This document shows positions 1 to 64,000 of a stretch of 64,000 bases of DNA, piece after piece (within the stretch, counting starts at the first letter, position 1; each line of letters starts with the position of its first letter). This stretch comes from Dehalococcoidia bacterium. Its GTDB lineage: Bacteria; Chloroflexota; Dehalococcoidia; Lucifugimonadales; UBA3495. The position numbers were made by a program, and so were the translations under genes. Under the pieces are notes generated by a model. The model was not told the origin of the DNA and did no database searches. It was given only the letters and a program-made list of their open reading frames with translations. The stretch spans positions 229,854 through 293,853 of the forward strand of contig CBDBPP010000002.1 of the NCBI GenBank assembly GCA_965208825.1, read 5' to 3'.

Positions 1-13
1 CTTTGTTCCGGCG

Positions 14-58
14 ATAAAAGGACTCAGCAGCCGGGGCTCTCCCGCTCCTGAGTCCTTT
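14..58 (-). terminator. possible intrinsic terminator downstream of rny
   Basis: On the minus strand a 9-bp stem AGGACTCAG/CTGAGTCCT (plus coords 19-27 and 48-56) is followed by TTTAT. The loop is long (20 nt). It lies about 100 nt after the rny stop. Confidence 0.35.
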
Positions 59-159
59 GTCAGCCGCTCTGTAGCGGGCACCCTGCCGGGCGGATCGGCA
101 GGTATGCCTTCGCTTCCAGGATTTCCCTGTACCAGAATACCAACGGCCGCCTAAGCGAC

Positions 160-1689
160 CTAGCGGGCATACTCCACGCTTCGGGTTTCCCGGATAACAG
201 TGACCTTGATCTGGCCGGGGAATACAAGATCGTCCTCGACCTTGCGGGCGATGTTCCGAGCCAGTGAAGCCGACTTAACGTCGTCCATGTCCTCCGGCTT
301 GACCATCACCCTCACCTCGCGCCCGGCCTGGATCGCGAAGGTGCGCTCCACTCCGTCGAAGCTCGCCGCCACGTCCTCCAGATCCCTGAGCCGCTTGACG
401 TAGTGCTCCAGCGACTCCTTACGGGCTCCGGGCCGTGCCGCGCTGATGGCATCCGCAGCGGCAACGAGGAATGACTCGACCGTCTCGTGTTCGTCCCAGT
501 GATGCTCCAGGATTCCGCGGTACGAACTGTGGTTGATACCGTGCCTCTTGGCGATCTCGGCTCCGATCTCCGCGTGGGGGCCCGAGACCTCGTGGGTCAG
601 CGCCTTTCCGACGTCGTGAAGCAGGCCGCCTACCTTGGCAACCTGCACATTGGCGCCGGATTCGGCTGCCAGCATGCCCGCCAGCAGTCCCACTTCGACC
701 GAGTGCTGCAGCACGTTCTCGCCATAACTGTAGCGGTACTTGAGCTGCCCCAGCAGTCTGACCAGCTCCCGGTCGAGGCCACTAACCCCGACGTCAAAGG
801 TGGCCTGTTCCCCGGCCTTCGTGATCGTCTGTTCGATCTCGTTGTGGGACCGGTTGACCATGTCCTCGATCCGCGCTGGCTGGATGCGCCCGTCTGAGAC
901 CAGCTTCTCCAGTGCCAGTTTGGCAATCTCCCTTCGCACCGGATCGAAGCACGATACGGTTACCGCTTCGGGAGTGTCGTCAATGATTATGTCCACCCCG
1001 GTCAGTGACTCCAGGGTGCGAATGTTGCGTCCTTCGCGACCGATGAGACGACCCTTCATCTCATCGTTGGGCAGGGAAACAATGGATGTCGTACTTTCCG
1101 ACACCACGTCTGAGGCCAGTCGGTTGATGGCAACTGCTATGATTTTCCGTGCATTCTCGTCGGCGCGGTCCTTGTAGTCCCGTTCCAGATCGTAGTATCT
1201 GCGGGAAAGGTCGTGCTGAGCGTCCTCCTCACCCCGCTTTACCACGGCCTCACGGGCTTCCTCGACACTCAGGCCGGCGATCGTCTCCAGTGCTTGTGTT
1301 TGCTTGACCTTTAGCTCATCAACCTCTCTGCGGGAATCCTCGATTTCCGTTTCTTTATCGGCCAGTTCGGCCTGTCGCTTGTCCTGCGCCTCAATCTTGC
1401 GTTCCAGTTGCTCCTCCCGCTGCATGTGCCTGTCCTCAAGGCGGGTGAGCTCCCGGCGTTGCTCCTTGACTTCCGACTCGGCCTCGTTGCGTAGTTTGAG
1501 GGCCTCCTCCTGTGCCGCCAGGATTACGTTTCTGCTCTCTTCCTGGGCCTGCGCGGCAAGGTCTCCGGCGGTCTGGCTGGCAAGTGCCAGCCTCGATGCC
1601 TCAGCCCTCTGCCTCAGTCCGAGCCAAGCTGCTATCCCTAGCCCAAGGGCCGCAAGGACGGCGAGAACAGCGATTACAACTACCGTCAT
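160..1689 (-). CDS. rny: ribonuclease Y
   Basis: N-terminal TM helix VVVIAVLAVLAALGLGIAAWLG, a long coiled-coil, KH motif LIGREGRNIRTLESLTGVDIIID and HD domain HSVEVG...LLHDVGKA. ATG at 1689 (MTVVV) is preceded by GGAAAGG. The 36 upstream codons of the track ORF look non-coding. Confidence 0.9.
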   Translation of the reverse strand: MTVVVIAVLAVLAALGLGIAAWLGLRQRAEASRLALASQTAGDLAAQAQEESRNVILAAQEEALKLRNEAESEVKEQRRELTRLEDRHMQREEQLERKIEAQDKRQAELADKETEIEDSRREVDELKVKQTQALETIAGLSVEEAREAVVKRGEEDAQHDLSRRYYDLERDYKDRADENARKIIAVAINRLASDVVSESTTSIVSLPNDEMKGRLIGREGRNIRTLESLTGVDIIIDDTPEAVTVSCFDPVRREIAKLALEKLVSDGRIQPARIEDMVNRSHNEIEQTITKAGEQATFDVGVSGLDRELVRLLGQLKYRYSYGENVLQHSVEVGLLAGMLAAESGANVQVAKVGGLLHDVGKALTHEVSGPHAEIGAEIAKRHGINHSSYRGILEHHWDEHETVESFLVAAADAISAARPGARKESLEHYVKRLRDLEDVAASFDGVERTFAIQAGREVRVMVKPEDMDDVKSASLARNIARKVEDDLVFPGQIKVTVIRETRSVEYAR

Positions 1690-1820
1690 AACACCTTTCC
1701 CTTTCCGCCTGTTACGCCCGATCAGGAGCAATCCCCTAAGGGGTTTTTGGACTTTGCTCCTATTTTGAATCCTACCGACAGGCAGTCGAAGTGTCAAGGA
1801 CGGTCGAATGCCTTCAGGGT

Positions 1821-1855
1821 CTTTCGCTTATTGCAAACTCCGGTCCGTCATTCCC
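1821..1855. repeat. partial copy of the composite repeat (family D left arm)
   Basis: CTTTCGCTTATTGCAAACTCCGGTCCGTCATTCCC shares the CTTTCG..ATTGCAAACT..GTCATTCC core with copies at 26681, 42853, 42974 and 43894. Confidence 0.6.
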
Positions 1856-2160
1856 GTCCTCTCCCGTAATTGTTATGAAATTAGCCTTACCTAGGCCGTG
1901 AAAGAGCTTCCCTGAAGGGGCGTACTCCAGAGCCTGTCGACGGGCGTGCGCCCATTTTCATCCCCATTCGTGGCCCACAGGGCCAAAGGCCATTCCAAAC
2001 GCTTTCCCTCTGGCCACCGTTCCTTGCCCGGACCCCTGGCCGGGGGCGTCGCTGTTGGGGCGAGTTGGCGGTCGCTGTTCGCCCCATGGCCCCGAAATGC
2101 CACCCTACGGGCTTCGATTCCCCGTTACGTCCAATTTGCCAAACCTTCTACTTTCGCAAC

Positions 2161-2184
2161 CTTGAGTGACTACCGGGACTCAAT
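2161..2184. promoter_or_regulatory. HAIR-like inverted repeat upstream of dnaJ (candidate HspR-type operator)
   Basis: CTTGAGT-N10-ACTCAA lies 55 nt upstream of the dnaJ ATG. The HspR consensus is CTTGAGT-N7-ACTCAAG, so the half-sites match but the spacing does not. Confidence 0.25.
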
Positions 2185-2238
2185 TACAATAACTGTGAGT
2201 GTGCCCATTATCGCTGAACCGGGTTTGGGTATTGATTA

Positions 2239-3447
2239 ATGGCTGACCAAGACTATTACACCCTCCTTGGCGTTGCCAGGAACGCCAGCGACGAGGATAT
2301 CCGTCGTGCCTTCCGACGCAAGGCCATGGAGTATCACCCTGATCGCAACAAGAACCCCGATGCCGAGGAGCGGTTCAAGGAAATTAACGAAGCCTACCAG
2401 GTCCTCTCTGATTCCAGTAAGCGCGTTCAGTACGACCGTTTCGGCAAGGCTGGGGTCGGCGCGGGTTCCCGTTCCGGCGGCAGCCCCTTTGAAGGCTTCG
2501 AGGGTTTTGGAGGATTCGGAGACATCTTCGATTCCTTCTTCGGGGGCGCAGGTACCAGAACAGCCCGGCAGCCTCGCCGGGGCAGCGACCTACAGCACCA
2601 GGTCACACTGAGCTTCGAAGAGTCCGTGTTCGGAGCGGAGCGTGAAATCGACATCAACCGCCTCGAGATTTGCCAGCATTGCTCCGGTGCAGGGAACCAG
2701 CCGGGCACCAGCGTTGACACCTGCTCCGATTGCCGGGGCAGCGGTCAGGTGCGCCGCTCCCAGCGCAGCGTATTCGGCCAGTTCACTCAGGTGGCCAGCT
2801 GCCCCACTTGCCGCGGCAGGGGCAGCATCATCAACAATCCCTGCGCCTCCTGCAGGGGAACTGGCAGGGAACGCCGTAAGCGCAGAATCGAGGTCAAGAT
2901 TCCCGGTGGCGTAGAGAGCGGCATGCAGGTCCGGCTTAACGGGGAAGGAGACGTCGGCACCGATGGCGGTGGCTCCGGCAACCTCTACGTTGGCGTTGGT
3001 GTCTTGGAACACAACCTCTTTCATCGCGATGGAGCAGACATCATTTTTACACTGCCCCTGAACATAGCCGAGGCCGCCCTCGGGGTGGAAAAAACCGTCC
3101 CCACCGTCGACGGCTTCGATGAGGACCTCAAGCTCCCGCAGGGGACCCAGCCAGGGGCCGAGTTCCGTATCCGCAACCGGGGCGTTCCCCACCTGCACTC
3201 CAACCGCCGGGGCGACATGCGGGTTCTGGTCGACGTCAGGGTGCCCAGTTCCCTCAGCGCCCATCAGCGGGAACTAATGGAGCAGCTCGCCAGTTCTTTC
3301 AATGGCGACAGGCCGGGATCCACCCGGGCCGCCAGGAAGAACAAACGCTCCGGGAAGAAGGTCGATCCGGACCCGGCCCAGAACGGGACAGGCGAAGACG
3401 ATTCGGAAGAAAAGGGCCTGTTCGATCGCATCAAGGATGCCTTCTAG
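2239..3447 (+). CDS. dnaJ: molecular chaperone DnaJ
   Basis: J domain with HPD ([29 protein letters not shown]), a G/F-rich linker and four CxxCxGxG zinc motifs ([32 protein letters not shown]). Confidence 0.95.
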
Positions 3448-3539
3448 CTCGGTCCGCAAACGTTGCTTACCAGCCGTACCCAAGCCCCATCGCCGTCCGG
3501 GTTCATCAGGCGCCGGACCGCGACTCCCGGAGTCACCCC

Positions 3540-4412
3540 ATGTCATGGATGGAGCTGAGCATCTCCGTTCCCCACGAATACGTGGAACCCATTTCCTACC
3601 TGTTCAGCCGGTATGGCAGGGGGCTCAGCACTGAGCCCCAGGGATCCGGCCGGGTAATGCTGCGCACCTACCTCGAATCCGGCTCTCGCCAGCGGTTGGC
3701 CCGAATCGACGTCGGGGTAAGGTTGGTGGCCTCGGTCGGGGAACTGGGAGAACTCGTCGTCCGCGATCTTGATGACGATGAAGACTGGCAGAACAATTGG
3801 AAAGAGCACTACGATGCGCTCCCCGTCGGCGAACGGCTGATGATCAAGCCCACCTGGGTAGACCTGGCTCCTGAGGAGATTAAGGACAGGATTGTCATCG
3901 AGCTCGATCCGGGCATCGCCTTCGGCACCGGCTATCACCCCACCACCTACACCTGCCTGGAGGCTTTGGAGGAGCTGGTGCAGCCCCAGACCACCGTTCT
4001 CGACCTGGGTTGCGGATCGGGCATCCTCAGCATCGCCGCGGTCCTTCTGGGGGCACCGTCGGTCGTCGCGCTGGACATCGACGGTCAGGCCGTCTCTGCG
4101 GCTCGCCGGAACTTTCGTCGCCTCCGACTCCACGACCGCATAACTTTGGCCAAGGGCTCTGTCCCTCACCCACTCGCTCCGGATGCTTCCATAGATCTGG
4201 CGGTGGCCAACATCTCGGCCCGGGGTGTCGCGGACCGCTCTCCCTTCCTCCAGCGGTCGATCCGTCCGGGCGGCATGCTCATCGCCTCCGGTTTGCTGGC
4301 CACCCAGCGCGCCGAGGTGGACGACGCCGTCATGGGCCTCGGTTTCACCCCGGAACTTGAGTGGCCCCGCGACGAGTGGCTGACCCTGGGCTACCGCCGT
4401 CCCGTCGATTAG
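3540..4412 (+). CDS. prmA: ribosomal protein L11 methyltransferase
   Basis: DWQNNWKEHY motif and SAM-binding LDLGCGSGILSIAA. It sits in the conserved position after dnaJ. Confidence 0.88.
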   Translation: MSWMELSISVPHEYVEPISYLFSRYGRGLSTEPQGSGRVMLRTYLESGSRQRLARIDVGVRLVASVGELGELVVRDLDDDEDWQNNWKEHYDALPVGERLMIKPTWVDLAPEEIKDRIVIELDPGIAFGTGYHPTTYTCLEALEELVQPQTTVLDLGCGSGILSIAAVLLGAPSVVALDIDGQAVSAARRNFRRLRLHDRITLAKGSVPHPLAPDASIDLAVANISARGVADRSPFLQRSIRPGGMLIASGLLATQRAEVDDAVMGLGFTPELEWPRDEWLTLGYRRPVD

Positions 4413-4500
4413 TCCGTTACCTGCTGTTCCCCCTGACCGGCTACAGGGTAATCTCGCCTTAATTGATTCAGATCTGCCCACGACCGTAATTCTCGCCCCC

Positions 4501-4530
4501 AACCCGTCATTCCCGCGAAAGCGGGAATCC
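4501..4530. repeat. family A hairpin repeat (ATTCCCGC-GAAA-GCGGGAAT)
   Basis: Perfect 8-bp stem with a GAAA loop, preceded by CCGTC. The same unit recurs at 32381, 38335, 46021 and 53804. Confidence 0.8.
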
Positions 4531-4575
4531 AGAGCGTTTTGGCAATTGTTGGCATTCCGGTTCCAAGGCTGGGTA

Positions 4576-4600
4576 GATTCCCTCTTTATGAGGGAATGAC
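4576..4600. repeat. family A-related hairpin (ATTCCCTC-TTTAT-GAGGGAAT)
   Basis: Variant hairpin in the opposite orientation. It reads GTCATTCCCTC on the minus strand. Confidence 0.6.
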
Positions 4601-4757
4601 TGATAAACGAGCATCACGACTTTAGGACGCAACCGTCCTGCAACCCGGCAGGTTTCAGTTGCATTCGGTCAGACCCCGTCGTAACATCTTCCGTGGACCG
4701 GCGGTCATCCGGTAAGGATGGCTCCCGGCGGGCGCAGTTGCGGTCGGGAGGCCGCCA

Positions 4758-5777
4758 TTGGTGGAAAAGGTAGACCTCCACAGATATGAAATCTCCGGCC
4801 GTCTCGGCTCCGGGGCGGACTACGATGTCCGCGCTGCCATAGACCGGGACACGGGAGCCGAGGTCGCCTTGAAACGCCCAGTGCCCCAGGCGGTGAGCCG
4901 GAGGCAGCACGCTGCCATAGAGGGCCGTACCGAAAGACTTCTCGTGGCATACGACAAGTGCGGCGACGCCGGCGGGTTGCTGGCGCCGTTGCTCGGGTAC
5001 ACCGATTGCGCGGTCCACGACGACTTTTTCGGAGACGACCTCGGCGAACCCTATACCGTTTTCGTCCAGGTTCGCGCACCGGGAATTCCCCTGCTGGGAG
5101 ACATGATGTCCCGTTTCACAGGCGTTCCCATCGGTGCGGGGCAGAACCTCTTTGCCACTTTTCCCCTGGTGCCGGCCCGGGACGCGCCTCCCCTCCCCCT
5201 GCACAACCAGCTGCTGGACCTGGAGGAACAATTCCTGAATGCCGGCTACATCCTCATGGACCTTAGGCCGCAGAACGTGTTCTATCGGCCGGCGTCATGC
5301 AGGCTACAGGTCATCGACACCGGGGCATTGGCCGGGGTTGACGACCCTGCACCCAGGGGCCGTCCTCCCCTTGACGTTAATGATGCCTGCCTGGAACTGC
5401 TCAAGTTCTACACCACCGCGGAGCGCCCTCCCCTGGAGGCCGCCGGTTACCGCGATGCCAGGGGAGTCCGGCCCATCGTCAATATTCAGCAGGAGCTGGA
5501 CGAGATACGCCGCAGACTCCTGGATGCCGGGGACGGTGCACAGGCCGCCGGGGAGACCATTCTCGAAAAGATAGGCACTCGCGCTTACGTGGACTACGCT
5601 CAGTTTCGCTCCGATCTTTGCTGCTTTCTCCAGGCCGTTTCCGAGCGAAACCGGACTTTGCCGGAGTGGGACGGCGCACAGGCTGCCTGGCGGGAGGCGC
5701 TGGACTGGCTGCGGGAGGATTACTGGACCCGCTTCCTGTTCGACGCCGAGTCGGAACTGGCTGCCTTTGATCCCTGA
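4758..5777 (+). CDS. atypical protein-kinase-like protein
   Basis: Degenerate kinase landmarks appear in the right order: GRLGSGADYDV (Gly loop), VALKRP (VAIK-like Lys), LMDLRPQN (catalytic-loop-like) and VIDTG (DFG-like). GGGAGG lies 6 nt before the TTG at 4758, and GTG 4761 is also possible. Confidence 0.6.
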   Translation: MVEKVDLHRYEISGRLGSGADYDVRAAIDRDTGAEVALKRPVPQAVSRRQHAAIEGRTERLLVAYDKCGDAGGLLAPLLGYTDCAVHDDFFGDDLGEPYTVFVQVRAPGIPLLGDMMSRFTGVPIGAGQNLFATFPLVPARDAPPLPLHNQLLDLEEQFLNAGYILMDLRPQNVFYRPASCRLQVIDTGALAGVDDPAPRGRPPLDVNDACLELLKFYTTAERPPLEAAGYRDARGVRPIVNIQQELDEIRRRLLDAGDGAQAAGETILEKIGTRAYVDYAQFRSDLCCFLQAVSERNRTLPEWDGAQAAWREALDWLREDYWTRFLFDAESELAAFDP

Positions 5778-5877
5778 GGGTGAAAGAGGCCCGGGCCGTA
5801 GATTCTCGGTCAGTCCCGTACCTCCGGCTCGTGTATACCAGGGTAGCAATCAAATAGGAAATATAGAGGAAATTTCC

Positions 5878-6555
5878 ATGGTTGCCAGCACATTTTCAAC
5901 GTTGATAGACAATTCCGCACACGGCGAGGACAGTCTGCTGACCCGCGACCTTGGCAACGGGGACTTCCTCGACGTCGTAATGGACGGCGTCACCGGCCAC
6001 GGCGGGGCCGACGCCAGCAGGGAGTTGGCCGAGGCCCTGGCAGCCTGCCCCGCCGATACCATCGACGACATCGCCTCCACAATCAGCGAGGTGAACGATG
6101 AGTTCTTTGGAGTGGGAGGAGGGCGATTCCTGCTTACTACCGTCTCCGCCGCCCTCTTCCGCGGCGGTCGCCTGTATGTTACTGCAGCCGGGGACAGCCC
6201 CATCGTCATGATAACGCCCGATTCCCATGAGCGTCTCTGCGGAAGGACCGGAGGATTCCTGCACGTGGGCGTCGCAAAGGCCATAGGGGCCGCCGAATCC
6301 CTTGCCCAGATGACCCAGCGGGACCTGACGGTTCAGTCGGGCTCCCGGCTGGTCCTGGCCACCGACGGTATCACCGACAACATGGATATCGGCGAGCTGG
6401 CAGACATCGTCCGCCACTCCGTCACACCCGATGAGGCCACCGCCCGCATCGAGGAAATCATTGCCGGCCGGTTGGTGGAGGGCAGGGTGCCTGAAAAGCT
6501 GGGAGTCCGCTTCCGGTACGACGATCGCACCCTGATTATCCGGTTCTTTGACTAG
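5878..6555 (+). CDS. PP2C-family serine/threonine phosphatase
   Basis: Metal-binding motifs HGEDS, VVMDGVTGHGG and LVLATDGITDN. ATG 5878 follows GAGGAA. The track ORF start at 5767 overlaps the upstream gene. Confidence 0.75.
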   Translation: MVASTFSTLIDNSAHGEDSLLTRDLGNGDFLDVVMDGVTGHGGADASRELAEALAACPADTIDDIASTISEVNDEFFGVGGGRFLLTTVSAALFRGGRLYVTAAGDSPIVMITPDSHERLCGRTGGFLHVGVAKAIGAAESLAQMTQRDLTVQSGSRLVLATDGITDNMDIGELADIVRHSVTPDEATARIEEIIAGRLVEGRVPEKLGVRFRYDDRTLIIRFFD

Positions 6556-6661
6556 CATGGAGGCTGCCGCGCTCATCGCGCTCCCCTCGCACCCGTTCCG
6601 CCCATCCAGCCGTTTCAGCGGTCGAGGCCGCCCCCTGAACTTGTAGGCCGGGGCCGCGGAT

Positions 6662-6670
6662 TGATACAAT
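6662..6670 (+). promoter_or_regulatory. candidate extended -10 promoter for the ino1 operon
   Basis: TGATACAAT (TG-N-TACAAT) lies about 120 nt upstream of the ino1 GTG. Confidence 0.25.
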
Positions 6671-6789
6671 CGCAAGGTTAAATCGGTCCCGGTGGCGCCG
6701 GTCTCAGGGAACGGCGCCGGTCATCTCGTTTTCTTCCGGTCTTCCACGGAGCCTTCCGGAACAACTGTCGCAGCTAAAGGAGCCACCCA

Positions 6790-7911
6790 GTGGGGAAAAT
6801 TAACGTAGCCATCATCGGCGTGGGCAACTGCGCCTCATCTCTGGTGCAGGGCCTGCACAGGTACGTGGAAGTACCTCAGGACGAAGCCGTATCCGGCCTG
6901 ATGCACAACACCATCGGCGGCTATCGCATCGAGGACATCGAGGTCGTAGCCGCCTTTGATGTAGACGAGAACAAAGTGGGCCTCGACCTGTCCGAGGCCA
7001 TCTTTACGCAGCCCAACAACACCCTGAAATTCTCCGATGTCCCCTCCACCGGCGTGAAGGTGGAACGGGGCATGACCCACGACGGTATCGGCCGCTACGT
7101 TTCCCACCTCGTGAAGAAGTCCCCCCACTCAACCTCGGACATCACCGGTATCCTTCGCGACCGGGAGGTGGACGTGGTCATCAACTACCTCCCCGTTGGC
7201 AGTGAACAGGCAACCAAGTGGTACGTGGAGCACATCCTTAACGCCCGGTGCGCCATGGTCAACTGCATTCCCGTGTTCCTCGCCCGTGAACAGTACTGGC
7301 GCAACCGGTTCGAGGAGCGGGGCGTTCCCATCATCGGCGACGATATCAAGTCCCAGTTGGGCGCCACCATCACTCACCGCGTGCTCACCAGGCTCTTCGA
7401 GGACCGGGGAGTCGAACTGGAGAACACTTACCAGCTCAATTTCGGCGGCAATACCGACTTCCTGAACATGCTGGAAAGAGAGCGCCTGACCTCCAAGAAG
7501 ATCTCGAAGACCAGCGCGGTTACCTCTCAGCTGGACGAAGAGATTGACCCGGACAGCATCCACGTCGGCCCCAGCGACCATGTACCCTGGTTGAAAGACC
7601 GCAAGTGGTGCTACATCAGGATGGAGGGCCGCATCTTCGGCGGCGCGCCCATCAGCCTGGAAGCCAAGCTGGAGGTGTGGGACAGCCCCAACTCCGCAGG
7701 TGTTGTGGTGGACGCTATCCGCTGCGCCAAGCTCGCCATGGATCGCGGGGAGGCCGGCGCCGTCGTTGGCCCCAGCGCCTATTTCATGAAGTCGCCGCCT
7801 ATTCAATACACCGATGATCAGGCCAGGGACCTGACCGATGCCTTTATCGTTGGGGACGGCGTCAAGCCCAGCCCGAACAGGGCTGAGGAGGACACTGAAC
7901 CCGGGAGCTAG
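6790..7911 (+). CDS. ino1: inositol-3-phosphate synthase
   Basis: Rossmann N-terminus [17 protein letters not shown], plus [17 protein letters not shown] and [11 protein letters not shown], typical of prokaryotic myo-inositol-1-phosphate synthases. GTG start with AAGGAG 8 nt upstream. Confidence 0.9.
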
Positions 7912-7944
7912 GAACCCGGGACCGGTGTTTCCTCGCTGGGAGGT

Positions 7945-9093
7945 GTGCCATTGAAGATTGCCCTGGTGTCGCCATACGACTTCACCTGGCCGGGTGGCGT
8001 TACCATCCATGTCTCCCAGCTGGCGAGGGAACTGTGCCGCTCCGGCCATGAGGTGCAGGTCCTCGCCCCCCACTCCCCCTCCCGCGAAAGCCAGGACCAG
8101 GACCTGCTGGTTCCCCTGGGGCGGTCGGTGCCCCTGCCCAGCGGAGGTTCCATCGCTCGTGTTTCTCTCTCCTGGTGGCTCGCCCGTAAAATTCGCGCCC
8201 TCCTCAACCGGGAACAGTACGACATTATCCACCTTCACGAGCCCATGGCTCCCATTCTCCCCCTGACCGTTCTCGAGTACTCCAACACGGTCAACGTCGG
8301 CACCTTCCACGCCTGCCACAACCGGCATCACCTCTACCGGATGAGCCAGCCGGTCATAAAGAGATGGCACCAGCGTCTTCACGGCAATATCGCAGTCTCC
8401 CAGGCCGCACGGCATTATGTGAACTCCACCTTCCCAGGGAAATACGAAATCATCCCCAACGGCATCGATGTCGAACATTTCTCCCAGGAAGCGGAGCCGT
8501 GGCCCCAGTATCAGGACGGCAAGACAAACATTATCTTCGTCGGCCGTCTTGAAAAGAGGAAAGGACTCCGTTATCTGCTGGAGGCCTATGGACGGCTGAA
8601 ATGGGACCTGCCCAATCTGCGGCTTCTCGTGGTGGGTCCTGGCAACCCCGACAAGGACTCCTACCAGGTGCTCGGGGCCCGGAACCTGCAGGACGTGGAG
8701 TTCCTGGGCCGGGTCCCCTACGAGGACCTTCCTCGCTATTACGCCTCCGCCGACATCTTCTGCTCGCCCGCCACCGGGGCGGAGAGTTTCGGCATCGTGC
8801 TGCTGGAGGCCATGGCCGCCGGAAAGCCCGTGGTCGCCTCGGATATCGAGGGCTACCGCGGCGTGCTCACCGAGGGTCAGGAGGGGCTGCTGTTTCGCAA
8901 CAAGGACATTGAGTCCCTGGCCAACGCCCTGGAAACACTGGTCCGCGATCCCGAGTTGCGGCAAGCCATGGGCCAGCGGGGGCGCGTTACTGCGGAAAGG
9001 CACCGCTGGCCGGAGGTTGCCCGTCAGGTTGAGCAATACTACGAGTTGTGCCTCCGGGAGGTGTATGGCACTGCTGGACCGCGAGCAACTTAG
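7945..9093 (+). CDS. GT4 glycosyltransferase, PimA-like (phosphatidylinositol mannosyltransferase-like)
   Basis: Collinear with mycobacterial PimA as I remember it: KIALVSPYDF..PGGV..HV.QLA, HLHEP.AP, IPNG.DV and the E-x7-E motif ESFGIVLLEAMAAGKPVVASD. TTG 7951 (MKIALV) is a better-spaced alternative start. Confidence 0.85.
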   Translation: MPLKIALVSPYDFTWPGGVTIHVSQLARELCRSGHEVQVLAPHSPSRESQDQDLLVPLGRSVPLPSGGSIARVSLSWWLARKIRALLNREQYDIIHLHEPMAPILPLTVLEYSNTVNVGTFHACHNRHHLYRMSQPVIKRWHQRLHGNIAVSQAARHYVNSTFPGKYEIIPNGIDVEHFSQEAEPWPQYQDGKTNIIFVGRLEKRKGLRYLLEAYGRLKWDLPNLRLLVVGPGNPDKDSYQVLGARNLQDVEFLGRVPYEDLPRYYASADIFCSPATGAESFGIVLLEAMAAGKPVVASDIEGYRGVLTEGQEGLLFRNKDIESLANALETLVRDPELRQAMGQRGRVTAERHRWPEVARQVEQYYELCLREVYGTAGPRAT

Positions 9094-9688
9094 GGGCGCC
9101 GTCCGCAGCTACTTCGAGGAACCCGGCGCCCGTATTTTCCGGGCTCTGGGGTTCACTCCAAACGCCATAACCCTTTTGGGCTTTGCCGTCTGCGTAGTGT
9201 CCGCCTGCCTTGTGGCGCAGGGCTGGCTGGTCTTGGGGGGCGCGGTTTTCCTCGCAGGCGGCATCCTGGACCTCTTCGATGGCGCGCTCGCGCGCCTCAC
9301 CGGGCGCGACTCCCCCTTCGGCGCATTGCTCGATTCCGTTTTCGACCGCCTTGGTGAGGCCGCCCTTTTCGTGGGACTGGCCGTGTTCGCCCTTCGTTCC
9401 GATCAGATCGAGGATTACCGGTCTTTCTTCATCACCGCGCTGTTTCTGGCCCTGGTCTTTTCCCAAGGCGTCAGTTACCTCCGGGCCCGCGGGGAAGGTC
9501 TGGGCGTATTCACCAGGGCCGGGCTGATGACCCGAACGGAAAGGGTGGTCCTCCTGGGCATCGGGCTTCTGCTGGGCTGGATTCCCTGGCTCCTGATGAG
9601 CGTTCTCGTAGCCATCGCGGCCGTCTCCTGTTTCACCCTCTTCCAGCGAATGTTCACCATACGCAGCATGCTCGAGAGGGACGAGTAG
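9065..9688 (+). CDS. CDP-alcohol phosphatidyltransferase (phosphatidylinositol-phosphate synthase-like)
   Basis: Signature D-x2-DG-x2-AR-x8-G-x3-D-x3-D is present as DLFDGALARLTGRDSPFGALLDSVFDRLGE. Multi-TM. ATG 9065 overlaps the end of the GT4 gene by 29 nt. Confidence 0.85.
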   Translation: MALLDREQLRGAVRSYFEEPGARIFRALGFTPNAITLLGFAVCVVSACLVAQGWLVLGGAVFLAGGILDLFDGALARLTGRDSPFGALLDSVFDRLGEAALFVGLAVFALRSDQIEDYRSFFITALFLALVFSQGVSYLRARGEGLGVFTRAGLMTRTERVVLLGIGLLLGWIPWLLMSVLVAIAAVSCFTLFQRMFTIRSMLERDE

Positions 9689-9816
9689 CCGGCCCGCCGG
9701 AATTACCAGGGTTACCCCTACTCAGTGCCGCGCTTTATACTTCTCTCAGGCTGGCAAGGCTTCCCCGGCCCGTGTAAACTGGCCCGGAACACCTATCCTC
9801 CACAGGAGCGCTTCCA

Positions 9817-10524
9817 ATGACCTCGGCCCAGCAGGCACTGCTACCGGCGCAGGAAAAGGGCCGCCTGAAGCGGGACCTCCGCAAGCACCTGAAGGGCGAC
9901 GTTGTGCTGCGGCTGTACACCCAGCGCCCATCGCCCATCGCCATCCCCGGTCGCGACTGCCGTTACTGTCCCCAGGTGCAACAGTTGCTGGAGGAGTTGG
10001 CCCGGCTTTCGCCCAGGCTCGAAGTGGAGATCTTCGACTTCTACGGCGATAGGAATGCGGCGCGTGAGGAGGGAATAGACCGCATCCCCGCCACCGTCAT
10101 TCAGTCGGGGTCTAACGGACGGGCCCGTTACTTCGGGCTGCCCATGGGATACCAGCTGCCGGTCCTCATTGATACTATCAAGGCGGTCTCACGGGGCGCG
10201 ACCCGTCTGTCGGTGAACAGCCGCAAGCAACTGCGGCGGCTCACAAAGCCGGTGCACCTGCAGATATTCGCCACTCCCGGCAGCGAAACCGCCGCGGGCA
10301 TGGCTTTGCTTGGCCACGCCATGGCGGTTGAGTCTCCGCAGGTCATCACCGACGTGGTTGAAATAGAGGAATTCCCCGAAATGGCCCGCAGATACGGCAT
10401 TCGCCAGGTGCCTGTGGCTGTCATCAATGAAATATCCACCTTTTCGGGAATGGTGGGCGAGTCCGAACTGCTGGAGCGGGTGACCCATGCCGGAACTGAC
10501 GGCTCCTTCGGCTCCGATGGATAG
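9817..10524 (+). CDS. two-domain thioredoxin-fold protein (glutaredoxin/PDO-like)
   Basis: First domain has the CXXC site CRYCP. The second Trx-like half (IFATPGSETAAG...FPEMARRYGIRQVPVAVIN) lacks the cysteines. AGGAG lies 8 nt upstream. Confidence 0.7.
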   Translation: MTSAQQALLPAQEKGRLKRDLRKHLKGDVVLRLYTQRPSPIAIPGRDCRYCPQVQQLLEELARLSPRLEVEIFDFYGDRNAAREEGIDRIPATVIQSGSNGRARYFGLPMGYQLPVLIDTIKAVSRGATRLSVNSRKQLRRLTKPVHLQIFATPGSETAAGMALLGHAMAVESPQVITDVVEIEEFPEMARRYGIRQVPVAVINEISTFSGMVGESELLERVTHAGTDGSFGSDG

Positions 10525-10610
10525 GGGAAAGGCGACCGATTTGACCTGGCTGGTAGCCGAATACACCCCGGCATCATGTGCTGCAATTACAGGATTTAGG
10601 AGAACTGATC

Positions 10611-11084
10611 GTGCCCAACGAGCTTCGAGGCGACATGAACGGGCAGGGACTTCGCGTCGGCATCGTCGTGGCCCGTTTTAACGAGGTGATCACCAAACTA
10701 TTGCTGGACGGCGCCCTGGAAACGCTGACTCGCTGCGGCGTGCGCGATTCGGACGTCACGGTGGCCTGGGTGCCCGGCTCCTTCGAGCTCCCTGTGGCGG
10801 CCAACGCCTTCGCCAAGAGCGGCCGTTGCGACGCCGTCATCTGCCTGGGTGCGGTGATACGCGGCGAGACCACCCACTACGATATGGTGGCCGGCCAGGC
10901 CCAGGGCGGCGCCGGTTCGGTGAGCATGGACACCGGCGTGCCCACCATCTTCGGAGTCCTGACCACTGAAAACCTGGAGCAGGCCCTGAACCGGGCCGGC
11001 GGCAAGTCTGGCAACATGGGCGCCAACGCCGCCCTCGCTGCCATCGAGACCGCCTCTGTGCTGTCCGCCATCAACACCGCATAG
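10611..11084 (+). CDS. ribH: 6,7-dimethyl-8-ribityllumazine synthase
   Basis: Motifs GIVVARFNEVIT, VPGSFELPV and GAVIRGETTHYD. GTG 10611 follows TAGGAG by 8 nt. The track start 10578 has no SD. Confidence 0.9.
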   Translation: MPNELRGDMNGQGLRVGIVVARFNEVITKLLLDGALETLTRCGVRDSDVTVAWVPGSFELPVAANAFAKSGRCDAVICLGAVIRGETTHYDMVAGQAQGGAGSVSMDTGVPTIFGVLTTENLEQALNRAGGKSGNMGANAALAAIETASVLSAINTA

Positions 11085-11177
11085 GAGGACCGGCCTTTTT
11101 GCTGGCTACACCACTCTCCCGGGCCGGGGCGCAGGACTGCTTGTCCGTGGCTCAGGACCATCCTTGACGGGGGGGCA

Positions 11178-12080
11178 ATGACTCAATTTGGCGTAACCAT
11201 TCCCAACAATTGGGGCGTTGAAAATCCCAGGGATGTCCTAGCCCTTGGGCCGGAGGCTGAACTGATGGGCTTTGACTCCATCTGGGTCATGGACCACCTG
11301 TTCAATGCCGGTTACATCCGGGAGCGCCTTGACGACCGGCCCTACTATCACCCCATGGCCATGCTGTCCTACATGTCCTCCACCACCGGCAGGGTGGCTC
11401 TAGGCACATCGGTGCTAGTGCTGCCCTACCACAACCCGGTTGAGCTGGCCAAGTACGCCGCCACCCTCGACCAGATTTCCGGCGGACGCGTTGTTCTCGG
11501 CGTTGGAACCGGCGCCATGGCCGAGGAGTTCGAGGCCCTGGGCATCCCCATGCGTGAGCGCGGCTCGCTGACCAACGAGTCCATCGCCGTCATGCGGGAG
11601 TTATGGACCAGCCATAACCCGGAATACCACAGCCGCCGCTGGAACTTCGCCGACCTGCGATTCTCACCCAAGCCGGTACAGTCGTCTATTCCGCTGTGGG
11701 TGGGTGGTTCATCGCCCGCCGCCCTCCGGCGCACTGCCCGCATGGGCGACGGGTGGCACCCCACCGGACTTTCCCCCGAGGAGTTCGTCATCGGCCGGCG
11801 GGAGATCGCCGAAATGGCCCAGGCCGCAGAGCGAGACCCCTCGGCCATTACCATGTCCGCCCGCGTCGAGGTGGAGGTGCACGGCGGGCCGTCCAGCCAA
11901 CGCGCGGCGACTAGCTCCCGACTGCCGGGGGACGACCCAGGAGCCATGCGGGCCGGCATTGATGCCTACCGGGAGGCGGGCGTCGAACACATCGTACTGG
12001 CGCTGAACTCGGGAGACATCCCGGCCCTTCGGCGCCTCATGTCCATCATAGCCGATCAGGTACTACCGGCCTGCCGATAG
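11178..12080 (+). CDS. LLM-class (luciferase-like) flavin/F420-dependent oxidoreductase
   Basis: MGFDSIWVMDHLF and an overall TIM-barrel LLM pattern (VLGVGTGA...EF). Confidence 0.8.
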   Translation: MTQFGVTIPNNWGVENPRDVLALGPEAELMGFDSIWVMDHLFNAGYIRERLDDRPYYHPMAMLSYMSSTTGRVALGTSVLVLPYHNPVELAKYAATLDQISGGRVVLGVGTGAMAEEFEALGIPMRERGSLTNESIAVMRELWTSHNPEYHSRRWNFADLRFSPKPVQSSIPLWVGGSSPAALRRTARMGDGWHPTGLSPEEFVIGRREIAEMAQAAERDPSAITMSARVEVEVHGGPSSQRAATSSRLPGDDPGAMRAGIDAYREAGVEHIVLALNSGDIPALRRLMSIIADQVLPACR

Positions 12081-12105
12081 CCCTTGGGCGGGTCCGGTCC
12101 CACTC

Positions 12106-13416
12106 TTAGTGCCCCTGCGGGTTATCCTTCAGAAACTGCTCCAGTTCCCGGCGGTCGGCTTCCAGCCGCTCCATTTGCTCCCGCTCCGCCGGAACTGCGC
12201 CATAGTGGAACGACTGAAACTCGTCAACCGTGCGGGCCACCGGGTCTGCCGGGAGCATCCCGGCGAGGTCCCGCTGGTGCTCTCTGGGAGTTTCCGATTC
12301 GTGCTTCGGGCGTCCCGCTTCCTCCGCGTTGTCCAGCAGGGCGTGATAGTAGTCCCGGGGCGTCCTGAAAGTACGGGACGGCCGCCGCCTGCCGGCGAAC
12401 ATCCCGCCGAACAAGCCGGTAAAGGCCTCTTCGATGTCTTCTCCCGCGTGCTTGAGGCTGAACAGCGACTCGCGACTCTCGGCGACCTCGGAGATGCTGC
12501 CACCCCGCCTCCTAGCCCGAAACAGCCGGTAGACCACGAAGGAGGCCAGGGCTGCGCCGATCACTGCGGCAATCCATTGCAGCACGATAAACAGGGTATT
12601 ACCCCGCGGGTCCGCCTCCGCATCCCTGAGACTCTCGTGGAACTCATTGATGCGCCGCTGTGCGTCCAGCAGTCCCTGCAGGTCGCCTCCTCCCATGATC
12701 TCGGAAAACCAGTTCCCCACGCTCACCAGCGCACTCGCCAGGAGTCCGATGAGCATGATTATTGGCTCCAGTATCCGGAGGCCGACGGCACCGACTGCAT
12801 CCAGAATGACTCGCGTCACATCATCGAGACCGCCGAGACCCAGCCCGCTGACCATGAGCCCCAGCAGCAGAACCGCGCCCACACTGCCGATAATCGGCCA
12901 GATCCATTGCTGCGGCAGCGACCGGTCCTCTCCGCTCTCGGCAGAGAATCGGGCCAGTGCCATCGCCGAAAGGCCCACGGAAAAATAGCCCAGCACCAGA
13001 AATCCGCTCACTATCTGTGCTTCCAGCACCGCGTTGATGAGCGCCGCCGACAGCAGCACCACCATGCCAATCTGGAAGGTGGAACGCACCGCGTCCAGTG
13101 TCACCTCCTCCCGCCTCAACTCCACACCCCGCCACCAAATAAGCAGCAGTAACATCACCGTACCAACGAAGGTTCCTATGCCGCTGGCTGTTCCCGAAGT
13201 CAGCAATCCTGCGGGCGAGAACAGCTCGCCCGCGTTCCAAGCGGTCAGAAGCAGAAGGGATGGGATCCCCAACGCGATTCCCGTCAGGCCCCTCAAAGCG
13301 GGAGTCAGGCTCAGGCTCATGATCCAGGAGGACAGCAAGTAGGCCCAGGCCAGGGCCACCAGTACCAGCCAGAAGGACATGTGAAGTCCCTCTACCCGGA
13401 CCAGTCCGGCGACCAC
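12106..13416 (-). CDS. polytopic membrane protein with a DUF4129-like C-terminal domain
   Basis: Multiple TM helices are followed by a soluble tail (PRDYYHALLDNAEEAGRPKHESETPREH). It is third in a MoxR-DUF58 operon. The start is uncertain (GTG 13416 or ATG 13380), and the track start 13575 would overlap DUF58 by 100 nt. Confidence 0.6.
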   Translation of the reverse strand: MVAGLVRVEGLHMSFWLVLVALAWAYLLSSWIMSLSLTPALRGLTGIALGIPSLLLLTAWNAGELFSPAGLLTSGTASGIGTFVGTVMLLLLIWWRGVELRREEVTLDAVRSTFQIGMVVLLSAALINAVLEAQIVSGFLVLGYFSVGLSAMALARFSAESGEDRSLPQQWIWPIIGSVGAVLLLGLMVSGLGLGGLDDVTRVILDAVGAVGLRILEPIIMLIGLLASALVSVGNWFSEIMGGGDLQGLLDAQRRINEFHESLRDAEADPRGNTLFIVLQWIAAVIGAALASFVVYRLFRARRRGGSISEVAESRESLFSLKHAGEDIEEAFTGLFGGMFAGRRRPSRTFRTPRDYYHALLDNAEEAGRPKHESETPREHQRDLAGMLPADPVARTVDEFQSFHYGAVPAEREQMERLEADRRELEQFLKDNPQGH

Positions 13417-13474
13417 GCCAACGAGGACGTATAGCGCGCACCCCTCTAGGAATAGCGCCGCCGACGTAATTGCC

Positions 13475-14746
13475 CTAGCTCTCCAGGCCGGAAGCAATGG
13501 CCACCTCCAGCACTGTCTCGGACTCTTTCTCCCAGTCGATGGCATCCTCCGGCAGGGCATCCAGCAGATGCCCAACTCCCGTAACGGGCACGCCGGCCAG
13601 GGATTCCGGGGGGTTCCCGTCTCCTGCGTAGATCACGGAAATTTGAAATCCCCTTTCCGCTATTTCCCGGATCTGCGTCGGCATGGAATCGGTGATCGCC
13701 CCGGTAACCAGGAGTACTGTCGCGCCGGGTCGAAGGGTGTCTCTCTCCGCAAGAACCACCTCCGGGAGCATGGCAACCACGTATGGGGATGCCATGGCGA
13801 GGGCCTCCAGCACGTGGGGCAACTGGTACGAGGATGCTCCCACCGGAACGGTCAGCCACTTGCCCGAGTAGGAAGCGACCGCGTTGGAGAGCAGTCCGTA
13901 GCTGTATCCCCGCCTGTCGGCCAGGGCCGCTGCCGAGGCCGCCGTAGTCACCGCCCGTTCGAACAGCCGCCGGTTCGTACCCTGCCAGACAAAGTCGCTG
14001 GTTGAGCCATTGAGAGCGATGACCAGATTCATCGACACTGACGGCTCGAATATCCTGCTCTGCAACTGGCGTGAACGGGCTGTGGCCTTCCAGTCGATAT
14101 GCTTTTGCGGATCGTCGGGCCTGTAGTCGCGAATCCCCCTGACCCTGTTGGTGTCATGGTACAGGGGTGTCCGGCCCCTGGTGAGACCAAACGGATGCTG
14201 CGGGGGAGTTACCAGCTCCTCCAGCTCAATGACCCGGGGATAGACGAGAATGTCGCTTACTCCCGCCAGCCGGGCCTCGGTGGACGTGAATCCGAATAGG
14301 TCACTGCTGCGCAGGCGTACGGGGCCGATCCTGTGATAGCCCCGCCTCAGGCAGCGCATACTGAAGGTCCATTTGGCCCGTTGGTATGGAAGAAGCGAAG
14401 TGGTGATGCTGTGGTGCCGGTTGGCCTCGATGGTCGCCCCGCGCACCACCGCGTTTGAAAGGTCCAGCCCCTCGGGAAACTGGTCCTGGGCTTCCACCCA
14501 GATCAGCGGCAGCGGTTTGTCATTGCTAAGCGAGACCGAATACTCGATGCTGTCGCCGATAAAGGCCCGGCGCCTCCCCACTTCCCGATCGAAAGCGACC
14601 CTTCGAAAGCAGTATTTCTCCCATACCCGCGCCGCCGCCCAGACAACGAAGACCAACGAGCCGACAACCAGGAGCAGGCCGTTGCTGGCCAGAAGCCCTA
14701 CGAACACTAGGAGCCCACTGGATAACGGCCAGAGCTCGTGTCGCAT
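13475..14746 (-). CDS. DUF58 (vWA-like) protein
   Basis: Two N-terminal TM helices and the motif YRPDDPQKHIDWKATARS. Immediately downstream of the MoxR ATPase. Confidence 0.8.
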   Translation of the reverse strand: MRHELWPLSSGLLVFVGLLASNGLLLVVGSLVFVVWAAARVWEKYCFRRVAFDREVGRRRAFIGDSIEYSVSLSNDKPLPLIWVEAQDQFPEGLDLSNAVVRGATIEANRHHSITTSLLPYQRAKWTFSMRCLRRGYHRIGPVRLRSSDLFGFTSTEARLAGVSDILVYPRVIELEELVTPPQHPFGLTRGRTPLYHDTNRVRGIRDYRPDDPQKHIDWKATARSRQLQSRIFEPSVSMNLVIALNGSTSDFVWQGTNRRLFERAVTTAASAAALADRRGYSYGLLSNAVASYSGKWLTVPVGASSYQLPHVLEALAMASPYVVAMLPEVVLAERDTLRPGATVLLVTGAITDSMPTQIREIAERGFQISVIYAGDGNPPESLAGVPVTGVGHLLDALPEDAIDWEKESETVLEVAIASGLES

Positions 14747-14761
14747 GGCGTAGGCCCAGGA

Positions 14762-15763
14762 CTAGACCGGGACCTCAACCGCAGACAGTACGCTCTGGAC
14801 CACGTCCTCCGAAGTGCGGCCTCGCAGCCTGGCCTGGGAGGAAACGATGGTGCGATGGGCCAGCGCGTAGGGCGCGATCACCTTCACGTCGTCGGGCGTA
14901 ACATACTGCCGGCCGAGTATGGCCGCGAATGCCTGGGAACACCGGTACAGCCCCAGGGTGGCCCTCGGGCTGGCGCCCAGTTCAACGTCCTCATGGCAGC
15001 GAGTGGCCTGGGTCAGGCGGACTACGTAGTTGGCCAGCACGGGATCGACGTAGACTTCCTTGACCGACTCCTGCATTGCGACGATATCCCCGGCCTCCGC
15101 GACCGGCCGCAGGCTTTCGATCGGATTGGCCGTGCTGAACCTGGCCAGCATCTGCTCCTCCTCCGCCTCATCTGGGTAACCCAATCTCAAGCGCAGAAGG
15201 AACCTGTCCAGCTGCGCCTCGGGCAACGGAAAAGTCCCCTCCAGCTCGATGGGGTTCTGGGTCGCGATCAGCAGGAAGGGTACCGGCAGAGGAATGGTAC
15301 GGTCATCTACGGTTAGCTGCCTTTCGGCCATTGCCTCCAGTAGGGCCGATTGAGTGCGGGGAGTGGCGCGATTGATCTCGTCAGCCAGTACCACCTGGGC
15401 CAGGATCGGTCCGGGGCGAAACTCGAACTCACCCAGTTTCTGATTGTAAAAGTGAATGCCCGTAATGTCGGACGGCATCAGATCGGGGGTGCACTGGATC
15501 CGCCGGAAACTGCAATTGAGAGACTCGGCCAGGCTGCGGGCCAGGGTGGTTTTGCCGATACCAGGCACATCCTCCACCAGGACGTGTCCCCCGCTCAGCA
15601 CCGCGGCCAGCACCAGGTCTATGACCTGCCCCTTGCCCACCAGCACCTGTTCCATGCTGTCCTTGACCCTCGAGACAGCGGCCTGAAGTTCCAAACCGGC
15701 GGGACCGGAGTCTGTAACGGGGCTGCCTGTCAACGGGTCTGCCGGCTTGCTCTGCACCATCAC
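14762..15763 (-). CDS. MoxR-family AAA+ ATPase
   Basis: Walker A VPGIGKTTLA, LADEINRATPRTQSALLEAMAE and the Q-C-T-P-D-L-M-P-S-D-I-T-G motif. Confidence 0.9.
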   Translation of the reverse strand: MMVQSKPADPLTGSPVTDSGPAGLELQAAVSRVKDSMEQVLVGKGQVIDLVLAAVLSGGHVLVEDVPGIGKTTLARSLAESLNCSFRRIQCTPDLMPSDITGIHFYNQKLGEFEFRPGPILAQVVLADEINRATPRTQSALLEAMAERQLTVDDRTIPLPVPFLLIATQNPIELEGTFPLPEAQLDRFLLRLRLGYPDEAEEEQMLARFSTANPIESLRPVAEAGDIVAMQESVKEVYVDPVLANYVVRLTQATRCHEDVELGASPRATLGLYRCSQAFAAILGRQYVTPDDVKVIAPYALAHRTIVSSQARLRGRTSEDVVQSVLSAVEVPV

Positions 15764-15814
15764 CAGCGCACCGTGGGGGAGGCTATGGGCATCACCGTGG
15801 CCATCCCCGCCCGC

Positions 15815-16564
15815 TCATTCAGCCTCGGGACTCAGGGGAACTCCGTCGGCCCCCGCTGACTCACCTTTCCCGTTGAGGAAGTCGTCGGCCTCCCGGAGGT
15901 CCTTGAAGGAGTCAATGCTGGTCCAGAAAGATCGGGTTCGGAAGGCGGCGATGCGTCCGGACTCAGCCAGGGCCGGAAAGGTCTCGACTTCGTGGTCGCC
16001 GAGGTCCGGGAACTCCTGAAACACCTCGCGGTCGATCACATAAACACCGCCGTTTATCCAGTGCGGCAACTCCACTTTCTCACGGAATCCCACCACACTT
16101 CCGGCGTCGTCCATGTCCACCAAGCCGTATGGGCTGACCATCGGCACAGCCATCAGAGTCACCGCAGGTCCGTTTTTCCTGGCCGGGGAGCGCTGGTGGA
16201 ACTCGATGATCTCCCGCAGGGGCTGTCTCGTAATGATGTCGCCGTTGGTGACCACCACGGGCCCTTCATCATCCGAGGCCAGCGGAAAGCCCTGTTTGAT
16301 TGCCCCGCCGCGTCCCAGGGGGCTGCTCTCCACGCTGTACGCCACCCTGACCCCCTGGCGGGAACCGTCCCCGAAGTGAGAACGAATGGCCTCCCACCGG
16401 TACCCGGCCAGGAAAACAACCCTATCCACCCCGCCGGCACTCAGCCATTCAACCTGATGTTCGAGAATCGGCTTTCCGCCGACCGGCGCCATGGGCTTGG
16501 GCAGGGTGTCCGTGAGCGGTCGCAGCCGTTCGCCTTTTCCCCCTGCGAGAATCAAGGCGTACAT
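15815..16564 (-). CDS. sugar-phosphate nucleotidyltransferase
   Basis: N-terminal ILAGGKGERLRPLTDTLPKPM signature of NTP-transferase enzymes. Confidence 0.85.
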   Translation of the reverse strand: MYALILAGGKGERLRPLTDTLPKPMAPVGGKPILEHQVEWLSAGGVDRVVFLAGYRWEAIRSHFGDGSRQGVRVAYSVESSPLGRGGAIKQGFPLASDDEGPVVVTNGDIITRQPLREIIEFHQRSPARKNGPAVTLMAVPMVSPYGLVDMDDAGSVVGFREKVELPHWINGGVYVIDREVFQEFPDLGDHEVETFPALAESGRIAAFRTRSFWTSIDSFKDLREADDFLNGKGESAGADGVPLSPEAE

Positions 16565-16660
16565 CCGATTCCATCTCCTTCCTGATGAAGGATGATATCG
16601 ACGTGGCGCCTAATATACTCGCGCCGAACAGGTGGGTCAAACGGGTACGCAACGAACGGG

Positions 16661-16688
16661 TTACCCGGAGGGGGAGGTTAGGTATAAT
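16661..16688 (+). promoter_or_regulatory. candidate sigma70-type promoter
   Basis: TTACCC-N16-TATAAT lies 90 nt upstream of the 16779 ATG. Confidence 0.3.
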
Positions 16689-16778
16689 CAGTTTATGTTC
16701 AGTGGCGAGATGGCCTCCGCTGGAAAACGGAGCTCTCCGCGTCACGAATATGGTTTGAATTCAAAGAGGGGATAAGCA

Positions 16779-17450
16779 ATGGATTACGAAATAGTTCACA
16801 AGCCTTCCTATGCGCTCGGGATTGTCAGGCTGAACCCGGGAGAGCAATTGCAGGCCGAGACCGGGGCCATGGTAAGCATGTCGGATACCATCAACATCGA
16901 GACCAGCGCCAGGGGAGGCCTGTTCGGTGGCCTGCGCAGGTCGGTTCTCGGTGGTGAGAGCTTCTTCGTCAACACTTTTACTGCCCAGGACTCGGGCGAG
17001 GTCACCATCGCTCCCTCGCTGCCGGGAGACATCGAAGCGCTCGAACTGCAACACGAGACCGTCCTGGTTCAGTCCGGCTCGTTTCTCGCGGCCACGATGA
17101 ATATCGAGGTGGATTCCCAGTGGGGAGGCGCCCGTTCCTTCTTCTCTCGCGAGGGCCTGTTCCTGCTCCGGTGCTCCGGCAGGGGACTGCTTTTCATATC
17201 ATCCTACGGCGCCATCCACCGGATAGACCTTGGCCACGGTGAGCGCTACACGGTGGACACCGGTCACATGGTGGCCTTTGACGAGTCGATTCGCTACGAC
17301 GTCGGGCGTTCCGGAGGGTGGAAGACGACCCTCCTGGGCGGAGAGGGGCTGGTGTGCAAGCTGGAAGGCCCCGGACGATTCTTCATGCAGACCCGCAGCG
17401 AAGACGCCTTCTTGAGTTGGCTGGCACCCAAGCTCCCCAACCGTCAGTAG
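16779..17450 (+). CDS. AIM24/TIGR00266-family protein
   Basis: Full-length resemblance to the family, including YEIVHKPSYALGIVRLNPGEQLQAETGAMVSM and FFMQTRS near the C-terminus. Confidence 0.75.
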   Translation: MDYEIVHKPSYALGIVRLNPGEQLQAETGAMVSMSDTINIETSARGGLFGGLRRSVLGGESFFVNTFTAQDSGEVTIAPSLPGDIEALELQHETVLVQSGSFLAATMNIEVDSQWGGARSFFSREGLFLLRCSGRGLLFISSYGAIHRIDLGHGERYTVDTGHMVAFDESIRYDVGRSGGWKTTLLGGEGLVCKLEGPGRFFMQTRSEDAFLSWLAPKLPNRQ

Positions 17451-17539
17451 CCCGCCACGGGCGTTCGCTAACTACGCCGCTATAGCGGTCTGGCAGCAGG
17501 TAGCCGCACAGGGGTGCCGCTCCGTGCTCGGGGGCGACC

Positions 17540-18430
17540 TCAGCCGGGCAGCACTCCGCCTCCGGCCAACCGGTGGGACGCCGCCGCCACCAGGCAAGGC
17601 AGGCGTTCCATCGCCAGTGCCGCAGCGCTCTCCGCGAGCTCGCGTTCGTCGTGAAACAGCATTCCGATCACCGTGCCGCTGTGGGCCACGTTGACCCCCA
17701 CCGCCCCAACCTCGCGGTGAATCTCCAGCACCGCATCCAGGTGTGGATTGAGGCTGACCTCCTGGTTCGCCACCGCGCTGATTGTGGCGCCCTTCCCTAT
17801 GAGCGCCGGGTCGCCCGAACTTATCCCCCGCGAGATCAGCCCGACGGCCTCTGACATCCTGGGTGCCTGTTCCCGCAGCGCCTCATTCCGGTCGGCGCTG
17901 TTGTGCGAAACCGTGTCCACGACTCCCCCGAAGTCCAGGACCACGACACGCATCGGGGGCGGCTGGCCCAGGGGTCGGGCCACGGACCCTCGGATGTGAT
18001 CGAAGATGACCACCTCAGGAAACATGACACCGTCACTGGGCTCCACCTTCAGGGCGATGTCAGCTATCTGCTTTGGGGATAGCTCCCTGCCGGAGGCAGC
18101 TGCCGTGGCGGCTATGGCCGCTGCCACGTCTGCCGTGCTGCTTGCCATTCCCTTGCCCCGGGGAAGGCTGGAACTCAGCCCCAGTCTTGCGTTCACCCTC
18201 CGCTCGCCCAGGAACTCCAGCGACGCCTGCACTGCCTGTCGCGCCTTGGGAGAGTCCTCCGGCGCCGTGACCTGCCCTTCGCCCGGCGTCAGTTCCACCG
18301 TAGCCCGGCTTCGCATGTCGATTGGACAGGTCACCATGCACAGGACCGCGTCCAGCATCCCTTGCGCCAGTTCCCCGCACGTTCCGGGGGCGGACGCTGA
18401 GCCCCTGCGGGACCTCCCCTCCTGCGGCAT
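17540..18430 (-). CDS. pduX: GHMP-family kinase, L-threonine kinase (PduX)-like
   Basis: GTCGELAQG N-terminus and GHMP motif LPRGKGMASSTADVAAAI. It is the last gene of the cobalamin nucleotide-loop operon, overlapping the cobU stop. Confidence 0.65.
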   Translation of the reverse strand: MPQEGRSRRGSASAPGTCGELAQGMLDAVLCMVTCPIDMRSRATVELTPGEGQVTAPEDSPKARQAVQASLEFLGERRVNARLGLSSSLPRGKGMASSTADVAAAIAATAAASGRELSPKQIADIALKVEPSDGVMFPEVVIFDHIRGSVARPLGQPPPMRVVVLDFGGVVDTVSHNSADRNEALREQAPRMSEAVGLISRGISSGDPALIGKGATISAVANQEVSLNPHLDAVLEIHREVGAVGVNVAHSGTVIGMLFHDERELAESAAALAMERLPCLVAAASHRLAGGGVLPG

Positions 18431-19005
18431 CAGTCCAAGGCCGGGTCGATGCTGTCGAGTGGCAGAGCGCCCAATTCCTTCAACTCCAGCGCCAGACCGG
18501 CAACCATGAGGTAGACCCTGTCGGCGCGACCTGCAAAGAGTTGGTTCACTCTCCCCATGACATCCCTGTAGCTGGCCCCCAGGGCGGTCGGTGGCACCAC
18601 CCCCAGTCCCACCTCGTTGCTCACCACTACCCAGGTGGCCTGTGACCGGTCGTATACCTCGAGTACCGTTCGCGCGGCATCGAGAATTTCCTCATGCGCC
18701 CGTGGATCGCCCTCCTTGCTCAGGAGCAAATTGGAGACCCACAGGGTCAGGCAGTCCACCAGGCATACCTCATGGCCGCTCATGGCGGCGGGGAGCACCG
18801 ATGCCAGTTCCCTTGGCTCCTCCAGTGTGTCCCAGCTCGCCGGACGCTGCTGGCGATGGATGGCAATGCGCCGTTCCATGTCCTCGTCCAGGGCCTCCGC
18901 CGTAGCCACATACAGCACCCTGTGCCGCTGCCGGGCCAGTCTCTCCGCAAAGGAACTCTTCCCGGACCGGGCGCCGCCGAGTATCAGGACCAGCTGCTTA
19001 GGCAA
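18430..19005 (-). CDS. cobU: adenosylcobinamide kinase / adenosylcobinamide-phosphate guanylyltransferase
   Basis: P-loop LVLILGGARSGKSSFAE. Size and context also fit. Confidence 0.9.
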   Translation of the reverse strand: MPKQLVLILGGARSGKSSFAERLARQRHRVLYVATAEALDEDMERRIAIHRQQRPASWDTLEEPRELASVLPAAMSGHEVCLVDCLTLWVSNLLLSKEGDPRAHEEILDAARTVLEVYDRSQATWVVVSNEVGLGVVPPTALGASYRDVMGRVNQLFAGRADRVYLMVAGLALELKELGALPLDSIDPALD

Positions 19006-20113
19006 TGGAAGGCCTCCGGGACAGTACCTGGCGCAGCCCCTCGATCAACCTGCGGTTGTCCTCCATCGTCCTTACCCCGACCCTGATGTACTCGGGCAGG
19101 CCGAAAGAAGCGCAGTCCCTCACGCAGATGCGATGCTCCCTGAGTAGCGCCGTCCGCACCTCCTGCCCCCGGCCGACTTTCAGCAGCAGAAAGTTTGCCG
19201 ACGCTGGTGGGCATTCGATGCCCAGGCCATTTGCCATCCCTCTTACGTATTCCCTTCCCTGTCTGATCACCTCCCGGCCCCTGCTCACATGCTGGTGGTC
19301 CGACAGTGCGGCGATCCCGGCAGCCTGGGCCGCAGCGTTTACGCTCCAGCTGTACTGAAATCGGCGGACCCGGCCCACTGTCTTTTCGGGTGCCAGCAGG
19401 TAGCCCAGCCTCAACCCAGTCAGGGCATAGTCCTTGGTCATTGACCTCAGCAACACGACGTTGCCCATCGACAGGAGAGGAATCGAATTCCAGGCCTCCT
19501 CGACAAAGGGGACATAGGCCTCGTCCAGCACCAGCACGCCCCCTCCCCGCAGGGACTCAGCCACGCTCCTCACGGCCGTTTCCGCCAGGTATACCCCCGT
19601 GGGGTTATTGGGGTTGCACAGAAAAACCAACGCTGGAGACAATTCTGCGATTCGGTCGAGGGCGAGGGGAATATCCCACTCAAACAAGCCCCCGCCTTTT
19701 GCTGCGTCCGGGGGGACAATCTCAGTCGGTTCCACTCCCTCCACTCGGCAGGCTGCGGCGTACTCCCCGAAGGTGGGCGCAAATATTATCGCCGAGTCCT
19801 CGGGACCGAGAAACGCCTTGGCGAGCAGGTGAATCAGTTCGGTCGACCCGTTTCCCGGCAGGACGTTCGCCGGATCGACTCCCACCGCGTCAGCAATCGC
19901 CTGCCTCAGCCGGCGGCACTCAGGGTCTGGATACGCGGTCAATTGGGCCTTCTGCGTCGCCAGTAGCGCAGCTTCGGGCAGGCCCAGCGGATTGATGCTG
20001 GCGCTGAAATCCGTGACGTCATCCGCACTGAGGCCCAGGGCCTCCAGCTCGGCGAAGTTCAGGCCTCCATGTACCGGCCTTTCATCTTTCCTGTCCGGCA
20101 ACACTCTGGTCAA
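18998..20113 (-). CDS. cobD: threonine-phosphate decarboxylase (class I/II aminotransferase fold)
   Basis: PLP-lysine motif LRSMTKDYALTGLRLGY. Located between cbiB and cobU. Confidence 0.8.
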   Translation of the reverse strand: MTRVLPDRKDERPVHGGLNFAELEALGLSADDVTDFSASINPLGLPEAALLATQKAQLTAYPDPECRRLRQAIADAVGVDPANVLPGNGSTELIHLLAKAFLGPEDSAIIFAPTFGEYAAACRVEGVEPTEIVPPDAAKGGGLFEWDIPLALDRIAELSPALVFLCNPNNPTGVYLAETAVRSVAESLRGGGVLVLDEAYVPFVEEAWNSIPLLSMGNVVLLRSMTKDYALTGLRLGYLLAPEKTVGRVRRFQYSWSVNAAAQAAGIAALSDHQHVSRGREVIRQGREYVRGMANGLGIECPPASANFLLLKVGRGQEVRTALLREHRICVRDCASFGLPEYIRVGVRTMEDNRRLIEGLRQVLSRRPSIA

Positions 20114-21075
20114 CCGCCAAGCCCGCCCCGTGCCGCCAGAATGCCGACCGCCAGCGTCGCACCCATGACCGCTACCGCAAGGGCCACCCGCACTGCCGTT
20201 CCGATGTGGCCGGGTTCAGGTTGGTCCAGGCCCTCGCCGATGCGGTAATGTCCCGCTTTCTCCAGTGCCACGCCCAGCAGTCCGGACATCGCCCCAATCG
20301 TCCAACCCGCGTTCGGGCTCGACGTCAGGCGCCCGCCTGCGCGGCACCAGCGAATGCCTCGACGCACCGGTAGCCGCCAGAAGGCCCCTGCCGCCAGGAT
20401 CATGCCTGCACTGATCCGCGCCGGAACGACGTTTACAAGGTCGTCCAGCCGCGCTGACGCCTTACCCAGATATTCGTACTTCCCGCGATAGCCAATCATG
20501 CTGTCCAGCGTATTCACCGCCCGGTAGGCGAACGCCCCCGGTAGCCCCAGCAGTGCGAAGGCCAGCCACGGGCCGACGTAGCTGTCCGTCGTGTTCTCGG
20601 CCACCGACTCTATAGCCGCAGCCGACGTCATCGACCGGTCCAGCGAACTGGCGTCCCGGCTCACCAGGCTCCGCAGACCATCCCGTGCCTCACCCATGCT
20701 GCCCTCGCGCATCGAGTCCCGCACGCCGTACGCCGCTTGCGCCAGGCCCTTTACCGCGAACGTGGTGTTTAGCAGCACAGCCACACCTGCGATGTAGGGC
20801 CACGGCCCCAGCTCCCGCAGCCCGTTGGCCGCGACCCATGCCGCCCCTCCGAATATTGCAGGCACTGCGAGCGACATCAGTCCTCCCCAGACCAGAGCGG
20901 GCCATTTTGCCGTCGGCGGTGGACCGGACCTCTCCAGCCATGAGACCAGCTTCCCCATCCAGACAACCGGATGGATGGCACTTGGCAACTCCCTGAGAGC
21001 CACATCTATCGCCAGCGCCAGCAACAGGGCTCCCGCGTCAAGATACCACTCTCCCGGAAATAATCGCCACTCCAT
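20110..21075 (-). CDS. cbiB: adenosylcobinamide-phosphate synthase
   Basis: LDSMIGYRGKYEYLGKASARLDDLVNVVPAR motif. Membrane protein. Confidence 0.9.
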   Translation of the reverse strand: MEWRLFPGEWYLDAGALLLALAIDVALRELPSAIHPVVWMGKLVSWLERSGPPPTAKWPALVWGGLMSLAVPAIFGGAAWVAANGLRELGPWPYIAGVAVLLNTTFAVKGLAQAAYGVRDSMREGSMGEARDGLRSLVSRDASSLDRSMTSAAAIESVAENTTDSYVGPWLAFALLGLPGAFAYRAVNTLDSMIGYRGKYEYLGKASARLDDLVNVVPARISAGMILAAGAFWRLPVRRGIRWCRAGGRLTSSPNAGWTIGAMSGLLGVALEKAGHYRIGEGLDQPEPGHIGTAVRVALAVAVMGATLAVGILAARGGLGG

Positions 21076-21093
21076 ATCGGGTTGGTTGGGGCC

Positions 21094-21897
21094 TCACCAG
21101 CCTATACGATGGACCGGCTCAAAGAAGCTTTCGGACACCCCGTAAGCCACCAAAGCGGCCAACACCAGCACTGCGGCCTCCGATACCTCGTTCACGGCTC
21201 CGTAAACGTCGCCCGTTACTCCGCCCAGCAGCCTGCTTGCCCACGCGGCCATTGCCAGGGCCACTGCGGTGGCCAGTCCCAGCAGGACGAGGCCCGCCGG
21301 TCCGGCCAGCGCGACCGTGGCGGCCAGGGCCACCACCAGCCCTGCCAGCAGCTGCCATCGACCTCCCTTGGGCTGAAACGGCACCCCGATTCCCTGGGGC
21401 CGTACGTACGAGAATAATTCCAGCACAACCAGCATTCCCCAGCGCGACAGGGCGGGAAAGAGAAGCAGAATCCAGAACCGGCCCGGCGGCGGCAGGGCCA
21501 TGATAGCAGCAACCTTGATCAGCAGCAGGCTCACCACACCCACGACCGCGAACGCGCCAACGTGGGAGTCCCTCAAGATCTCCAGCCTTCGTTCCCGGTC
21601 AAAGCCCCCCAGCAGCGCGTCGCAGCAGTCCATGAATCCGTCAAGATGCAGGGCGCGGGTCAGTGCGGCTATTGCAATCACCAGGACCGAGGCGGAGAGC
21701 AGCGGCGGGAACGCTCTCTGCTCCTCCGTGAAAAGCGGATATCCCCAGTGCATCAGCAGGTCGAGACCCACCAGCACCAGTCCCAGAAGCAGCCCGGCAA
21801 CGGGAAACCAGCCCCGGGCCGATTGCAGTCCCGCCTCTCCCTTGGGCGCGAGAGGAAGTATCGTCAGGAATCCCAGGGCCGAACGGAGCCCGTTCAC
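21094..21897 (-). CDS. cobS: adenosylcobinamide-GDP ribazoletransferase (cobalamin synthase)
   Basis: ALGFLTILPL N-terminus and LLGGVTGDVYGA. Polytopic. Confidence 0.9.
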   Translation of the reverse strand: MNGLRSALGFLTILPLAPKGEAGLQSARGWFPVAGLLLGLVLVGLDLLMHWGYPLFTEEQRAFPPLLSASVLVIAIAALTRALHLDGFMDCCDALLGGFDRERRLEILRDSHVGAFAVVGVVSLLLIKVAAIMALPPPGRFWILLLFPALSRWGMLVVLELFSYVRPQGIGVPFQPKGGRWQLLAGLVVALAATVALAGPAGLVLLGLATAVALAMAAWASRLLGGVTGDVYGAVNEVSEAAVLVLAALVAYGVSESFFEPVHRIGW

Positions 21898-22982
21898 GGA
21901 GGGCCGTCGCCCTCCGTTTCCCTATCCGACACCCCTGCCTCCGCGAATGTGGCCATCTCCGACAGCGTCGCGGCGGCGGCCTCGACGATGGGAATCGCCA
22001 GTGCCGCCCCCGTCCCTTCACCCAGCCTCATGCCCAGGTCAAACAGCGGTTCCAGTCCCAGCGCCGACAACGCTCCGCGATGGCCCCGTTCCGCAGAGAC
22101 GTGGGAGGCGATCATGTAATCACGGGCAGGCGGACAAACTGCTTGGGCTACCAGGGCTGCCGCGCTTGAGATAAAACCGTCGATTACCACCGGGCGGCGC
22201 ATCGCCGCCGCTCCCAGCATGACTCCGGACAGCACCCCAATCTCGAACCCACCTAGCTTCATAAGGAGGTCCGTCCCCTCCAACGGGTCAGGAGAATTGA
22301 CCGCCAGGGCGGTCCGCACCACCGCTATCTTGTGCTGGATTTCCTCCGCGCTTCTCCCGGTGCCCTCCCCGGTGGTCAATTCGGGGTCCAGACCGGTCAC
22401 CGCGGCTGTAATGGCGCTGGATGCGGTCGTGTTGCCGATCCCCATGTCCCCGGTGGCCAGCAGGTCGACGCCGGAGTCGGTCACCTCCGCCGCCAGGTTG
22501 ATGCCGGCCTCCAGGCACTCCTCCGCCTCCCGGCGTGTCATCGCTGGCCCCAGGCTGATGTCTCGGGTTCCCCGGCCGATCTTGAGCTGTCTCAGTTCCG
22601 GGTGCTCAGGCAGGTCCGCCGCCACGCCCGCGTCTACGATCACCTGTCGGATCCCCAGGTGCCGGCACATCACGCTGATGGCCGCCCCTCCGGCCAGGAA
22701 GTTCAGCACCATCTGCGCCGTCACCTCCTGCGGATATCCCGTAACGCCCTGGGCCACGACCCCATGGTCGCCCGCAGCAACGATCACCGCCTTCCCGCCG
22801 ATCGATGGCCTGGCCGTTCTGAATATCCCGGCCAGCCTGATGGAGAGCTCCTCCAGGCGCCCCAGGCTGCCCGGTGGCTTGGTCAGGCTGCCTTGTCTCG
22901 CCTCCGCCAGGGCCATGGCGGCGGCATCCGCAGGCTCTATTCGCTCGATCGCCTGGGACAGCGTGATCGTCCTTTCAGGCAT
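21894..22982 (-). CDS. cobT: nicotinate-nucleotide--dimethylbenzimidazole phosphoribosyltransferase
   Basis: Motifs PGSLGRLEELSIRLAG, GDMGIGNTTASS and RLGEGTGAALA. ATG 22982 avoids overlap with the upstream ATPase gene. Confidence 0.9.
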   Translation of the reverse strand: MPERTITLSQAIERIEPADAAAMALAEARQGSLTKPPGSLGRLEELSIRLAGIFRTARPSIGGKAVIVAAGDHGVVAQGVTGYPQEVTAQMVLNFLAGGAAISVMCRHLGIRQVIVDAGVAADLPEHPELRQLKIGRGTRDISLGPAMTRREAEECLEAGINLAAEVTDSGVDLLATGDMGIGNTTASSAITAAVTGLDPELTTGEGTGRSAEEIQHKIAVVRTALAVNSPDPLEGTDLLMKLGGFEIGVLSGVMLGAAAMRRPVVIDGFISSAAALVAQAVCPPARDYMIASHVSAERGHRGALSALGLEPLFDLGMRLGEGTGAALAIPIVEAAAATLSEMATFAEAGVSDRETEGDGPP

Positions 22983-23020
22983 CGCCCCAGACCTCCCGGC
23001 CGGAATTTGGTTCGGTAGCG

Positions 23021-23821
23021 CTATTCCGATGGCCCGATGAGCCACACCTGCGGGCACCCGGTGCCCGGATCGAGCTGCACCGACGTTTCCACTCCAAAGG
23101 CCGCCCGGAGGTTGGAGGGCGTGAGCACCTCCACCGGCGTGCCCTCGGCAGCAACCCGGCCCTCCGACAGGAGGATCAGCCGGTCGCAGTACCGTCCCGC
23201 CAGCGACACGTCGTGCAGTGCCACAACCACCGCGACCTGGCGCATCTCGGCCTCCGCCCTCAGCATCTCCATCATCGACAGCCGGTGCCGCAGGTCCAGG
23301 TTGGAAGACGGCTCGTCCAGCAGGATGACGCCGGCCTGCTGCGCCAGCGCCCGGGCCAGTATTACCCGCTGGCGTTCGCCGCCCGACAGGCGGTCGAGCT
23401 GCCGGTCCTCGAACTGCGACGTGTCCGTTCGGGACATCGCATCCAGCGCGATATCGCGGTCCTGCCGTCCCTCCAGTTCAAATCGCCCCAGGTGTGCGTA
23501 CCTTCCCATCAACACCGTCTCCAGCGCGGTGAACGGATGGGTCGCGTCGTGCTGCGGCATAAAGGCGATGCGCCTGGCCCGCTGCCCCGCGTTGAGCGTT
23601 CCCAGTGATTCCTCGCCGATTGCCACCTCTCCCGAATCCGGACGGACCAGGCCGGCCAGCACCCGCAGCAGGGTGCTCTTGCCGGCCCCGTTGGGCCCGA
23701 TCAGTCCGGCCACCTCCCCGGGACGGCCCTCGAAGGACACTCCCCTGAGCACCGGATTCCCGCCCAGCTTCACGAAGATTCCGTCGGCGCTGATGGCGGC
23801 CGCACTTACCTGGGTTGCCAT
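23021..23821 (-). CDS. btuD: ABC transporter ATP-binding protein (BtuD/FepC type)
   Basis: Walker A GPNGAGKST, signature LSGGERQRV and Walker B ILLDEP. Lies in a riboswitch-controlled operon. Confidence 0.85.
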   Translation of the reverse strand: MATQVSAAAISADGIFVKLGGNPVLRGVSFEGRPGEVAGLIGPNGAGKSTLLRVLAGLVRPDSGEVAIGEESLGTLNAGQRARRIAFMPQHDATHPFTALETVLMGRYAHLGRFELEGRQDRDIALDAMSRTDTSQFEDRQLDRLSGGERQRVILARALAQQAGVILLDEPSSNLDLRHRLSMMEMLRAEAEMRQVAVVVALHDVSLAGRYCDRLILLSEGRVAAEGTPVEVLTPSNLRAAFGVETSVQLDPGTGCPQVWLIGPSE

Positions 23822-23825
23822 CCGC

Positions 23826-25103
23826 TTATTCCTCGTCGTATGGCTCGAAATCGCTGAAGGTCATGCCTGCGAACAGTCCGGGATAAAGAATCTGCGCCAC
23901 CACCTCGATGCCCCTGACATTCCAGTGCGACAGCGTCGTGAATCGCTTCGACCCCACCACGTGGATCCTCTCGTCGACGATGGCCGGCACCTCCGCTAGC
24001 GCCGGGTGCGCCAGCAGGTCCGCCCGCAGTGATTCTCCACCCTCGCCCGACTGGGTGATAAAAATCACCTGGGGATTCAACGCTGCCACCGATTCGATGC
24101 TGACCTTTTGTATACCCTCGATTCCATCACGGGCCGCGGTATTAGTACCCCCGGCCGCCTCCATGATACCCCCAACGGTGGTGTCCTTGCCCGGCACGTA
24201 CAGCGTTTCCGAGTATCGCGTTATGGACATCGTATTCGGACGGCTGGCGTCCCCTGCCGGTGGCACCACATCGGTGATCGTATCGAGCCTGCTCCGAATC
24301 TCAGCGACCAGTTCCAGGGCCCGGTCCTCGACGCCCAGCATGTAACCGTAGAGCAGTATGTTCGGTATGTTTCCCTCCGAGGAGTTCTCCAGGGCCGGAC
24401 GCGCCACCGGCACACCCGCCTCCCTGATCAGGCTGACTATGTCCTCCTTGGTGCTCTTGGAGGCAATGAACAGGTCCGGTTCCTGTGCGAGGACGTTCTC
24501 CGCGCCCTTCTCGTAGACCTCCAGCCCCTCCACGCGGTCTGCCACGTTGGAATAGGCCGCGTTCCCCGTAAATTTTCCGATGGCCGCAATCCGGTCCCGG
24601 GGCAACAGGGACAGCAGGATCTCGTCGTGTCCCAGGGAATAGGTCAACACCCTTTGGGGCGGCTCTTCCAGCGTGATCCGTCCCTCTATGGTCTCAATCT
24701 CCCTTGGCCACCCCGTGTTCGACGGATCGACTATGCCCGGCACAGCCGGGTACGGCACCTCCGTCGGCGGCGGCGGCGCCGTGGGCTGGGGAGTACTCGT
24801 CGGCACTGCCGTGGCCGTCGGTACGACGGGCCCGGATTTCGAGGGTGTGGCGAGCGCCTCCGTGGGCGCCTCCGTCGGTTGTGGCAACGGCGTGTTCGTG
24901 GGTGCCGTCGTAGCCGTGGGTTCCGCAGTGGGAGCCTCCGGTGTACTCGTGGGAGCAGGCGCCTCGGTGGCCGCGATCATCGCGGTCGGCACCGCCGTGG
25001 CCGTTGACGCCCCTTCACCGCCGCACGCCAGCGCCCCGATAGCCAACAGCGACAATATCACCAGCCAAATTGCCGTACTCGCCCCATTCCTGACTGTAAT
25101 CAT
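23826..25103 (-). CDS. btuF: periplasmic-binding-protein-type substrate-binding lipoprotein (BtuF-like)
   Basis: Lipobox LLAIGALACGG and a roughly 110-aa Pro/Thr/Ala-rich linker. This is followed by a class III SBP core (RVLTYSLGHDEILLSLLPRDRIAAIG...EPDLFIAS). Confidence 0.8.
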   Translation of the reverse strand: MITVRNGASTAIWLVILSLLAIGALACGGEGASTATAVPTAMIAATEAPAPTSTPEAPTAEPTATTAPTNTPLPQPTEAPTEALATPSKSGPVVPTATAVPTSTPQPTAPPPPTEVPYPAVPGIVDPSNTGWPREIETIEGRITLEEPPQRVLTYSLGHDEILLSLLPRDRIAAIGKFTGNAAYSNVADRVEGLEVYEKGAENVLAQEPDLFIASKSTKEDIVSLIREAGVPVARPALENSSEGNIPNILLYGYMLGVEDRALELVAEIRSRLDTITDVVPPAGDASRPNTMSITRYSETLYVPGKDTTVGGIMEAAGGTNTAARDGIEGIQKVSIESVAALNPQVIFITQSGEGGESLRADLLAHPALAEVPAIVDERIHVVGSKRFTTLSHWNVRGIEVVAQILYPGLFAGMTFSDFEPYDEE

Positions 25104-25173
25104 CTCTTGTGTTCGTCCTTCGGGAACACTGGCCCCCGCCAGCCATCCCCTTCGCCTGGATTTGTGCCTGCCT

Positions 25174-26202
25174 CTAAAGCATCGATGCCCGCGCCTTGTT
25201 TCGCGCCAGCAGCATCAGGAAGAATGGGGCGCCGACCAGGGCTGTTATTATCCCCACGCTCACCTCGGCAGGCGCGATCACCATCCTGGCCAGCGTATCC
25301 GCCGCCAGCAGAAAGATCGCGCCGCCCAAAGCGCTCAGGGGTATCAGCACCCGGTTGTCAGCCCCCGCGACCAGTCGCAGCGCGTGCGGGACAATCAGCC
25401 CCACGAAGGCGATTGTCCCGGAGAACGCCACCGCCGTCCCGGTAATCAGGGAGGCCGCCGCCAGCAGCGAGTTCCGGGTGAGATTCACCCGGACCCCCAG
25501 CGAACGCGCCTCGTCCTCGCTCACCATCAGCAGGTTCAGGTCCCTCGACAGGAACACCGCCACGGCGACACCGAACAGCACGAACGGCAGAGCCAGCCGG
25601 ACCTCCCCCCAGCGCGATGCGTCCAGCCCGCCGGCCAGCCAGAACAGCATGTCCCGCTGGGCCTCCAGGTTCTCCGTGAACAGGATGATGGCGGAGATGA
25701 TGGCCGCGACGAACGCTCCCACGGCAATCCCCGACAGCAGCAGGGCCGACATGGAGAATCGTCCGCCAACCGAGGCCACCGCGTACACCAGCGCCAGTGT
25801 GCCGCCCGCCCCCAGGAACGACATGCCCGGCAGGGCCAGCGCGAAAGCCGCCTGCGCTCCCGTCGATATCGCCACGATCGCCCCCAGCGCCCCTCCCGCG
25901 GACACACCGATGATGCCCGGATCGGCCATCGGGTTTCGGAACAGGCCCTGCATAACGGCGCCCGATACCCCCAGCGCGGCTCCCACCAGCAGGGTCAGCG
26001 CGATCCGCGGCAGCCGTACGGAAGCAACGATAGCCTGCTCGGTCTGTGGGGCCGTGGCCTCGCCCACTCCGACCTGGGCCAGCAGGATATCCAGGGTATG
26101 GGTCAGGGGAATCGTGAAGGGGCCCAGCGCCACCGCGACGATCACCAGCGCCAGTCCGACTACCAGAAGGGGAACTGCCCCCGCGGCGAGTCTCAACAGC
26201 AC
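25174..26202 (-). CDS. btuC: FecCD-family ABC permease (BtuC-like)
   Basis: RLPRIALTLLVGAALGVSGAVMQGLFRNPMADPGIIGVSAGG motif. The start is uncertain (GTG 26202 or TTG 26235). The track start 26400 is excluded because a terminator hairpin lies inside that extension. Confidence 0.85.
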   Translation of the reverse strand: MLLRLAAGAVPLLVVGLALVIVAVALGPFTIPLTHTLDILLAQVGVGEATAPQTEQAIVASVRLPRIALTLLVGAALGVSGAVMQGLFRNPMADPGIIGVSAGGALGAIVAISTGAQAAFALALPGMSFLGAGGTLALVYAVASVGGRFSMSALLLSGIAVGAFVAAIISAIILFTENLEAQRDMLFWLAGGLDASRWGEVRLALPFVLFGVAVAVFLSRDLNLLMVSEDEARSLGVRVNLTRNSLLAAASLITGTAVAFSGTIAFVGLIVPHALRLVAGADNRVLIPLSALGGAIFLLAADTLARMVIAPAEVSVGIITALVGAPFFLMLLARNKARASML

Positions 26203-26326
26203 GGGAGACCAGCCGATGGCCGGTGAGCGCTTCAACCAGCTCAGGTAGAGCCGCGCAATCTGCCTGCCGATGGGCTGCCTTTCCTCGTCGGAGCGCAGGT
26301 TCGTCGCCCCTGACCGCGCTGTGTGC

Positions 26327-26361
26327 AAAACAAAATCCCCGCCGCCTTCGCCGCGACGGGG
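26327..26361 (-). terminator. riboswitch expression-platform terminator
   Basis: Minus strand reads CCCCGTCGC-GGCGAAG-GCGGCGGGG followed by ATTTTGTTTT. Confidence 0.7.
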
Positions 26362-26404
26362 ACTGCCCTTTAGACCTGCAGCCCCCCTGCGGGCCTGCAC
26401 TGTA

Positions 26405-26615
26405 CCTGAGCACTCCGCAGACGAAGAGCAACCGCTCAGTTCAGCCCGGCAGGTCTCCTGGCTCCCGGATCATCGCCTCTTCCGCGCCTTCCCATCCACC
26501 TGGCGGACAGTGGCTACAGCGGCTGGCTCCCCGGTCACAGTGGCGCCTCCGCAACGGATTTTCACCGCTTTCCCTTGTGCACCCGTTTATCGTGTGCGCC
26601 GTGCTGATCAATCTG
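26405..26615 (-). promoter_or_regulatory. cobalamin (B12) riboswitch
   Basis: The minus strand carries GGGAAAGCGGTGAAAATCCG, GCCACTGT, GGGAAGGCG and the B12 box AGCCAGGAGACCTGCC (plus coords 26448-26463). Confidence 0.9.
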
Positions 26616-26628
26616 GATATTTTTAGCG

Positions 26629-26657
26629 ATGCTAGCAGTGGGCCCGTGGATTGTCAA
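26629..26657 (-). promoter_or_regulatory. candidate promoter of the btu-cob operon
   Basis: Minus strand reads TTGACA-N17-TAGCAT, just upstream of the riboswitch. Confidence 0.45.
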
Positions 26658-26800
26658 CTTTGCCTGGGGCGCAACAGGGTCTTTCGATCATTGCAAACTT
26701 CTGCCCCTCCTCCCGGTCCCAGCCGGCATCCCTGCTCTCTCCCGTCATTGCCCTAGACCTAGCTGTCTCAATTACGGCGCATTCGCCCTGGCCTCCGTCC

Positions 26801-28073
26801 CAGGGCCTTTTCATTTTCTTAAAGGAGTCTTAAAGTTGTGGTGAAGAAGTGAGGAGGTGGGGAAGATGAGATTGAGAGAAGCCTTGGATGGAGTTCCAGA
26901 CCACCGGAGCCGGCAAGGCCGGCGCCACCCATTGGGAGCGGTATTGAGTCTGTCAGTTTGCGCCATGCTATGTGGCTCCCGCAGTCTTTACGCCATTGCG
27001 CAATGGGGCCGGGACCAAGGAGCCACTGCTGGAGAGGAATTGGGTTTCCCACAGGGGAGAACGCCCTGCGTAGCCACCCTGCACCGGGTGTTCAAGGATC
27101 TGGACGTGGATGCCTTCGAAGGGGTGCTGCGGGAATGGGTGCGAGATAGTGGGGTGGATCTGGGCTCCGTGGTGTCAATAGACGGGAAGACGTTGCGTGG
27201 GATTCACGGTGAGGAACTGCCTGGGGTGCACCTGGTATCAGCCTACGCCACTGAGGGCAAGGCGGTGCTGAGCCAGGCAGCCACGGCGGGCAAGGGTCAG
27301 GAATTGGCAGCGGCCCAAGCAGTGTTGGGGCAGATTCCCCTGGAAGGGAGGATAGTGGTGGCGGACGCTCTGCTGACCCAACGGGAGGTGTGCCAGCAGA
27401 TTGTAGCTGGCGGCGGAGATTACCTGTTGCCGGTGAAGGAAAATCAGCCTGCATTGTGCCAGGACCTGGTGGAAGTATTTTCCCCCACTGGAAACTGATA
27501 GGGTTGCGGGGCCATGGGTACCGCCGTGGCAGGCTGAGGACTGGCGGGAGCGAGGGGCGGAGCTGACTGTGTGGGTGGATGTCTCGCCCAAGCAACGGCA
27601 CGGGCGCTGGGAGCGGCGGGAACTGTGGGCCTTGTCCGACCCGGAGGTGAACCGGTATGCGGGCAGCGCCGGATCGGTGGGGAAGGAGTGGCCCCACCTG
27701 CGGCAGGTATGCCGGCTGGAGCGGCAGAGGAGAGTCCGGGGACGCACCCAGGTGACGGTGAGCTATGCGGTGACCAGTCTTTCGCCCGAGGTTGCCGGAG
27801 CGGAACGTCTGTTGCAGATTCTTAGAGGGCATTGGAATATCGAGAACCAGGTGCATTGGGTCCGGGACGTCACCTTTGACGAAGACCGCTCCCAGGTAAG
27901 GAGCGGTAACGCCCCCCAGGTGATGGCAGCCTTTCGCAACCTGACCACCACCCTGGTGCGCTGGGCTGGTCATACCAACGTTGCCGCCGCCCTACGCCGC
28001 CACGCCGCTCACGTCTCCGAAGCCTTCTTACTCCTCGGCATTACCCCTGAATTCGGAGAATGAAAAGGCCCTG
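26801..28073 (+). mobile_element. ISAs1-family insertion sequence (1273 bp)
   Basis: Terminal inverted repeats CAGGGCCTTTTCATTTTC (26801-26818) and GAGAATGAAAAGGCCCTG (28056-28073) match 17/18. They are flanked by a 10-bp direct repeat GCCTCCGTCC (26791-26800 and 28074-28083). Confidence 0.85.
26857..28063 (+). pseudogene. ISAs1-family transposase interrupted by a frameshift
   Basis: The N-terminal part (DGVPDHRSRQGRRHPLGAVLSLSVCAMLCGSRSLYAIAQWG) ends at TGA 27496. The C-terminal part (LRGHWNIENQVHWVRDVTFDEDRS) is in the +1 frame, which is open from about 27479. The junction is a T4C5 homopolymer run at 27478-27486. Confidence 0.8.
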
Positions 28074-28092
28074 GCCTCCGTCCGTCGCCGTA

Positions 28093-28122
28093 TTGACATA
28101 CGAACGGAGGCTGAACTAAACT
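28093..28122 (+). promoter_or_regulatory. candidate promoter of the cbiE-cobN operon
   Basis: TTGACA-N18-TAAACT begins 10 nt after the right-hand target duplication of the IS and lies about 55 nt before the riboswitch P1. Confidence 0.45.
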
Positions 28123-28177
28123 GGATGGCGCGTCCCAGACTCTTTTGGGTCGGGTCGCCCGTTTAAAAACTGATTTT

Positions 28178-28300
28178 CCGCCCGGTGAATCGACCTCGAT
28201 TGCTTCAGGGGAAGGCGGTGAAAACCCGCCACGGTTGCGCCACTGTGATCGGATACCGGACTGAGACCGGGTCCGTAAGTCAGGAAACCTGTCCGGGTGG
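28178..28300 (+). promoter_or_regulatory. cobalamin (B12) riboswitch
   Basis: P1 pairs CCGCCCGG with CCGGGTGG. Also present are GGGGAAGGCGGTGAAAACCCGCC, GCGCCACTGT and the B12-box-like AGTCAGGAAACCTGTCC (28278-28294). Confidence 0.88.
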
Positions 28301-28364
28301 ACGTGCTCTACTTCTGCGCTCAACAGAAAGGCACTCGAGAGAAGTGGCCTGTCCCTTGGGGACC

Positions 28365-28399
28365 GTCTCCGGCAGTTGTGGAGCCGGAGACTTTTTTTT
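28365..28399 (+). terminator. riboswitch expression-platform terminator
   Basis: GTCTCCGGC-loop-GCCGGAGAC followed by T8. Confidence 0.8.
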
Positions 28400-28460
28400 G
28401 GCCTAGATTCTCAAATGAGGGGGGTTCCTCATCCCTGAATCCGATGAAAAACCCGGCACC

Positions 28461-29159
28461 ATGATCACCGTCGTCGCCGTAGGACCCGGCAACCCGGACA
28501 TGCTGACGTTGCAGGCTCGTCAGGTATTGCGGGAGGCCGATATCGTCCTGGGGTTTAACACGGTGCTTAACGTGGTACGCCCCTGGCTGGAGGCCGCCGA
28601 GGTCTGCCCAATGACCTACCGCGACCAGGAGCAGGTGCTGGAGTACGCCGAGGGTCAGGCCAGGGTGGGCAGGAAATGCGTGGTCTGCTGCTGGGGCGAC
28701 CTGAACGTCTCCGCCCGTGAGTTGCTGGAGCGCGTCCGCCGCCGCGCCGACAGTGTGGCCCTGGTGCCCGGCATCAGCTCGGTCCAGGTCGCCCTGGCCA
28801 GGACCGGCATCTCCTTGGAAGACTCAGTGTTCATCACCCTGCACAAGCGGGCTGATTCCGCCAGTGAACTGGAAGAGTTGGTGCATTACGTGAACGAGGG
28901 TCGCAGGCACGTGGTCCTGCTCCCCCGTCCCTTCGATTTGATGCCCGCCTCCATCGCCTCTGGGCTGCTGGAACAGTGCGGACGCGATGACCTACCCGTC
29001 CGGGTCTATCAGCGCCTCACCTTCGATGACGAACAGCGCTGGGCCGGAACGCTGAAGGAGTGCAGCCAGGTCTCTGAAGATTTCAGCGACCTGTCCATCA
29101 TGGTCTTTCTCAGCGGCAGCACCCCCGTGCAGTTTCCGCTCTCATCGGAGGAGGGCTAG
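28461..29159 (+). CDS. cbiE: tetrapyrrole methylase, CbiE-like (precorrin-6Y / cobalt-precorrin-7 C5-methyltransferase)
   Basis: MITVVAVGPGNPDMLTLQA N-terminus and VPGISSVQVALAR. First gene after the riboswitch. Confidence 0.7.
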   Translation: MITVVAVGPGNPDMLTLQARQVLREADIVLGFNTVLNVVRPWLEAAEVCPMTYRDQEQVLEYAEGQARVGRKCVVCCWGDLNVSARELLERVRRRADSVALVPGISSVQVALARTGISLEDSVFITLHKRADSASELEELVHYVNEGRRHVVLLPRPFDLMPASIASGLLEQCGRDDLPVRVYQRLTFDDEQRWAGTLKECSQVSEDFSDLSIMVFLSGSTPVQFPLSSEEG

Positions 29160-29188
29160 CCTGGGGGCCTCCCCACACAGGCCGCGTT

Positions 29189-32100
29189 ATGCAGCAACAG
29201 AAATCCATCCTGTTCATAACCACCGCCGACACGGACATCCTGACGGCGGATAGGGCCTTGGCGTCCTTGCCCGAAGGCATCCCGGGGGTTGTCGGTCTGA
29301 ACCCTACGACCCTGGGCAAGTCAGCCGGCGATGGCAACGGCCACCCGGCCGATGACATCCTGTCCCATGCCGCCAACGCCGGCGTTGTGGTGCTCCGGCT
29401 CCTGGGCGGAAAGCGCGCCATGGCCGATGGCTTCGACCCGTTGGTCCGCCACTGCCGCAGCCAGGGCATTCCGCTCATCGCCTGCCCCGGCCACCAGGAG
29501 TGGGATGAGGACCTGGTCACCGCCTGCACCGCCCCCGTCGCCGAGGTTGAGACCGTATTCGCCTACCTTATGCAGGGCGGCGTCCAGAATTTCCAGAACC
29601 TGTTCCTGTTCCTGAGCGACACCTACTTCGGAACCGATCACGGCCACGAGGCCCCCGCGCCCCTGCCGTGGGAGGGCGTATACCATCCCGACGTCGCCGA
29701 TGGTACCGATGTCCAGTCCTACGTCGCCCAGCGTTTCCTGCCCGGTCGCCCCTCCATCGGTATCCTGTTCTACCGCGCCCATTGGATGAGCGGCAACCTG
29801 CTGCCCATTGACGCCCTCGTTCGAAGCCTGGAGGCCAAGGGAGCCAACGTGCTGCCGGTCTACGCCTTCAGCCTGAAGCACAGCCCGGAGGATGACGGGA
29901 AGCGTCCCGGAGGAGCTGGAGCGGAGCGCCCGCCAGTAGGCAACCGCGCCTTCACCGAGTACCTGGTGGCTCCCGACGGTACTCCCCGCATCCAGTGCAT
30001 CGTCAACACCATGGGCATGTCCATGGGTGAGCTGAGCCAGGAGGGACCGGCCATCGCCACCGGCTGGTCGGTGGACTACCTAGAATCCCTCAACGTCCCC
30101 ATGCTGCAGGCCATCATCAGCACCGGCAACCAGCAGGAGTGGCTGGACAGCGAACTTGGCCTGGGCCCCATCGACACCGCCATGAGCGTGGCCCTGCCCG
30201 AGTTCGACGGCCGCCTGATCACCGTGCCCATTTCCTTCAAGGAGGAGGTCAACGCCGGCCCCGTGCCTCCTGAGCGCGTCGAAGGACGGGGGCCGGCGAA
30301 CAGCGGGCTGTCCGGTAGCCTTCAGCGCTATGTCCCTCGCCAGGACCGCATCGAGTTGGTAGCCCGGCTGGCCATCAAGCAGGCCAACCTGGCGCTGAAG
30401 CCTAATTCGGAAAAGAAAATCGCCGTCATCCTCAGCAATTACCCTACCAAGGACGCCCGTATCGGCAATGCCGTCGGCCTCGACACCCCGGCCTCCGCCG
30501 TGCTGGTGTTCAACGCCCTCAAGGACGCGGGATACAAGGTCACCGACATACCGGAGACCGGCGACGAACTGGTCCATCGCATTATCGAGCGGTGCAGTAA
30601 CGACCGGGACTCCCTGACCGAGGATCAGTTGCGTCTCGCCGCCGGGCACGTCCCGTCCGCTCTGTATCGCGACTGGTTCGCTACCTTCCCTGACGACGTT
30701 ACCGGGGAACTGTCCCGCGACTGGGGCGAGCCGCCCGGGCGGGTGTACCGCACTACCGCGGAGGGCCTGCGGGGCGCCCCCGCCAACGGCGCGGATGGCC
30801 TGGCCATCGCCGGCATCGACCTCGGCAACGTGTTCGTGGGCTTGCAGCCCCCGCGCGGGTTCGGAGAGAACCCCATCGCCATCTACCACAGCCCAGACCT
30901 GGCTCCCACCCATCACTACATCGCCTATTACCGCTGGGTGCGTGACGTCTTCGGCGCCGACGCCATCCTGCATCTCGGGAAGCACGGTACCCTGGAATGG
31001 CTGCCCGGCAAGGGTATCGGCCTCTCCCCTTCCTGCTACCCCGAGGTGGCCATGGACGATGTGCCGCTCTTCTACCCGTTCATCATCAACGACCCCGGCG
31101 AAGGCTCCCAGGCCAAGCGCCGCGCTCACGCCACCATCGTCGACCACATGATTCCGTCCATGACCACCGCCGACAGCTACGGCGACATCGCACGGATCGA
31201 GCAGTTGATGGACGAGCATTATCAATGCCAGACCCTCGACCCGGCCAAGCTGCCCCTGCTAGAGACCCAGATTTGGGAGATGGTGCAGCAGGCGGAACTC
31301 CACCGCGACCTAGGCATCGACTCCCAGCCTGAAGACTTCGGCGAGTTCATTCTCGAGATCGACGGCTACCTATGCGAGCTCAAGGACGCCCAGATCAAGG
31401 ACGGCCTGCACATCCTCGGCGACACCCCCCAGGGCGAGCAGCTCATTGGCCTGCTCTGCGCCCTCACCCGTCTCGACATCAGCGGCGTTCCCAGTTTGCG
31501 ACGTTCCGTGTCGGAGGCGCTGGGCTTCGACTATGCCAGGCTGACCGAAGACCTTGGCGAAGCCCCCACAGTTCCCTCTCCCCCAGCGGGAGGGTTAGGA
31601 TGGGGACGTATCCAGGCCCTCGACGAGGACACTCCCGTCCGCACCAATGGCGACGTGCTCGAACGTGTCGAGTTGCTCTGCCGCCGGTTGTACCGCGAAA
31701 TGCTCGAACACGGCTTCCGCTCCGCCGACGCCCCCTCTGCCGTGGCCCGCGTGCTGGGCTCGCCGGACGCCCGGACAAGTTCCGTGCTGGAGTACGTTGC
31801 GGACACGGTCTACCCGGCCCTCATGCGTACCCCCGACGAGATTGGCAACCTGCTTCGCGGACTCGAGGGAAAATACGTCCCCGCCGGACCCAGCGGTGCG
31901 CCAACCCGCGGCATGGCCAACATCCTGCCCACCGGCCGCAACTTCTACTCGGTGGACCCGAAGTCCATCCCCTCGCCCGCCGCCTGGGAAACCGGTAAGC
32001 AGCTGGCCGATTCTCTGTTGGACAAGTATCTCCGGGAAGAGGGTGCCTACCCGGAGATGGTCGGCCTCGTCGTCTGGGGCAGCTCCGCCATGCGCACCCA

Positions 32101-33190
32101 CGGCGACGACATCGCCCAGATCCTCCACCTCCTCGGCGTCCGGCCCACGTGGCAGGCCGAGAGCCGCCGGGTGCTGGGACTGGAGGTCATCCCGCTGGAG
32201 GAACTCGGCAGGCCCCGCATCGACGTGACCATCCGCATCAGCGGCTTCTTCCGCGACGCCTTCCCTAACCTGATCGCCCTGCTCGACCAGGCCGTGGAGC
32301 TGGTGGCCTCGCTGGACGAGTCGGCCGAGAACAACTACATCGTAAAGCACCTGCGTGAAGACCTGGCTGACACCGCAAATCGTCATTCCAGCGAAAGCGG
32401 GAATGCGGGGGACGGGGAGAGCATCGCCGACCGGTCTTCCTCCCTCTACCGCATCTTCGGCAGCAAGCCCGGTACCTACGGCGCGGGCATCCTGCCGGTG
32501 CTGGACGAGCGCAACTGGGAAACGGTCCAGGACCTTGCCGAGGTCTACACCGCCTGGGGCGGCTACGCCTACACCCGGCAGGAACACGGCGTGAACGCCC
32601 GCCCGCAGTTCCGCCGCCGGTTCGGCCAGATCGTGGTCGCCGCCAAGAACCAGGACACCCGCGAGCACGACATTTTCGACAGCGATGACTACATGCAGTA
32701 CCACGGCGGTATGATTGCCACCGTGCGGGCGCTGAGCGGGCGCAGCCCCCGACAGTTCTTCGGCGACAGCTCCGATCCCTCCCGGGCCCGTAACCGGGAC
32801 CTCCAGGACGAGGCGAGGCGGGTATTCCGCAGCCGCGTGGTCAATCCCAAGTGGATTGACTCCATGAAACGCCATGGCTATAAGGGCGCTTTCGAGCTGG
32901 CCGCGACCGTGGACTACATGTTCGGCTATGACGCCACCGCTCAGGTCATCGACGACTGGATGTACGAGGACGTGACCGAGAGCTACGTCCTTGACCCGGA
33001 GACCCAGCAGTTCTTTCAGCAGAGCAACCCATGGGCCCTGAGGGGCATTGTGGAACGGCTGCTGGAAGCCATCGAGCGGGGTCTGTGGCAGGACCCGCCG
33101 CCCGAAATTCGCGAGAAACTGCAGCAACTGTACCTTGATCTGGAAGCCGACCTGGAAGCCCGCCAGGAGGTCCCTGCAGGTCGGCAATAG
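29189..33190 (+). CDS. cobN: cobaltochelatase subunit CobN
   Basis: 1333 aa, with the CobN/ChlH hallmark LHLGKHGTLEWLPGKG. B12-riboswitch context with cbtAB and a ChlI/D partner. Confidence 0.92.
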   Translation: MQQQKSILFITTADTDILTADRALASLPEGIPGVVGLNPTTLGKSAGDGNGHPADDILSHAANAGVVVLRLLGGKRAMADGFDPLVRHCRSQGIPLIACPGHQEWDEDLVTACTAPVAEVETVFAYLMQGGVQNFQNLFLFLSDTYFGTDHGHEAPAPLPWEGVYHPDVADGTDVQSYVAQRFLPGRPSIGILFYRAHWMSGNLLPIDALVRSLEAKGANVLPVYAFSLKHSPEDDGKRPGGAGAERPPVGNRAFTEYLVAPDGTPRIQCIVNTMGMSMGELSQEGPAIATGWSVDYLESLNVPMLQAIISTGNQQEWLDSELGLGPIDTAMSVALPEFDGRLITVPISFKEEVNAGPVPPERVEGRGPANSGLSGSLQRYVPRQDRIELVARLAIKQANLALKPNSEKKIAVILSNYPTKDARIGNAVGLDTPASAVLVFNALKDAGYKVTDIPETGDELVHRIIERCSNDRDSLTEDQLRLAAGHVPSALYRDWFATFPDDVTGELSRDWGEPPGRVYRTTAEGLRGAPANGADGLAIAGIDLGNVFVGLQPPRGFGENPIAIYHSPDLAPTHHYIAYYRWVRDVFGADAILHLGKHGTLEWLPGKGIGLSPSCYPEVAMDDVPLFYPFIINDPGEGSQAKRRAHATIVDHMIPSMTTADSYGDIARIEQLMDEHYQCQTLDPAKLPLLETQIWEMVQQAELHRDLGIDSQPEDFGEFILEIDGYLCELKDAQIKDGLHILGDTPQGEQLIGLLCALTRLDISGVPSLRRSVSEALGFDYARLTEDLGEAPTVPSPPAGGLGWGRIQALDEDTPVRTNGDVLERVELLCRRLYREMLEHGFRSADAPSAVARVLGSPDARTSSVLEYVADTVYPALMRTPDEIGNLLRGLEGKYVPAGPSGAPTRGMANILPTGRNFYSVDPKSIPSPAAWETGKQLADSLLDKYLREEGAYPEMVGLVVWGSSAMRTHGDDIAQILHLLGVRPTWQAESRRVLGLEVIPLEELGRPRIDVTIRISGFFRDAFPNLIALLDQAVELVASLDESAENNYIVKHLREDLADTANRHSSESGNAGDGESIADRSSSLYRIFGSKPGTYGAGILPVLDERNWETVQDLAEVYTAWGGYAYTRQEHGVNARPQFRRRFGQIVVAAKNQDTREHDIFDSDDYMQYHGGMIATVRALSGRSPRQFFGDSSDPSRARNRDLQDEARRVFRSRVVNPKWIDSMKRHGYKGAFELAATVDYMFGYDATAQVIDDWMYEDVTESYVLDPETQQFFQQSNPWALRGIVERLLEAIERGLWQDPPPEIREKLQQLYLDLEADLEARQEVPAGRQ
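31574..31606. repeat. family B hairpin repeat embedded in-frame in cobN
   Basis: CCCTCTCCCCCAGCGGGAGGGTTAGGATGGGGA resembles the intergenic copies CCCTCTC(CC)TTGAGGGAGAGGGTTAGGGTGA at 47211 and 50833. It is translated as PSPPAGGLGWG. Confidence 0.7.
32381..32406. repeat. family A hairpin repeat embedded in-frame in cobN
   Basis: CGTCATTCCAGCGAAAGCGGGAATGC differs by one base from the intergenic unit. It is translated as RHSSESGNA. Confidence 0.75.
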
Positions 33191-33200
33191 TCGGCAGAAT

Positions 33201-33233
33201 CCCCTTCCCTCCGGGGAAGGCTTGAGGTGGGGA
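33201..33233. repeat. family B-like hairpin just after the cobN stop
   Basis: CCCCTTCCCTCCGGGGAAGGCTTGAGGTGGGGA. Confidence 0.55.
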
Positions 33234-33269
33234 CGGTCCCTGCCAAGGAGCCCGAAATTGGAAATAGCG

Positions 33270-33722
33270 ATGGAACTGATCGAGGTGCTCACCGGCGGCG
33301 AGTCCATGATGTGGGTTGTCGGCGGCGGACCTGTGGTCAGCGAAAACAACTCAAAGGGCATCCAGAAACCGGAACGTCACAACAACTCGGTTACCGTCGA
33401 GGCGGAAAACTGGCACTTCCACCTTTCCCTCGATGACGTCGCCGGCATCCAGTTCGTCGAGACCAAGACCCACGGTGAGCGGCTAAGCTACTACGTCCGT
33501 TTCTCCGGCCATGAGGAACAGACGCTCCTGCGCAGCTACTTCCCCAACCCCTTCCTTGACGAGAACTACAAACCTACGCCTCTCCAGGAGGACCGGTTGA
33601 AAGTTTTCACCGACATGCGCGACAGATACGTGGGCAGGGAAGGCATTGTCTTCGTGCACTACGTCCCGCCATCCGCAGCGCCGGCCGTACCGGGCTCGGA
33701 AGGCGCCGCCCCTGGCAGTTAA
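33270..33722 (+). CDS. hypothetical protein in the cobN-cbtAB operon
   Basis: Coherent 150-aa ORF (MELIEVLTGG...WHFHLSLDDVAGIQFVETKTHGERLSYYVRFSG...) between cobN and cbtB. I recognise no family with confidence. The track ORF start 33048 overlaps cobN and a repeat. Confidence 0.55.
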   Translation: MELIEVLTGGESMMWVVGGGPVVSENNSKGIQKPERHNNSVTVEAENWHFHLSLDDVAGIQFVETKTHGERLSYYVRFSGHEEQTLLRSYFPNPFLDENYKPTPLQEDRLKVFTDMRDRYVGREGIVFVHYVPPSAAPAVPGSEGAAPGS

Positions 33723-33757
33723 ATCTCAATTCACCAACCTGGGTAAAGGAGGATCAT

Positions 33758-33964
33758 ATGGCAAGTATTTTCGCGGGTACCATCGGTCAGGCTAGTCTGT
33801 TCCGGCTTCTACCATGGTTTTTCCTGGCCATCGTCGTACTGTACTTCGTCGGCTACGTGGACGGCTCCGTGCATACGGCGGCCTTCGGCGGCAGCAGCGC
33901 CGTCCTCGGCGCAACCCACGAGTTCTTCCACCACGCCCGCCACGTCGCCCTTATGTGCCACTAG
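33758..33964 (+). CDS. cbtB: cobalt transporter subunit CbtB
   Basis: 68 aa with one TM helix and the His-rich tail HEFFHHARHVALMCH. Strong SD AAAGGAGGA. Confidence 0.8.
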   Translation: MASIFAGTIGQASLFRLLPWFFLAIVVLYFVGYVDGSVHTAAFGGSSAVLGATHEFFHHARHVALMCH

Positions 33965-34133
33965 AACGGCCTGGCTAGCGCCAGACCCTTACCGTCTGGT
34001 CCGGGGAAGGTTGGACCCTTCCCCCGCTGGTGCGGCGGGCATTTCACAAAGGGGACCACATCCGGTTGCTACCTCTTAACTTTTAGGCGGGTAGCCGCAT
34101 GAGAACGGCTACGGAAATGAATGGAGGGTGCAG

Positions 34134-34910
34134 ATGAAACGGCTTCTCGTTACCTCGGTGATTGTGGGTATTATCGCCGGCCTTCTTGTTGGTGGGTTCT
34201 ATAACCTGTTCCAGGTGCCAGTGATGGAACGGGCCATTGCCCTTGAGGAGGAGCGTTCCGCCTCGGTTACTCCGGCCGGCGCTGAGGAGGAAGAGGAAGA
34301 GGGCATCCCCATCTCCCTCGGCATTCAGCGCATCGGTATGGTCATTGCCATGGGCATCTACGGCGCCATCCTCGCGCTGTTCTTCTCCGTCGGCTTCGTC
34401 CTGCTTCACCGCGTTGCCCCCGATTGGCCTGTGGTCTGGGTGGCCCTGGCCGTCGGGGCCCTGGGTTTCTGGAGCCTCTCTCTGTTCCCGTTCATCAAGT
34501 TCCCTCTCAACCCGCCCGGAGTCGGCGATGAGGCGACTCTCCTTTCCCGCCAGCTCGGGCAGACCCTGTTCATGCTTATTTCCGCCGTCGCCGTTGGCGT
34601 TGCCCTCGAAGCCGTCCGCCGCATCAACCAGAACATTGCGGAACTCGCCTCCCGTCGCTTGTGGTACGCCGGAGTGCTGGGCATCTATGCCGCCCTGGCA
34701 CTGATCATAGTGTTCGCTATCCCCGGAAACCCCGACCCCGTGCCCGTTCCCATCGACCTGTTGGAGCTGTTCCGCGCCCTTACCATGGTCGGCCAGTTCC
34801 TGTTGTGGACCCTTCTGGCGGTCGGCGTAACCCTGGCGCTGCTGTGGCATCAGCGCACCGAGGCATCTCGCGCCGGCGTGCCCTCGACCGCCGCTGGCTA
34901 TGCTCAGTGA
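34134..34910 (+). CDS. cbtA: cobalt transporter subunit CbtA
   Basis: Polytopic membrane protein immediately after cbtB. ATG 34134 lies 6 nt after GGAGGG. The track start is GTG 34128. Confidence 0.75.
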   Translation: MKRLLVTSVIVGIIAGLLVGGFYNLFQVPVMERAIALEEERSASVTPAGAEEEEEEGIPISLGIQRIGMVIAMGIYGAILALFFSVGFVLLHRVAPDWPVVWVALAVGALGFWSLSLFPFIKFPLNPPGVGDEATLLSRQLGQTLFMLISAVAVGVALEAVRRINQNIAELASRRLWYAGVLGIYAALALIIVFAIPGNPDPVPVPIDLLELFRALTMVGQFLLWTLLAVGVTLALLWHQRTEASRAGVPSTAAGYAQ

Positions 34911-34940
34911 TCCTTCTCAGCCAATCCGAGGGGAAAGCGC

Positions 34941-37103
34941 ATGACCGCTAGCCCGACGCAGGAACGCCGGGAGCCGCGTTTTCCCTTCACCGCCATCGTC
35001 GGGCAGACGGCGATGAAACGGGCTCTGGTGCTCAACGCCGTCAACACCCGCATCGGCGGCGTGCTAATCCGCGGCAAGAAGGGCACCGCCAAGTCCACCG
35101 CCGTGCGCTCCCTGGCTGCCCTGCTGCCGGAGGTCTCTGTCGTTCGTGGCTGCCCCTACAGTTGCCACCCCGACAATCCCCAGCCGCTCTGCGCTCACGG
35201 AAAAGAGACCTCGCCCGTAACCCGCCAGGTGCGCATCGTGGACCTCCCCGTGGGGGCGACCGAAGACCGGCTGGTCGGCTCCCTGGACATCGAGCAGGCC
35301 ATCCGCACCGGCAGCCGCAGCTTCGAGCCCGGCCTCATCGCCGCCACCCACCGGGGCATCCTGTACGTGGACGAGGTCAACCTGCTCAACGACCACCTGG
35401 TCGACGTGCTCCTGGACGCCGCCGCCATGGGCCGCAACTACGTGGAGCGCGAGGGCATCTCCGTCAGCCACGCCGCCGAGTTCATCCTGGTCGGCACCAT
35501 GAATCCAGAGGAGGGCGACCTGCGACCCCAGCTCCTCGACCGATTCGGTCTGGCCGTGGAGGTCGACAGCGCCTTTACCCCCGAGGAGCGGCGGGAGGTC
35601 GTTAGGCGCCGCATCGAGTATGAGGCCGACCCCTTCGCGTTCATGGACGTCTGGCAGGAGTCCGAGGCCGCCGAGCGGGAGCGCATCCTCCGCAGCCAGC
35701 AGCTTCTCGACCAGGTCACCGTGGGCGACGAAATCCTGGAACTCATCACCGGCATCTGCGCCGAGTACCAGGTCGACGGCCTGCGCGCCGACATCGTGAT
35801 GTACAAGACCGCCGGCACCATCGCCGCCTACGAGGGCCGCGACCATGTCATCGCCGACGATGTCCGCGAAGCCGCCGAGATGGCCCTGTTGCACCGCCAG
35901 CGCCGCCAGCCCTTCCAGCAGCCCCACCTGGTCACGGAACAGCTCGACTCCATGATCGACGAGTTCCAGAACCGCCCCCAGGATCGTGAACCCCAGGACC
36001 GCGAGCACTCGCAGTCCGACGAGCAGGACGACTCGGACCCCGACTCACCTGACCCGGACCCGTCTGACCCGGAAGAGCAGTCCCCTGACTCGCCCGGCGA
36101 CGCCGGCCCCCAGGACCAGTATTTCGAGGTCGGCAACCCATTCTCCGTTCGTTCCCTTCAGGTCCAGCCGCCCGATAGCCGTGCCCGGCCCTCCGGCGGC
36201 CGCCGCGCCCGCACCGTCAGCGGCTCACCCTCCGGGCGATACGTCGGCGCCGCCGTGCCCCGGGATGAGGCCACCGACCTGGCCCTGGACGCCACCCTGC
36301 GTGCTGCCGCACCCTACCAGCGGCAGCGTCGCGACTCCCTCTTACACGGCCCCGAGGTCGACGACGCTCCCGCGTTCCTGATCGAACCCTGGGACGTACG
36401 CGAAAAGGTGCGCGAGACCAAGACCGGCAGCCTGGTCCTCTTCGTGGTCGACGCCAGTGGCTCCATGGGTGCCCAACGCCGCATGGTCGCCGTCAAGGGC
36501 GCCATCCTCTCCCTGCTGCTCGATGCCTACCAGCGCCGCGACCGGGTTGGGCTCATCGCCTTCCGAGGGACCGGAGCGCAGGTCCTGCTGCCCCCCACCT
36601 CCAGCGTCGACCTGGCCCACGCCATGCTGCAGGAGATGCCCACCGGGGGCCGCACGCCCCTCAGCCGGGGGCTGCTGCTGGCCATGGAAGTTATCGATGC
36701 GGAGCGCCAGAAAGACCGCAACGTCCTGCCGCTGCTCGTGGTGCTGTCCGACGGCCGCGCCAACGTCGCCATGGGGGATTCCGCTGGTCCTGCGGATACT
36801 CCCCTTCATCCTGAGCCTGTCGAAGGACGCACCAGCCTCCCCCTCGCCGAGGCCCGTGCCATCGCCGCGGCCATCGGGGAGCAACACATCTCCTCCGTCG
36901 TTGTCGACACCGAGACCGACTTCCTGCGCCTCGGGCTGGCAAAGACCATTGCCGAGGCCATGGGCGCTCCCTGCATCAAGCTGGAGGAACTGCACGCCGA
37001 CGGTCTCGCCGACGCGGTGCGGATGCAGCTACCAGACTCGGATTCGTCGCTCCTCTCTCCAGACGAGATCCAGGACCTGCTGCAGCGCATCCGGCTGCCT
37101 TAG
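34941..37103 (+). CDS. fused ChlI/ChlD-type AAA+ / vWA chelatase subunit
   Basis: N-terminal AAA+ domain (GKKGTAKST, LYVDEVNLL), an acidic Pro-rich linker and a C-terminal vWA domain with MIDAS VVDASGSMG. Probable ATPase partner for CobN. Confidence 0.88.
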   Translation: MTASPTQERREPRFPFTAIVGQTAMKRALVLNAVNTRIGGVLIRGKKGTAKSTAVRSLAALLPEVSVVRGCPYSCHPDNPQPLCAHGKETSPVTRQVRIVDLPVGATEDRLVGSLDIEQAIRTGSRSFEPGLIAATHRGILYVDEVNLLNDHLVDVLLDAAAMGRNYVEREGISVSHAAEFILVGTMNPEEGDLRPQLLDRFGLAVEVDSAFTPEERREVVRRRIEYEADPFAFMDVWQESEAAERERILRSQQLLDQVTVGDEILELITGICAEYQVDGLRADIVMYKTAGTIAAYEGRDHVIADDVREAAEMALLHRQRRQPFQQPHLVTEQLDSMIDEFQNRPQDREPQDREHSQSDEQDDSDPDSPDPDPSDPEEQSPDSPGDAGPQDQYFEVGNPFSVRSLQVQPPDSRARPSGGRRARTVSGSPSGRYVGAAVPRDEATDLALDATLRAAAPYQRQRRDSLLHGPEVDDAPAFLIEPWDVREKVRETKTGSLVLFVVDASGSMGAQRRMVAVKGAILSLLLDAYQRRDRVGLIAFRGTGAQVLLPPTSSVDLAHAMLQEMPTGGRTPLSRGLLLAMEVIDAERQKDRNVLPLLVVLSDGRANVAMGDSAGPADTPLHPEPVEGRTSLPLAEARAIAAAIGEQHISSVVVDTETDFLRLGLAKTIAEAMGAPCIKLEELHADGLADAVRMQLPDSDSSLLSPDEIQDLLQRIRLP

Positions 37104-37116
37104 TACCAGAAACTAG

Positions 37117-37190
37117 TGGCTGCCCCGCCTGGGCTCGAACCAGGGATTTCAGCTCCAAAGGCTGACGTGCTACCGCTACACCACGGGGCA
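37117..37190 (-). tRNA. tRNA-Gln (anticodon UUG)
   Basis: Minus strand reads TGCCCCGTGGTGTAGCGGTAGCACGTCAGCCTTTGGAGCTGAAATCCCTGGTTCGAGCCCAGGCGGGGCAGCCA. It has a 7-bp acceptor stem with U1-A72, anticodon stem TCAGC/GCTGA, loop CTTTGGA, a T-arm GGTTCGAGCC and an encoded CCA. Confidence 0.9.
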
Positions 37191-37467
37191 TTATCTTGCG
37201 GAATCGTCGGCACACCAACCCTCCGCTATTCCAATTGTCCCGCCCGTCGTATTCTCCGTCAAGGGGCTCCCATTGACGCTGAGATGATCAACCCCATTGT
37301 GCAGGGGCACGCAGCCGTCCCGCCTTCTCCTGACATCGTACCCGGCCAACTGATGGTACGGCCCGCCGGTACGGGCGCCACCCTCCGTGGGCGTTCCCGC
37401 CCGGTGATATAATCGGCGGAGCACCTCAGCGGGCATCGGGCCACACCACGACGCCCCGGAGTTCTCC

Positions 37468-38232
37468 TTGAGAATCGCCTTTTTGCACATCGCACCCGTT
37501 ACCGGCGACATAGAGCACAACAGGCGACTGATCGAACAGGGGGTGGATGCCGCCTCCTCTGCCGGGGCGCAGTGGGCCATCACCCCCGAGCTTTGCGTTT
37601 CCGGGTACCTGTTCCTCAAGTCCATCGGCACCGGCTGGATTCAACCCCAGCCCGACGGCTGGATGACCGGGTTCCGCGACTTTGTCCGGGCCCGCAACCT
37701 GACGGTGTTCCTCTCTCATCCCGAATTAGACCCCTCCTCCGGCCGCATGTTCAACTCGGTATTCGTCATCGACGCCAACGGGGACATCACCGGTCGACAT
37801 CGCAAGGTGAAGACCCTGGGAGGCGCCGAGGCCTGGTCCAGCCCCGGATGGAAGATCGCCCCGCTGGAATGCGATGGCGTCAAGACCGGCATTCTCGTTT
37901 GCGCCGACGCTTACAAGAACGACGTCGCCGAAGTCCTGGTCGGCAAGGGCGCCCAGTTGCTGATATCCCCCGTCTCCTGGGGCCCCGGACACTGCGGCCC
38001 CGACGGCGAATGGGAGGCCCGGACCGTGCAGACCGGGTTGCCCATTATGGTCTGCAATCGTACCGGGCTGGAACCCGAAGAGCTGGACTACCGCGAGGCC
38101 GAGAGTGTCGTGGCCCACCACGGACGCCGCCTTCTGGAGGCCACATCAGAGGGTTCGGTCGTCCTCACCTTCGACTGGGACATGGAGACCATGACCCTCC
38201 AGTCTCAGGATTTCGACCGCACCTACCTGTAG
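37468..38232 (+). CDS. carbon-nitrogen hydrolase (nitrilase superfamily)
   Basis: Catalytic E-K-C triad context: ITPELCVSGY, GRHRKVKTLG and TGILVCADAY. TTG start. Confidence 0.8.
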   Translation: MRIAFLHIAPVTGDIEHNRRLIEQGVDAASSAGAQWAITPELCVSGYLFLKSIGTGWIQPQPDGWMTGFRDFVRARNLTVFLSHPELDPSSGRMFNSVFVIDANGDITGRHRKVKTLGGAEAWSSPGWKIAPLECDGVKTGILVCADAYKNDVAEVLVGKGAQLLISPVSWGPGHCGPDGEWEARTVQTGLPIMVCNRTGLEPEELDYREAESVVAHHGRRLLEATSEGSVVLTFDWDMETMTLQSQDFDRTYL

Positions 38233-38334
38233 TGCCCGTCAACCTCTGGCCACTGCCTCGAAACCCGCTACTGCCCCAACCCGTCATTCCCATGAAATTA
38301 ACCCATTTCAATTCGCTACCGTGGTCGCAAGGCC

Positions 38335-38363
38335 AACCCGTCATTCCCGCGAAAGCGGGAAGG
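38335..38363. repeat. family A hairpin repeat abutting the IS30 end
   Basis: AACCCGTCATTCCCGCGAAAGCGGGAAGG, with a degenerate half-copy at 38278-38300. Confidence 0.75.
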
Positions 38364-39351
38364 TGGATTCACATTTCAAGTGCAACACCTGGTATGAATG
38401 GAATTCGGATGGTGTGAGGTAACCCAGGGACTTGCGAGGGGTGTTGTTGTCCGCCTGTGCCAGCTGGATGAGTTCCTGGTCGGAACAGGCAGAGAGGTCT
38501 GTGCGCCGAGGCAAGAACCGGCGCAGGCGTCCGATGCGGTTTTCCACTGCGCCCTTCTGCCAAGGGGAACGCACATCGCAGAAGAAGGTTTCCACACCCA
38601 GTTGGTGGAGTTGGTAATGCTGGGCGAACTCGGTACCATTGTCAAAGGCGACGGAGCGGCGCCAGTGGTCTGGGAAAGGGGCCAGTATCCCGACCATCGC
38701 CTGGGCCACGGGCTGGGCTGCTTTGCCGGGCAGACGGGCCATGGCCAGCAGCCTGGAGTGGCGCTCGGTCATGACCAGCAGGGCCTGACCCTTGTTGCCG
38801 AAGAGCATCAGGTCAGCCTCCCAGTGTCCCGGTTCGTGGCGGTCGGCCGCCTCCGGGGGCCGCTCCGAGAGGGGGCGGCGATGGGCGATGAAAGAGGCGG
38901 GGCTGCCTCCCTTGCGTCCCCTGCGACCGCGCTTGGACTTGCCCCTGGGGAGGTAATAACGCCAGCTGTAGTCCTTGGTCCTGCGGATCTGGGCATAGGT
39001 GAAACGGTAGATACTCTCGTGGGATATGACGCTGCGGCCGGATTCCAGGGCAAGGCGTCCGGCCACCTGTTGGGGAGACCAGCCCGCCTGGAGCCGGCCC
39101 ATGACCTGTTCCCGCAGGACGGGATCGCGGTCCAGGCGGGAGCCGGTCCAGCGGCGAGCCTGGGCCTGCTGCTGGGCATAGGATGGCCGGTAACCCTGGG
39201 TCTTGGAGCCATTGCGTTTCAATTCCCTAGCCACTGTCGATGGCGAGCGATCCAGACTTGCCGCGATTTGCCGGATCGGGTATCCCTCGGTGTGTAGACG
39301 GGCCAATTCACATCTTTCCTCAATGGTGAGGTGCCAATATCCAGTTCCCAT
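38341..39351 (-). CDS. IS30-family transposase
   Basis: HTH IRQIAASLDRSPSTVARELKRN and DDE region EPGHWEADLMLFG. The ORF runs through the terminal IR and stops 26 nt outside it, inside the flanking hairpin repeat. Confidence 0.88.
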   Translation of the reverse strand: MGTGYWHLTIEERCELARLHTEGYPIRQIAASLDRSPSTVARELKRNGSKTQGYRPSYAQQQAQARRWTGSRLDRDPVLREQVMGRLQAGWSPQQVAGRLALESGRSVISHESIYRFTYAQIRRTKDYSWRYYLPRGKSKRGRRGRKGGSPASFIAHRRPLSERPPEAADRHEPGHWEADLMLFGNKGQALLVMTERHSRLLAMARLPGKAAQPVAQAMVGILAPFPDHWRRSVAFDNGTEFAQHYQLHQLGVETFFCDVRSPWQKGAVENRIGRLRRFLPRRTDLSACSDQELIQLAQADNNTPRKSLGYLTPSEFHSYQVLHLKCESTFPLSRE

Positions 39352-39393
39352 GACAACACCTTAACAGCCCGGTGTTGCACTTCGTTTGTGAAT
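38367..39393 (-). mobile_element. IS30-family insertion sequence (about 1027 bp)
   Basis: Imperfect 23-bp terminal inverted repeats: ATTCACATTTCAAGTGCAACACC (38367-38389) and GGTGTTGCACTTCGTTTGTGAAT (39371-39393). Confidence 0.7.
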
Positions 39394-39432
39394 TTAAGGA
39401 ATCCAGTGGGATGGTCCGTAACGTTTCCGATA

Positions 39433-39885
39433 TCACTGCGAGAAATCGTTTTGAGGCAGTCTCTCAGCGGCATCGTCGCCTCCCGAGTCCAGGTAACGCC
39501 TCAGGATCAGCACCGCCGCCGCCTCGTCCACCGCCGCCCTGTCTCGCGACGGCTCCACCCCCGACTCCCGCAGCAGCGCCTCCGCCTCCACGCTCGTAAA
39601 CGCCTCGTCCACAGTGTGTACCGGCAACGCCGTTTCCCTGCGCAGGTGCCTGACAAATCCCCGCACCTGCCTCGTCTGCGGGCTCTCGCCACCCTTCGGC
39701 AGGTAGGGCATGCCTACGACGATGGCCTCCGACTGCCTCTGACGGGCCGCTGCAACTACCCCTTGCACGTCCGCCTTCAGCCCGGTTCGGCGCACGAAAC
39801 CCGCTGGCAGGGCCGTCCCTGCCTCCGAATCTCCGGACGCCAGCCCGATGCGCCGTTCTCCCACATCCAGCGCCAGCAACCTCAT
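39433..39885 (-). CDS. ruvX: Holliday junction resolvase RuvX (YqgF)
   Basis: MRLLALDVGERRIGLASGD N-terminus. Located directly downstream of alaS. Confidence 0.85.
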   Translation of the reverse strand: MRLLALDVGERRIGLASGDSEAGTALPAGFVRRTGLKADVQGVVAAARQRQSEAIVVGMPYLPKGGESPQTRQVRGFVRHLRRETALPVHTVDEAFTSVEAEALLRESGVEPSRDRAAVDEAAAVLILRRYLDSGGDDAAERLPQNDFSQ

Positions 39886-39910
39886 GCCACCGTCCGACGT
39901 CTGGAGCAGC

Positions 39911-42634
39911 TCATGACAGCGCCGCCCGCACCAGCCCAGGCACCGCATTCAGGGCCTCGTCCAGCTTCTCCGGCTGCCGTCCCCCCGCCTGGGCCATATC
40001 CGGGCGTCCGCCACCTCCGCCGCCCATCAGCGTCGCCGCGTCCCGTGCGATACTGCCGGCGTTCAGGCCCCGCTCGACCAGGTCCGGCGTAACCATCGCC
40101 ACCAGGATGGGACTGCCCTCGGCCAGGGCTCCCAGCGTGACCACGCAGCTGGAAAGCTTGTCCCGCAAGTAGTCCCCCATCTCCCTCATGCCGTCCGCGT
40201 TGTGGGCAGACGTGCGGCCCGCCACCACCCGGACGCCCTCCACGTCCGCCACCCGCTGCAGCAGAGCCTCCGCCTCCGACCTCAGCAGCGAGCGCTCCAG
40301 CGCCGTCAGCCGCCGCCGCAGGTCGTCCGTCTCCTGCATGTACGAGTCCAGCCGCGACTCCAGCTCGGCCACCGGAGTCTGCAGCCGCTGCGACAGCGTC
40401 TCCAGCGTCGCCGTCTGCTCCACGAACAACGCCTCCGCCGCCCGGCCGGTCAGTGCCTCCACGCGCCTCATGCCACCCCCGATGCTGGACTCACCCAGCA
40501 CCAGTAGCGTCCCCACCTGCCCCGTGGCCCCCACGTGAGTCCCGCCACACACCTCGAAGCTGAAGGGCTCCTCCACATCCTCCGCCATCTTCACCACCCG
40601 CACCACGTCGCCGTACCGGTCGCCGAAGAAAGCCAGCGCTCCCTGTCGCACCGCCTCGGCATATGAGGTCTCCTGCGCCGAGACCAGCAGATTGGCCCGC
40701 ACCTTCTCGTTGGCCAGCGACTGCACCTCCAGCAGTTCTTCCCTGGTCATCCGGCCCACATGGCTGAAGTCGAAGCGCAGCCGGTCCGGCGTCACCAGCG
40801 ACCCCGCCTGCCGCACATGCGGCCCCAGCGTCGCCCGCAGGGCCGCGTGCAAGATGTGCGTGCCGCTGTGGTTGCGCGAGGAGTCCAGTCGCCGCGCCAC
40901 ATCCACTGTGGCCGACACAGGGTCTCCCACCGCGATGTGGCCCTCCTCCACAACGCCCCTCTGAACGATCAGCCCGGCCACCGGCGACTGCGTGTCCTCC
41001 ACCCGGAACAGCCCGTTGGGACCGCGGATGTATCCCCGGTCGCCCAGCTGCCCGCCGCCCTCCGCATAGAACGGCGTCTGGCTGATCACCAGCTCCGCCT
41101 GCTGGCCCTGTGTCGCGTGTCCCGAGGACGTTCCATCCACCAGCAGGGCCGCCACCAACGATTCCTGGTCCGTTGACAAGTGGCCGGTGAACTCGGTGCG
41201 TCCCGCCCCCAGGTTCTCGTAGGCGGTCAGCATCTCCATGCTGCCCTCGAAGTGCTGACCGGCCCGGGACTGTTCCCGCTGGTTCTCCATTTCCCGCTCG
41301 AAGCCGGCCATGTCGACGTCCAGCCCGTGCTCGCGGGCGATCTCTGCGGTCAGCTCCGGGGGAAAGCCATAGGTGTCGTACAGCACGAAGGTGTCCCTTC
41401 CCGATATCTCCCCCGCTCCGCCCCCGTTGGAGGCCTGGCCGGCGATCATTTCCAGGAGTATTTCGTTGCCCCTGCCGAACGCCTCCGCGAACCGTTCCTC
41501 CTCCAGGTTGATCACCCGCAGGATGAACCCCCGGTTCTGCGACAGCTCCCCGTAGACCGTCTGGAAACGTGGTATTACCTCCTCCACGACCTCGCCCAGG
41601 AATGGCCCGCTCAGTCCCAGCCGCCTGCCATAGCGAATGGCGCGGCGTATCACCCGCCGCAGCACGTAGCCCCGTCCCTCGTTGCCCGGCACCACGCCGT
41701 CGCCGATGAGAAAGGACGCCGCCCGGGCGTGTTCGGCGATGACACGCAGCGCGAAGTCGGTATCGGTATCGGTGCCGTACACTCGGCCCGTGAGCTGGCA
41801 GGCCTTGGCGATGATCGACGTGAACAGGTCGGTCTCGTAGATGTTGTTCTTGCCCTGCAGGATCACCGCCGCCCGTTCCAGGCCCATGCCGGTGTCCACG
41901 CTGGGGGCGGGCAGGGGCGTCCGGTTGCGCTCCGGGTCCTGGTAGTACTGCATGAACACCAGGTTCCACAGCTCCACGAATCGCTCACAGTCGCAGTTGG
42001 GGTGGCAGCCGTCCACCTCCGAGGGCGCCGCTCCCTCCCGCTCCTCTCGCAGCTGCGCCGTCAGCACGGCCACCTCCACCATCCGGCCGCCGCTGCACCC
42101 CTTCTCCACGCCGCCGTCGTAGTGGATCTCCGAGCACGGTCCCGTCGGCCCCTCTGTCCCTGCCGGCCCCCACCAGTTGTCCTTGTCGCCGTACCGGTAT
42201 ATTCGCTCGGGCGGCACACCGACCTGGTCATGCCAGATGTCGAAGGCCTCGTCGTCGTCCAGGTGAATCGTTACGTATAGCCGGTCCGGCGACAGGCCGA
42301 AGAGCTCCGTAACCAGCTCCCAGGCGAAGGCTACGGCGCCCTCCTTGAAGTAGTCGCCAATGCTGAAGTTTCCCAGCATCTCGAAGAACGTCAGGTGCTT
42401 GTGGTCGCCGACCTCGTCGATATCCGTGGTCCGGAAACTCTTCTGGCTGCTGGTAAGTCTCTGGGAGGGCGGCGTCTGCTCTCCCATGAAGAACGGTTTG
42501 AACGGCACCATTCCGGCGCTGGTGAACAGCAGCGTGGGGTCACCCGCTGGAATGAGCGACGCAGAGGGCATATGCTGGTGCCCCTTGCTCTCAAAATACC
42601 CTATGAAAGAGTCCCTTATCTGGTCGCCATTCAT
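39911..42634 (-). CDS. alaS: alanine--tRNA ligase
   Basis: 907 aa, with FTSAGMVPFKPFF, HKHLTFFEMLGNFSIGDYFK and editing-domain CGGTH. Confidence 0.95.
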   Translation of the reverse strand: MNGDQIRDSFIGYFESKGHQHMPSASLIPAGDPTLLFTSAGMVPFKPFFMGEQTPPSQRLTSSQKSFRTTDIDEVGDHKHLTFFEMLGNFSIGDYFKEGAVAFAWELVTELFGLSPDRLYVTIHLDDDEAFDIWHDQVGVPPERIYRYGDKDNWWGPAGTEGPTGPCSEIHYDGGVEKGCSGGRMVEVAVLTAQLREEREGAAPSEVDGCHPNCDCERFVELWNLVFMQYYQDPERNRTPLPAPSVDTGMGLERAAVILQGKNNIYETDLFTSIIAKACQLTGRVYGTDTDTDFALRVIAEHARAASFLIGDGVVPGNEGRGYVLRRVIRRAIRYGRRLGLSGPFLGEVVEEVIPRFQTVYGELSQNRGFILRVINLEEERFAEAFGRGNEILLEMIAGQASNGGGAGEISGRDTFVLYDTYGFPPELTAEIAREHGLDVDMAGFEREMENQREQSRAGQHFEGSMEMLTAYENLGAGRTEFTGHLSTDQESLVAALLVDGTSSGHATQGQQAELVISQTPFYAEGGGQLGDRGYIRGPNGLFRVEDTQSPVAGLIVQRGVVEEGHIAVGDPVSATVDVARRLDSSRNHSGTHILHAALRATLGPHVRQAGSLVTPDRLRFDFSHVGRMTREELLEVQSLANEKVRANLLVSAQETSYAEAVRQGALAFFGDRYGDVVRVVKMAEDVEEPFSFEVCGGTHVGATGQVGTLLVLGESSIGGGMRRVEALTGRAAEALFVEQTATLETLSQRLQTPVAELESRLDSYMQETDDLRRRLTALERSLLRSEAEALLQRVADVEGVRVVAGRTSAHNADGMREMGDYLRDKLSSCVVTLGALAEGSPILVAMVTPDLVERGLNAGSIARDAATLMGGGGGGRPDMAQAGGRQPEKLDEALNAVPGLVRAALS

Positions 42635-42852
42635 CAGCTCTGAACTGCTCCAATCAACTTTGGCCCGACGGGAAATGAAAAAGGCATTCCGTGGTTAACG
42701 AATCCGGCCTGTGGAGGTCATCCGGACTGGCACCGGAAGATTACGATAATCGCCGAAAGGGAACTTGAATTCGATTGTATTTTAGGCGGAAGGGGCAGTC
42801 AACGACAGCGCGGCAGGTGTCTCACTTCCGGGGATGCCGTGACACAACCATT

Positions 42853-43102
42853 CGATTATCGCAAACTCCGCTCCTTTATTCGGGCGAAAGAACGTCACCC
42901 CGTGCTTGATACGGAGCCGGAATCCAGAATGACCCTTCGGCTTAAAGACTTGGCCCGAGCGATCAAAGCCTTCCGCTTATTGCAAACTCCTCCATTATTC
43001 CGGCGGAAGCCGGAATCCAGAATGACCCTTCGGTATGAAGACCTGGCCAGAGCCCTTCGTATCCTGCAGGAAAAACCGCAAGCCCTGCACCATCGAAAGA
43101 TC
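42853..43102 (+). repeat. two tandem copies of the composite family D element
   Basis: Copy 1 spans 42853-42972 and copy 2 spans 42974-43102. Both run ..ATTGCAAACTCC..ATTC(C/G)GGCG..GCCGGAATCCAGAATGACCCTTCGG... Copy 2 lacks the inner hairpin. Confidence 0.75.
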
Positions 43103-43239
43103 CTGCGTTGTGACAGAATCATGTTGAAGTCATGCCATTCAGAGTCTAAAATCTTAATTGTTATGCAGCCGTGCATCCTGGAGGTATACTAACCAGCCCA
43201 TGGCAGATATCTCAAAATTCGCCGACAACTAAGACCCTG

Positions 43240-43262
43240 CATTCCCGATAAGTCGGGAATTC
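43240..43262. repeat. family A-related hairpin (ATTCCCGA-TAAG-TCGGGAAT)
   Basis: Perfect 8-bp stem. Confidence 0.6.
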
Positions 43263-43380
43263 GCAAGCCCAGGCTTCTACCCGGCCTGTTAACTGGGAAA
43301 ATGAACGTTCTGAGATAGTGCTGAGGGTTACGGGCATTCTAAGAGGGGCCGGCCTATGGGCCGGCGGGTTTGGAGGTGCG

Positions 43381-43644
43381 ATGAATTCCAGCATCATCGG
43401 CAAGATAGACAAGGCGAGGAGATACGCCGAAGAAAAGGAGCGGGTCAGTATCAACAGCTTCTCTGCTACTTTCCAGGGCAACCACAACAGCTACGACGTA
43501 TCGTTCAAAGCCGGCGCTTGGGATTGCGAGTGCCATTTCTTCGCCACCAGGGCCGTTTGCAGCCACACCATGGCTCTGCAGAGGATGCTGGAAGATGTGC
43601 TGGCCAAAGTGGCAGCTCAACCTGCAACCGTTGAAGCGGGCTAG
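43381..43644 (+). CDS. small SWIM zinc-finger protein
   Basis: 87 aa with the CxCxnCxH motif CECHFFATRAVCSH. ATG 43381 lies 5 nt after GGAGG. Confidence 0.65.
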   Translation: MNSSIIGKIDKARRYAEEKERVSINSFSATFQGNHNSYDVSFKAGAWDCECHFFATRAVCSHTMALQRMLEDVLAKVAAQPATVEAG

Positions 43645-43670
43645 CTGCCGGCACCTGCTGCGCGTTTTCC

Positions 43671-43704
43671 AACAGGCCGGGGCTGACACTCCGGCCTGTT
43701 TCTG
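43671..43704 (+). terminator. intrinsic terminator after the SWIM gene
   Basis: AACAGGCCGG-10 nt loop-CCGGCCTGTT followed by TCTGT. Confidence 0.55.
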
Positions 43705-43893
43705 TCCACGGCAGTGCTATGGGTCGAAGGGTATCCCGTCGTAGCATCCGTTCATGACGGGGTCCACCGATGATGCCCGGGTCCCCAGGTAACGCCTACG
43801 CCGGACACCGACTGCGAAGTGCGCTCCATTGTCCTCCATCCTCTCGGAGCATGCTGTTTGCTTCAATATCACCGGATTCCGGACAGGGTCATT

Positions 43894-44049
43894 CCATTAT
43901 TGCAATCTCCGCTCCGTCATTCCGGCGAAAGAACGTCGCCCCGAACTTTATGCGGGGCCGGAATCTAGAATGACCCCCTGGTATCAAGGCCTGGCCGGAG
44001 CCATCCGCATCCTGAAGAGAAAACCGCAAGCACCGGATAATCGAAAGGC
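43894..44049 (+). repeat. third, longest copy of the family D element
   Basis: CCATTATTGCAATCTCCGCTCCGTCATTCCGGCGAAAGAACGTCGCCCCGAACTTTATGCGGGGCCGGAATCTAGAATGACC...AAAACCGCAAGC... Collinear with 42853-43102 and in the same orientation. Confidence 0.75.
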
Positions 44050-44199
44050 CCCGGAAATCGGGGCCAGTTACTGGATTGTCCTTGACCTTCGTTGCCATAA
44101 TATGGTGCTGATAATCAATTCTCATTCCGGGATTGACCGGCTGTCCACGGGTGGATCGCCGGACTCTTACCGAAAAATTCGAATCAGAAAGGGGGCAGC

Positions 44200-45252
44200 A
44201 TGAAAGTAGTGGCAGTGTTATATCCGGGAGGACCGGCGGCGGCGGAAACTCCCGAACTCCTCGGATGCGCCGAAAACGCCTTGGGCCTCCGGCAATGGCT
44301 CGAGGGAGCCGGCCACGAGCTGGTGGCGACCACTGACGCCGGAGCCGGGCTCGACAGTCATTTGCCCACCGCCGACGTCCTCATCGCCACACCCTTCTGG
44401 CCTGCCTACATCAGCCGCCAGCGCATCGAGGCGGCGCCCAACCTCAAGCTCCTGCTCACCGCCGGTGTCGGCTCCGACCATTTCGACCTCGCCGCAGCCG
44501 CCGAGCGTGGCATCACCGTGGCCGAGATCACCGGCAGCAACGTCGTCAGCGTCGCCGAGCATGTCGTGATGCAGATCCTGGCCCTCGTCCGCAACTACAT
44601 TCCGGCGTACCAGGAGGTCCTGGAAGGCGGCTGGGACATCGGCAAAGTCGCCGCCCGCTCCCACGACCTGGAGGACAAGAAAGTCGGCATCGTGGGTTTC
44701 GGTCGCATCGGTCAGCGGTGTGCAACCCGGCTCAAGCCCTTCGACGTCCAGATGCGCTACTTCGACTACCGGCGGCTGTCCCACGCCGAGGAGACGGTGC
44801 TGGACGCCCGGTACCAGGGTCTGCGGCCTCTGGTCGCCGAGAGCGACGTGGTCAGCATCAACATTCCGCTGACTCCGGCCACCCAGGGACTGTTCGACCG
44901 CGAGCTGCTGGGCAGCATGAAGCCCGGTTCCTACCTGGTCAACACGGCCCGGGGTCGCATCGTCGACACCGACGCGTTGGTCGAGGTCCTGGAGTCGGGG
45001 CACCTCGCAGGGTACGCCGGTGACGTCTGGTACCCCCAGCCGGCCCCCTCCGACCACCCCTGGCGCAGGATGCCCAACCACGCCATGACCCCCCACGTGT
45101 CGGGAACCACCCTGGAGGCGCAGCGGCGCTACGCCAATGGCATCCGCGAATGCCTCACCTCTTTCCTCGCAGGCGAACCCATCGACCGCGACTACATCAT
45201 CGTCGACGGGGGCCGGGTGGCCAGCCCCAGCTACAGCCCCGCCTACCAGTAA
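44200..45252 (+). CDS. fdh: NAD-dependent formate dehydrogenase (D-2-hydroxyacid dehydrogenase superfamily)
   Basis: Collinear with the classical Pseudomonas/yeast FDH as I remember it: PFWPAYISRQRIEAAPNLKLLLTAGVGSDHFDL, VGIVGFGRIGQR and GDVWYPQPAPSDHPWR. Confidence 0.85.
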   Translation: MKVVAVLYPGGPAAAETPELLGCAENALGLRQWLEGAGHELVATTDAGAGLDSHLPTADVLIATPFWPAYISRQRIEAAPNLKLLLTAGVGSDHFDLAAAAERGITVAEITGSNVVSVAEHVVMQILALVRNYIPAYQEVLEGGWDIGKVAARSHDLEDKKVGIVGFGRIGQRCATRLKPFDVQMRYFDYRRLSHAEETVLDARYQGLRPLVAESDVVSINIPLTPATQGLFDRELLGSMKPGSYLVNTARGRIVDTDALVEVLESGHLAGYAGDVWYPQPAPSDHPWRRMPNHAMTPHVSGTTLEAQRRYANGIRECLTSFLAGEPIDRDYIIVDGGRVASPSYSPAYQ

Positions 45253-45298
45253 CCCGATTCGTCCGGAACAGCTCTCCGGTCCACGTGGCATCGAAATC

Positions 45299-45327
45299 GC
45301 AGGGGCGGGTCTAGTACCCGCCCCCGT
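45299..45327. repeat. family C hairpin (GGGGCGGGT-CTAGT-ACCCGCCCC)
   Basis: Perfect 9-bp stem. Confidence 0.7.
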
Positions 45328-45355
45328 CCAATGCTGGTCCTCCCACCGGGAACCC

Positions 45356-45382
45356 GTAGGGGCGGGTTTGAAACCTGCCCCC
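45356..45382. repeat. family C hairpin (GTAGGGGCGGGTTTGAAACCTGCCCC)
   Basis: 9-bp stem with one G-U pair. Confidence 0.7.
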
Positions 45383-45465
45383 CACTACCGCCGGCACCAT
45401 CAACCTCCGAGACCTGTCGGAAAAGACAAGCTCCATCCCCGCGCCTTCGGCCCTCCCTCCGCCCG

Positions 45466-45759
45466 TCATGGAAGCATCTGGGTGAGTTGCGTCAGCACCG
45501 AGCGGGGGCTGTTCACCGTCAGCACCGGTAGCCCCACGTCCCGATTTCGCGCCTCCGTGGCCACGTAGCGACGGTCTGCCTCGGCCACGTCGCGATTGAT
45601 TAGCATCGCGTCGTATGTGGACGACCCCACCAGATCGATGGCCACTCCGTCGTTGGTGGTGCTGGTGACGATGTAGCCGGCCCCCTCCAGTATTCCCGTA
45701 AGGCTGTTGATGCCGGATGCGTCCCGCCCCAGGACGACCAGTCTCTTGTTACTGCTCAT
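45466..45759 (-). CDS. possible receiver-like (pseudo-receiver) domain protein
   Basis: KRLVVLGRDASG...GYIVTSTTNDGVAIDLV...YDAMLINRDV follows the beta-alpha rhythm of CheY-like receivers but lacks the acidic pocket. It is surrounded by repeats, so coding status is uncertain. Confidence 0.35.
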   Translation of the reverse strand: MSSNKRLVVLGRDASGINSLTGILEGAGYIVTSTTNDGVAIDLVGSSTYDAMLINRDVAEADRRYVATEARNRDVGLPVLTVNSPRSVLTQLTQMLP

Positions 45760-45920
45760 TTTGCGCCGCCCGCTGCGGAGTATTTCGGCAACAGGGTATT
45801 GGCCGACAGCGTACATGGCAAGCCTGTCATGGAGCACACCAGGATCCTCCGGTTCTTGGAGGGTCTGAAAACGCTGACCGCCAATGCGTCATCGTTATGA
45901 AAATAGCCGCAATAGCCATT

Positions 45921-46050
45921 CCCTCTCCCTTGAGGGAGAGGGAGAGGGCGAAAACGTCCCCCGTAGGGGCGGGCCTTGTGCTCGCCCTACCCCTGTTTCC
46001 AGGGCCTTTCCAAAGTCTACTCGTCATTCCCGCGCAAGCGGGAATCCAGT
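45921..46050. repeat. back-to-back stack of family B, C and A repeats
   Basis: Family B: CCCTCTCCCTTGAGGGAGAGGGAGAGGGCGAAAAC (45921-45955). Family C: GTAGGGGCGGGCCTTGTGCTCGCCCTAC (45963-45990). Family A: TCGTCATTCCCGCGCAAGCGGGAATCC (46021-46047). Confidence 0.75.
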
Positions 46051-46130
46051 TCTCTTAAACCCCTGCGAATTTGCGAGGAGAAGGCCGTCCAGCCCAGTTC
46101 GCCTCTGACGGGAAGAAGCGATGCTCCTTG

Positions 46131-46152
46131 GATTCCGGCACTGGCGGGAATC
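46131..46152. repeat. family A-related hairpin
   Basis: GATTCCGGCACTGGCGGGAATC. Confidence 0.55.
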
Positions 46153-46285
46153 ACGGATTGCAACACGCCTGGTTCAATAGAACCGCGATTGCCCCGTATT
46201 TGCCCTGCCGTTGCGCATGTCGCTGCCGGAACATATAGTAGGGCCACCGGACCAACGTCCGGACAAAGAGTAACCAGGCTTCCCT

Positions 46286-47188
46286 ATGACTCAATCATTC
46301 CCTCAAGACGAGTGGACTCGCTACGGCGGCCTGCGCCTCCACGTGCGCAACTGGGGCGGCAGCGGACGCCCGGTTGTCCTGCTCCACGGCCTGGCCTCCA
46401 CCTGCCGCATCTGGGACCTCGTCGCTCCCATCCTGGCCCGGGATTTCTCCGTCATCGCCGTCGACCAGCGCGGACACGGCGACAGCGGCAAGCCGGATAA
46501 GGGATACGACTTCGCCACCGTGGCCTCCGACACTGCGGCGCTGCTCGCCGGGCGAGGAATCCGGCGCCCCATCCTGGTCGGCCACTCCTGGGGCGCCGAC
46601 GTGGCTTTGGAACTGGCCGCCGCCCGCCCGGGTTTGCTTCAGGGCCTCGTCTTCGTTGACGGCGGCACCATCGACCCCTCGGCCCGCTACGACTCCCTGG
46701 ACGACGCCCTTGAACAGATGGCGCCTCCCGACTTTCGCGGCGTGACACCCGCGCAGTTTCTCGAGCACGTCCGGTCAGGAGGCCAGTGGGCCCAGCTCAT
46801 CGACCAGCACGGCCAGGCGGCCCAGGACATTATTCTCGCCAACTTCGAAATCCTCGACGACGGCACCCTGCGCTCCAGGCTCTCCCGCGAGAACCACCTG
46901 CGCATCATCCGCGCGCTGTGGAAGCACCACCCCCGCGATCTGTATCCGAACGTGGACTGCCCCGTCCTGATGCTGCCCGCTCGCCAGAAAGACAACCCTG
47001 ACCACTACGAGCGCACCCTGGCCCGAACCGAGTCCTTTGCCGCGGCTGAGGAACTGCTGCCATCCAGCAGGACCGTTTGGCTGGAAGACAGCATCCACGA
47101 TGTCCCTGTGCAGCGCCCCGAGCTGGTGGCTGCTACCATCCGAGACCAGATCAACTCGGGATTCTTCGATCTTGAGATGCGCCAATAG
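46286..47188 (+). CDS. alpha/beta hydrolase
   Basis: VVLLHGLAST and nucleophile elbow VGHSWGADVA. Confidence 0.85.
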   Translation: MTQSFPQDEWTRYGGLRLHVRNWGGSGRPVVLLHGLASTCRIWDLVAPILARDFSVIAVDQRGHGDSGKPDKGYDFATVASDTAALLAGRGIRRPILVGHSWGADVALELAAARPGLLQGLVFVDGGTIDPSARYDSLDDALEQMAPPDFRGVTPAQFLEHVRSGGQWAQLIDQHGQAAQDIILANFEILDDGTLRSRLSRENHLRIIRALWKHHPRDLYPNVDCPVLMLPARQKDNPDHYERTLARTESFAAAEELLPSSRTVWLEDSIHDVPVQRPELVAATIRDQINSGFFDLEMRQ

Positions 47189-47210
47189 ACGCCTTTCACC
47201 TGCCAAATAT

Positions 47211-47250
47211 CCCCTCTCCCTTGAGGGAGAAAGTTAGGGTGAGGGTGAAC
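47211..47250. repeat. family B repeat
   Basis: CCCCTCTCCCTTGAGGGAGAAAGTTAGGGTGAGGGTGAAC. Confidence 0.75.
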
Positions 47251-47284
47251 CCTCCAACGGGAAAACTCTTACAAGGAAACAAAC

Positions 47285-48058
47285 ATGGCGGCAGTGGACT
47301 ACTCGGTACTGGACGACATCGGCGTCTCGATGAACGCCTTCTACCCCCGCAAGAACTGGTCCTCGGCGCCACCGGGCGCCAGCGACCACTCTGTCGCTGT
47401 AGACGACGGCATCACCCTCTCCGCTCGTTTCTTTCCGGTTTCCGGCGCCGCCCCAACCATACTGTTCTTCTACGGGAACGGCGAGACCTCCAGCGACTAC
47501 ACCAACATCGCTCCCCTGTACAACCAGGCCGGATTGAACTTCTTCGTCGCCTACTACCGGGGCTACGGTCAGAGCACCGGCTGGCCCTCCTTCACCACCA
47601 TGCTGGCCGACTCAGTCAGGGTCCTGGACTACGTCGAAGCTACGCTTGCAGAAGTGGGACAAACGGGCGCCCTGTTCGTCATGGGCCGCTCCATGGGCCG
47701 CCACTCCGCCTTCGAGCTGGCCGCCAACCACGGCAGCCGGTTGGCGGGCGTCATCATCGAGAGCGGCCGCCCCCGCTTGGCCAATTTTGCCCAGGCGTTG
47801 CCGCAGCAGCAGGCCGTGCAGTTGGAAAACGCCTATTTCGCCAAGGTCAGTTCCATTACAATTCCATCGCTGGTCATCCACGGAGAGCAGGACACCCTCG
47901 CGCCGGTAGATCAGGCCGTCGAGATGCACCAAGCCTTCGGGTCCACCGACAAGCGACTGCTCGTTATCCCAGGCGCGGGACACAACGACCTGCTTTACCG
48001 TGGCCTTGACGACTATTTCGCCGCCATCAAGGAATTTACGGGAGCCAGTAAGGAGTAA
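47285..48058 (+). CDS. alpha/beta hydrolase (S9/S33-like)
   Basis: ILFFYGNGE, nucleophile elbow GRSMGR, and HGEQDTLAP with GAGHNDL. Confidence 0.8.
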   Translation: MAAVDYSVLDDIGVSMNAFYPRKNWSSAPPGASDHSVAVDDGITLSARFFPVSGAAPTILFFYGNGETSSDYTNIAPLYNQAGLNFFVAYYRGYGQSTGWPSFTTMLADSVRVLDYVEATLAEVGQTGALFVMGRSMGRHSAFELAANHGSRLAGVIIESGRPRLANFAQALPQQQAVQLENAYFAKVSSITIPSLVIHGEQDTLAPVDQAVEMHQAFGSTDKRLLVIPGAGHNDLLYRGLDDYFAAIKEFTGASKE

Positions 48059-48062
48059 GCCC

Positions 48063-48932
48063 ATGCCCAGGATCGTTCGCGCCGGCCTCATCCAGGCGGG
48101 CGTCGGGCAGGACGCCCCCGAGGACATACCGGCCCTCCGCCGCCTCATGCTCGACAAGCACCTCGCCCTTATCGAGGAAGCCGCCGGGCGCGGGGTCGAG
48201 GTGTTGTGCCTGCAGGAGCTGTTCACCAGCCCCTACTTCCCCGCCGAGCAGAATGACCGGTGGCGCCAGCTCGCTGAGCAGGTCCCCGACGGCCCCACCG
48301 TCCGCCTGATGCAGGAGAAAGCGCAGGAACATGGAATGGTCATGGTCGTCCCGGTATTCGAGGAGGAGATCACCGGCCTTTTCTACAACTCCGCCGCTGT
48401 CATAGACTCCGACGGGACCTACCTGGGGAAGTACCGCAAGAACCACCTGCCCCACGTCGACCCAGGCTTCTGGGAAAAGTTCTACTTCCGCCCCGGCAAC
48501 CTCGGCTACCCCGTCTTCGATACTGCCCGGGGCAAGGTGGGAGTCTACATCTGCTACGACCGCCACTTCCCCGAGGGCGCCCGTGCCCTCGGCCTGGCCG
48601 GCGCCGAGATCGTCTTCAACCCCTCCGCCACCGTCGCCGGTCTGTCGGAGTACCTGTGGGGCCTGGAGCAGCCGGCCCATGCCGCCGCCAACGGCTACTT
48701 CCTCGGCGCCATCAACCGCGTCGGCGTGGAGCAGCCGTGGGAGATCGGCGAGTTCTACGGCAGCAGCTACTTCTGCGACCCTCGGGGCCAGATCGTCGTC
48801 CAGGGTTCCCGCGACCGCGACGAAGTTATCGTCGGCGACCTCGACCTGGACGAAATCTCCCAGGTCCGCAACACCTGGCAGTTCTACCGAGACCGCCGCC
48901 CCGACACGTACGGAGGCCTGACAGCGCCATGA
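48063..48932 (+). CDS. carbon-nitrogen hydrolase, beta-ureidopropionase / N-carbamoyl-amide amidase-like
   Basis: E-K-C triad context: LCLQELFTSPYF, GKYRKNHLP and VGVYICYDRHFPE. AAGGAG lies upstream of ATG 48063. Confidence 0.8.
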   Translation: MPRIVRAGLIQAGVGQDAPEDIPALRRLMLDKHLALIEEAAGRGVEVLCLQELFTSPYFPAEQNDRWRQLAEQVPDGPTVRLMQEKAQEHGMVMVVPVFEEEITGLFYNSAAVIDSDGTYLGKYRKNHLPHVDPGFWEKFYFRPGNLGYPVFDTARGKVGVYICYDRHFPEGARALGLAGAEIVFNPSATVAGLSEYLWGLEQPAHAAANGYFLGAINRVGVEQPWEIGEFYGSSYFCDPRGQIVVQGSRDRDEVIVGDLDLDEISQVRNTWQFYRDRRPDTYGGLTAP

Positions 48933-49660
48933 CCTCCACGCCCCGCCTCAGTCTGCCGCCCGACATGGACCCGGACGCTGTCCTGGCCCGTCTCGACCGC
49001 GTGCTGGACCCGGAGCTGGACGAGTCCGTGGTCTCCCTGGGGTTCGTCGAGGAAATCACGAGCGACCACCAGGGCAACCTTACCGTCTCCCTGAGGCTCC
49101 CCACCTACTGGTGCGCCGCCAACTTCTCCTACCTCATGGCCGACGACGCCCGCCGGGCCCTGCTGACCCTCGATGGCGTGCACTCCGTAACCGTCAGGCT
49201 CGGTGAGCACTTCGCCGGCAGTGAAGTCGAACGCGGCACCCGCGCCGCCAGCACCTTCGGCGAAGCCTTCCCTGCCGGCGGTCCCGACACCATCGAAGAG
49301 ACCAGGCAGATTTTCTTGCGCAAGGGATTCTTCGCCCGTCAGGAACGCCTGCTCCGGGCGCTGAAAGATGCGGGCCTGTCCTTTGCCGAAATCGCATCCT
49401 TACATGTGGGCGATGTGCCGTCGGTTGTGGACGCCCGCACCGTTGCTCGCTACCAGGAACGCTGCGAAGAACTGGGGGTCGACACCACCGGCACGGCCAC
49501 GCTCATCGTCGACCTCTCCGGGAATCCCATCCCGCCCGAACGGCTGGAGACCTGGTACCACCGTGCCCGCACCACCCGCCTGGCCATGGAAGCCAGCGGC
49601 TCCCTGTGCTCGGCAATGCTTGAATCAAGGAGCATAAACTGGACCACTCCTTCATCCTGA
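48929..49660 (+). CDS. DUF59 (MIP18/PaaD-like) domain protein with an unknown C-terminal extension
   Basis: VLDPELDESVVSLGFVEEI...LTVSLRLPTYWCAANF. The ATG overlaps the upstream TGA (ATGA). Confidence 0.7.
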   Translation: MTSTPRLSLPPDMDPDAVLARLDRVLDPELDESVVSLGFVEEITSDHQGNLTVSLRLPTYWCAANFSYLMADDARRALLTLDGVHSVTVRLGEHFAGSEVERGTRAASTFGEAFPAGGPDTIEETRQIFLRKGFFARQERLLRALKDAGLSFAEIASLHVGDVPSVVDARTVARYQERCEELGVDTTGTATLIVDLSGNPIPPERLETWYHRARTTRLAMEASGSLCSAMLESRSINWTTPSS

Positions 49661-49734
49661 CCTAGTCGAAGGATGACAGTCTGACCGGAAATATCAGCCA
49701 TACCCGAGAAATCGCGCTAAGGAGGAGGAACGCG

Positions 49735-50763
49735 ATGTACTCAGTGAACGGCGAAGACATATTTGTTGTGGATGGCCACATGCACTTCTGGGACGCCGGC
49801 CCTGACAATCACCGAAACGACTACGGCAATGCCTGGATCAAGTGTTTCTACGACTACCACTCCGCCCTGTCGCCTGCCGAATACGTTTGGGACTTTGAAA
49901 AGTACTGCAATTACGGCGAGGAGGCCCTGCTCAATGACATGTTCCTTGACGGCTACGTCGACGTGGCCGTCCTGAACTCCACCTACCTGTACGAGTTCTT
50001 CAGGACCGGCTTCAACACCCACCAGAAGAACAACGTGGTCAAGCAGAAGCACCCCGACCGTTTCGTCCTTTGCGGCTCCTACGACCCCCGCGAGGAGGAG
50101 GCCGGCCTGGACCGCTTCCGCGAGATGATGGCCGAATACCCCATCGGCGGCCTCAAGCTCTACACCGCCGAGTGGCGCGGCGACTCCCGGGGCTGGAAGC
50201 TCAACGACCCCTGGTCCTACCGCTACCTGGAGCTGGCCCAGGAACTCGGCATCAAGAACGTCCACGTCCACAAGGGCCCCACCATCTACCCCCTGAGCCG
50301 CGACGCCTTTGACGTCAACGACGTCGACTACGCCGCCACCGACTTCCCTGGCCTCAACTTCATCGTCGAGCACGTCGGCCTGCCCCGTCTCGACGACTTC
50401 TGCTGGATCGCGACCCAGGAGCCCAACGTGTACGCCGGTACCTCCGTGGCCATGGCCTTCATCAATTCCCGCCCGAAGTACTACGCCGAAATCATGGCCA
50501 ACCTGCTCTTCTGGCTTGGCGAAGACCGCATCCTCTTCGGCAGCGACTACGCCATCTGGAGCCCGAAGTGGATCATCGACAAATTCATGGCCTTCCAGCT
50601 CCCCGACGACGTCCGCGAGGAGTTTGGCGTCGAGCTGACCCCGACCGTAAAGCGCAAGATCCTCGGGGAGAACGCCGCCCGCCTCTATGGCATCGACATA
50701 CCGGAACGCAGCGCAAAGCTGGCCGCCGACTCCATCGGGACCCAACTGGCGGAGGCCAAGTAA
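49735..50763 (+). CDS. amidohydrolase-2 family metal-dependent hydrolase/decarboxylase
   Basis: FVVDGHMHFWD N-terminal metal motif with a TIM-barrel pattern. Confidence 0.8.
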   Translation: MYSVNGEDIFVVDGHMHFWDAGPDNHRNDYGNAWIKCFYDYHSALSPAEYVWDFEKYCNYGEEALLNDMFLDGYVDVAVLNSTYLYEFFRTGFNTHQKNNVVKQKHPDRFVLCGSYDPREEEAGLDRFREMMAEYPIGGLKLYTAEWRGDSRGWKLNDPWSYRYLELAQELGIKNVHVHKGPTIYPLSRDAFDVNDVDYAATDFPGLNFIVEHVGLPRLDDFCWIATQEPNVYAGTSVAMAFINSRPKYYAEIMANLLFWLGEDRILFGSDYAIWSPKWIIDKFMAFQLPDDVREEFGVELTPTVKRKILGENAARLYGIDIPERSAKLAADSIGTQLAEAK

Positions 50764-50832
50764 TTGCGTCTGTAAACTGCCCCCAATTCCCTCCCACTCG
50801 ACGGAGAAGGTTGTGGTGGGGGTGAAATCTGT

Positions 50833-50865
50833 ACCCTCTCTTGAGGGAGAGGGTTAGGGTGAAAC
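50833..50865. repeat. family B repeat
   Basis: ACCCTCTCTTGAGGGAGAGGGTTAGGGTGAAAC. Confidence 0.75.
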
Positions 50866-50921
50866 GGAAGGCCTCGGCCACGAGTGTCTCCAGCGTTTCC
50901 AAAGGGCAAGGACAACGCGGC

Positions 50922-51962
50922 ATGGCAGCCATCACCATCGACGAAACCTTGGACCTGCTCAGCTTCGCCGGCGCCGAGCTGGTCAACGGCAACTCCAATC
51001 ACGGCCCCATGGCCGCCGAAGCACTCTTCGCCTTGGGAAGAGACGACGCCGTCTTGCCCTGGGTCGAAGCGTACCGCCGTCGCTTGATCTACCGGCCCCA
51101 GCCCTCCCTGGCCATCCCGCCGGACGAGTGGCGCGAGCACCTCGGTGCCAGCGAACGCATCGGCGACTGGATCACACTGTTCGAGAACGAACTCGCCGAG
51201 GCTCCGTGGCGCGCCGTCGTCCGGCAGTGGGTCCCCCGCCTGGCGCCGGGCCTCATGGCCGCCGCCACCCACGGGCTCATCCGCACCGCCCACGCCGTCC
51301 GCTCCCTCTCCCGCGCCGAAACTCCCCAGCGGAAGTACGAGCTGGCCCAGGGCCTCGGCTATTGGGCCGCCCGCTACTACCAACTGCCTGGGTCTCCGAC
51401 GCCAGTCGGTAGCAGCGACAGCCCCAGAGACGCCCTCAGCCGCGTCCAGCGCCTCCACGACTCTTCCTTCGACCTCAGTGGCTCCATCGCCCAACAGGTG
51501 AAGGGCATCGAGGCCCACCCGGAGTTTGCGCCGGTCATCGACCTCGCGGGCCCCCAGGGCGATGTCTCCCGGTTCCTCTCCGAGCTGACTGAGACCTTCG
51601 CCCTCATCTACCTCGCCAGCAACAAAAACCTTATCGCCTTCGTCCACACCGTCACTGCCCCCAGCGCCCTGCGGCTGCTGTTGCCATGCCTGAAAGAGCA
51701 GGATGCCCGTCTTGCAACCCGCTACGCCTGGCAGGCTTGCGCCGCCGTATACGCCTGGTACGCCACCGCGCCCGCACAGGACCGCCCGGAGCCGTCCGTG
51801 CCCGCGGAGACCCACGACCAGCTCATTGACCGGGCCGTGGCTGCCGGCGGCGCCCACTCCATCAAGTTCACCGAGGCCTGCCTGCGGGAATATGCGATCA
51901 ATCCCAGCCCCGTCTACCTTGCCGCCGCCCGTGATGCCGCCCAGCGCGTGGGCCCGATCTAG
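50922..51962 (+). CDS. DUF4243 / questin-oxidase-like protein
   Basis: NGNSNHGPMAAEALFALGR motif near the N-terminus. The upstream 27 codons of the track ORF are repeat-encoded. Confidence 0.65.
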   Translation: MAAITIDETLDLLSFAGAELVNGNSNHGPMAAEALFALGRDDAVLPWVEAYRRRLIYRPQPSLAIPPDEWREHLGASERIGDWITLFENELAEAPWRAVVRQWVPRLAPGLMAAATHGLIRTAHAVRSLSRAETPQRKYELAQGLGYWAARYYQLPGSPTPVGSSDSPRDALSRVQRLHDSSFDLSGSIAQQVKGIEAHPEFAPVIDLAGPQGDVSRFLSELTETFALIYLASNKNLIAFVHTVTAPSALRLLLPCLKEQDARLATRYAWQACAAVYAWYATAPAQDRPEPSVPAETHDQLIDRAVAAGGAHSIKFTEACLREYAINPSPVYLAAARDAAQRVGPI

Positions 51963-52051
51963 GACGCCGCAACCGTAATTGTTGCGTTATTCATTCGTGC
52001 TAGAATGCCCTCGCTCAAGGCACCACCCAGCGAATATTGGCCCGGAATGTG

Positions 52052-53113
52052 ATGTCCCTTAACCGCCGCGCCCGCCAGCACGAGGTCGAAGACCCGCTGG
52101 ACGCCATCGAGGAGTGCTACCGCAACGGTTGGACCGACGGCCTGCCCGTCGTGCCTCCAACTCCCTCGCGGGTCGACGCCATGCTGGCCCACGTCAACCT
52201 CGACCCGGAGCAGGTCCTGGGGGAGGTCCCCGTTCGGCGGCGCGCCCTCACTGCCGAGCTGGCAGCGGCCAACGCAGTGATGGCCGGCTGCCTCCCTGAG
52301 TACTTCCCCGTGGTCCTGGCCACCATGGACGCCATGTTTCAGCACGACCCAAACTGCATCCATGAGGCCTCCGCCGCCACCAATTCTCCCGGCATTCTCA
52401 TCCTGGTCAACGGCCCCATTCGAAAAGACATCGCACTCAACTGCGGAGGCAACCTGTTCAGCCCCGGCCACCGACCCAACGCCACCATCGGTCGCGCCAT
52501 CCGCCTCATACTGATCAACGTGTTCGAGCAGCGTCCCAACGTACTCGACCGTGGTACCATGGGCTCCCTCGCCAAGTATGGAGTCTGCATCGGCGAGGAC
52601 GAGGAACAAAGCCCCTGGGAACCCTTCCACGTTTCCCGTGGCTTCGACTCCGGGCAGTCCACTGTCACCGTGGCCACTGTGCAGGACCCGGAAATGCTGG
52701 GCAACCGCTACGGCGTTACAGCCGAGAGCCTGATGGACGCCACCGCCGATGCCATGGCCAGCCACGGCCTGGGCATATACTTGAACAGCTCGCCTTGGTT
52801 CTGGGTCGTGGGACACTGGCATTCCGAGATGCTGGGCCGCCAGGGCTGGGACCGCCCCAGCATCCAGCACTATATCCACGAGAAAGCCTGGCGGTCCCGT
52901 GCCCGGATGAAGCGCCTTGGTGCCGTCAACGGCTCCATTCAGGATGGCGACGAGGACACCCGGGTTCCGGCTGCCCCCACCCCCGAAAGCATCCTGGTCG
53001 TGAAGGGTGGTGGCGACAGCGGCATTTACAGCGAGCTCATGATGAACTATCACGGCCTGCCGGCCATCACCGTCCCCATCCGCGACTCGTGGAAGGACTT
53101 CCGGGTTGAATAG
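52052..53113 (+). CDS. conserved hypothetical protein
   Basis: Coherent 353-aa ORF with NGWTDGLPVVPPT and AANAVMAGCLPEYFPVV. I recognise no family. The start is ambiguous (TTG 52037, GTG 52049 or ATG 52052). Confidence 0.6.
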   Translation: MSLNRRARQHEVEDPLDAIEECYRNGWTDGLPVVPPTPSRVDAMLAHVNLDPEQVLGEVPVRRRALTAELAAANAVMAGCLPEYFPVVLATMDAMFQHDPNCIHEASAATNSPGILILVNGPIRKDIALNCGGNLFSPGHRPNATIGRAIRLILINVFEQRPNVLDRGTMGSLAKYGVCIGEDEEQSPWEPFHVSRGFDSGQSTVTVATVQDPEMLGNRYGVTAESLMDATADAMASHGLGIYLNSSPWFWVVGHWHSEMLGRQGWDRPSIQHYIHEKAWRSRARMKRLGAVNGSIQDGDEDTRVPAAPTPESILVVKGGGDSGIYSELMMNYHGLPAITVPIRDSWKDFRVE

Positions 53114-53185
53114 AGTTGGGACTCAGGCATCCCGGTCCATCCTTCGGGATCGCCAACACTCCTTCCGCATCTGGGAGATGAGCAA

Positions 53186-53743
53186 ATGACCGCGCCAGCA
53201 ACGCACAGCATCCAGCTGGTGGACCCCACCGGCGCTGACCCCGGCCCCAACCCGCTCACGCTGGCCGGACGGCCCGTGGATCTTCGGGGCAAGCGACTGG
53301 TTCTACTGGACAATTCCAAGGCCAATTCCGATGTCATTATCCGCGGTATCAGCGAGATTCTGAACGACGAGTTCGAGTTCTCCGATGTCCTGTATCTCAA
53401 AAAACACAGCGCCTCCCTGCCTCCCAAACCGGAGATCATGGAGGAGCTCCACCGCCACGCCGACCTGGTGATCACCGGCATCGGCGATTGAGGGGGTTGC
53501 TCGTCGGGCAGTCTGCACGACGGAATTACCCTGGAGCGGTTGGGTTTCCCCACCGCCACCATCATCACCAGCGTGTTCGTCACCACCGCCAGGGCCTATA
53601 CCAAGCTAATGGGCGTGCCCGGCTTCCCCTACATCGTCTGCCCCCATCCCATCACCAACGTCGGCGCCGATGGACTTGACCAGAGAATACAGGAGCTTGC
53701 TCCCCAGGTGTCCCGCCTGTTGCAGGAAGGCACCGTAAACTGA
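53186..53743 (+). CDS. candidate selenoprotein (in-frame UGA at 53489-53491)
   Basis: Track ORFs 53186-53491 and 53540-53743 are in the same frame and the gap between them is open. Read-through gives ...ITGIGD-U-GGCSSGS... A hairpin at 53502-53522 begins 10 nt after the UGA. Confidence 0.5.
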
Positions 53744-53803
53744 ACTTGACCATCCAAGTGGTCCATCGAGAAACTATCTCAAAAATTATCACAACCCAGA
53801 ATC

Positions 53804-53828
53804 CGCCATTCCCGCGAAAGCGGGAATG
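53804..53828. repeat. family A hairpin repeat
   Basis: CGCCATTCCCGCGAAAGCGGGAATG. Confidence 0.8.
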
Positions 53829-53909
53829 TAATTTCGAAAGCCAATCGCATTCCTCAAACACCCTTTTGCGGACCATCCACCAGGCACTTACAGGGCCCGA
53901 GGTACACAC

Positions 53910-54740
53910 ATGACATCCGAACGGGGAACCCGGTTGAGCGGCAAGGTCGCCATCGTCACCGGCGCCGGAGCCACCGGCAGCGGCGAGTTTGTTGGCATCG
54001 GCCAAGCCATCTCCATCCTGTTCGCCCGCCAGGGCGCTAGGGTGCTCCTCGTGGACCGCGATGAGCGCAACGCCGGCACCACACTGGCGATGATCCGCGA
54101 GGAGGGCGGCGAGGCATCCATCTTCGCCGGCGACGTCACCAGCAACGATGACTGTCGCGACATGACCGAGGCCGCCAGGGCCCGCTACGGCAACGTCAGC
54201 GTGCTGGTCAACAACGTTGGCATCAGCGGCCCCGGCTCCGTTACCGACGTCGACGAGGACTTCTGGGACACGGTGATGGACGTCAACGTCAAGAGCGTCA
54301 TGCTATGCAGCAAACACGCCATCCCGCAGATGATCGAGGCCGGCGGCGGCTCCATCGTCAACCTCTCCTCCATCGTCGGCCTCCGTGCCGGCGGTGGGCG
54401 GCCCAGCCACCCCTACGCCGCTTCCAAGGGCGGCATTATCGGCCTCAGCAACTCCATGGCCGTCCACTACGGGCGCGACAATGTCCGTGTCAACTGCATC
54501 GCCCCCGGCCACATCCACAGCCCTATGGTTGCTCGCCACGCCTCCGAGGAGATGCTGGAACTGCGCCGCAAGGCTGGCCCCCTCGGCGTGGAAGGCACGC
54601 CCTGGGACGTCGCCTACGCTGCGCTGTTCCTGGCCTCCGACGAGTCACGCTGGGTCTCCGGTGTGACCCTGCCCGTCGACGCCGGCCTACTTGCCGCCAC
54701 CCCGCTCGCCATGTACCCTCACATCCGCGACCCGGAGTAA
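53910..54740 (+). CDS. SDR-family oxidoreductase
   Basis: KVAIVTGAGATGSGEFVGIGQAI (a TGxxxGxG variant with an insert) and catalytic YAASKGG. Confidence 0.88.
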   Translation: MTSERGTRLSGKVAIVTGAGATGSGEFVGIGQAISILFARQGARVLLVDRDERNAGTTLAMIREEGGEASIFAGDVTSNDDCRDMTEAARARYGNVSVLVNNVGISGPGSVTDVDEDFWDTVMDVNVKSVMLCSKHAIPQMIEAGGGSIVNLSSIVGLRAGGGRPSHPYAASKGGIIGLSNSMAVHYGRDNVRVNCIAPGHIHSPMVARHASEEMLELRRKAGPLGVEGTPWDVAYAALFLASDESRWVSGVTLPVDAGLLAATPLAMYPHIRDPE

Positions 54741-54784
54741 GGTCCGCCCCTCAATTCTCTCGCCAGTTCACAAGGAGAAAGAAC

Positions 54785-55279
54785 ATGTCCACTCAAGATT
54801 TCTCAGGCCTCGCCACCCAGTTGGCACAATTGCAGCGCAGGGTGCAGAACCTCGAGTCCGCCAACGAAATCCGTAACCTCAAGGCCGAGTACGCCGCCGC
54901 CTGCGACGACAACTACAATGCCGACCGCATCGCCTCCCTGTTCGTCGAGGACGCCACCTGGGAGAGCGAGGGCCTAGGCCGCTTCGAAGGGCGCGAGGCC
55001 ATCCGCGAGTTCTTCCGCGGCATTTCCAGCCACTTCGTCTTCGCCCTGCATTACGGCCTCAACCCCAACATCACAGTAACCGGCGACACGGCCCGCGCCC
55101 GCTGGTACCTGTTCATGCCCTGCACAGTGGGAGAATCGGGCCAGGCTATGTGGCGAGCCGGCATCGACGACGAAGAGTACGTTCGCGCGGGCGGCCTGTG
55201 GAGGTTCAAGAGCAAGAAGTCGGCCCCCATTTTCAACACCACCTTCGAGCAGGGCTGGGCCAAGCAGCCCTTCGCCTAG
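54785..55279 (+). CDS. SnoaL-like / NTF2-fold protein
   Basis: 164 aa with the YAAACDD...FVEDATWE pattern. AAGGAG lies upstream of ATG 54785. The long track ORF from 54305 overlaps the SDR gene out of frame. Confidence 0.65.
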   Translation: MSTQDFSGLATQLAQLQRRVQNLESANEIRNLKAEYAAACDDNYNADRIASLFVEDATWESEGLGRFEGREAIREFFRGISSHFVFALHYGLNPNITVTGDTARARWYLFMPCTVGESGQAMWRAGIDDEEYVRAGGLWRFKSKKSAPIFNTTFEQGWAKQPFA

Positions 55280-56523
55280 CTGCTCGCCCGCGCCGACTCA
55301 GGCGATATTCTCTCTCCCAGCGATGCCCCCGGCCGGTCGGGGTACGCCAGGCCGGCGATCGCTCCCAGACCGGTCAGCAGCGACAGCGCGATCAGACCTG
55401 TCTGTATCGAGCCGGTCGCCTGCGCCACCGCGCCCACCAGCATCGGACCCAGCGCGAATCCCAGCCCCATGAAGGTCAGGATCAACGCCGTCAGCACCGC
55501 CACCTCCCTCGGCTGCACCCCGGCAAACTCGAACGGCAGCACCTGGATCGCTGGCGTCGCCACCCAGACCAGCCCCAGGCCGGTGATGAACACCATCAGC
55601 ATCGCCGGCCCCTCGGACAGGGTGATCACCACACCGAAGACCACATTCAGCAGGGCCGGTACCACCAGCAGGGTCTTCCGGCTCCGCAGCTTGGTCAGCA
55701 GCCAGCCGCCAAGAAACCCAGAAGGTATCAGCCCGTAGTACAGGAACCCCAGCAACGGCCCGCCCAGCGTCAGCGCCACATCCCTTTCCTCCACCCACAT
55801 CGTCGGCAGGAAGGTCACCATCCCCGTCCAGGTCGCCGACAGGAACAGCATCACCACCGCCAGCAGCCACCCCTGCGGATAGCGGCGCAGCTCCCGCCAG
55901 GGCGAGTGGCCCTCCTCCTCCTCCGTCGTCAGCGGTGGGTGCGGCGGAGCGTATCTCTCCCGCGCCACCAATACCCAGGCCAGGATCTGCGCCGTGAAGA
56001 ATCCCCCCAGCACTGCGTAGGCGATACGCCAGCTGCCCAACCCCTCGATCAGCCAGGGACTCAGGCTGACCGCCAGCGCCAGTATCACGCTGTGCTGCGA
56101 AAGCCCCAGAGACTGCACCAGCGCGTACTGCGTCGGCGCGCACCATTGCCGCAGCATCAGAGCACGGGCCGGTGTGTTCACCGTGTGAAACAGGATGAAC
56201 AGGAACCGCCCCAGCAGCAGAACCCAGAATCCCGTGGCCAGCGCCTGCACGAACAAAAATGGCGCCCCCAGCAACAGCGACACCAGCGCCAGCGGCACCG
56301 GCCGGAAACGCGAGAACCAGGCCCCGAAGGGCATCGACAGCAGCGCAGCCGTCGCCCACCATACCCCCTGCAGCAGCCCGGCCTGCAGCGGCGTGATGTC
56401 CAGGTCCTCCCTGATGAAGGGCAGGAACAGCCCGAAGGTGTACGAGACCAGGATGACGGTGCTCTGCTGGGCGCGGAACAGCATCAGCACGGCCCAGCCC
56501 CGCGGCGGCGTCCGCTCCATCAT
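55276..56523 (-). CDS. MFS transporter
   Basis: About 12 hydrophobic segments, typical length and loop basic motifs. Confidence 0.8.
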   Translation of the reverse strand: MMERTPPRGWAVLMLFRAQQSTVILVSYTFGLFLPFIREDLDITPLQAGLLQGVWWATAALLSMPFGAWFSRFRPVPLALVSLLLGAPFLFVQALATGFWVLLLGRFLFILFHTVNTPARALMLRQWCAPTQYALVQSLGLSQHSVILALAVSLSPWLIEGLGSWRIAYAVLGGFFTAQILAWVLVARERYAPPHPPLTTEEEEGHSPWRELRRYPQGWLLAVVMLFLSATWTGMVTFLPTMWVEERDVALTLGGPLLGFLYYGLIPSGFLGGWLLTKLRSRKTLLVVPALLNVVFGVVITLSEGPAMLMVFITGLGLVWVATPAIQVLPFEFAGVQPREVAVLTALILTFMGLGFALGPMLVGAVAQATGSIQTGLIALSLLTGLGAIAGLAYPDRPGASLGERISPESARASS

Positions 56524-56610
56524 TAACTCAACACAGAGACCACGGAGTTCACAGAGATTCCTTTTGGTCCTCTCGGCGTTCTCGGCGCACTCGGCGTTTA
56601 ATCCGTCCTC

Positions 56611-57492
56611 CTACTCTTGCAGGAAAGACTTGATGACGGCGTAGGATTCGTCCGGCATCTCCTCCGGAATGTAGTGGCCGCAGGGAATCGACTGCCCCCG
56701 GACGTTGGTGGCGTACTCATTCCATACACCCAGCACGTCCTGCGTCCGGCCCACGTACCCGGTGGCGCTCCACAGGGCGAACATGGGCACCGTCACCTTG
56801 TTGTCGAAATCAGCCTCGTCGTGCACCAGGTCGATGCTCGCCCCCGCCCGGTAGTCCTCGCAGGTGGCGTGTATCGTGCCCGGATCACTGAAGCACCGGG
56901 CGTACTCGTCCACCACCTCCGGCGGGAAGGCCTCGGTCGCCTCGGGACCGCGGGCGAAGGATCTCCTAACGAAATGATCGGGGTCGGCGCCGATCACCCT
57001 CTCCGGAAAGTCGTACGGCTGGATCAGGAAGAACCAGTGGTAGGTGTTGGTCGCCATCTCCTTGTTCACTATCTGGAACATCCTGCGCGTGGGTATGATA
57101 TCCAGCACCATCAGCCGCTCCACCCGTTCCTGGTGGTCCTTGGTCAGCCTGTGCGAAACCCGTGCCCCCCGGTCATGGCCCACCAGCTTGAACCGGTCGA
57201 ACCCCAGGTGCGCCATCACGTCCACCTGGTCTTGGGCCATGGCCCGCTTCGAGTAGTTCAGGTGCTCCGCGTCCCCGGGAACCTTGCTGCTGTCGCCGTA
57301 GCCCCGCAGATCGGGCACGACCACCGTGAAGTCCTCGGCCAGCCGCGGTGCGATCTTGTGCCACATCATGTGAGTTTGCGGATATCCGTGTAGCAGCAGC
57401 AACGGAGGCCCGTCCCCTCCCTTGACCAGGTTGATGGTGGCCCCGCCGCTTGTGTCTACCTGCATCCGTTCGAACCCTTCGTAGAAGGCCAT
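56611..57492 (-). CDS. alpha/beta hydrolase, haloacetate (fluoroacetate) dehalogenase / epoxide-hydrolase-like
   Basis: LLLLHGYPQTHMMWH and Asp-nucleophile motif VGHDRGARV. Collinear with haloacetate dehalogenase H-1 type enzymes as I remember them. Confidence 0.75.
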   Translation of the reverse strand: MAFYEGFERMQVDTSGGATINLVKGGDGPPLLLLHGYPQTHMMWHKIAPRLAEDFTVVVPDLRGYGDSSKVPGDAEHLNYSKRAMAQDQVDVMAHLGFDRFKLVGHDRGARVSHRLTKDHQERVERLMVLDIIPTRRMFQIVNKEMATNTYHWFFLIQPYDFPERVIGADPDHFVRRSFARGPEATEAFPPEVVDEYARCFSDPGTIHATCEDYRAGASIDLVHDEADFDNKVTVPMFALWSATGYVGRTQDVLGVWNEYATNVRGQSIPCGHYIPEEMPDESYAVIKSFLQE

Positions 57493-57825
57493 GTCTTTCT
57501 CCCTGTGCGCAAATGTGCTTTAGTGTTTTGCCGTACTTTGTGGTATTCCCCAGCATGGCCGAAGCCCCGCTATACTACCACTCGACACCTCTCCGCCACA
57601 CCGTCTCCCCGGACGGCCCGCTGTGTAACTGTCCCGGAAATCCTTTCCCCGAAGGGAACAATCCCCTCTTCCGCCGGGAGGGGGGTCAGGATGGCCGAAA
57701 ACCGCACCACCAACGCAGAAGTCCGGCCGACAACCGCGCCGGCCCCGCTGCCTGCCAGCCCAACGGCACCGCCCCGCCCATTTCCGATCATCCGCCGGAC
57801 CGCATACTCTCACCGTCCGGTCGGT

Positions 57826-57833
57826 TGTATAAT
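57826..57833 (+). promoter_or_regulatory. candidate extended -10 promoter
   Basis: TGTATAAT lies about 65 nt upstream of the 57897 ATG. Confidence 0.3.
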
Positions 57834-57896
57834 CCCTCAACCAGGCAACCAACCCACAATCGACAGACAGGGCAACTCGAACTGGAGGAGCAAGCC

Positions 57897-59186
57897 ATGA
57901 CTGCCAGCAGCAAGACCCTGGTAATCCGCAACGGAACACTGATCGACGGCACTGGCCAACCTGCCTCGGCCAACGAGGCCGTAGTTATCGAAGGCAATCG
58001 CGTCTCGAGCGTGGGCGCCCTTCCGCCAGGTCTCAACCTCGAGGACACGGACAACTTTGACGTCATCGACGCCGAGGGAAAGTGGATCATGCCCGGTCTC
58101 ATCGACGGCCACTGCCACCTCTCCTTCGGCTTCCCCGCCATCTCCTCCTTCAAATACCCCAGCGCCAAGGGCACCACCAGCCCCGCCTTCAGTGCCATCC
58201 GCGCCGCTCGCAACGCCCAGACCGTGCTCCGCTCCGGAGTCACCAGCATCTCCATTCCCGGCGGCACCTGGTTCATCGAGGTCGGCCTCCGCGACGCCAT
58301 CAACGCCGGCATGGTCGAGGGTCCCCGCATCGCCACCGCCGGACGCTTCATCGTCACCTACGGCAGCATCGGGGACTATGAGCCGTCATGGGTTGGCACG
58401 CCCGAGCATGTCCTGGGCGTCCTGACCAACGACGTCAATGACATGATCACCGAGGTCCGCCGCCAGACCAAGCATGGCGTTGACTTCATTAAACTCGCCG
58501 ACAGCACCTGGGGCGACGACCAGACCATGTCGAAAGAGGAAATCGCCGCCGTGGTGGATGAGGCCCATCGCCGCAACGCCCGCGTTACCATTCACTCCCG
58601 AGGCGCGGGCTCCACCAAGGCCGCAGCCGAGGCCGGCGTCGACTGGATCATGCACGCCGACCTGGCCACCGAGGCCGAGCTCTATTCCGTCGCCGAACAT
58701 GGCGTCCGCGTCATGCCCACCATGACCTTCCTGTTCGAAGCCCTCTCCATCGGCAAGGAAAAGGGACGGGGCGACGACGAGCTCGACCTCATCCGTCGCA
58801 ACACCGAGAGCGCCTGCCGCGTCCTCGAGACCGCTCGCAACCTCGGCGTCAAGGTCCTTTGTGGCACTGACAGCGGCAACTCCCCGGTCATGCCCTACGG
58901 CACCCTCCACGCCAACGAGGCCGAGGTCCTGGTAAAGTACGGCGGCTACACTCCCATGGAGGCCATCGTCGCCAACACCCGCGAGAACGCCTACGCCGTC
59001 GGGCTCGAGGGCCAGCTGGGTACCCTCGAGCCCGGTAAGCTCGCCGACCTGCTCATCCTCGACGCCGACCCGCTGGCCGACATCCGCGTCCTCCAGCGCG
59101 GCGAACACCTGGACACCGTCATCAAGGACGGCCACCGCGTCAACCTCCAGCCCGACGACCCCGAACCCCAGCTAGACCTCTGCTAG
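57897..59186 (+). CDS. amidohydrolase-family protein (metal-dependent, imidazolonepropionase/prolidase-like)
   Basis: LVIRNGTLIDGTG and MPGLIDGHCHL. GGAGG lies upstream of ATG 57897. The 149-codon upstream extension in the track is Pro/Arg-rich and repeat-derived. Confidence 0.85.
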   Translation: MTASSKTLVIRNGTLIDGTGQPASANEAVVIEGNRVSSVGALPPGLNLEDTDNFDVIDAEGKWIMPGLIDGHCHLSFGFPAISSFKYPSAKGTTSPAFSAIRAARNAQTVLRSGVTSISIPGGTWFIEVGLRDAINAGMVEGPRIATAGRFIVTYGSIGDYEPSWVGTPEHVLGVLTNDVNDMITEVRRQTKHGVDFIKLADSTWGDDQTMSKEEIAAVVDEAHRRNARVTIHSRGAGSTKAAAEAGVDWIMHADLATEAELYSVAEHGVRVMPTMTFLFEALSIGKEKGRGDDELDLIRRNTESACRVLETARNLGVKVLCGTDSGNSPVMPYGTLHANEAEVLVKYGGYTPMEAIVANTRENAYAVGLEGQLGTLEPGKLADLLILDADPLADIRVLQRGEHLDTVIKDGHRVNLQPDDPEPQLDLC

Positions 59187-59215
59187 GCGGAGGATTACGG
59201 CGGAGATAGGCATCA

Positions 59216-59821
59216 ATGGATTGGGCCACCAGTGAAGTCGTAACGGTCCTCGCGTTCCTTCTTCCAGGGCTTGTCGCTGCCGCAATCTTCTATTCCCTGA
59301 CGGCATACTCTAGGCCCAATGAATTCGGCTACGTCGTTCAGGCTCTGGCTTTTACCGTTGCCGCCCAGGCGATTAGCTGGATCATCCTGACGCTGGGGGA
59401 TTTGGCCTGGGATGTAGAATCGTGGCCTTCAGGAGTCGAAACTGTCTTCTCCGTTTTCAGCGCCATACTATTGGCCGTTTTCATGGCGTGCCTCGTCAAC
59501 CACGACATCGCTCATAGTTTCTTGCGGAAAATCGGAGTTACGAAGGAAACGTCGTATTCCTCTGAATGGTATTCGGCGTTTCATCGCTTCGACGATTGTT
59601 TTGTTGTGCTTCACCTGAAGGGAGGTCGCCGCCTTTACGGATGGCCTCAAGAGTGGCCGAGCCAGCCAGGGAAGGGGCACTTCATTATCGCTGAAGGCGA
59701 ATGGCTGGTTGAAAGCGAAAGACATCCTCTTAGTGGAGTTTCGATTGTCCTGATACCCGGGCGGGAGGTTGAAATGGTAGAATTTATGGAAACAACGCTT
59801 AGTGAAGGTTCAAAGGAGTAG
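59216..59821 (+). CDS. hypothetical membrane protein (3 TM helices plus a soluble C-terminal domain)
   Basis: TM segments VVTVLAFLLPGLVAAAIFYSL, YVVQALAFTVAAQAISWIILTL and VFSVFSAILLAVFMACLV. The C-terminal part is EWYSAFHRFDDCFVVLHLKGGRRLYGWPQEW... Local GC is visibly lower than in the flanks. Confidence 0.6.
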   Translation: MDWATSEVVTVLAFLLPGLVAAAIFYSLTAYSRPNEFGYVVQALAFTVAAQAISWIILTLGDLAWDVESWPSGVETVFSVFSAILLAVFMACLVNHDIAHSFLRKIGVTKETSYSSEWYSAFHRFDDCFVVLHLKGGRRLYGWPQEWPSQPGKGHFIIAEGEWLVESERHPLSGVSIVLIPGREVEMVEFMETTLSEGSKE

Positions 59822-59824
59822 TTT

Positions 59825-59959
59825 ATGGTAAGGGTGCCGAATCCCCCACCGAGCCAACGGTCTCAAGGAAACAATGGCAAGGGCCGCTCCGCCAAGCCCA
59901 CCAACCGCCAGAAGCCTCCTCCTCCACCGCCGCCTCCTCCAAAGAACAAAGACGCCTGA
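59825..59959 (+). CDS. micro-ORF, 44 aa, cationic with 9 consecutive prolines
   Basis: MVRVPNPPPSQRSQGNNGKGRSAKPTNRQKPPPPPPPPPKNKDA. AAGGAG lies 6 nt upstream of the ATG. Not in the track because it is below 60 aa. Confidence 0.4.
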   Translation: MVRVPNPPPSQRSQGNNGKGRSAKPTNRQKPPPPPPPPPKNKDA

Positions 59960-60009
59960 GACAAGAATTTGCCAGCGCCCACTAACCCGGCACTATATAG
60001 GTCGAGTAA

Positions 60010-60138
60010 ATGGCTAGATTGCCGAACTTGGCGCCAAGCAGGCGAGGGATCGGGCTGAAAGGAGACAACCGGCCTCTGAACGTCAAGAAGCCGCCCCCTC
60101 CGCCACCCCCCTCCTCCTTCAAAGAAAAGGGAGACTAA
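60010..60138 (+). CDS. micro-ORF, 42 aa, paralogue with 7 consecutive prolines
   Basis: MARLPNLAPSRRGIGLKGDNRPLNVKKPPPPPPPSSFKEKGD. Same M-x-R-[VL]-P-N...P-S-x-R...K-Pn...K-x-K layout as 59825-59959. SD is weak. Confidence 0.35.
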   Translation: MARLPNLAPSRRGIGLKGDNRPLNVKKPPPPPPPSSFKEKGD

Positions 60139-60255
60139 AGAGCGAAACTAAGGATACTCAATCAGCCTGTCGAACTGCTTTTTCGATGGGCTGTACACTA
60201 TATCGGACGAACGATTCCAGGCCCCCATCGCATCGCCATAGCCACGGAGCATCCC

Positions 60256-61374
60256 ATGAAAATCACCGGCGTCACCAGCGAAGTCTTTGAGTGGCAGCGG
60301 CCAGGCATCTGGAACGGCGGCCACTTCTACGGCCCAGGCCGCCTCCACAAGGTCACCGTCACCACCGACGAGGGCATCACCGGCTACGGCTGGAACGGCG
60401 GCACCGCCGCCGAACGCCCCATGGAGTTCTTTCCCCTTTATGTCGACTACTTTCGCCCTCTCCTCATCGGCCGCGACCCCACGGACACCCGCGGCATCGC
60501 CGTCGACCTCGGCGAGAAGCTGATCAAGATCCTCGGCCCCGGCGGGCTGAACACCCAGGCCCTGGCCGCCATCAACATCGCCTGCTGGGACATCAAGGGC
60601 AAGGCGTTGGGCCGGTCGGTCCACAGCCTGCTGGGCGGCGCCCAGGACCGCATCCGCACCTACATCGCCGGAGGCTACTACGCCCAGGGCAAGGGCCTCG
60701 AGGAGCTGCAGGACGAGGTCCGCTTCAACGTCGAGGAGCTGCACGCCGGCGCCGTCAAGATCAAGATCGGCGACCCGAACGTCGGCGTGGCCGGCGACAT
60801 GCAGCGCATTGCCGCCGCCCGCGAAGCCATCGGCGACAGCGCCTCGCTGCTGGTCGACGCCAACTGTGCCCTCGACCTCTCCACCGCCATGGAGTTCGCC
60901 CGACTGCTGCCCGACTACGACGTCTACTGGTTCGAGGAACCCCTCCCCATCCACGACTACGAGGGCCACCGCAGGCTCGCCGAAATGTCCAGCGTGAAGA
61001 TCGCCACCGGGGAGAACGGCTACCACCTGGCCCACTTCCGCACCCTCCTCGACCATCACGGAGCATCCATCCTCAACGTTGACGTTGCCATCGTTCCCGG
61101 CTATGACGTCGCCAAGGACGTATGCGACCTCGCGGCGGAGCGCGGCGTAACCATCGCGCCCCACGGCTGCCAGGAGCTGCAACTGCCCCTCGCCGCCGGC
61201 ATCCCCCATGGCGAGTTCCTCGAGTACTACCCCTCCGCCGTAGACCCACTGCGCGACGAGATGTTCTATCCCAAGCTCCGACCCGACGCCGACGGTTTCG
61301 TCACCGTCCCTGACCGCCCGGGCATCGGCTACGAGCTAAACATGGACCTGCTGGACCACTACCGCGTCGGCTGA
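60256..61374 (+). CDS. mandelate racemase / muconate lactonizing enzyme family (enolase superfamily)
   Basis: Motifs GAVKIKIGD, LLVDANCALD and VYWFEEPLP. Confidence 0.88.
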   Translation: MKITGVTSEVFEWQRPGIWNGGHFYGPGRLHKVTVTTDEGITGYGWNGGTAAERPMEFFPLYVDYFRPLLIGRDPTDTRGIAVDLGEKLIKILGPGGLNTQALAAINIACWDIKGKALGRSVHSLLGGAQDRIRTYIAGGYYAQGKGLEELQDEVRFNVEELHAGAVKIKIGDPNVGVAGDMQRIAAAREAIGDSASLLVDANCALDLSTAMEFARLLPDYDVYWFEEPLPIHDYEGHRRLAEMSSVKIATGENGYHLAHFRTLLDHHGASILNVDVAIVPGYDVAKDVCDLAAERGVTIAPHGCQELQLPLAAGIPHGEFLEYYPSAVDPLRDEMFYPKLRPDADGFVTVPDRPGIGYELNMDLLDHYRVG

Positions 61375-61396
61375 GGCCCCCCCGGCCCTGTTCTGG

Positions 61397-61496
61397 CCGC
61401 CAGCCCCGGACACCCGTAAGGGCAGCCCTTGTGGCTGCCCTTGCCACCGCCAGCCCCGGACACCCGTAGGAGCAGCCCTCGTGGCACCCTTTGCCG
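61397..61496. repeat. two tandem copies of a 50-bp repeat
   Basis: CCGCCAGCCCCGGACACCCGTA(A/G)G(G/A)GCAGCCCT(T/C)GTGGC... Copy 1 contains a perfect hairpin GGGCAGCC-CTTGT-GGCTGCCC (61420-61440). It lies between convergent genes. Confidence 0.8.
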
Positions 61497-61517
61497 TCCG
61501 CACCCGGCCTCGCCCCG

Positions 61518-62747
61518 TCACCCCGCCGCGAAGGCTCCCTCGCGGTGCGCCCGCACCCGTTCCGCCAGCGCCCTCACCTGCCCCAGCGTCTCCAGGGGCG
61601 TTCCGGCCAGGTCCAGCGACACCACCTCGATCGCCTTCCCGGAATGCCGGATACGGTGTACGGCAGACCCCGCCTGCTCTCCAGCGTACACCAGCAGCCC
61701 GGAGGGCAGGTTCGCCGCGGTACAGTAGGCCAGCATCCGGTATATGTCCGACTGCTGACCATCGCCATCGGCCTTCGCTGGAGCGTACCGCGTATCACCG
61801 ACGAACAGGCAGCGGCGCCCCCTCCACCACGAGAGTCCTGGCCTTACCCGCACCTGTTCCTCCTCCGCCAGGTGCAGCGCCCGTCCCAGGTTGTGTCCCG
61901 CCGGCCATTCCGATTCCGGCAAACTCAGCTCCTGGCGCAGGGCCGTCCGCACGAAGGTCTCAAATACCCGGTTCATGTCCACCAGCAGCGACGCCCCCAC
62001 CGCCTCGCCGTGCAGGAACTCCAGTAACGTGCTTCCGATGACCAGCCGGGCCATCTCCACTGCCGGCTTGTAGTGGCGATTCAGTCGGGTGTAATGCACC
62101 TCCGGCACCATTCCCCTGCGATAATTCCCCAGCGAGACCGGAGCAAACGCCGGTCGCAGTGCCCCCAGCTGTCGCAGCGTCTCCACCGACCGCACCGGCA
62201 TCCGTCCCAGCAGGTGGATCGCGGTCTTCAGCAGCCGGTTTTCCTCGATATCCACGGTGAAATCGTCGTGGCTTACCTCCACCGGAATCGTCCAGCCGAA
62301 CCTCCTGTTCATCTGGTCCGGTAAACGAATACGCCCCCGGACCATGGCCACCGACTCCTCCTCCGTACGGTATCCCTGCAGCAGGCCGCGCTGGATTGCA
62401 TCCTGAGTGAGCCTGACAAAGGCCGGCACAATCGCCTCGAGAATGTCGTCATCCTCAGCGAGATCGAAGGGGGCATCTCCCCAGTCCCCCGGGCCCAGGG
62501 AAAACCCGACCAGGAACATCACCCGGTCCATGGGAATCCTGGGCCGGATTACCACGTTCAGTTCGCCGCACCGGAACACGCCGACCTGCGACGAGGGACA
62601 CAGCTCCCACGCCAGGTCCCCGGGCCTTCCCGGCGCACTGACTGGCCGTACGCTTACGTGCGCTTCGCCAAGGATCTCCAGTTGTTCCCCCGTAAGCGGG
62701 GCGTCAACCCTGTAGGGCTCTCCCTCACGCAACTGGAGAGTTTGCAT
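61518..62747 (-). CDS. mcrC: McrC-like restriction endonuclease subunit
   Basis: C-terminal nuclease motif FVGDTRY...QSDIYRMLAYC. ATG 62747 (MQTLQLREGE) overlaps the mcrB stop by 23 nt. The longer track ORF extends out of frame into mcrB. Confidence 0.8.
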   Translation of the reverse strand: MQTLQLREGEPYRVDAPLTGEQLEILGEAHVSVRPVSAPGRPGDLAWELCPSSQVGVFRCGELNVVIRPRIPMDRVMFLVGFSLGPGDWGDAPFDLAEDDDILEAIVPAFVRLTQDAIQRGLLQGYRTEEESVAMVRGRIRLPDQMNRRFGWTIPVEVSHDDFTVDIEENRLLKTAIHLLGRMPVRSVETLRQLGALRPAFAPVSLGNYRRGMVPEVHYTRLNRHYKPAVEMARLVIGSTLLEFLHGEAVGASLLVDMNRVFETFVRTALRQELSLPESEWPAGHNLGRALHLAEEEQVRVRPGLSWWRGRRCLFVGDTRYAPAKADGDGQQSDIYRMLAYCTAANLPSGLLVYAGEQAGSAVHRIRHSGKAIEVVSLDLAGTPLETLGQVRALAERVRAHREGAFAAG

Positions 62748-64000
62748 CTGCCGCCGCGGCATCCTCGTCCTGCCCTGCCGCTGAGGCGGTCTCCTCGGAC
62801 TCTGGACCCCCTTCGGCCTCCTCGTCCTCCGCCGGTTCCTCCCGTGACTCCCCGGCGGCAGGTTTCCCGACTTCCCTCGACAGTTCCGACAGCAACCTGT
62901 CGAAGTCGAACTCCGCCAGCCGGTCTTCGTTGCCGAAGAACTGCTCCTCGATGTAGGGGAGCACCGCCCGCCTCCAGATCCTTCGCACCTGGGCCTCGTC
63001 CAGTCCCTCGGCATCCGGCATGAAGAAGCTCGGGCCGATGCTCGTATGGCGGTCTCCCAGCCTCTCGTTGGCGAGGTCCACCAGGTCGGCCACCCAGGAC
63101 GCCTCCGGCCGGTTCCGGTCCAGCCACCGCCGCAGCAGTCCCCGGATCGGAGGCTGGTCTCCGAAGAAAGGTGCGAAGTAGAATCGCCGCCGCAGCGCGG
63201 CGTCCATAAGCGCGATGGAACGGTCCGCCGTGTTCATCGTGCAGATGAACCACAGGTTCTCCGGCAGCCGGAACCTCTGGCCCGCACCGCTGTACTGCAG
63301 CTGGATATCGTCGTCGCGGTACTCCAGCAGGTAGTACAGTTCCCCGAATACCTTGGCCACGTTGCCCCGGTTCAGCTCGTCGATCACCAGTATGTACGTC
63401 GATTGCGGGTTGGCGGCAGCTTGCGCCGCCATCCGCAGCAGCGGCCCGGCCACCAGTTCGAATCCTGGCTGTCCCTCCCGTATCCTGGGCCGGAACCCCT
63501 CGACGAAGTCCTCGTACGAGTAAGACGGGTGAAACTGCACGATGGCGTAGTCGCCCCCCTCCTCTCGGCAATGCTGGGCGATCCTGCGCGCTACGTACGT
63601 CTTCCCGGTGCCCGAGGGCCCGTAGAAAATCACCTGTCGCTTATCTCGCAGGTCCGCCACCACCTCGGCGAACTCCCCCTCCTCCCACAGCAGCTCCTCC
63701 GCCAGGGCCGCCAGTTTCTCCTGCGACCATGGGTCTCGTGGCGTAGACGGTGCGGACTCGGGCTGGGACTCCGGCACCTGCTCCGGTTCCCGCTCCGTCG
63801 GAAGCGGTGGCGGTGGCACCGTGTCCCCGTGCAGGTACGCGTCGTACCGCTGGCGAAGCCCCTCCGGCCATTCGCTGGCTGGCGGTCGTTCCGTCCCGTA
63901 GAGCATCACGCACCACAGCAGCGACTGGGCGTCCATCCGGTCCCGGATGTGCAGGCTGCGCGTTCCCGAGCGCCGGATGAACTCATCAAGGAAATTCAGC
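62725..64000 (-). CDS. mcrB: McrB-like GTPase/AAA+ restriction subunit (5' end outside the window)
   Basis: Motifs FYGPSGTGKTY, LVIDELNRGNVAKVFGELYYLLEYRD and FICTMNTADRSIALMDAALRRRF. The frame stays open upstream of ATG 63936 to the window edge. Confidence 0.85.
   Translation of the reverse strand, partial: LNFLDEFIRRSGTRSLHIRDRMDAQSLLWCVMLYGTERPPASEWPEGLRQRYDAYLHGDTVPPPPLPTEREPEQVPESQPESAPSTPRDPWSQEKLAALAEELLWEEGEFAEVVADLRDKRQVIFYGPSGTGKTYVARRIAQHCREEGGDYAIVQFHPSYSYEDFVEGFRPRIREGQPGFELVAGPLLRMAAQAAANPQSTYILVIDELNRGNVAKVFGELYYLLEYRDDDIQLQYSGAGQRFRLPENLWFICTMNTADRSIALMDAALRRRFYFAPFFGDQPPIRGLLRRWLDRNRPEASWVADLVDLANERLGDRHTSIGPSFFMPDAEGLDEAQVRRIWRRAVLPYIEEQFFGNEDRLAEFDFDRLLSELSREVGKPAAGESREEPAEDEEAEGGPESEETASAAGQDEDAAAADANSPVA

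Follow-up and report, generated by a model that had tools for sequence, protein, structure and literature searches.

Proteins of the UGSC family are among the most abundant selenoproteins of aquatic metagenomes and have no known function (PMC2398784). In GOS, 255 selenocysteine (Sec) forms carrying a UxxC motif were counted against 21 Cys forms, and their fold was guessed to be 'likely Trx-like' (PMC2398784). The family is the 'UGSC-containing protein' of Zhang & Gladyshev, exemplified by ABI76733.1 of Hyphomonas neptunium, and is listed as NF041046 in PMC13188914. [quoted passage not shown] 2A). Here we describe a gene that is a previously mis-annotated member of this known selenoprotein family. 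The finding is correct and not new, and what we add to it is modest: a defined candidate SECIS hairpin, the persistence of its core across phyla, a conserved module formed with an upstream gene that we call G, and a predicted fold other than that of thioredoxin.

In the window, by which we mean the whole 64-kb stretch of DNA analysed, an ATG at 53186 on the forward strand opens a reading frame that meets an in-frame TGA at 53489–53491, passes through 16 open codons to a TTG at 53540 and ends at a final TGA at 53741–53743. Read-through of 53186–53743 yields one product of 185 codons, preceded 6 nt 5′ of the ATG by a Shine–Dalgarno-like GGGAGA (53174–53179, forward strand) that we read by eye from the sequence. 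Around the UGA the product runs ...HADLVITGIGD-U-GGCSSGSLHDGITLER, also written ...ADLVITGIGD-U-GGCSSGSLHDGITLE..., with the motif stretch ITGIGD-U-GGCSSGSLHDG. The UGA is codon 102 (labelled U101) and the resolving Cys is codon 105 (labelled C104), so that the motif is D-U-G-G-C, its third residue being Gly and not Ser. The 67-aa 'ORF' that gene callers annotate at 53540–53743 (forward strand) is spurious and represents the C-terminal third of the selenoprotein; because its GGAG (53533–53536) stands just 3 nt ahead of TTG 53540, it lacks a credible ribosome-binding site.

With U replaced by C, the read-through product matches the NCBIfam model NF041046, 'UGSC family (seleno)protein', at 130.9 bits over profile positions 2–146 of 147, only 6 bits above the curated cutoff of 125, and the Pfam model PF24696, 'UGSC family', at 174.9 bits over positions 2–171 of 172 (cutoff 25). 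Both matches span the UGA, and the two ORFs are therefore halves of a single domain. The original prediction had fused the two in-frame ORFs into 185 residues, denied the downstream piece a start of its own, placed a hairpin at 53502–53522, 10 nt after the UGA, and pointed to the UGSC family, allowing that the halves might turn out to be unrelated. All of these elements are present as described, and the family proved to be the right one, with U-G-G-C in place of the name-giving U-G-S-C.

Public annotation splits this gene systematically. A word-indexed search of 5.8 billion proteins gave almost exclusively 101-aa matches that end exactly at the UGA position, and the C-terminal half retrieved only fragments of 65–84 aa, every one with PF24696, among them P0247, a 67-aa entry from the contig of the window itself, and 147 others like it. 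No record of the window's own 101-aa product was found on database look-up. The sole apparently full-length close homologue, P0001 (56% identity), shows W at the Sec column, where its DNA has TGA; a second TGA, at its true stop, is also read as W, which identifies the entry as a translation with genetic code 4. Apparently every Sec-form member of the clade in public databases is thus recorded as two unrelated 'hypothetical proteins', of 101 aa and 65–84 aa, and a simple rule, a PF24696 N-terminal fragment ending GD-TGA and then GxCSSGS, would repair hundreds of records.

A filter for in-frame TGA codons with coding-like GC3 on both sides passed 17 candidates in the window, including the UGSC gene and a second selenoprotein candidate at TGA 34908, which would link 34128–34910 and 34941–37103 in one frame. 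These are a CbtA gene and a ChlI/ChlD-type chelatase gene, two separate genes whose shared frame is chance. The 15 other candidates all fall in frames that are antisense to known genes or overlap them.

The candidate bacterial SECIS hairpin lies within the coding sequence at 53502–53522 (forward strand). From C53502 to G53522 (CGUCG-G-GCA / GUC / UGC-A-CGACG) it consists of a 5-bp stem, a G·A mismatch, a 3-bp stem and a G-U-C apical loop, that is, pairs 13–33 to 17–29 (CGUCG with CGACG), the mismatch G18·A28, pairs 19–27 to 21–25 (GCA with UGC) and the loop G22-U23-Y24, with the conserved core UCG-N-GCA GUN UGC-N-CGA at 53504–53520. It conforms to all four published constraints: the loop GUC has 3 nt, or becomes AGUCU if read as N1-G-U-N-N2, with G first and then U; 8 pairs are interrupted by one G·A mismatch; 19 nt separate the UGA from the loop; and the isolated hairpin has an MFE of −10.5 kcal/mol. 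Counted without interruption from the mismatch to the loop, the upper stem measures only 3 bp in the window, but 7–9 bp in loci with CUC or UGC. The folding energy is weak evidence by itself, since the z-score of −2.2 for the isolated hairpin (7 of 200 shuffles fold as well) becomes a modest −1.4 in a 47-nt context and −0.35 in an 81-nt context. A lower stem taken from the MFE fold, GGGG at +3..+8 with CCCU at +39..+44, was rejected, having no consistent register and no covariation. The original description of the hairpin as SECIS-like is thus borne out by the published constraints and by the conservation of synonymous sites described below, whereas Rfam offers no model for it: no SECIS family was found at the gathering threshold, nor at E up to 10 on 53440–53600, where the sole match was a snoRNA that we judged to be chance.

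The hairpin is under purifying selection. We scanned one genome per species and obtained 80 related loci, mostly from Dehalococcoidia MAGs, with some from Candidatus Entotheonella and one from a Binatia genome. Across 75 distinct sequences, codons +4 to +11 (TCG TCG GGC AGT YTG CAC GAC GGA) are near invariant at their synonymous sites, at a normalised codon entropy of 0.087 against 0.713 elsewhere (Mann–Whitney p = 2.7e-6); other equally conserved residues of the gene have 1–2 bits of codon entropy, and this block is its lowest-entropy 8-codon window. Where substitutions do occur, pairing is kept as G-U (C32 to U in L026, L065 and L066; C27 to U in L050) or gained, as when A28 to U in L043 turns the G18·A28 mismatch into a G-U pair; only L059 breaks a hairpin pair. 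The hairpin is unchanged in L081 at 56% protein identity, and its core is kept in divergent Sec forms with a true U-G-S-C and 40–46% identity to P0001, as well as in Rokubacteria and Methylomirabilota loci. Position 18/28 in these divergent and other-phylum forms is G·A, G-U or U-A (U18-A28 in L082), the last two producing perfect stems of 7–9 bp. In all, conservation extends over Chloroflexota, Entotheonella, Binatia, Rokubacteria and Methylomirabilota loci, at least four phyla, and the near-invariant core could serve as a convenient probe for Sec forms of the family. No second copy of the apical motif GCAGTYTGC exists in the window, and none of its 8 additional matches in the loci has an in-frame TGA context upstream of it.

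Covariation in an 18-sequence alignment did not exceed shuffle controls (the observed values were reached in 379 of 500 shuffles), since four of the pairs are invariant; the case for a SECIS is accordingly one of purifying selection on the RNA sequence and of fit to a consensus, and not of compensatory evolution. This leaves room for a reading in which the invariance at 53501–53524 reflects a site of translational pausing, a protein-binding site, a regulatory RNA or an extreme preference for certain codons, with Sec inserted via another element, and the missing covariation, the empty Rfam search and the ordinary context z-score would all sit comfortably with it. Against it, the invariant block coincides exactly with a stable hairpin that stands at the usual SECIS distance from the UGA and opens its apical loop with G-U; the few changes seen in it (C32 to U, C27 to U, A28 to U, and U18-A28 in L082) preserve or strengthen the pairing; and no other conserved structure is evident downstream. 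Codon bias is argued against because the three Ser codons of the block are fixed but unlike each other (TCG, TCG, AGT), whereas Ser codons elsewhere vary freely. We therefore consider a role other than that of a SECIS very improbable and favour the hairpin as the element that would direct Sec insertion.

The UGA itself is conserved too. All 80 related loci have TGA at the Sec column, followed by G-G/S-C-S-S-G-S-L-H/L/Y-D-G; U-G-G-C is found in 79 of them as in the window, with L039 alone carrying U-G-S-C. No other in-frame stop occurs between codons −90 and +81 in any of the 80. The 83 codons 3′ of the UGA are open throughout and hold many invariant residues while their synonymous sites vary freely, which shows that they are translated. 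The TGA is also kept in five more divergent Sec forms (L081, L082 and L084–L086) and in three loci of other phyla. An exhaustive phmmer search of 1.84 billion cluster representatives recovered 1,083 UGSC family members, and at least 90% of 57 aligned distant full-length homologues (175–200 aa) carry Cys both in the Sec column and three positions on (GDCGSC). Both columns of the U-x-x-C pair first read from the window are thus conserved, and homologues do continue past this column, as one of the checks first proposed required.

Could the UGA be read as something other than Sec, through a reassigned code (Trp or Gly, codes 4 and 25) or through SECIS-independent near-cognate read-through? The W that the database entry P0001 shows at this column speaks for it, but that W is a TGA translated under the wrong code, by which the true stop TGA is likewise read through. 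TGA is the ordinary stop of 15 of 45 well-supported window genes, from which we take the genetic code to be standard; moreover, distant homologues have Cys in a CxxC motif and not Trp or Gly, a frozen hairpin conforming to the bSECIS model follows close behind the UGA, and UGSC is a recognised selenoprotein family, so that we give a reading without Sec only a very small chance. A pseudogene, that is, a former Cys (TGC/TGT) or Trp (TGG) UGSC gene stopped at 53489 by a nonsense mutation or a sequencing error, is of negligible probability: gene callers everywhere annotate a 101-aa product, and neither tRNA-Sec nor selA, selB or selD was seen within the 64-kb window (20 larger ORFs scanned for SelA/SelB/SelD), nor tRNA-Sec in 60 related loci, but the same TGA in all 80 independent genomes, as well as in other phyla, followed by open codons under strong purifying selection whose synonymous variation is free outside the hairpin, would demand that the same codon had been hit separately in each genome, by mutation to a stop or by error, which is not credible.

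The conservation of TGA and Cys at one column, together with a standard code, therefore rules out in practice a pseudogene, a sequencing error and a reassigned code, and UGA 53489 almost certainly encodes selenocysteine in one 185-residue UGSC-family protein, whose complete gene occupies 53186–53743 and has the same form in all 80 loci.

Directly 5′ of this gene, on the same strand and across a gap of 72 nt, lies G (52037–53113, forward strand, 358 aa), whose true start is possibly ATG 52052 instead of TTG 52037. Neither Pfam nor NCBIfam has a family that G matches, with E allowed up to 1, and its homologues, at least 7,877 of about 345 aa, are all unnamed. Its motifs GW-DGLPVVPPT, RANATIGRA and ENE-SPW may mark a conserved pocket. 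It adjoins the UGSC gene on its 5′ side and on the same strand in 79 of the 80 loci and is the sole neighbour retained in more distant ones; no third conserved gene of the module was found. Near the pair, different lineages have hydrolases, an SDR, an MFS transporter, a 4HBT thioesterase, DinB and RidA-like genes, whose recurrence may hint at a class of substrate. Look-ups that started from G in three other lineages found split UGSC ORFs directly after it in every case, with a 4-nt overlap in two and abutting in the third. The linkage also takes the form of natural fusions: at least 10 proteins of 500–660 aa join a Cys-form UGSC domain to a G-like domain, P0391 and P0446 among them; P0446 aligns with G through its residues 314–647 (38% identity over 341 aa, E = 5e-66). 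Other UGSC fusions carry a NifU-like CxxC domain (PF01106) or a pyridine-nucleotide-disulfide oxidoreductase domain (PF07992; TrxR-like, as in proteins of the P0465 type), partners that point to a probable thiol/selenol redox chemistry.

A terminator-like hairpin at 51968–51986 (forward strand), a pattern match from a consensus scan, lies between the upstream Questin-oxidase-like gene and G, and a second putative one, ATTCCCGC-GAAA-GCGGGAAT followed by GTAATTT, was read by eye after the UGSC stop at 53808–53827 (forward strand); the same scan of the window did not call it because its U-tract is weak. Flanked in this way, G and the UGSC gene may constitute a two-gene transcription unit of their own.

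The predicted model of G reaches pLDDT 82 and pTM 0.84. Sequence and profile searches against the PDB gave only matches to de novo designed TIM barrels, confined to one helix-rich stretch and judged spurious. Foldseek proposed a class I Fe–S fumarate hydratase or a Toblerone-fold cyclic amide hydrolase (probability 0.5–0.9), at TM 0.21–0.29 and rmsd 11–17 Å; TM values of this order are too weak, and we left the fold of G without assignment. Three Cys residues, C27, C85 and C136, are invariant in the clade and not conserved in fused homologues, because of which we rejected a role as Fe–S ligands for the G family as a whole.

For the UGSC protein, we built an AF2 (AlphaFold) model on the homologue P0001 (56% identity), which has Trp where Sec would stand, and on a 58-sequence alignment (pLDDT 87, pTM 0.81). 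The model is a (βα)5 arrangement of alternating strands and helices in which the Sec position falls at the β3-to-α3 junction, at a helix N-terminus, and the Cys follows one helical turn later. Its best Foldseek matches in the PDB are lumazine and riboflavin synthases, FMN reductase, NQO1, a REC domain, PTS IIB and the NagZ C-terminal domain, at TM 0.4–0.56; all of the top 50 are flavodoxin-like or Rossmann-like, and none has a thioredoxin fold. The window product has no Trx-family Pfam match, and sequence and profile searches of the PDB returned no match. The protein is thus predicted to be flavodoxin-like and not thioredoxin-like, and the model would correct the fold that had been assumed for the family.

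We propose that UGA 53489 is recoded to selenocysteine during translation, the hairpin at 53502–53522 serving as a bacterial SECIS that would recruit SelB with Sec-tRNA(Sec) to the ribosome, a step drawn from established knowledge of bacterial Sec decoding. The U/C pair would have the classic geometry for a redox-active selenenylsulfide (UxxC) centre. The redox domains found in fusions, and the placement of this pair where a helix begins, lead us to infer that the protein cycles between selenol/thiol and selenenylsulfide as a redox subunit for G; most likely it is a small redox-active subunit or carrier that serves the product of G, with which it is probably co-transcribed. Taken as a whole, an explanation in which a UGSC selenoprotein gene has its UGA recoded via a SECIS hairpin, and most likely supplies a redox partner of G, is one that we hold with high confidence.

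More tentatively, and at somewhat less than an even chance, G and the UGSC selenoprotein may physically associate as a widespread, undescribed two-component redox enzyme in which the flavodoxin-like UGSC subunit serves a catalytic site in G. Its Sec-x-x-Cys centre would then deliver reducing equivalents or a covalent selenide intermediate to that site, or take them from it, and other lineages would have fused the pair or added NifU-like or thioredoxin-reductase-like modules. If this is true, a highly abundant environmental selenoprotein family gains a defined partner and its function becomes directly testable. That UGSC is strictly paired, and recurrently fused, with an equally uncharacterised large family already offers a concrete handle on function.

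Among described redox systems, the arrangement may be compared by analogy with GrdA of glycine reductase and PrdB of D-proline reductase, which are likewise small, carry Sec and Cys three residues apart and, as is probable here, work with a larger partner; some UGSC family members are in addition fused to a thioredoxin-reductase-like flavoprotein. The likeness is one of working principle only, as the UGSC protein has no GRDB or GrdA Pfam match and no PDB sequence match, and G and its neighbourhood are unlike grd or prd operons.

With the bSECIS elements of E. coli fdhF, fdnG and fdoG, the candidate hairpin shares its place in the coding region directly 3′ of the UGA, a small G-U loop, the 19-nt spacing and a folding energy below −7.5 kcal/mol. 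The apical part of E. coli fdhF, GCAG-GUC-UGCAC, closely resembles GCAGUCUGCAC of the window hairpin. The window element differs from that of fdhF in its 3-nt loop and in a conserved G·A mismatch (G-U in other clades) that replaces the bulged U, and from bSECIS elements in general in a sequence unusually invariant across phyla and in matching no Rfam model.

As for the UGSC family itself, the window protein agrees with it in a match over the whole domain, in Sec within UxxC at the same column with Cys in non-Sec homologues, in a length of about 180 aa and in standing alone as a gene product. It departs from the family in having U-G-G-C and not U/C-G-S-C, in the flavodoxin-like model (of P0001) as opposed to the Trx-like guess of the GOS paper, and in a clade of Dehalococcoidia, Entotheonella, Binatia and Rokubacteria, whereas the family was described from marine and freshwater plankton. 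A close precedent for the module is the set of UGSC/'Unknown_1' fusions in GOS (PMC2398784, Fig. S1A), in which UGSC is likewise joined to a conserved domain of unknown function; UGSC comes first in the fusions with a G-like domain, whereas the window holds separate adjacent genes, G and then UGSC.

Along the gene at 53186-53743 (+), which encodes a predicted selenoprotein of the UGSC family, the codon immediately before the in-frame UGA (53486-53488) is GAT in all 75 distinct sequences of the Dehalococcoidia group, with an entropy of 0 at this aspartate codon versus approximately 0.8 for other aspartate codons. GAC occupies the position in L087 and L090, which come from Rokubacteria and Methylomirabilota, as well as in the divergent form L086, while a soil-metagenome locus from JGI (L093) again carries GAT. 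This pattern may reflect an effect of UGA context on recoding. One database homologue, P0001, derived from positions 78-710 of locus L081 (ENA contig k141_1283860), was produced with a code in which TGA specifies tryptophan, such that W stands at the Sec codon as well as at the true stop, and the entry carries a false 26-residue tail.

Elsewhere in the window, two cobalamin riboswitches (26431-26618, −, and 28166-28311, +; 101 and 54.5 bits) face outward toward cobalamin and cobalt genes, which on the minus side are a FecCD-type permease (25174-26400), a periplasmic binding protein (23826-25103) and CobD (20110-21075), and on the plus side CobN (29189-33190), CbtA (34128-34910) and a ChlI/ChlD-type chelatase (Mg/Co-chelatase ATPase-VWA protein; 34941-37103). 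The last two are coding-like ORFs in the same frame parted by a single TGA (34908), which we rejected as a selenoprotein site, CbtA and the chelatase being distinct genes that share a frame by chance. A transposase resembling those of IS30, with an HTH_38 domain and an rve integrase core (38341-39351, −), adjoins tRNA-Gln (37117-37190, −) and stands upstream of alanyl-tRNA synthetase (39911-42634, −). Two further coding-like ORFs on the plus strand matched no Pfam family: 4758-5777 (339 amino acids) at E up to 1e-5, and 47285-48058 / 47221-48009 (approximately 260 amino acids), where 47221-48009 was scanned at E up to 1.

The partner gene directly upstream of the UGSC gene, here termed G (52037-53113, +; 358 amino acids), matches no family in Pfam or NCBIfam, and its product has no convincing structural relative among solved proteins. 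It is part of a very large, strongly conserved family of at least 7,877 matches, none bearing a name, whose conserved motifs include GW-DGLPVVPPT, AANAVMAGC-PE-FPVV, RANATIGRA and ENE-SPW, and which merits a separate family definition. Of the 80 related loci, only L047 (Candidatus Entotheonella sp. DD2; around 6001-6525) gave no tblastn match to G within 6 kb of UGSC; G is present in L049 and L051, which are also from Entotheonella.

UGSC, alone or joined to G, is recurrently fused at either end to a NifU-like domain of approximately 70 amino acids with the motif C-x-x-C-L-V-P (for example, P0382, P0446, P0405 and P0378), in place of which P0465 carries a thioredoxin-reductase-like flavoprotein domain. 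Both kinds of fused domain may serve as electron donors of the UGSC/G system.

Follow-up and report, generated by a model that had tools for sequence, protein, structure and literature searches.

The window analyzed here is a stretch of 64,000 nucleotides from a Dehalococcoidia bacterium (contig CBDBPP010000002.1), and all positions refer to this stretch. An accessory islet (59187..60255, no strand assigned) is located between the stop codon of an amidohydrolase gene and the start codon of an enolase-family gene, as delimited by congeners with an empty site and by the GC profile. The islet contains the gene for a 201-residue DUF6338 membrane protein, two micro-ORFs that encode small proline-rich peptides, and a stem-loop. 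The GC content is 0.51–0.58 over positions 59200–60250, compared to 0.65–0.68 on either side. GC3 values are 0.57 (DUF6338 gene), 0.62 (ORF1) and 0.70 (ORF2) within the islet, compared to 0.86 (amidohydrolase gene) and 0.90 (enolase-family gene) in its flanks. The region 59216–60138 is compositionally foreign, and the module has a lower GC content than its flanks in 71 of 75 loci.

The proline codons of the islet are also unusual. The nine-proline run of ORF1 uses CCT five times, CCA twice, CCG twice and CCC not at all, whereas CCC supplies 14 of 20 and 14 of 21 prolines in the two flanking genes. Among the peptides of the family, just 77 of 645 proline-tract codons are CCC. Runs of at least seven CCN codons, counted in any frame, are found at about 8 places in the 4.04-Mb genome, two of them within this one 320-bp stretch. 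A comparison of the module junctions gives no clear target-site duplication or recombination-site signature. The original prediction, made from the sequence letters, had described a lower-GC islet with a first proline run rich in CCT and CCA, and both descriptions are confirmed by these measurements against the flanks. Its statements on the sequence itself (the 201-residue ORF, the AAGGAG, the two micro-ORFs and their 185-bp spacing) are all correct.

The Shine-Dalgarno sequence of micro-ORF1, AAGGAG (59813..59818, + strand), coincides with the last two sense codons of the DUF6338 gene; after it come the stop codon TAG, a TTT codon, and the ATG at 59825. Micro-ORF1 (59825..59959, + strand) encodes 44 residues, MVRVPNPPPSQR followed by a basic linker and K-P9-KNKDA, with the P9 run at 59915–59941. 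Micro-ORF2 (60010..60138, + strand), whose start codon is 185 bp from that of ORF1, encodes 42 residues, MARLPNLAPSRRGIGLKGDNRPLNVKK-P7-SSFKEKGD, with the P7 run at 60091–60111. The tail of micro-ORF2 is degenerate relative to its orthologs and its ribosome-binding site is weak; this ORF may be in decay. ORF2 resembles the peptides of four other loci (L004, L023, L002 and L030), and is close to the first peptides of L023 and L004. The counterparts of ORF1 are the peptides of L008 and L005 and the second peptide of L002. The two micro-ORF types are paralogs with orthologs elsewhere, in agreement with the earlier view of a duplicated unit. Of the codons of ORF2, 12 are identical in the first peptide of L023, 21 differ synonymously and 9 non-synonymously, and many synonymous codon differences separate ORF1 from its relatives. 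A consensus scan for sigma-70 promoters ahead of ORF2 returns 0 sites, and the TTGCCA-N17/19-TATATA promoter that had been proposed there is not retained.

A stem-loop with a 12-bp stem (60163..60193, + strand; MFE −17.3 kcal/mol, z = −2.5) ends the module. Homologous hairpins are located 3′ of the last peptide gene in two congeners (L092 and L099 junctions), one of them with a T-run. The T-run is missing from the hairpin in the window, which for this reason is not scored as a canonical terminator.

The DUF6338 protein (59216..59821, + strand) was characterized with Pfam, an AlphaFold2 model and Foldseek. Residues 6–193 match positions 6–202 of the 205 positions of Pfam model PF19865, with a score of 49.7 bits (E = 4.4e-13; gathering cut-off 26.5 bits). 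A total of 463 homologs of the protein are found at E ≤ 1e-3, and PF19865 is present in all of them; the family as a whole contains at least 870 clusters at 50 % identity (E ≤ 1e-10). Three transmembrane helices are predicted (residues 2–28, 36–65 and 74–95), with the N-terminus outside and the C-terminal domain in the cytoplasm. This domain (approximately residues 115–192) is predicted to be a small β-barrel of the Sm/SH3 type, acidic and rich in aromatic residues. The mean pLDDT of the model is 74.5, with values of 72–86 for the barrel domain. In Foldseek, the barrel matches SmG and archaeal SmAP (E = 4e-5, target TM-score 0.76–0.86), and it can be superposed on Sm/LSm proteins with an rmsd of 1.6–2.0 over about 72 residues. 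The modeled domain has the N-terminal helix and the five strongly bent strands of the Sm/LSm fold. Sm-type domains usually form rings. Seven aromatic residues of this domain (Trp118, Tyr119, Tyr141, Trp143, Trp147, Phe156 and Trp163) are invariant or nearly so. The mean net charge of the domain is −8.7, compared to a median of +7 for the peptides of the family. There is one copy of the module per genome. The DUF6338 tree is mostly phylum-coherent, and transfer between phyla is therefore infrequent.

The small peptide is a constant companion of this protein. A peptide gene is located directly 3′ of the DUF6338 stop codon, on the same strand, in 80 of 80 homologous loci. These loci span about ten phyla, including Chloroflexota, Pseudomonadota, Binatota, Acidobacteriota, Rhodothermota, Nitrospirota and Planctomycetota. 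The Shine-Dalgarno sequence is usually within the last two DUF6338 codons, and most of the loci have the layout GAGGAG/AAGGAG, stop, 3 nt, ATG. The peptides have about 40 residues and share one plan, in which the motif P-x-P-P-P-S at the N-terminus is joined by a basic linker of variable sequence to a K-(Pro)9-K-K tail at the C-terminus; their consensus is M-A-K-E-P-N-P-P-P-S-x-R, basic linker, K-P9-K-K. The proline tract has nine positions in 47 of 88 peptides, with a lysine before it in 70 and KK or KR after it in 55. Some loci have tandem copies of the peptide gene (L058, L075 and L078), and Pro-rich ORFs are also located downstream of DUF6338 in remote clades and on a Paludisphaera plasmid. 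Gene callers miss these micro-ORFs, and in the contigs of relatives a 644-nt stretch without a called gene is seen at this position. The original prediction had suggested a search for the peptide pattern beside homologs of the 201-residue protein; the pattern is present at all 80 loci, and conservation, on which that prediction had staked itself, is clearly seen.

By these comparisons, the micro-ORFs are real, conserved genes of a family of small basic proteins. The tract length, the flanking lysines, the synonymous differences and the small share of CCC among the tract codons indicate that the peptide is under protein-level selection, and a functional tie between the micro-ORFs and the DUF6338 membrane protein is supported. 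The peptide is in the DUF6338 frame, one codon past the stop, in about half of the loci, and the others overlap in different frames. Because the reading frame differs among loci, read-through of the stop codon is not a conserved feature, and an obligatory read-through fusion was rejected. There are two natural fusions of the peptide to the C-terminus of DUF6338 (P0158, which is identical on 12 contigs, and P0191), and they argue against a secreted peptide.

Relatives of these peptides have been observed by digest-free mass spectrometry in Pseudomonas (Stutzerimonas) stutzeri ATCC 14405, where the DUF6338 gene Pstu14405_RS12030 is followed by SEP1, SEP5 and SEP2 (PMC10433244, Anal Chem 2023). 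The three SEPs have 44–114 peptide-spectrum matches, and were detected at full length with sequence coverage of up to 100 %, in samples that excluded membrane fractions. They are abundant under normal, unstressed growth. The authors considered them confined to P. stutzeri and not conserved beyond it, and proposed no function, structure or partner (PMC10433244).

The operon of P. stutzeri has the same organization as the module described here, with a DUF6338 gene followed by same-strand basic proteins of 36–47 residues that end in ...APPPP(P)K(K/R), and SEP5 can be aligned to the gammaproteobacterial peptides of the present set. The alignment score of SEP5 and the Marinimicrobium peptide (L077) is 108, compared to 44 ± 7 for shuffled sequences, none of which reaches 108 in 1000 trials. 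The peptides in the window are placed in the SEP family by the N-terminal and K-Pn-KK motifs that they have in common with it, with SEP5–L077 as the scored link. As in P. stutzeri, basic Pro-rich ORFs of fewer than 60 residues, two of them in the window, are located downstream of DUF6338 on the same strand. There are also differences. The proline runs of P. stutzeri are shorter and interrupted, and there are three copies of the peptide. The K-P9-KK subfamily and the strict linkage across phyla are absent from the P. stutzeri description. The P. stutzeri peptides are the sole experimental evidence that such peptides are made, so that translation is shown by mass spectrometry in relatives, for that organism alone. 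The pairing of DUF6338 with a peptide has appeared in one earlier report, which assigned no function to it and considered it not conserved; that it is widely conserved is unpublished.

Within the genus, the module is present in 9 of 25 genomes, the window genome included. In four congeners (G006, G007, G013 and G014) the site is empty, and the amidohydrolase and enolase-family genes are about 40 nt apart. The site is filled in G000, G001, G008 and G015, and probably in G002, whose amidohydrolase side is not seen; in one congener the module is positioned after the enolase gene. The module alleles are 50–73 % identical, compared to 87–92 % for the adjacent enolase-family gene. By this distribution, the module is a self-contained accessory unit of two genes that is gained and lost as a block and diverges much faster than its neighbors. 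The alleles of the genus form one clade in the DUF6338 tree (SH-aLRT 91), and on this ground repeated independent insertion at one site was rejected as an explanation. It is at least as likely that the module was acquired once, long ago, and has since diverged fast and become polymorphic for presence and absence.

Outside the genus, the neighbors are unrelated (135 Pfam families over 150 flanking ORFs), and the tally of neighbors over the loci reveals no conserved third gene. PHROGs contains no match for either component of the module, and a tblastn search of 50,697 phage records (INPHARED) with two family members gives no match. The plasmid search finds one record only, Paludisphaera PALBO2. 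By these searches, sequenced phages lack the present DUF6338 subfamily and plasmids almost lack it, and cargo of phages or plasmids was rejected as an identity for the module. The remnant of a phage or mobile element that had been suggested earlier does not agree with these searches, nor with genes that are intact and conserved.

We slightly favor the reading that the islet is an intact copy of a two-part module, a DUF6338 membrane protein and a coupled polyproline microprotein as its ligand. The pair is strictly linked in the loci examined, and comparison of the sequences shows protein-level conservation of the peptide. The first part would be the DUF6338 inner-membrane protein, with three transmembrane helices and a cytoplasmic Sm/SH3-like barrel. 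The second part would be one or more translationally coupled, strongly basic microproteins of about 40 residues. On the cytoplasmic side of the membrane, the microprotein would bind the barrel as a polyproline-II ligand and would thereby assemble, bridge or gate the membrane oligomer; we give this about an even chance.

SH3 ligands have the core motifs +xxPxxP (class I) and PxxPx+ (class II), and a motif check shows that K-P9-K-K fits both. As in pairs of SH3 domains and polyproline-II ligands, the predicted DUF6338 domain is a small β-barrel whose aromatic and acidic residues are conserved, and the candidate ligand is a proline helix with basic flanks that satisfies both orientations. Sm and SH3 are related folds, both of them small barrels. 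In contrast to SH3 pairs, the fold search matches the DUF6338 domain to Sm/LSm and not to SH3, the putative receptor is a membrane-anchored protein, and its ligand would be a microprotein dedicated to it and co-translated with it. In the AlphaFold2 model of a read-through fusion, residues 231–240, which cover most of the proline tract, have a pLDDT of 68, compared to 34–47 for the linker. The natural fusions, the opposite charges, the conserved aromatic residues, the Sm-like fold and the pLDDT of the tract were counted as support for an association.

With nine consecutive prolines, synthesis of the peptide would be strongly dependent on EF-P, and therefore the ratio of peptide to membrane protein could report translation capacity. 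A role for the module in conflict (defense or addiction) or in stress is a tentative suggestion. Still more speculative is a widespread and so far unrecognized kind of two-component membrane system in which an Sm-like ring reads the K-Pro9-KK microprotein, and we regard it as improbable. Since synthesis of the microprotein would depend on EF-P, such a module would couple elongation capacity to the opening or assembly of a pore, and this coupling could serve as an abortive-infection or addiction switch. The nine-proline helix, about 28 Å long, would be a ruler of fixed length or a plug.

Two other explanations keep the membrane protein at the center. DUF6338 could be a pore-forming effector that is held closed by the EF-P-dependent peptide and opens when translation is crippled, for example by a phage. 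The unit is small, self-contained, low in GC, patchy and gained or lost as a block, it evolves faster than the neighboring genes, and its P9 tract would be a strong EF-P-dependent stall; polyproline reportedly stalls the ribosome in a manner that depends on EF-P. Genes for type IIG/ISP restriction, AbiLi or SoFic are located beside some loci, the Paludisphaera plasmid copy adjoins an ATPase and S8 peptidase pair, an integrase and ParDE, and the P. stutzeri copy is about 14 kb from a cluster of a DUF1156 methylase and an SNF2/PLD helicase. However, neither DUF6338 nor the two peptides match a PADLOC-DB v2 model (E ≤ 1), and in tallies pooled over the loci restriction or Abi genes adjoin only a minority, most neighbors being housekeeping genes; a known defense system was rejected on these two grounds. 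The McrBC neighbor in the window is syntenic in the genus and not linked to the module. The single copy per genome is a further point against this explanation, and the natural fusions would abolish a titratable inhibitor. Toxin-antitoxin and abortive-infection modules with membrane effectors are likewise small, coupled, patchy two-gene units of foreign composition, but the module in the window matches no PADLOC model, and its small partner is downstream and contains polyproline. We know of no described antitoxin that is a polyproline peptide, and we consider the effector explanation unlikely. The abundance of the peptides in unstressed P. stutzeri is neutral in this respect. Alternatively, and with even less probability, the microprotein is a stoichiometric subunit or assembly factor of a small MscS-like channel, with a function in envelope or osmotic homeostasis and no role in conflict. 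The three transmembrane helices and the Sm-like barrel mirror the MscS core, together with a short amphipathic helix, and a ring oligomer is plausible from the model; the β-domain of MscS belongs to the Sm-like clan. The mostly phylum-coherent tree and the abundance of the peptides in normally growing P. stutzeri also agree with a housekeeping channel, and YnaI channels are the only sequence matches in the PDB at E ≤ 10. These profile matches have E = 0.5, however, and are in a non-equivalent helix. Pfam gives no match to the MscS family (PF00924) in the DUF6338 protein, and hhalign against the MscS-family protein of the same genome gives a probability of 1.7 %. Homology to MscS is unsupported by these three results, and DUF6338 is without the α-β vestibule domain of MscS channels. 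The patchy presence in one genus and the foreign base composition would be unusual for a housekeeping gene. To our knowledge, MscS has no small-protein partner.

The remaining explanations concern the peptides themselves. An exported or ribosome-targeting peptide of the proline-rich antimicrobial type, with DUF6338 as exporter or immunity protein, is very unlikely. The peptides are short, cationic, proline-rich and unstructured, broadly like the animal peptides apidaecin, oncocin and Bac7, and the tandem genes at L058, L075 and L078 resemble those of bacteriocin precursors. But those antimicrobial peptides have PRP-type motifs and are secreted from precursors, while the peptides of this family are leaderless, have a P9 homopolymer instead, and are sometimes fused, which tethers them to the membrane protein. 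The peptides have no signal sequence, their surroundings contain no genes for processing or for ABC transporters, and the P. stutzeri SEPs were covered up to 100 % in samples without membrane fractions. The original prediction of such peptides is upheld in the link to the membrane protein, and is weakened in secretion or ribosome targeting by the missing signal sequence, the full-length SEPs and the fusions. Its proposal that the peptides sense EF-P or prolyl-tRNA, as leaders or by arrest, and so control the enolase-family gene downstream has in its favor the position upstream of that gene in the window and the stalling potential of polyproline, and nothing else. In four congeners without the module, about 40 nt separate the enolase gene from the amidohydrolase gene before it; in one congener the module comes after the enolase gene; and in the window the hairpin closes the module ahead of that gene. 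Outside the genus, the peptides are always 3′ of DUF6338 with unrelated genes downstream, so that they co-vary with the upstream DUF6338 gene and with no downstream gene. The accessory presence and the empty sites therefore refute the leader-peptide proposal, and we hold it to be virtually ruled out. That the micro-ORFs are chance frames or functionless, decaying remnants is hardly credible, and for ORF1 already contradicted. The degenerate tail of ORF2 (P7-SSFKEKGD), its weak ribosome-binding site and the silence of gene callers would agree with it; the peptide gene at 80 of 80 loci, where the start context, the length of the tract and the lysines on either side of it are conserved, the many synonymous codon differences and the detection of relatives by mass spectrometry stand against it.

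These results describe a family of microproteins of about 40 residues that has been overlooked, as gene callers miss such ORFs. The family is almost undescribed, and its partner family DUF6338 is large. Cultured carriers include P. stutzeri ATCC 14405, Marinimicrobium agarilyticum DSM 16975 and Paludisphaera borealis PX4. Few sequences are as hard for the ribosome to make as nine prolines in a row, and that such a run has been kept in about ten phyla implies a specific role in structure or sensing. If the interaction between the barrel and polyproline is confirmed, it would give the first functional handle on DUF6338, and would be a bacterial SH3-like recognition pair built from an Sm-type fold. 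If the pair is an EF-P-dependent switch, it would represent a new principle of stress or phage sensing.

The islet between the amidohydrolase and enolase-superfamily genes has a GC content of 0.51–0.58, compared to 0.65–0.68 in both flanks. GC3 is 0.57 in the DUF6338 gene, against 0.86 and 0.90 in the amidohydrolase and enolase-superfamily genes, respectively. The low-GC islet and codon skew of the original prediction are therefore confirmed, and the ORFs described there are present in the sequence: a membrane-protein gene of 201 codons (59216–59821, +), micro-ORF1 of 44 codons (59825–59959, +; MVRVPNPPPSQRSQGNNGKGRSAKPTNRQKPPPPPPPPPKNKDA) and micro-ORF2 of 42 codons (60010–60138, +; MARLPNLAPSRRGIGLKGDNRPLNVKKPPPPPPPSSFKEKGD). 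The AAGGAG noted before micro-ORF1 is formed by the final two sense codons of the DUF6338 ORF, and is followed by TAG, TTT and the ATG of micro-ORF1. The nine-proline (P9) run, as described, has atypical codons, with no CCC, whereas the prolines of the neighboring genes are mostly CCC. Stretches of seven or more CCN codons, counted irrespective of reading frame, are found at only about eight positions in the genome (4.04 Mb), two of them in the module. Further long CCN runs in this genome, up to ~25 codons and again regardless of frame, are located at C4:860783–860892, C5:884274–884317 and C3:390588–390616. The module is closed by a 12-bp hairpin (60163–60193; −17.3 kcal/mol, z = −2.5), with counterparts in two congeners by junction comparison, one of them with a T-run. 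The promoter proposed before ORF2 was not supported by a consensus scan, which gave no match there.

The 201-aa protein matches Pfam DUF6338 (PF19865, 49.7 bits), and has no matches in NCBIfam, PHROGs or PADLOC. An AlphaFold2 model (29 homologues as input, mean pLDDT 74.5) predicts transmembrane (TM) helices at residues 2–28, 36–65 and 74–95, and then a short helix. The predicted C-terminal part, one helix and then five or six strands, resembles Sm/LSm proteins (SmG, archaeal SmAP) in a Foldseek search against the PDB, with a target TM-score of ~0.8 and an rmsd of 1.6–2.0 Å over ~72 residues. This small barrel has a mean net charge of −8.7, and its aromatic positions are invariant or nearly so (Trp118, Tyr119, Tyr141, Trp143, Trp147-Pro148, Phe156 and Trp163). 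Because the TM1–TM2 loop and the segment after TM3 are basic and the TM2–TM3 loop is acidic, we infer that the N terminus would be outside and the barrel cytoplasmic. The core of MscS shows the same order of elements, three transmembrane helices and then an Sm-like domain. Homology to MscS is not supported: there is no MscS match in Pfam, hhalign against the MscS-family protein of the same genome gives a probability of 1.7%, and the sole PDB sequence matches are to YnaI, with E = 0.5 and a non-equivalent helix.

With one genome scanned per species, 243 stretches were found to encode relatives, and the best 80 of the 243 were analyzed. They are from Chloroflexota (36), Pseudomonadota (16), Binatota, Acidobacteriota, Rhodothermota, Nitrospirota, Nitrospinota, Verrucomicrobiota, Planctomycetota and Thermodesulfobacteriota, and include the cultured Marinimicrobium agarilyticum DSM 16975; record names suggest that many are sponge-symbiont MAGs. 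In all 80 loci, one of them ending at a contig edge, a small ORF of the same type is located directly 3′ of the DUF6338 stop codon on the same strand, so the micro-ORFs hold up to a comparison with relatives. The 88 peptides have a median length of 42 aa, a median net charge of +7 and the consensus M-A-K-E-P-(N/T)-P-P-P-S-x-R, a variable basic linker and K-P9-K-K. The proline tract has nine positions in 47 of the 88, at times as PPPPPxPPP. It is preceded by Lys in 70 and followed by KK or KR in 55, and the C terminus lies 2–4 residues past it in 70.

The start context is conserved as well, the last two DUF6338 codons being GAGGAG or AAGGAG, followed by the stop codon, three bases and ATG. Since the peptide is in the DUF6338 frame in only about half of the loci, with an overlap in another frame in the remainder, this layout indicates translational coupling, and read-through would not be obligatory. 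Selection on the peptide at the protein level is suggested by its codons: ORF2 and its orthologue in L023 have 12 identical codons, 21 synonymous and 9 non-synonymous differences, and CCC is the rarest tract codon (77 of 645) despite the GC-rich genomes, which fits avoidance of slippery poly-C runs. Orthologues of ORF2 are the first peptides of loci L004, L023 and L030, and those of ORF1 are found in L008, L005 and as the second peptide of L002/L126, a close relative with the two types in reverse order. Two to five tandem copies are present in L058, L075, L078, L057, L063 and L007. In L041 (3540–3900), two tandem peptides lack the homopolymeric run and have degenerate tails instead (K-R-P-P-L-P-V-I-K-R and K-K-P-P-I-P-A-I-K-R). 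In the public annotation of L126–L129, no gene is called over a 644-nt interval that coincides exactly with the two micro-ORFs (6624–7268 in L126), and protein databases therefore lack the peptide family. The micro-ORFs are genuine, conserved protein-coding genes, and not phage debris, as another proposal would have had them.

Proteogenomics of P. stutzeri ATCC 14405 identified three new proline-rich small proteins of 36, 47 and 41 aa, ending in ...APPPPKK, ...APPPPPKRDSK and ...APPPPPKKGG, in a predicted operon 3′ of the DUF6338 gene Pstu14405_RS12030 (PMC10433244). Digest-free mass spectrometry gave 44–114 spectra for each; the analysis did not cover membrane fractions, and DUF6338 itself was undetected (PMC10433244). 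That study proposed no function and explicitly declared the small proteins not conserved (PMC10433244). One of them, SEP5, aligns to the Marinimicrobium peptide with a score of 108 (shuffles 44 ± 7, 0 of 1000 reaching 108), and the P. stutzeri proteins are therefore members of the same family. Translation is thus shown for the family through P. stutzeri, and not for the peptides of the window.

The linkage extends to remote DUF6338 clades of Chloroflexota, which have other proline-rich downstream ORFs (for example ...ITERPPPPPPFGGTGG...). In one genus (g87; L116–L122), a different partner of 70–110 aa, at ~2000–2350 in each locus and in two tandem copies in some, has the conserved core ...GGLxxKGGxNPxxSxITERPPPPPPFGGTGG.... 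The sole plasmid match, Paludisphaera borealis PX4 PALBO2 (L105, NZ_CP019084.1), has an unannotated 49-aa ORF (5692–5841) overlapping the end of the DUF6338 gene and ending in ...TPPPPPPKQS. The neighbors of that gene are an ATP-binding protein and an S8 peptidase upstream, and an integrase and ParDE downstream.

When 1.84 billion cluster representatives were searched in full with an HMM, 1347 clusters reached E ≤ 1e-3, of which 872 also passed E ≤ 1e-10, and the longer representatives include two natural DUF6338–peptide fusions. P0158 (L130–L132), found in identical form on 12 metagenome contigs from several samples, has the C-terminal sequence ...EEPNPSPPSQNR...RPPPPPPPPAKKIV; P0191 has the C-terminal region ...NPPPPTGPKPPPPPPPPPPPSKE.... 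Gene fusions are a classic sign of proteins working in one complex, and these two would put barrel and peptide tail on one side of the membrane. The chemistry is complementary, a basic peptide and an acidic, aromatic barrel, and K-P9-KK is compatible with both orientations of SH3-ligand motifs. The in-frame read-through product of the window was modeled as a fusion, aligned with 27 equivalent products. Its pLDDT is 68 for residues 231–240 (most of the proline tract), 34–47 for the linker and up to ~85 for the barrel, values compatible with a tract docked on the barrel. We regard it as settled that the micro-ORF products are partners of DUF6338.

The module is accessory in the genus. DUF6338 has one copy in the window genome and is present in 9 of 25 congeneric genomes, this one included. 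The module lies between the same two genes in G000 (the window genome), G001, G008 and G015, and probably in G002, where the sequence examined does not include the amidohydrolase. The site is empty in G006, G007, G013 and G014, with only ~40 nt between the two genes, and in G010 the module is 3′ of the enolase-family gene. The proposal that the micro-ORFs are leader peptides for that gene is contradicted by these four empty sites and the G010 arrangement. The alleles of the genus are only 50–73% identical, compared to 87–92% for the adjacent enolase-family gene. They form one clade in a maximum-likelihood tree (SH-aLRT 91), which is largely phylum-coherent (14 label changes; minimum 9, shuffle mean 32). 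The pattern is therefore consistent with a module acquired long ago, whose alleles diverged quickly and which is polymorphic for presence or absence, and gives no sign of constant transfer between phyla. The GC content of the module is below that of its flanks in 71 of 75 loci (0.542 versus 0.619).

The neighborhood is diverse, with 135 Pfam families across 150 flanking ORFs, among which no third gene conserved beside the module was found. Some of these ORFs match type IIG/ISP restriction, AbiLi or SoFic models; the loci are related and hence non-independent, and no enrichment of defense-type neighbors is claimed. A McrC/McrB pair (61518–64000, −), convergent to the enolase-family gene and 1.4 kb downstream of the module, keeps its position in relatives L126–L129 and was therefore rejected as a module component and taken as a syntenic neighbor. 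The amidohydrolase (57888–59186) has a Xaa-Pro dipeptidase as its best model (NF051886, 220 bits, below the 500-bit cut-off). Its adjacency to polyproline genes looks coincidental, as several congeners have no module at this site. In congeneric loci L001 and L003, an opposite-strand ORF of ~710 aa (~4924–5922, −) replaces the enolase-family gene, and the region 3′ of the amidohydrolase is therefore variable in the genus.

The original prediction had also considered secreted or ribosome-targeting peptides, with the membrane protein as exporter or immunity factor. The tie to the membrane protein stands, but the natural fusions to DUF6338 and the absence of a leader sequence make an exported antimicrobial-type peptide less likely. 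The microprotein could instead be simply a structural component of a housekeeping channel. We see about an even chance that it is a polyproline-II ligand of the cytoplasmic small barrel, possibly engaging both of its proline motifs and so bridging or gating a ring-shaped membrane oligomer. As P9 would make synthesis of the microprotein dependent on EF-P, the module could read translation capacity, for use in defense, addiction or stress; we consider this role rather unlikely.

The earlier record of DUF6338 with proline-rich small proteins is from one species only, P. stutzeri (PMC10433244). The strict linkage across phyla, the K-P9-KK subfamily, the Sm-like barrel and the natural fusions appear to be unpublished within the literature searched. 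The module in the window is a fresh example of this barely described pairing of DUF6338 and small proteins.
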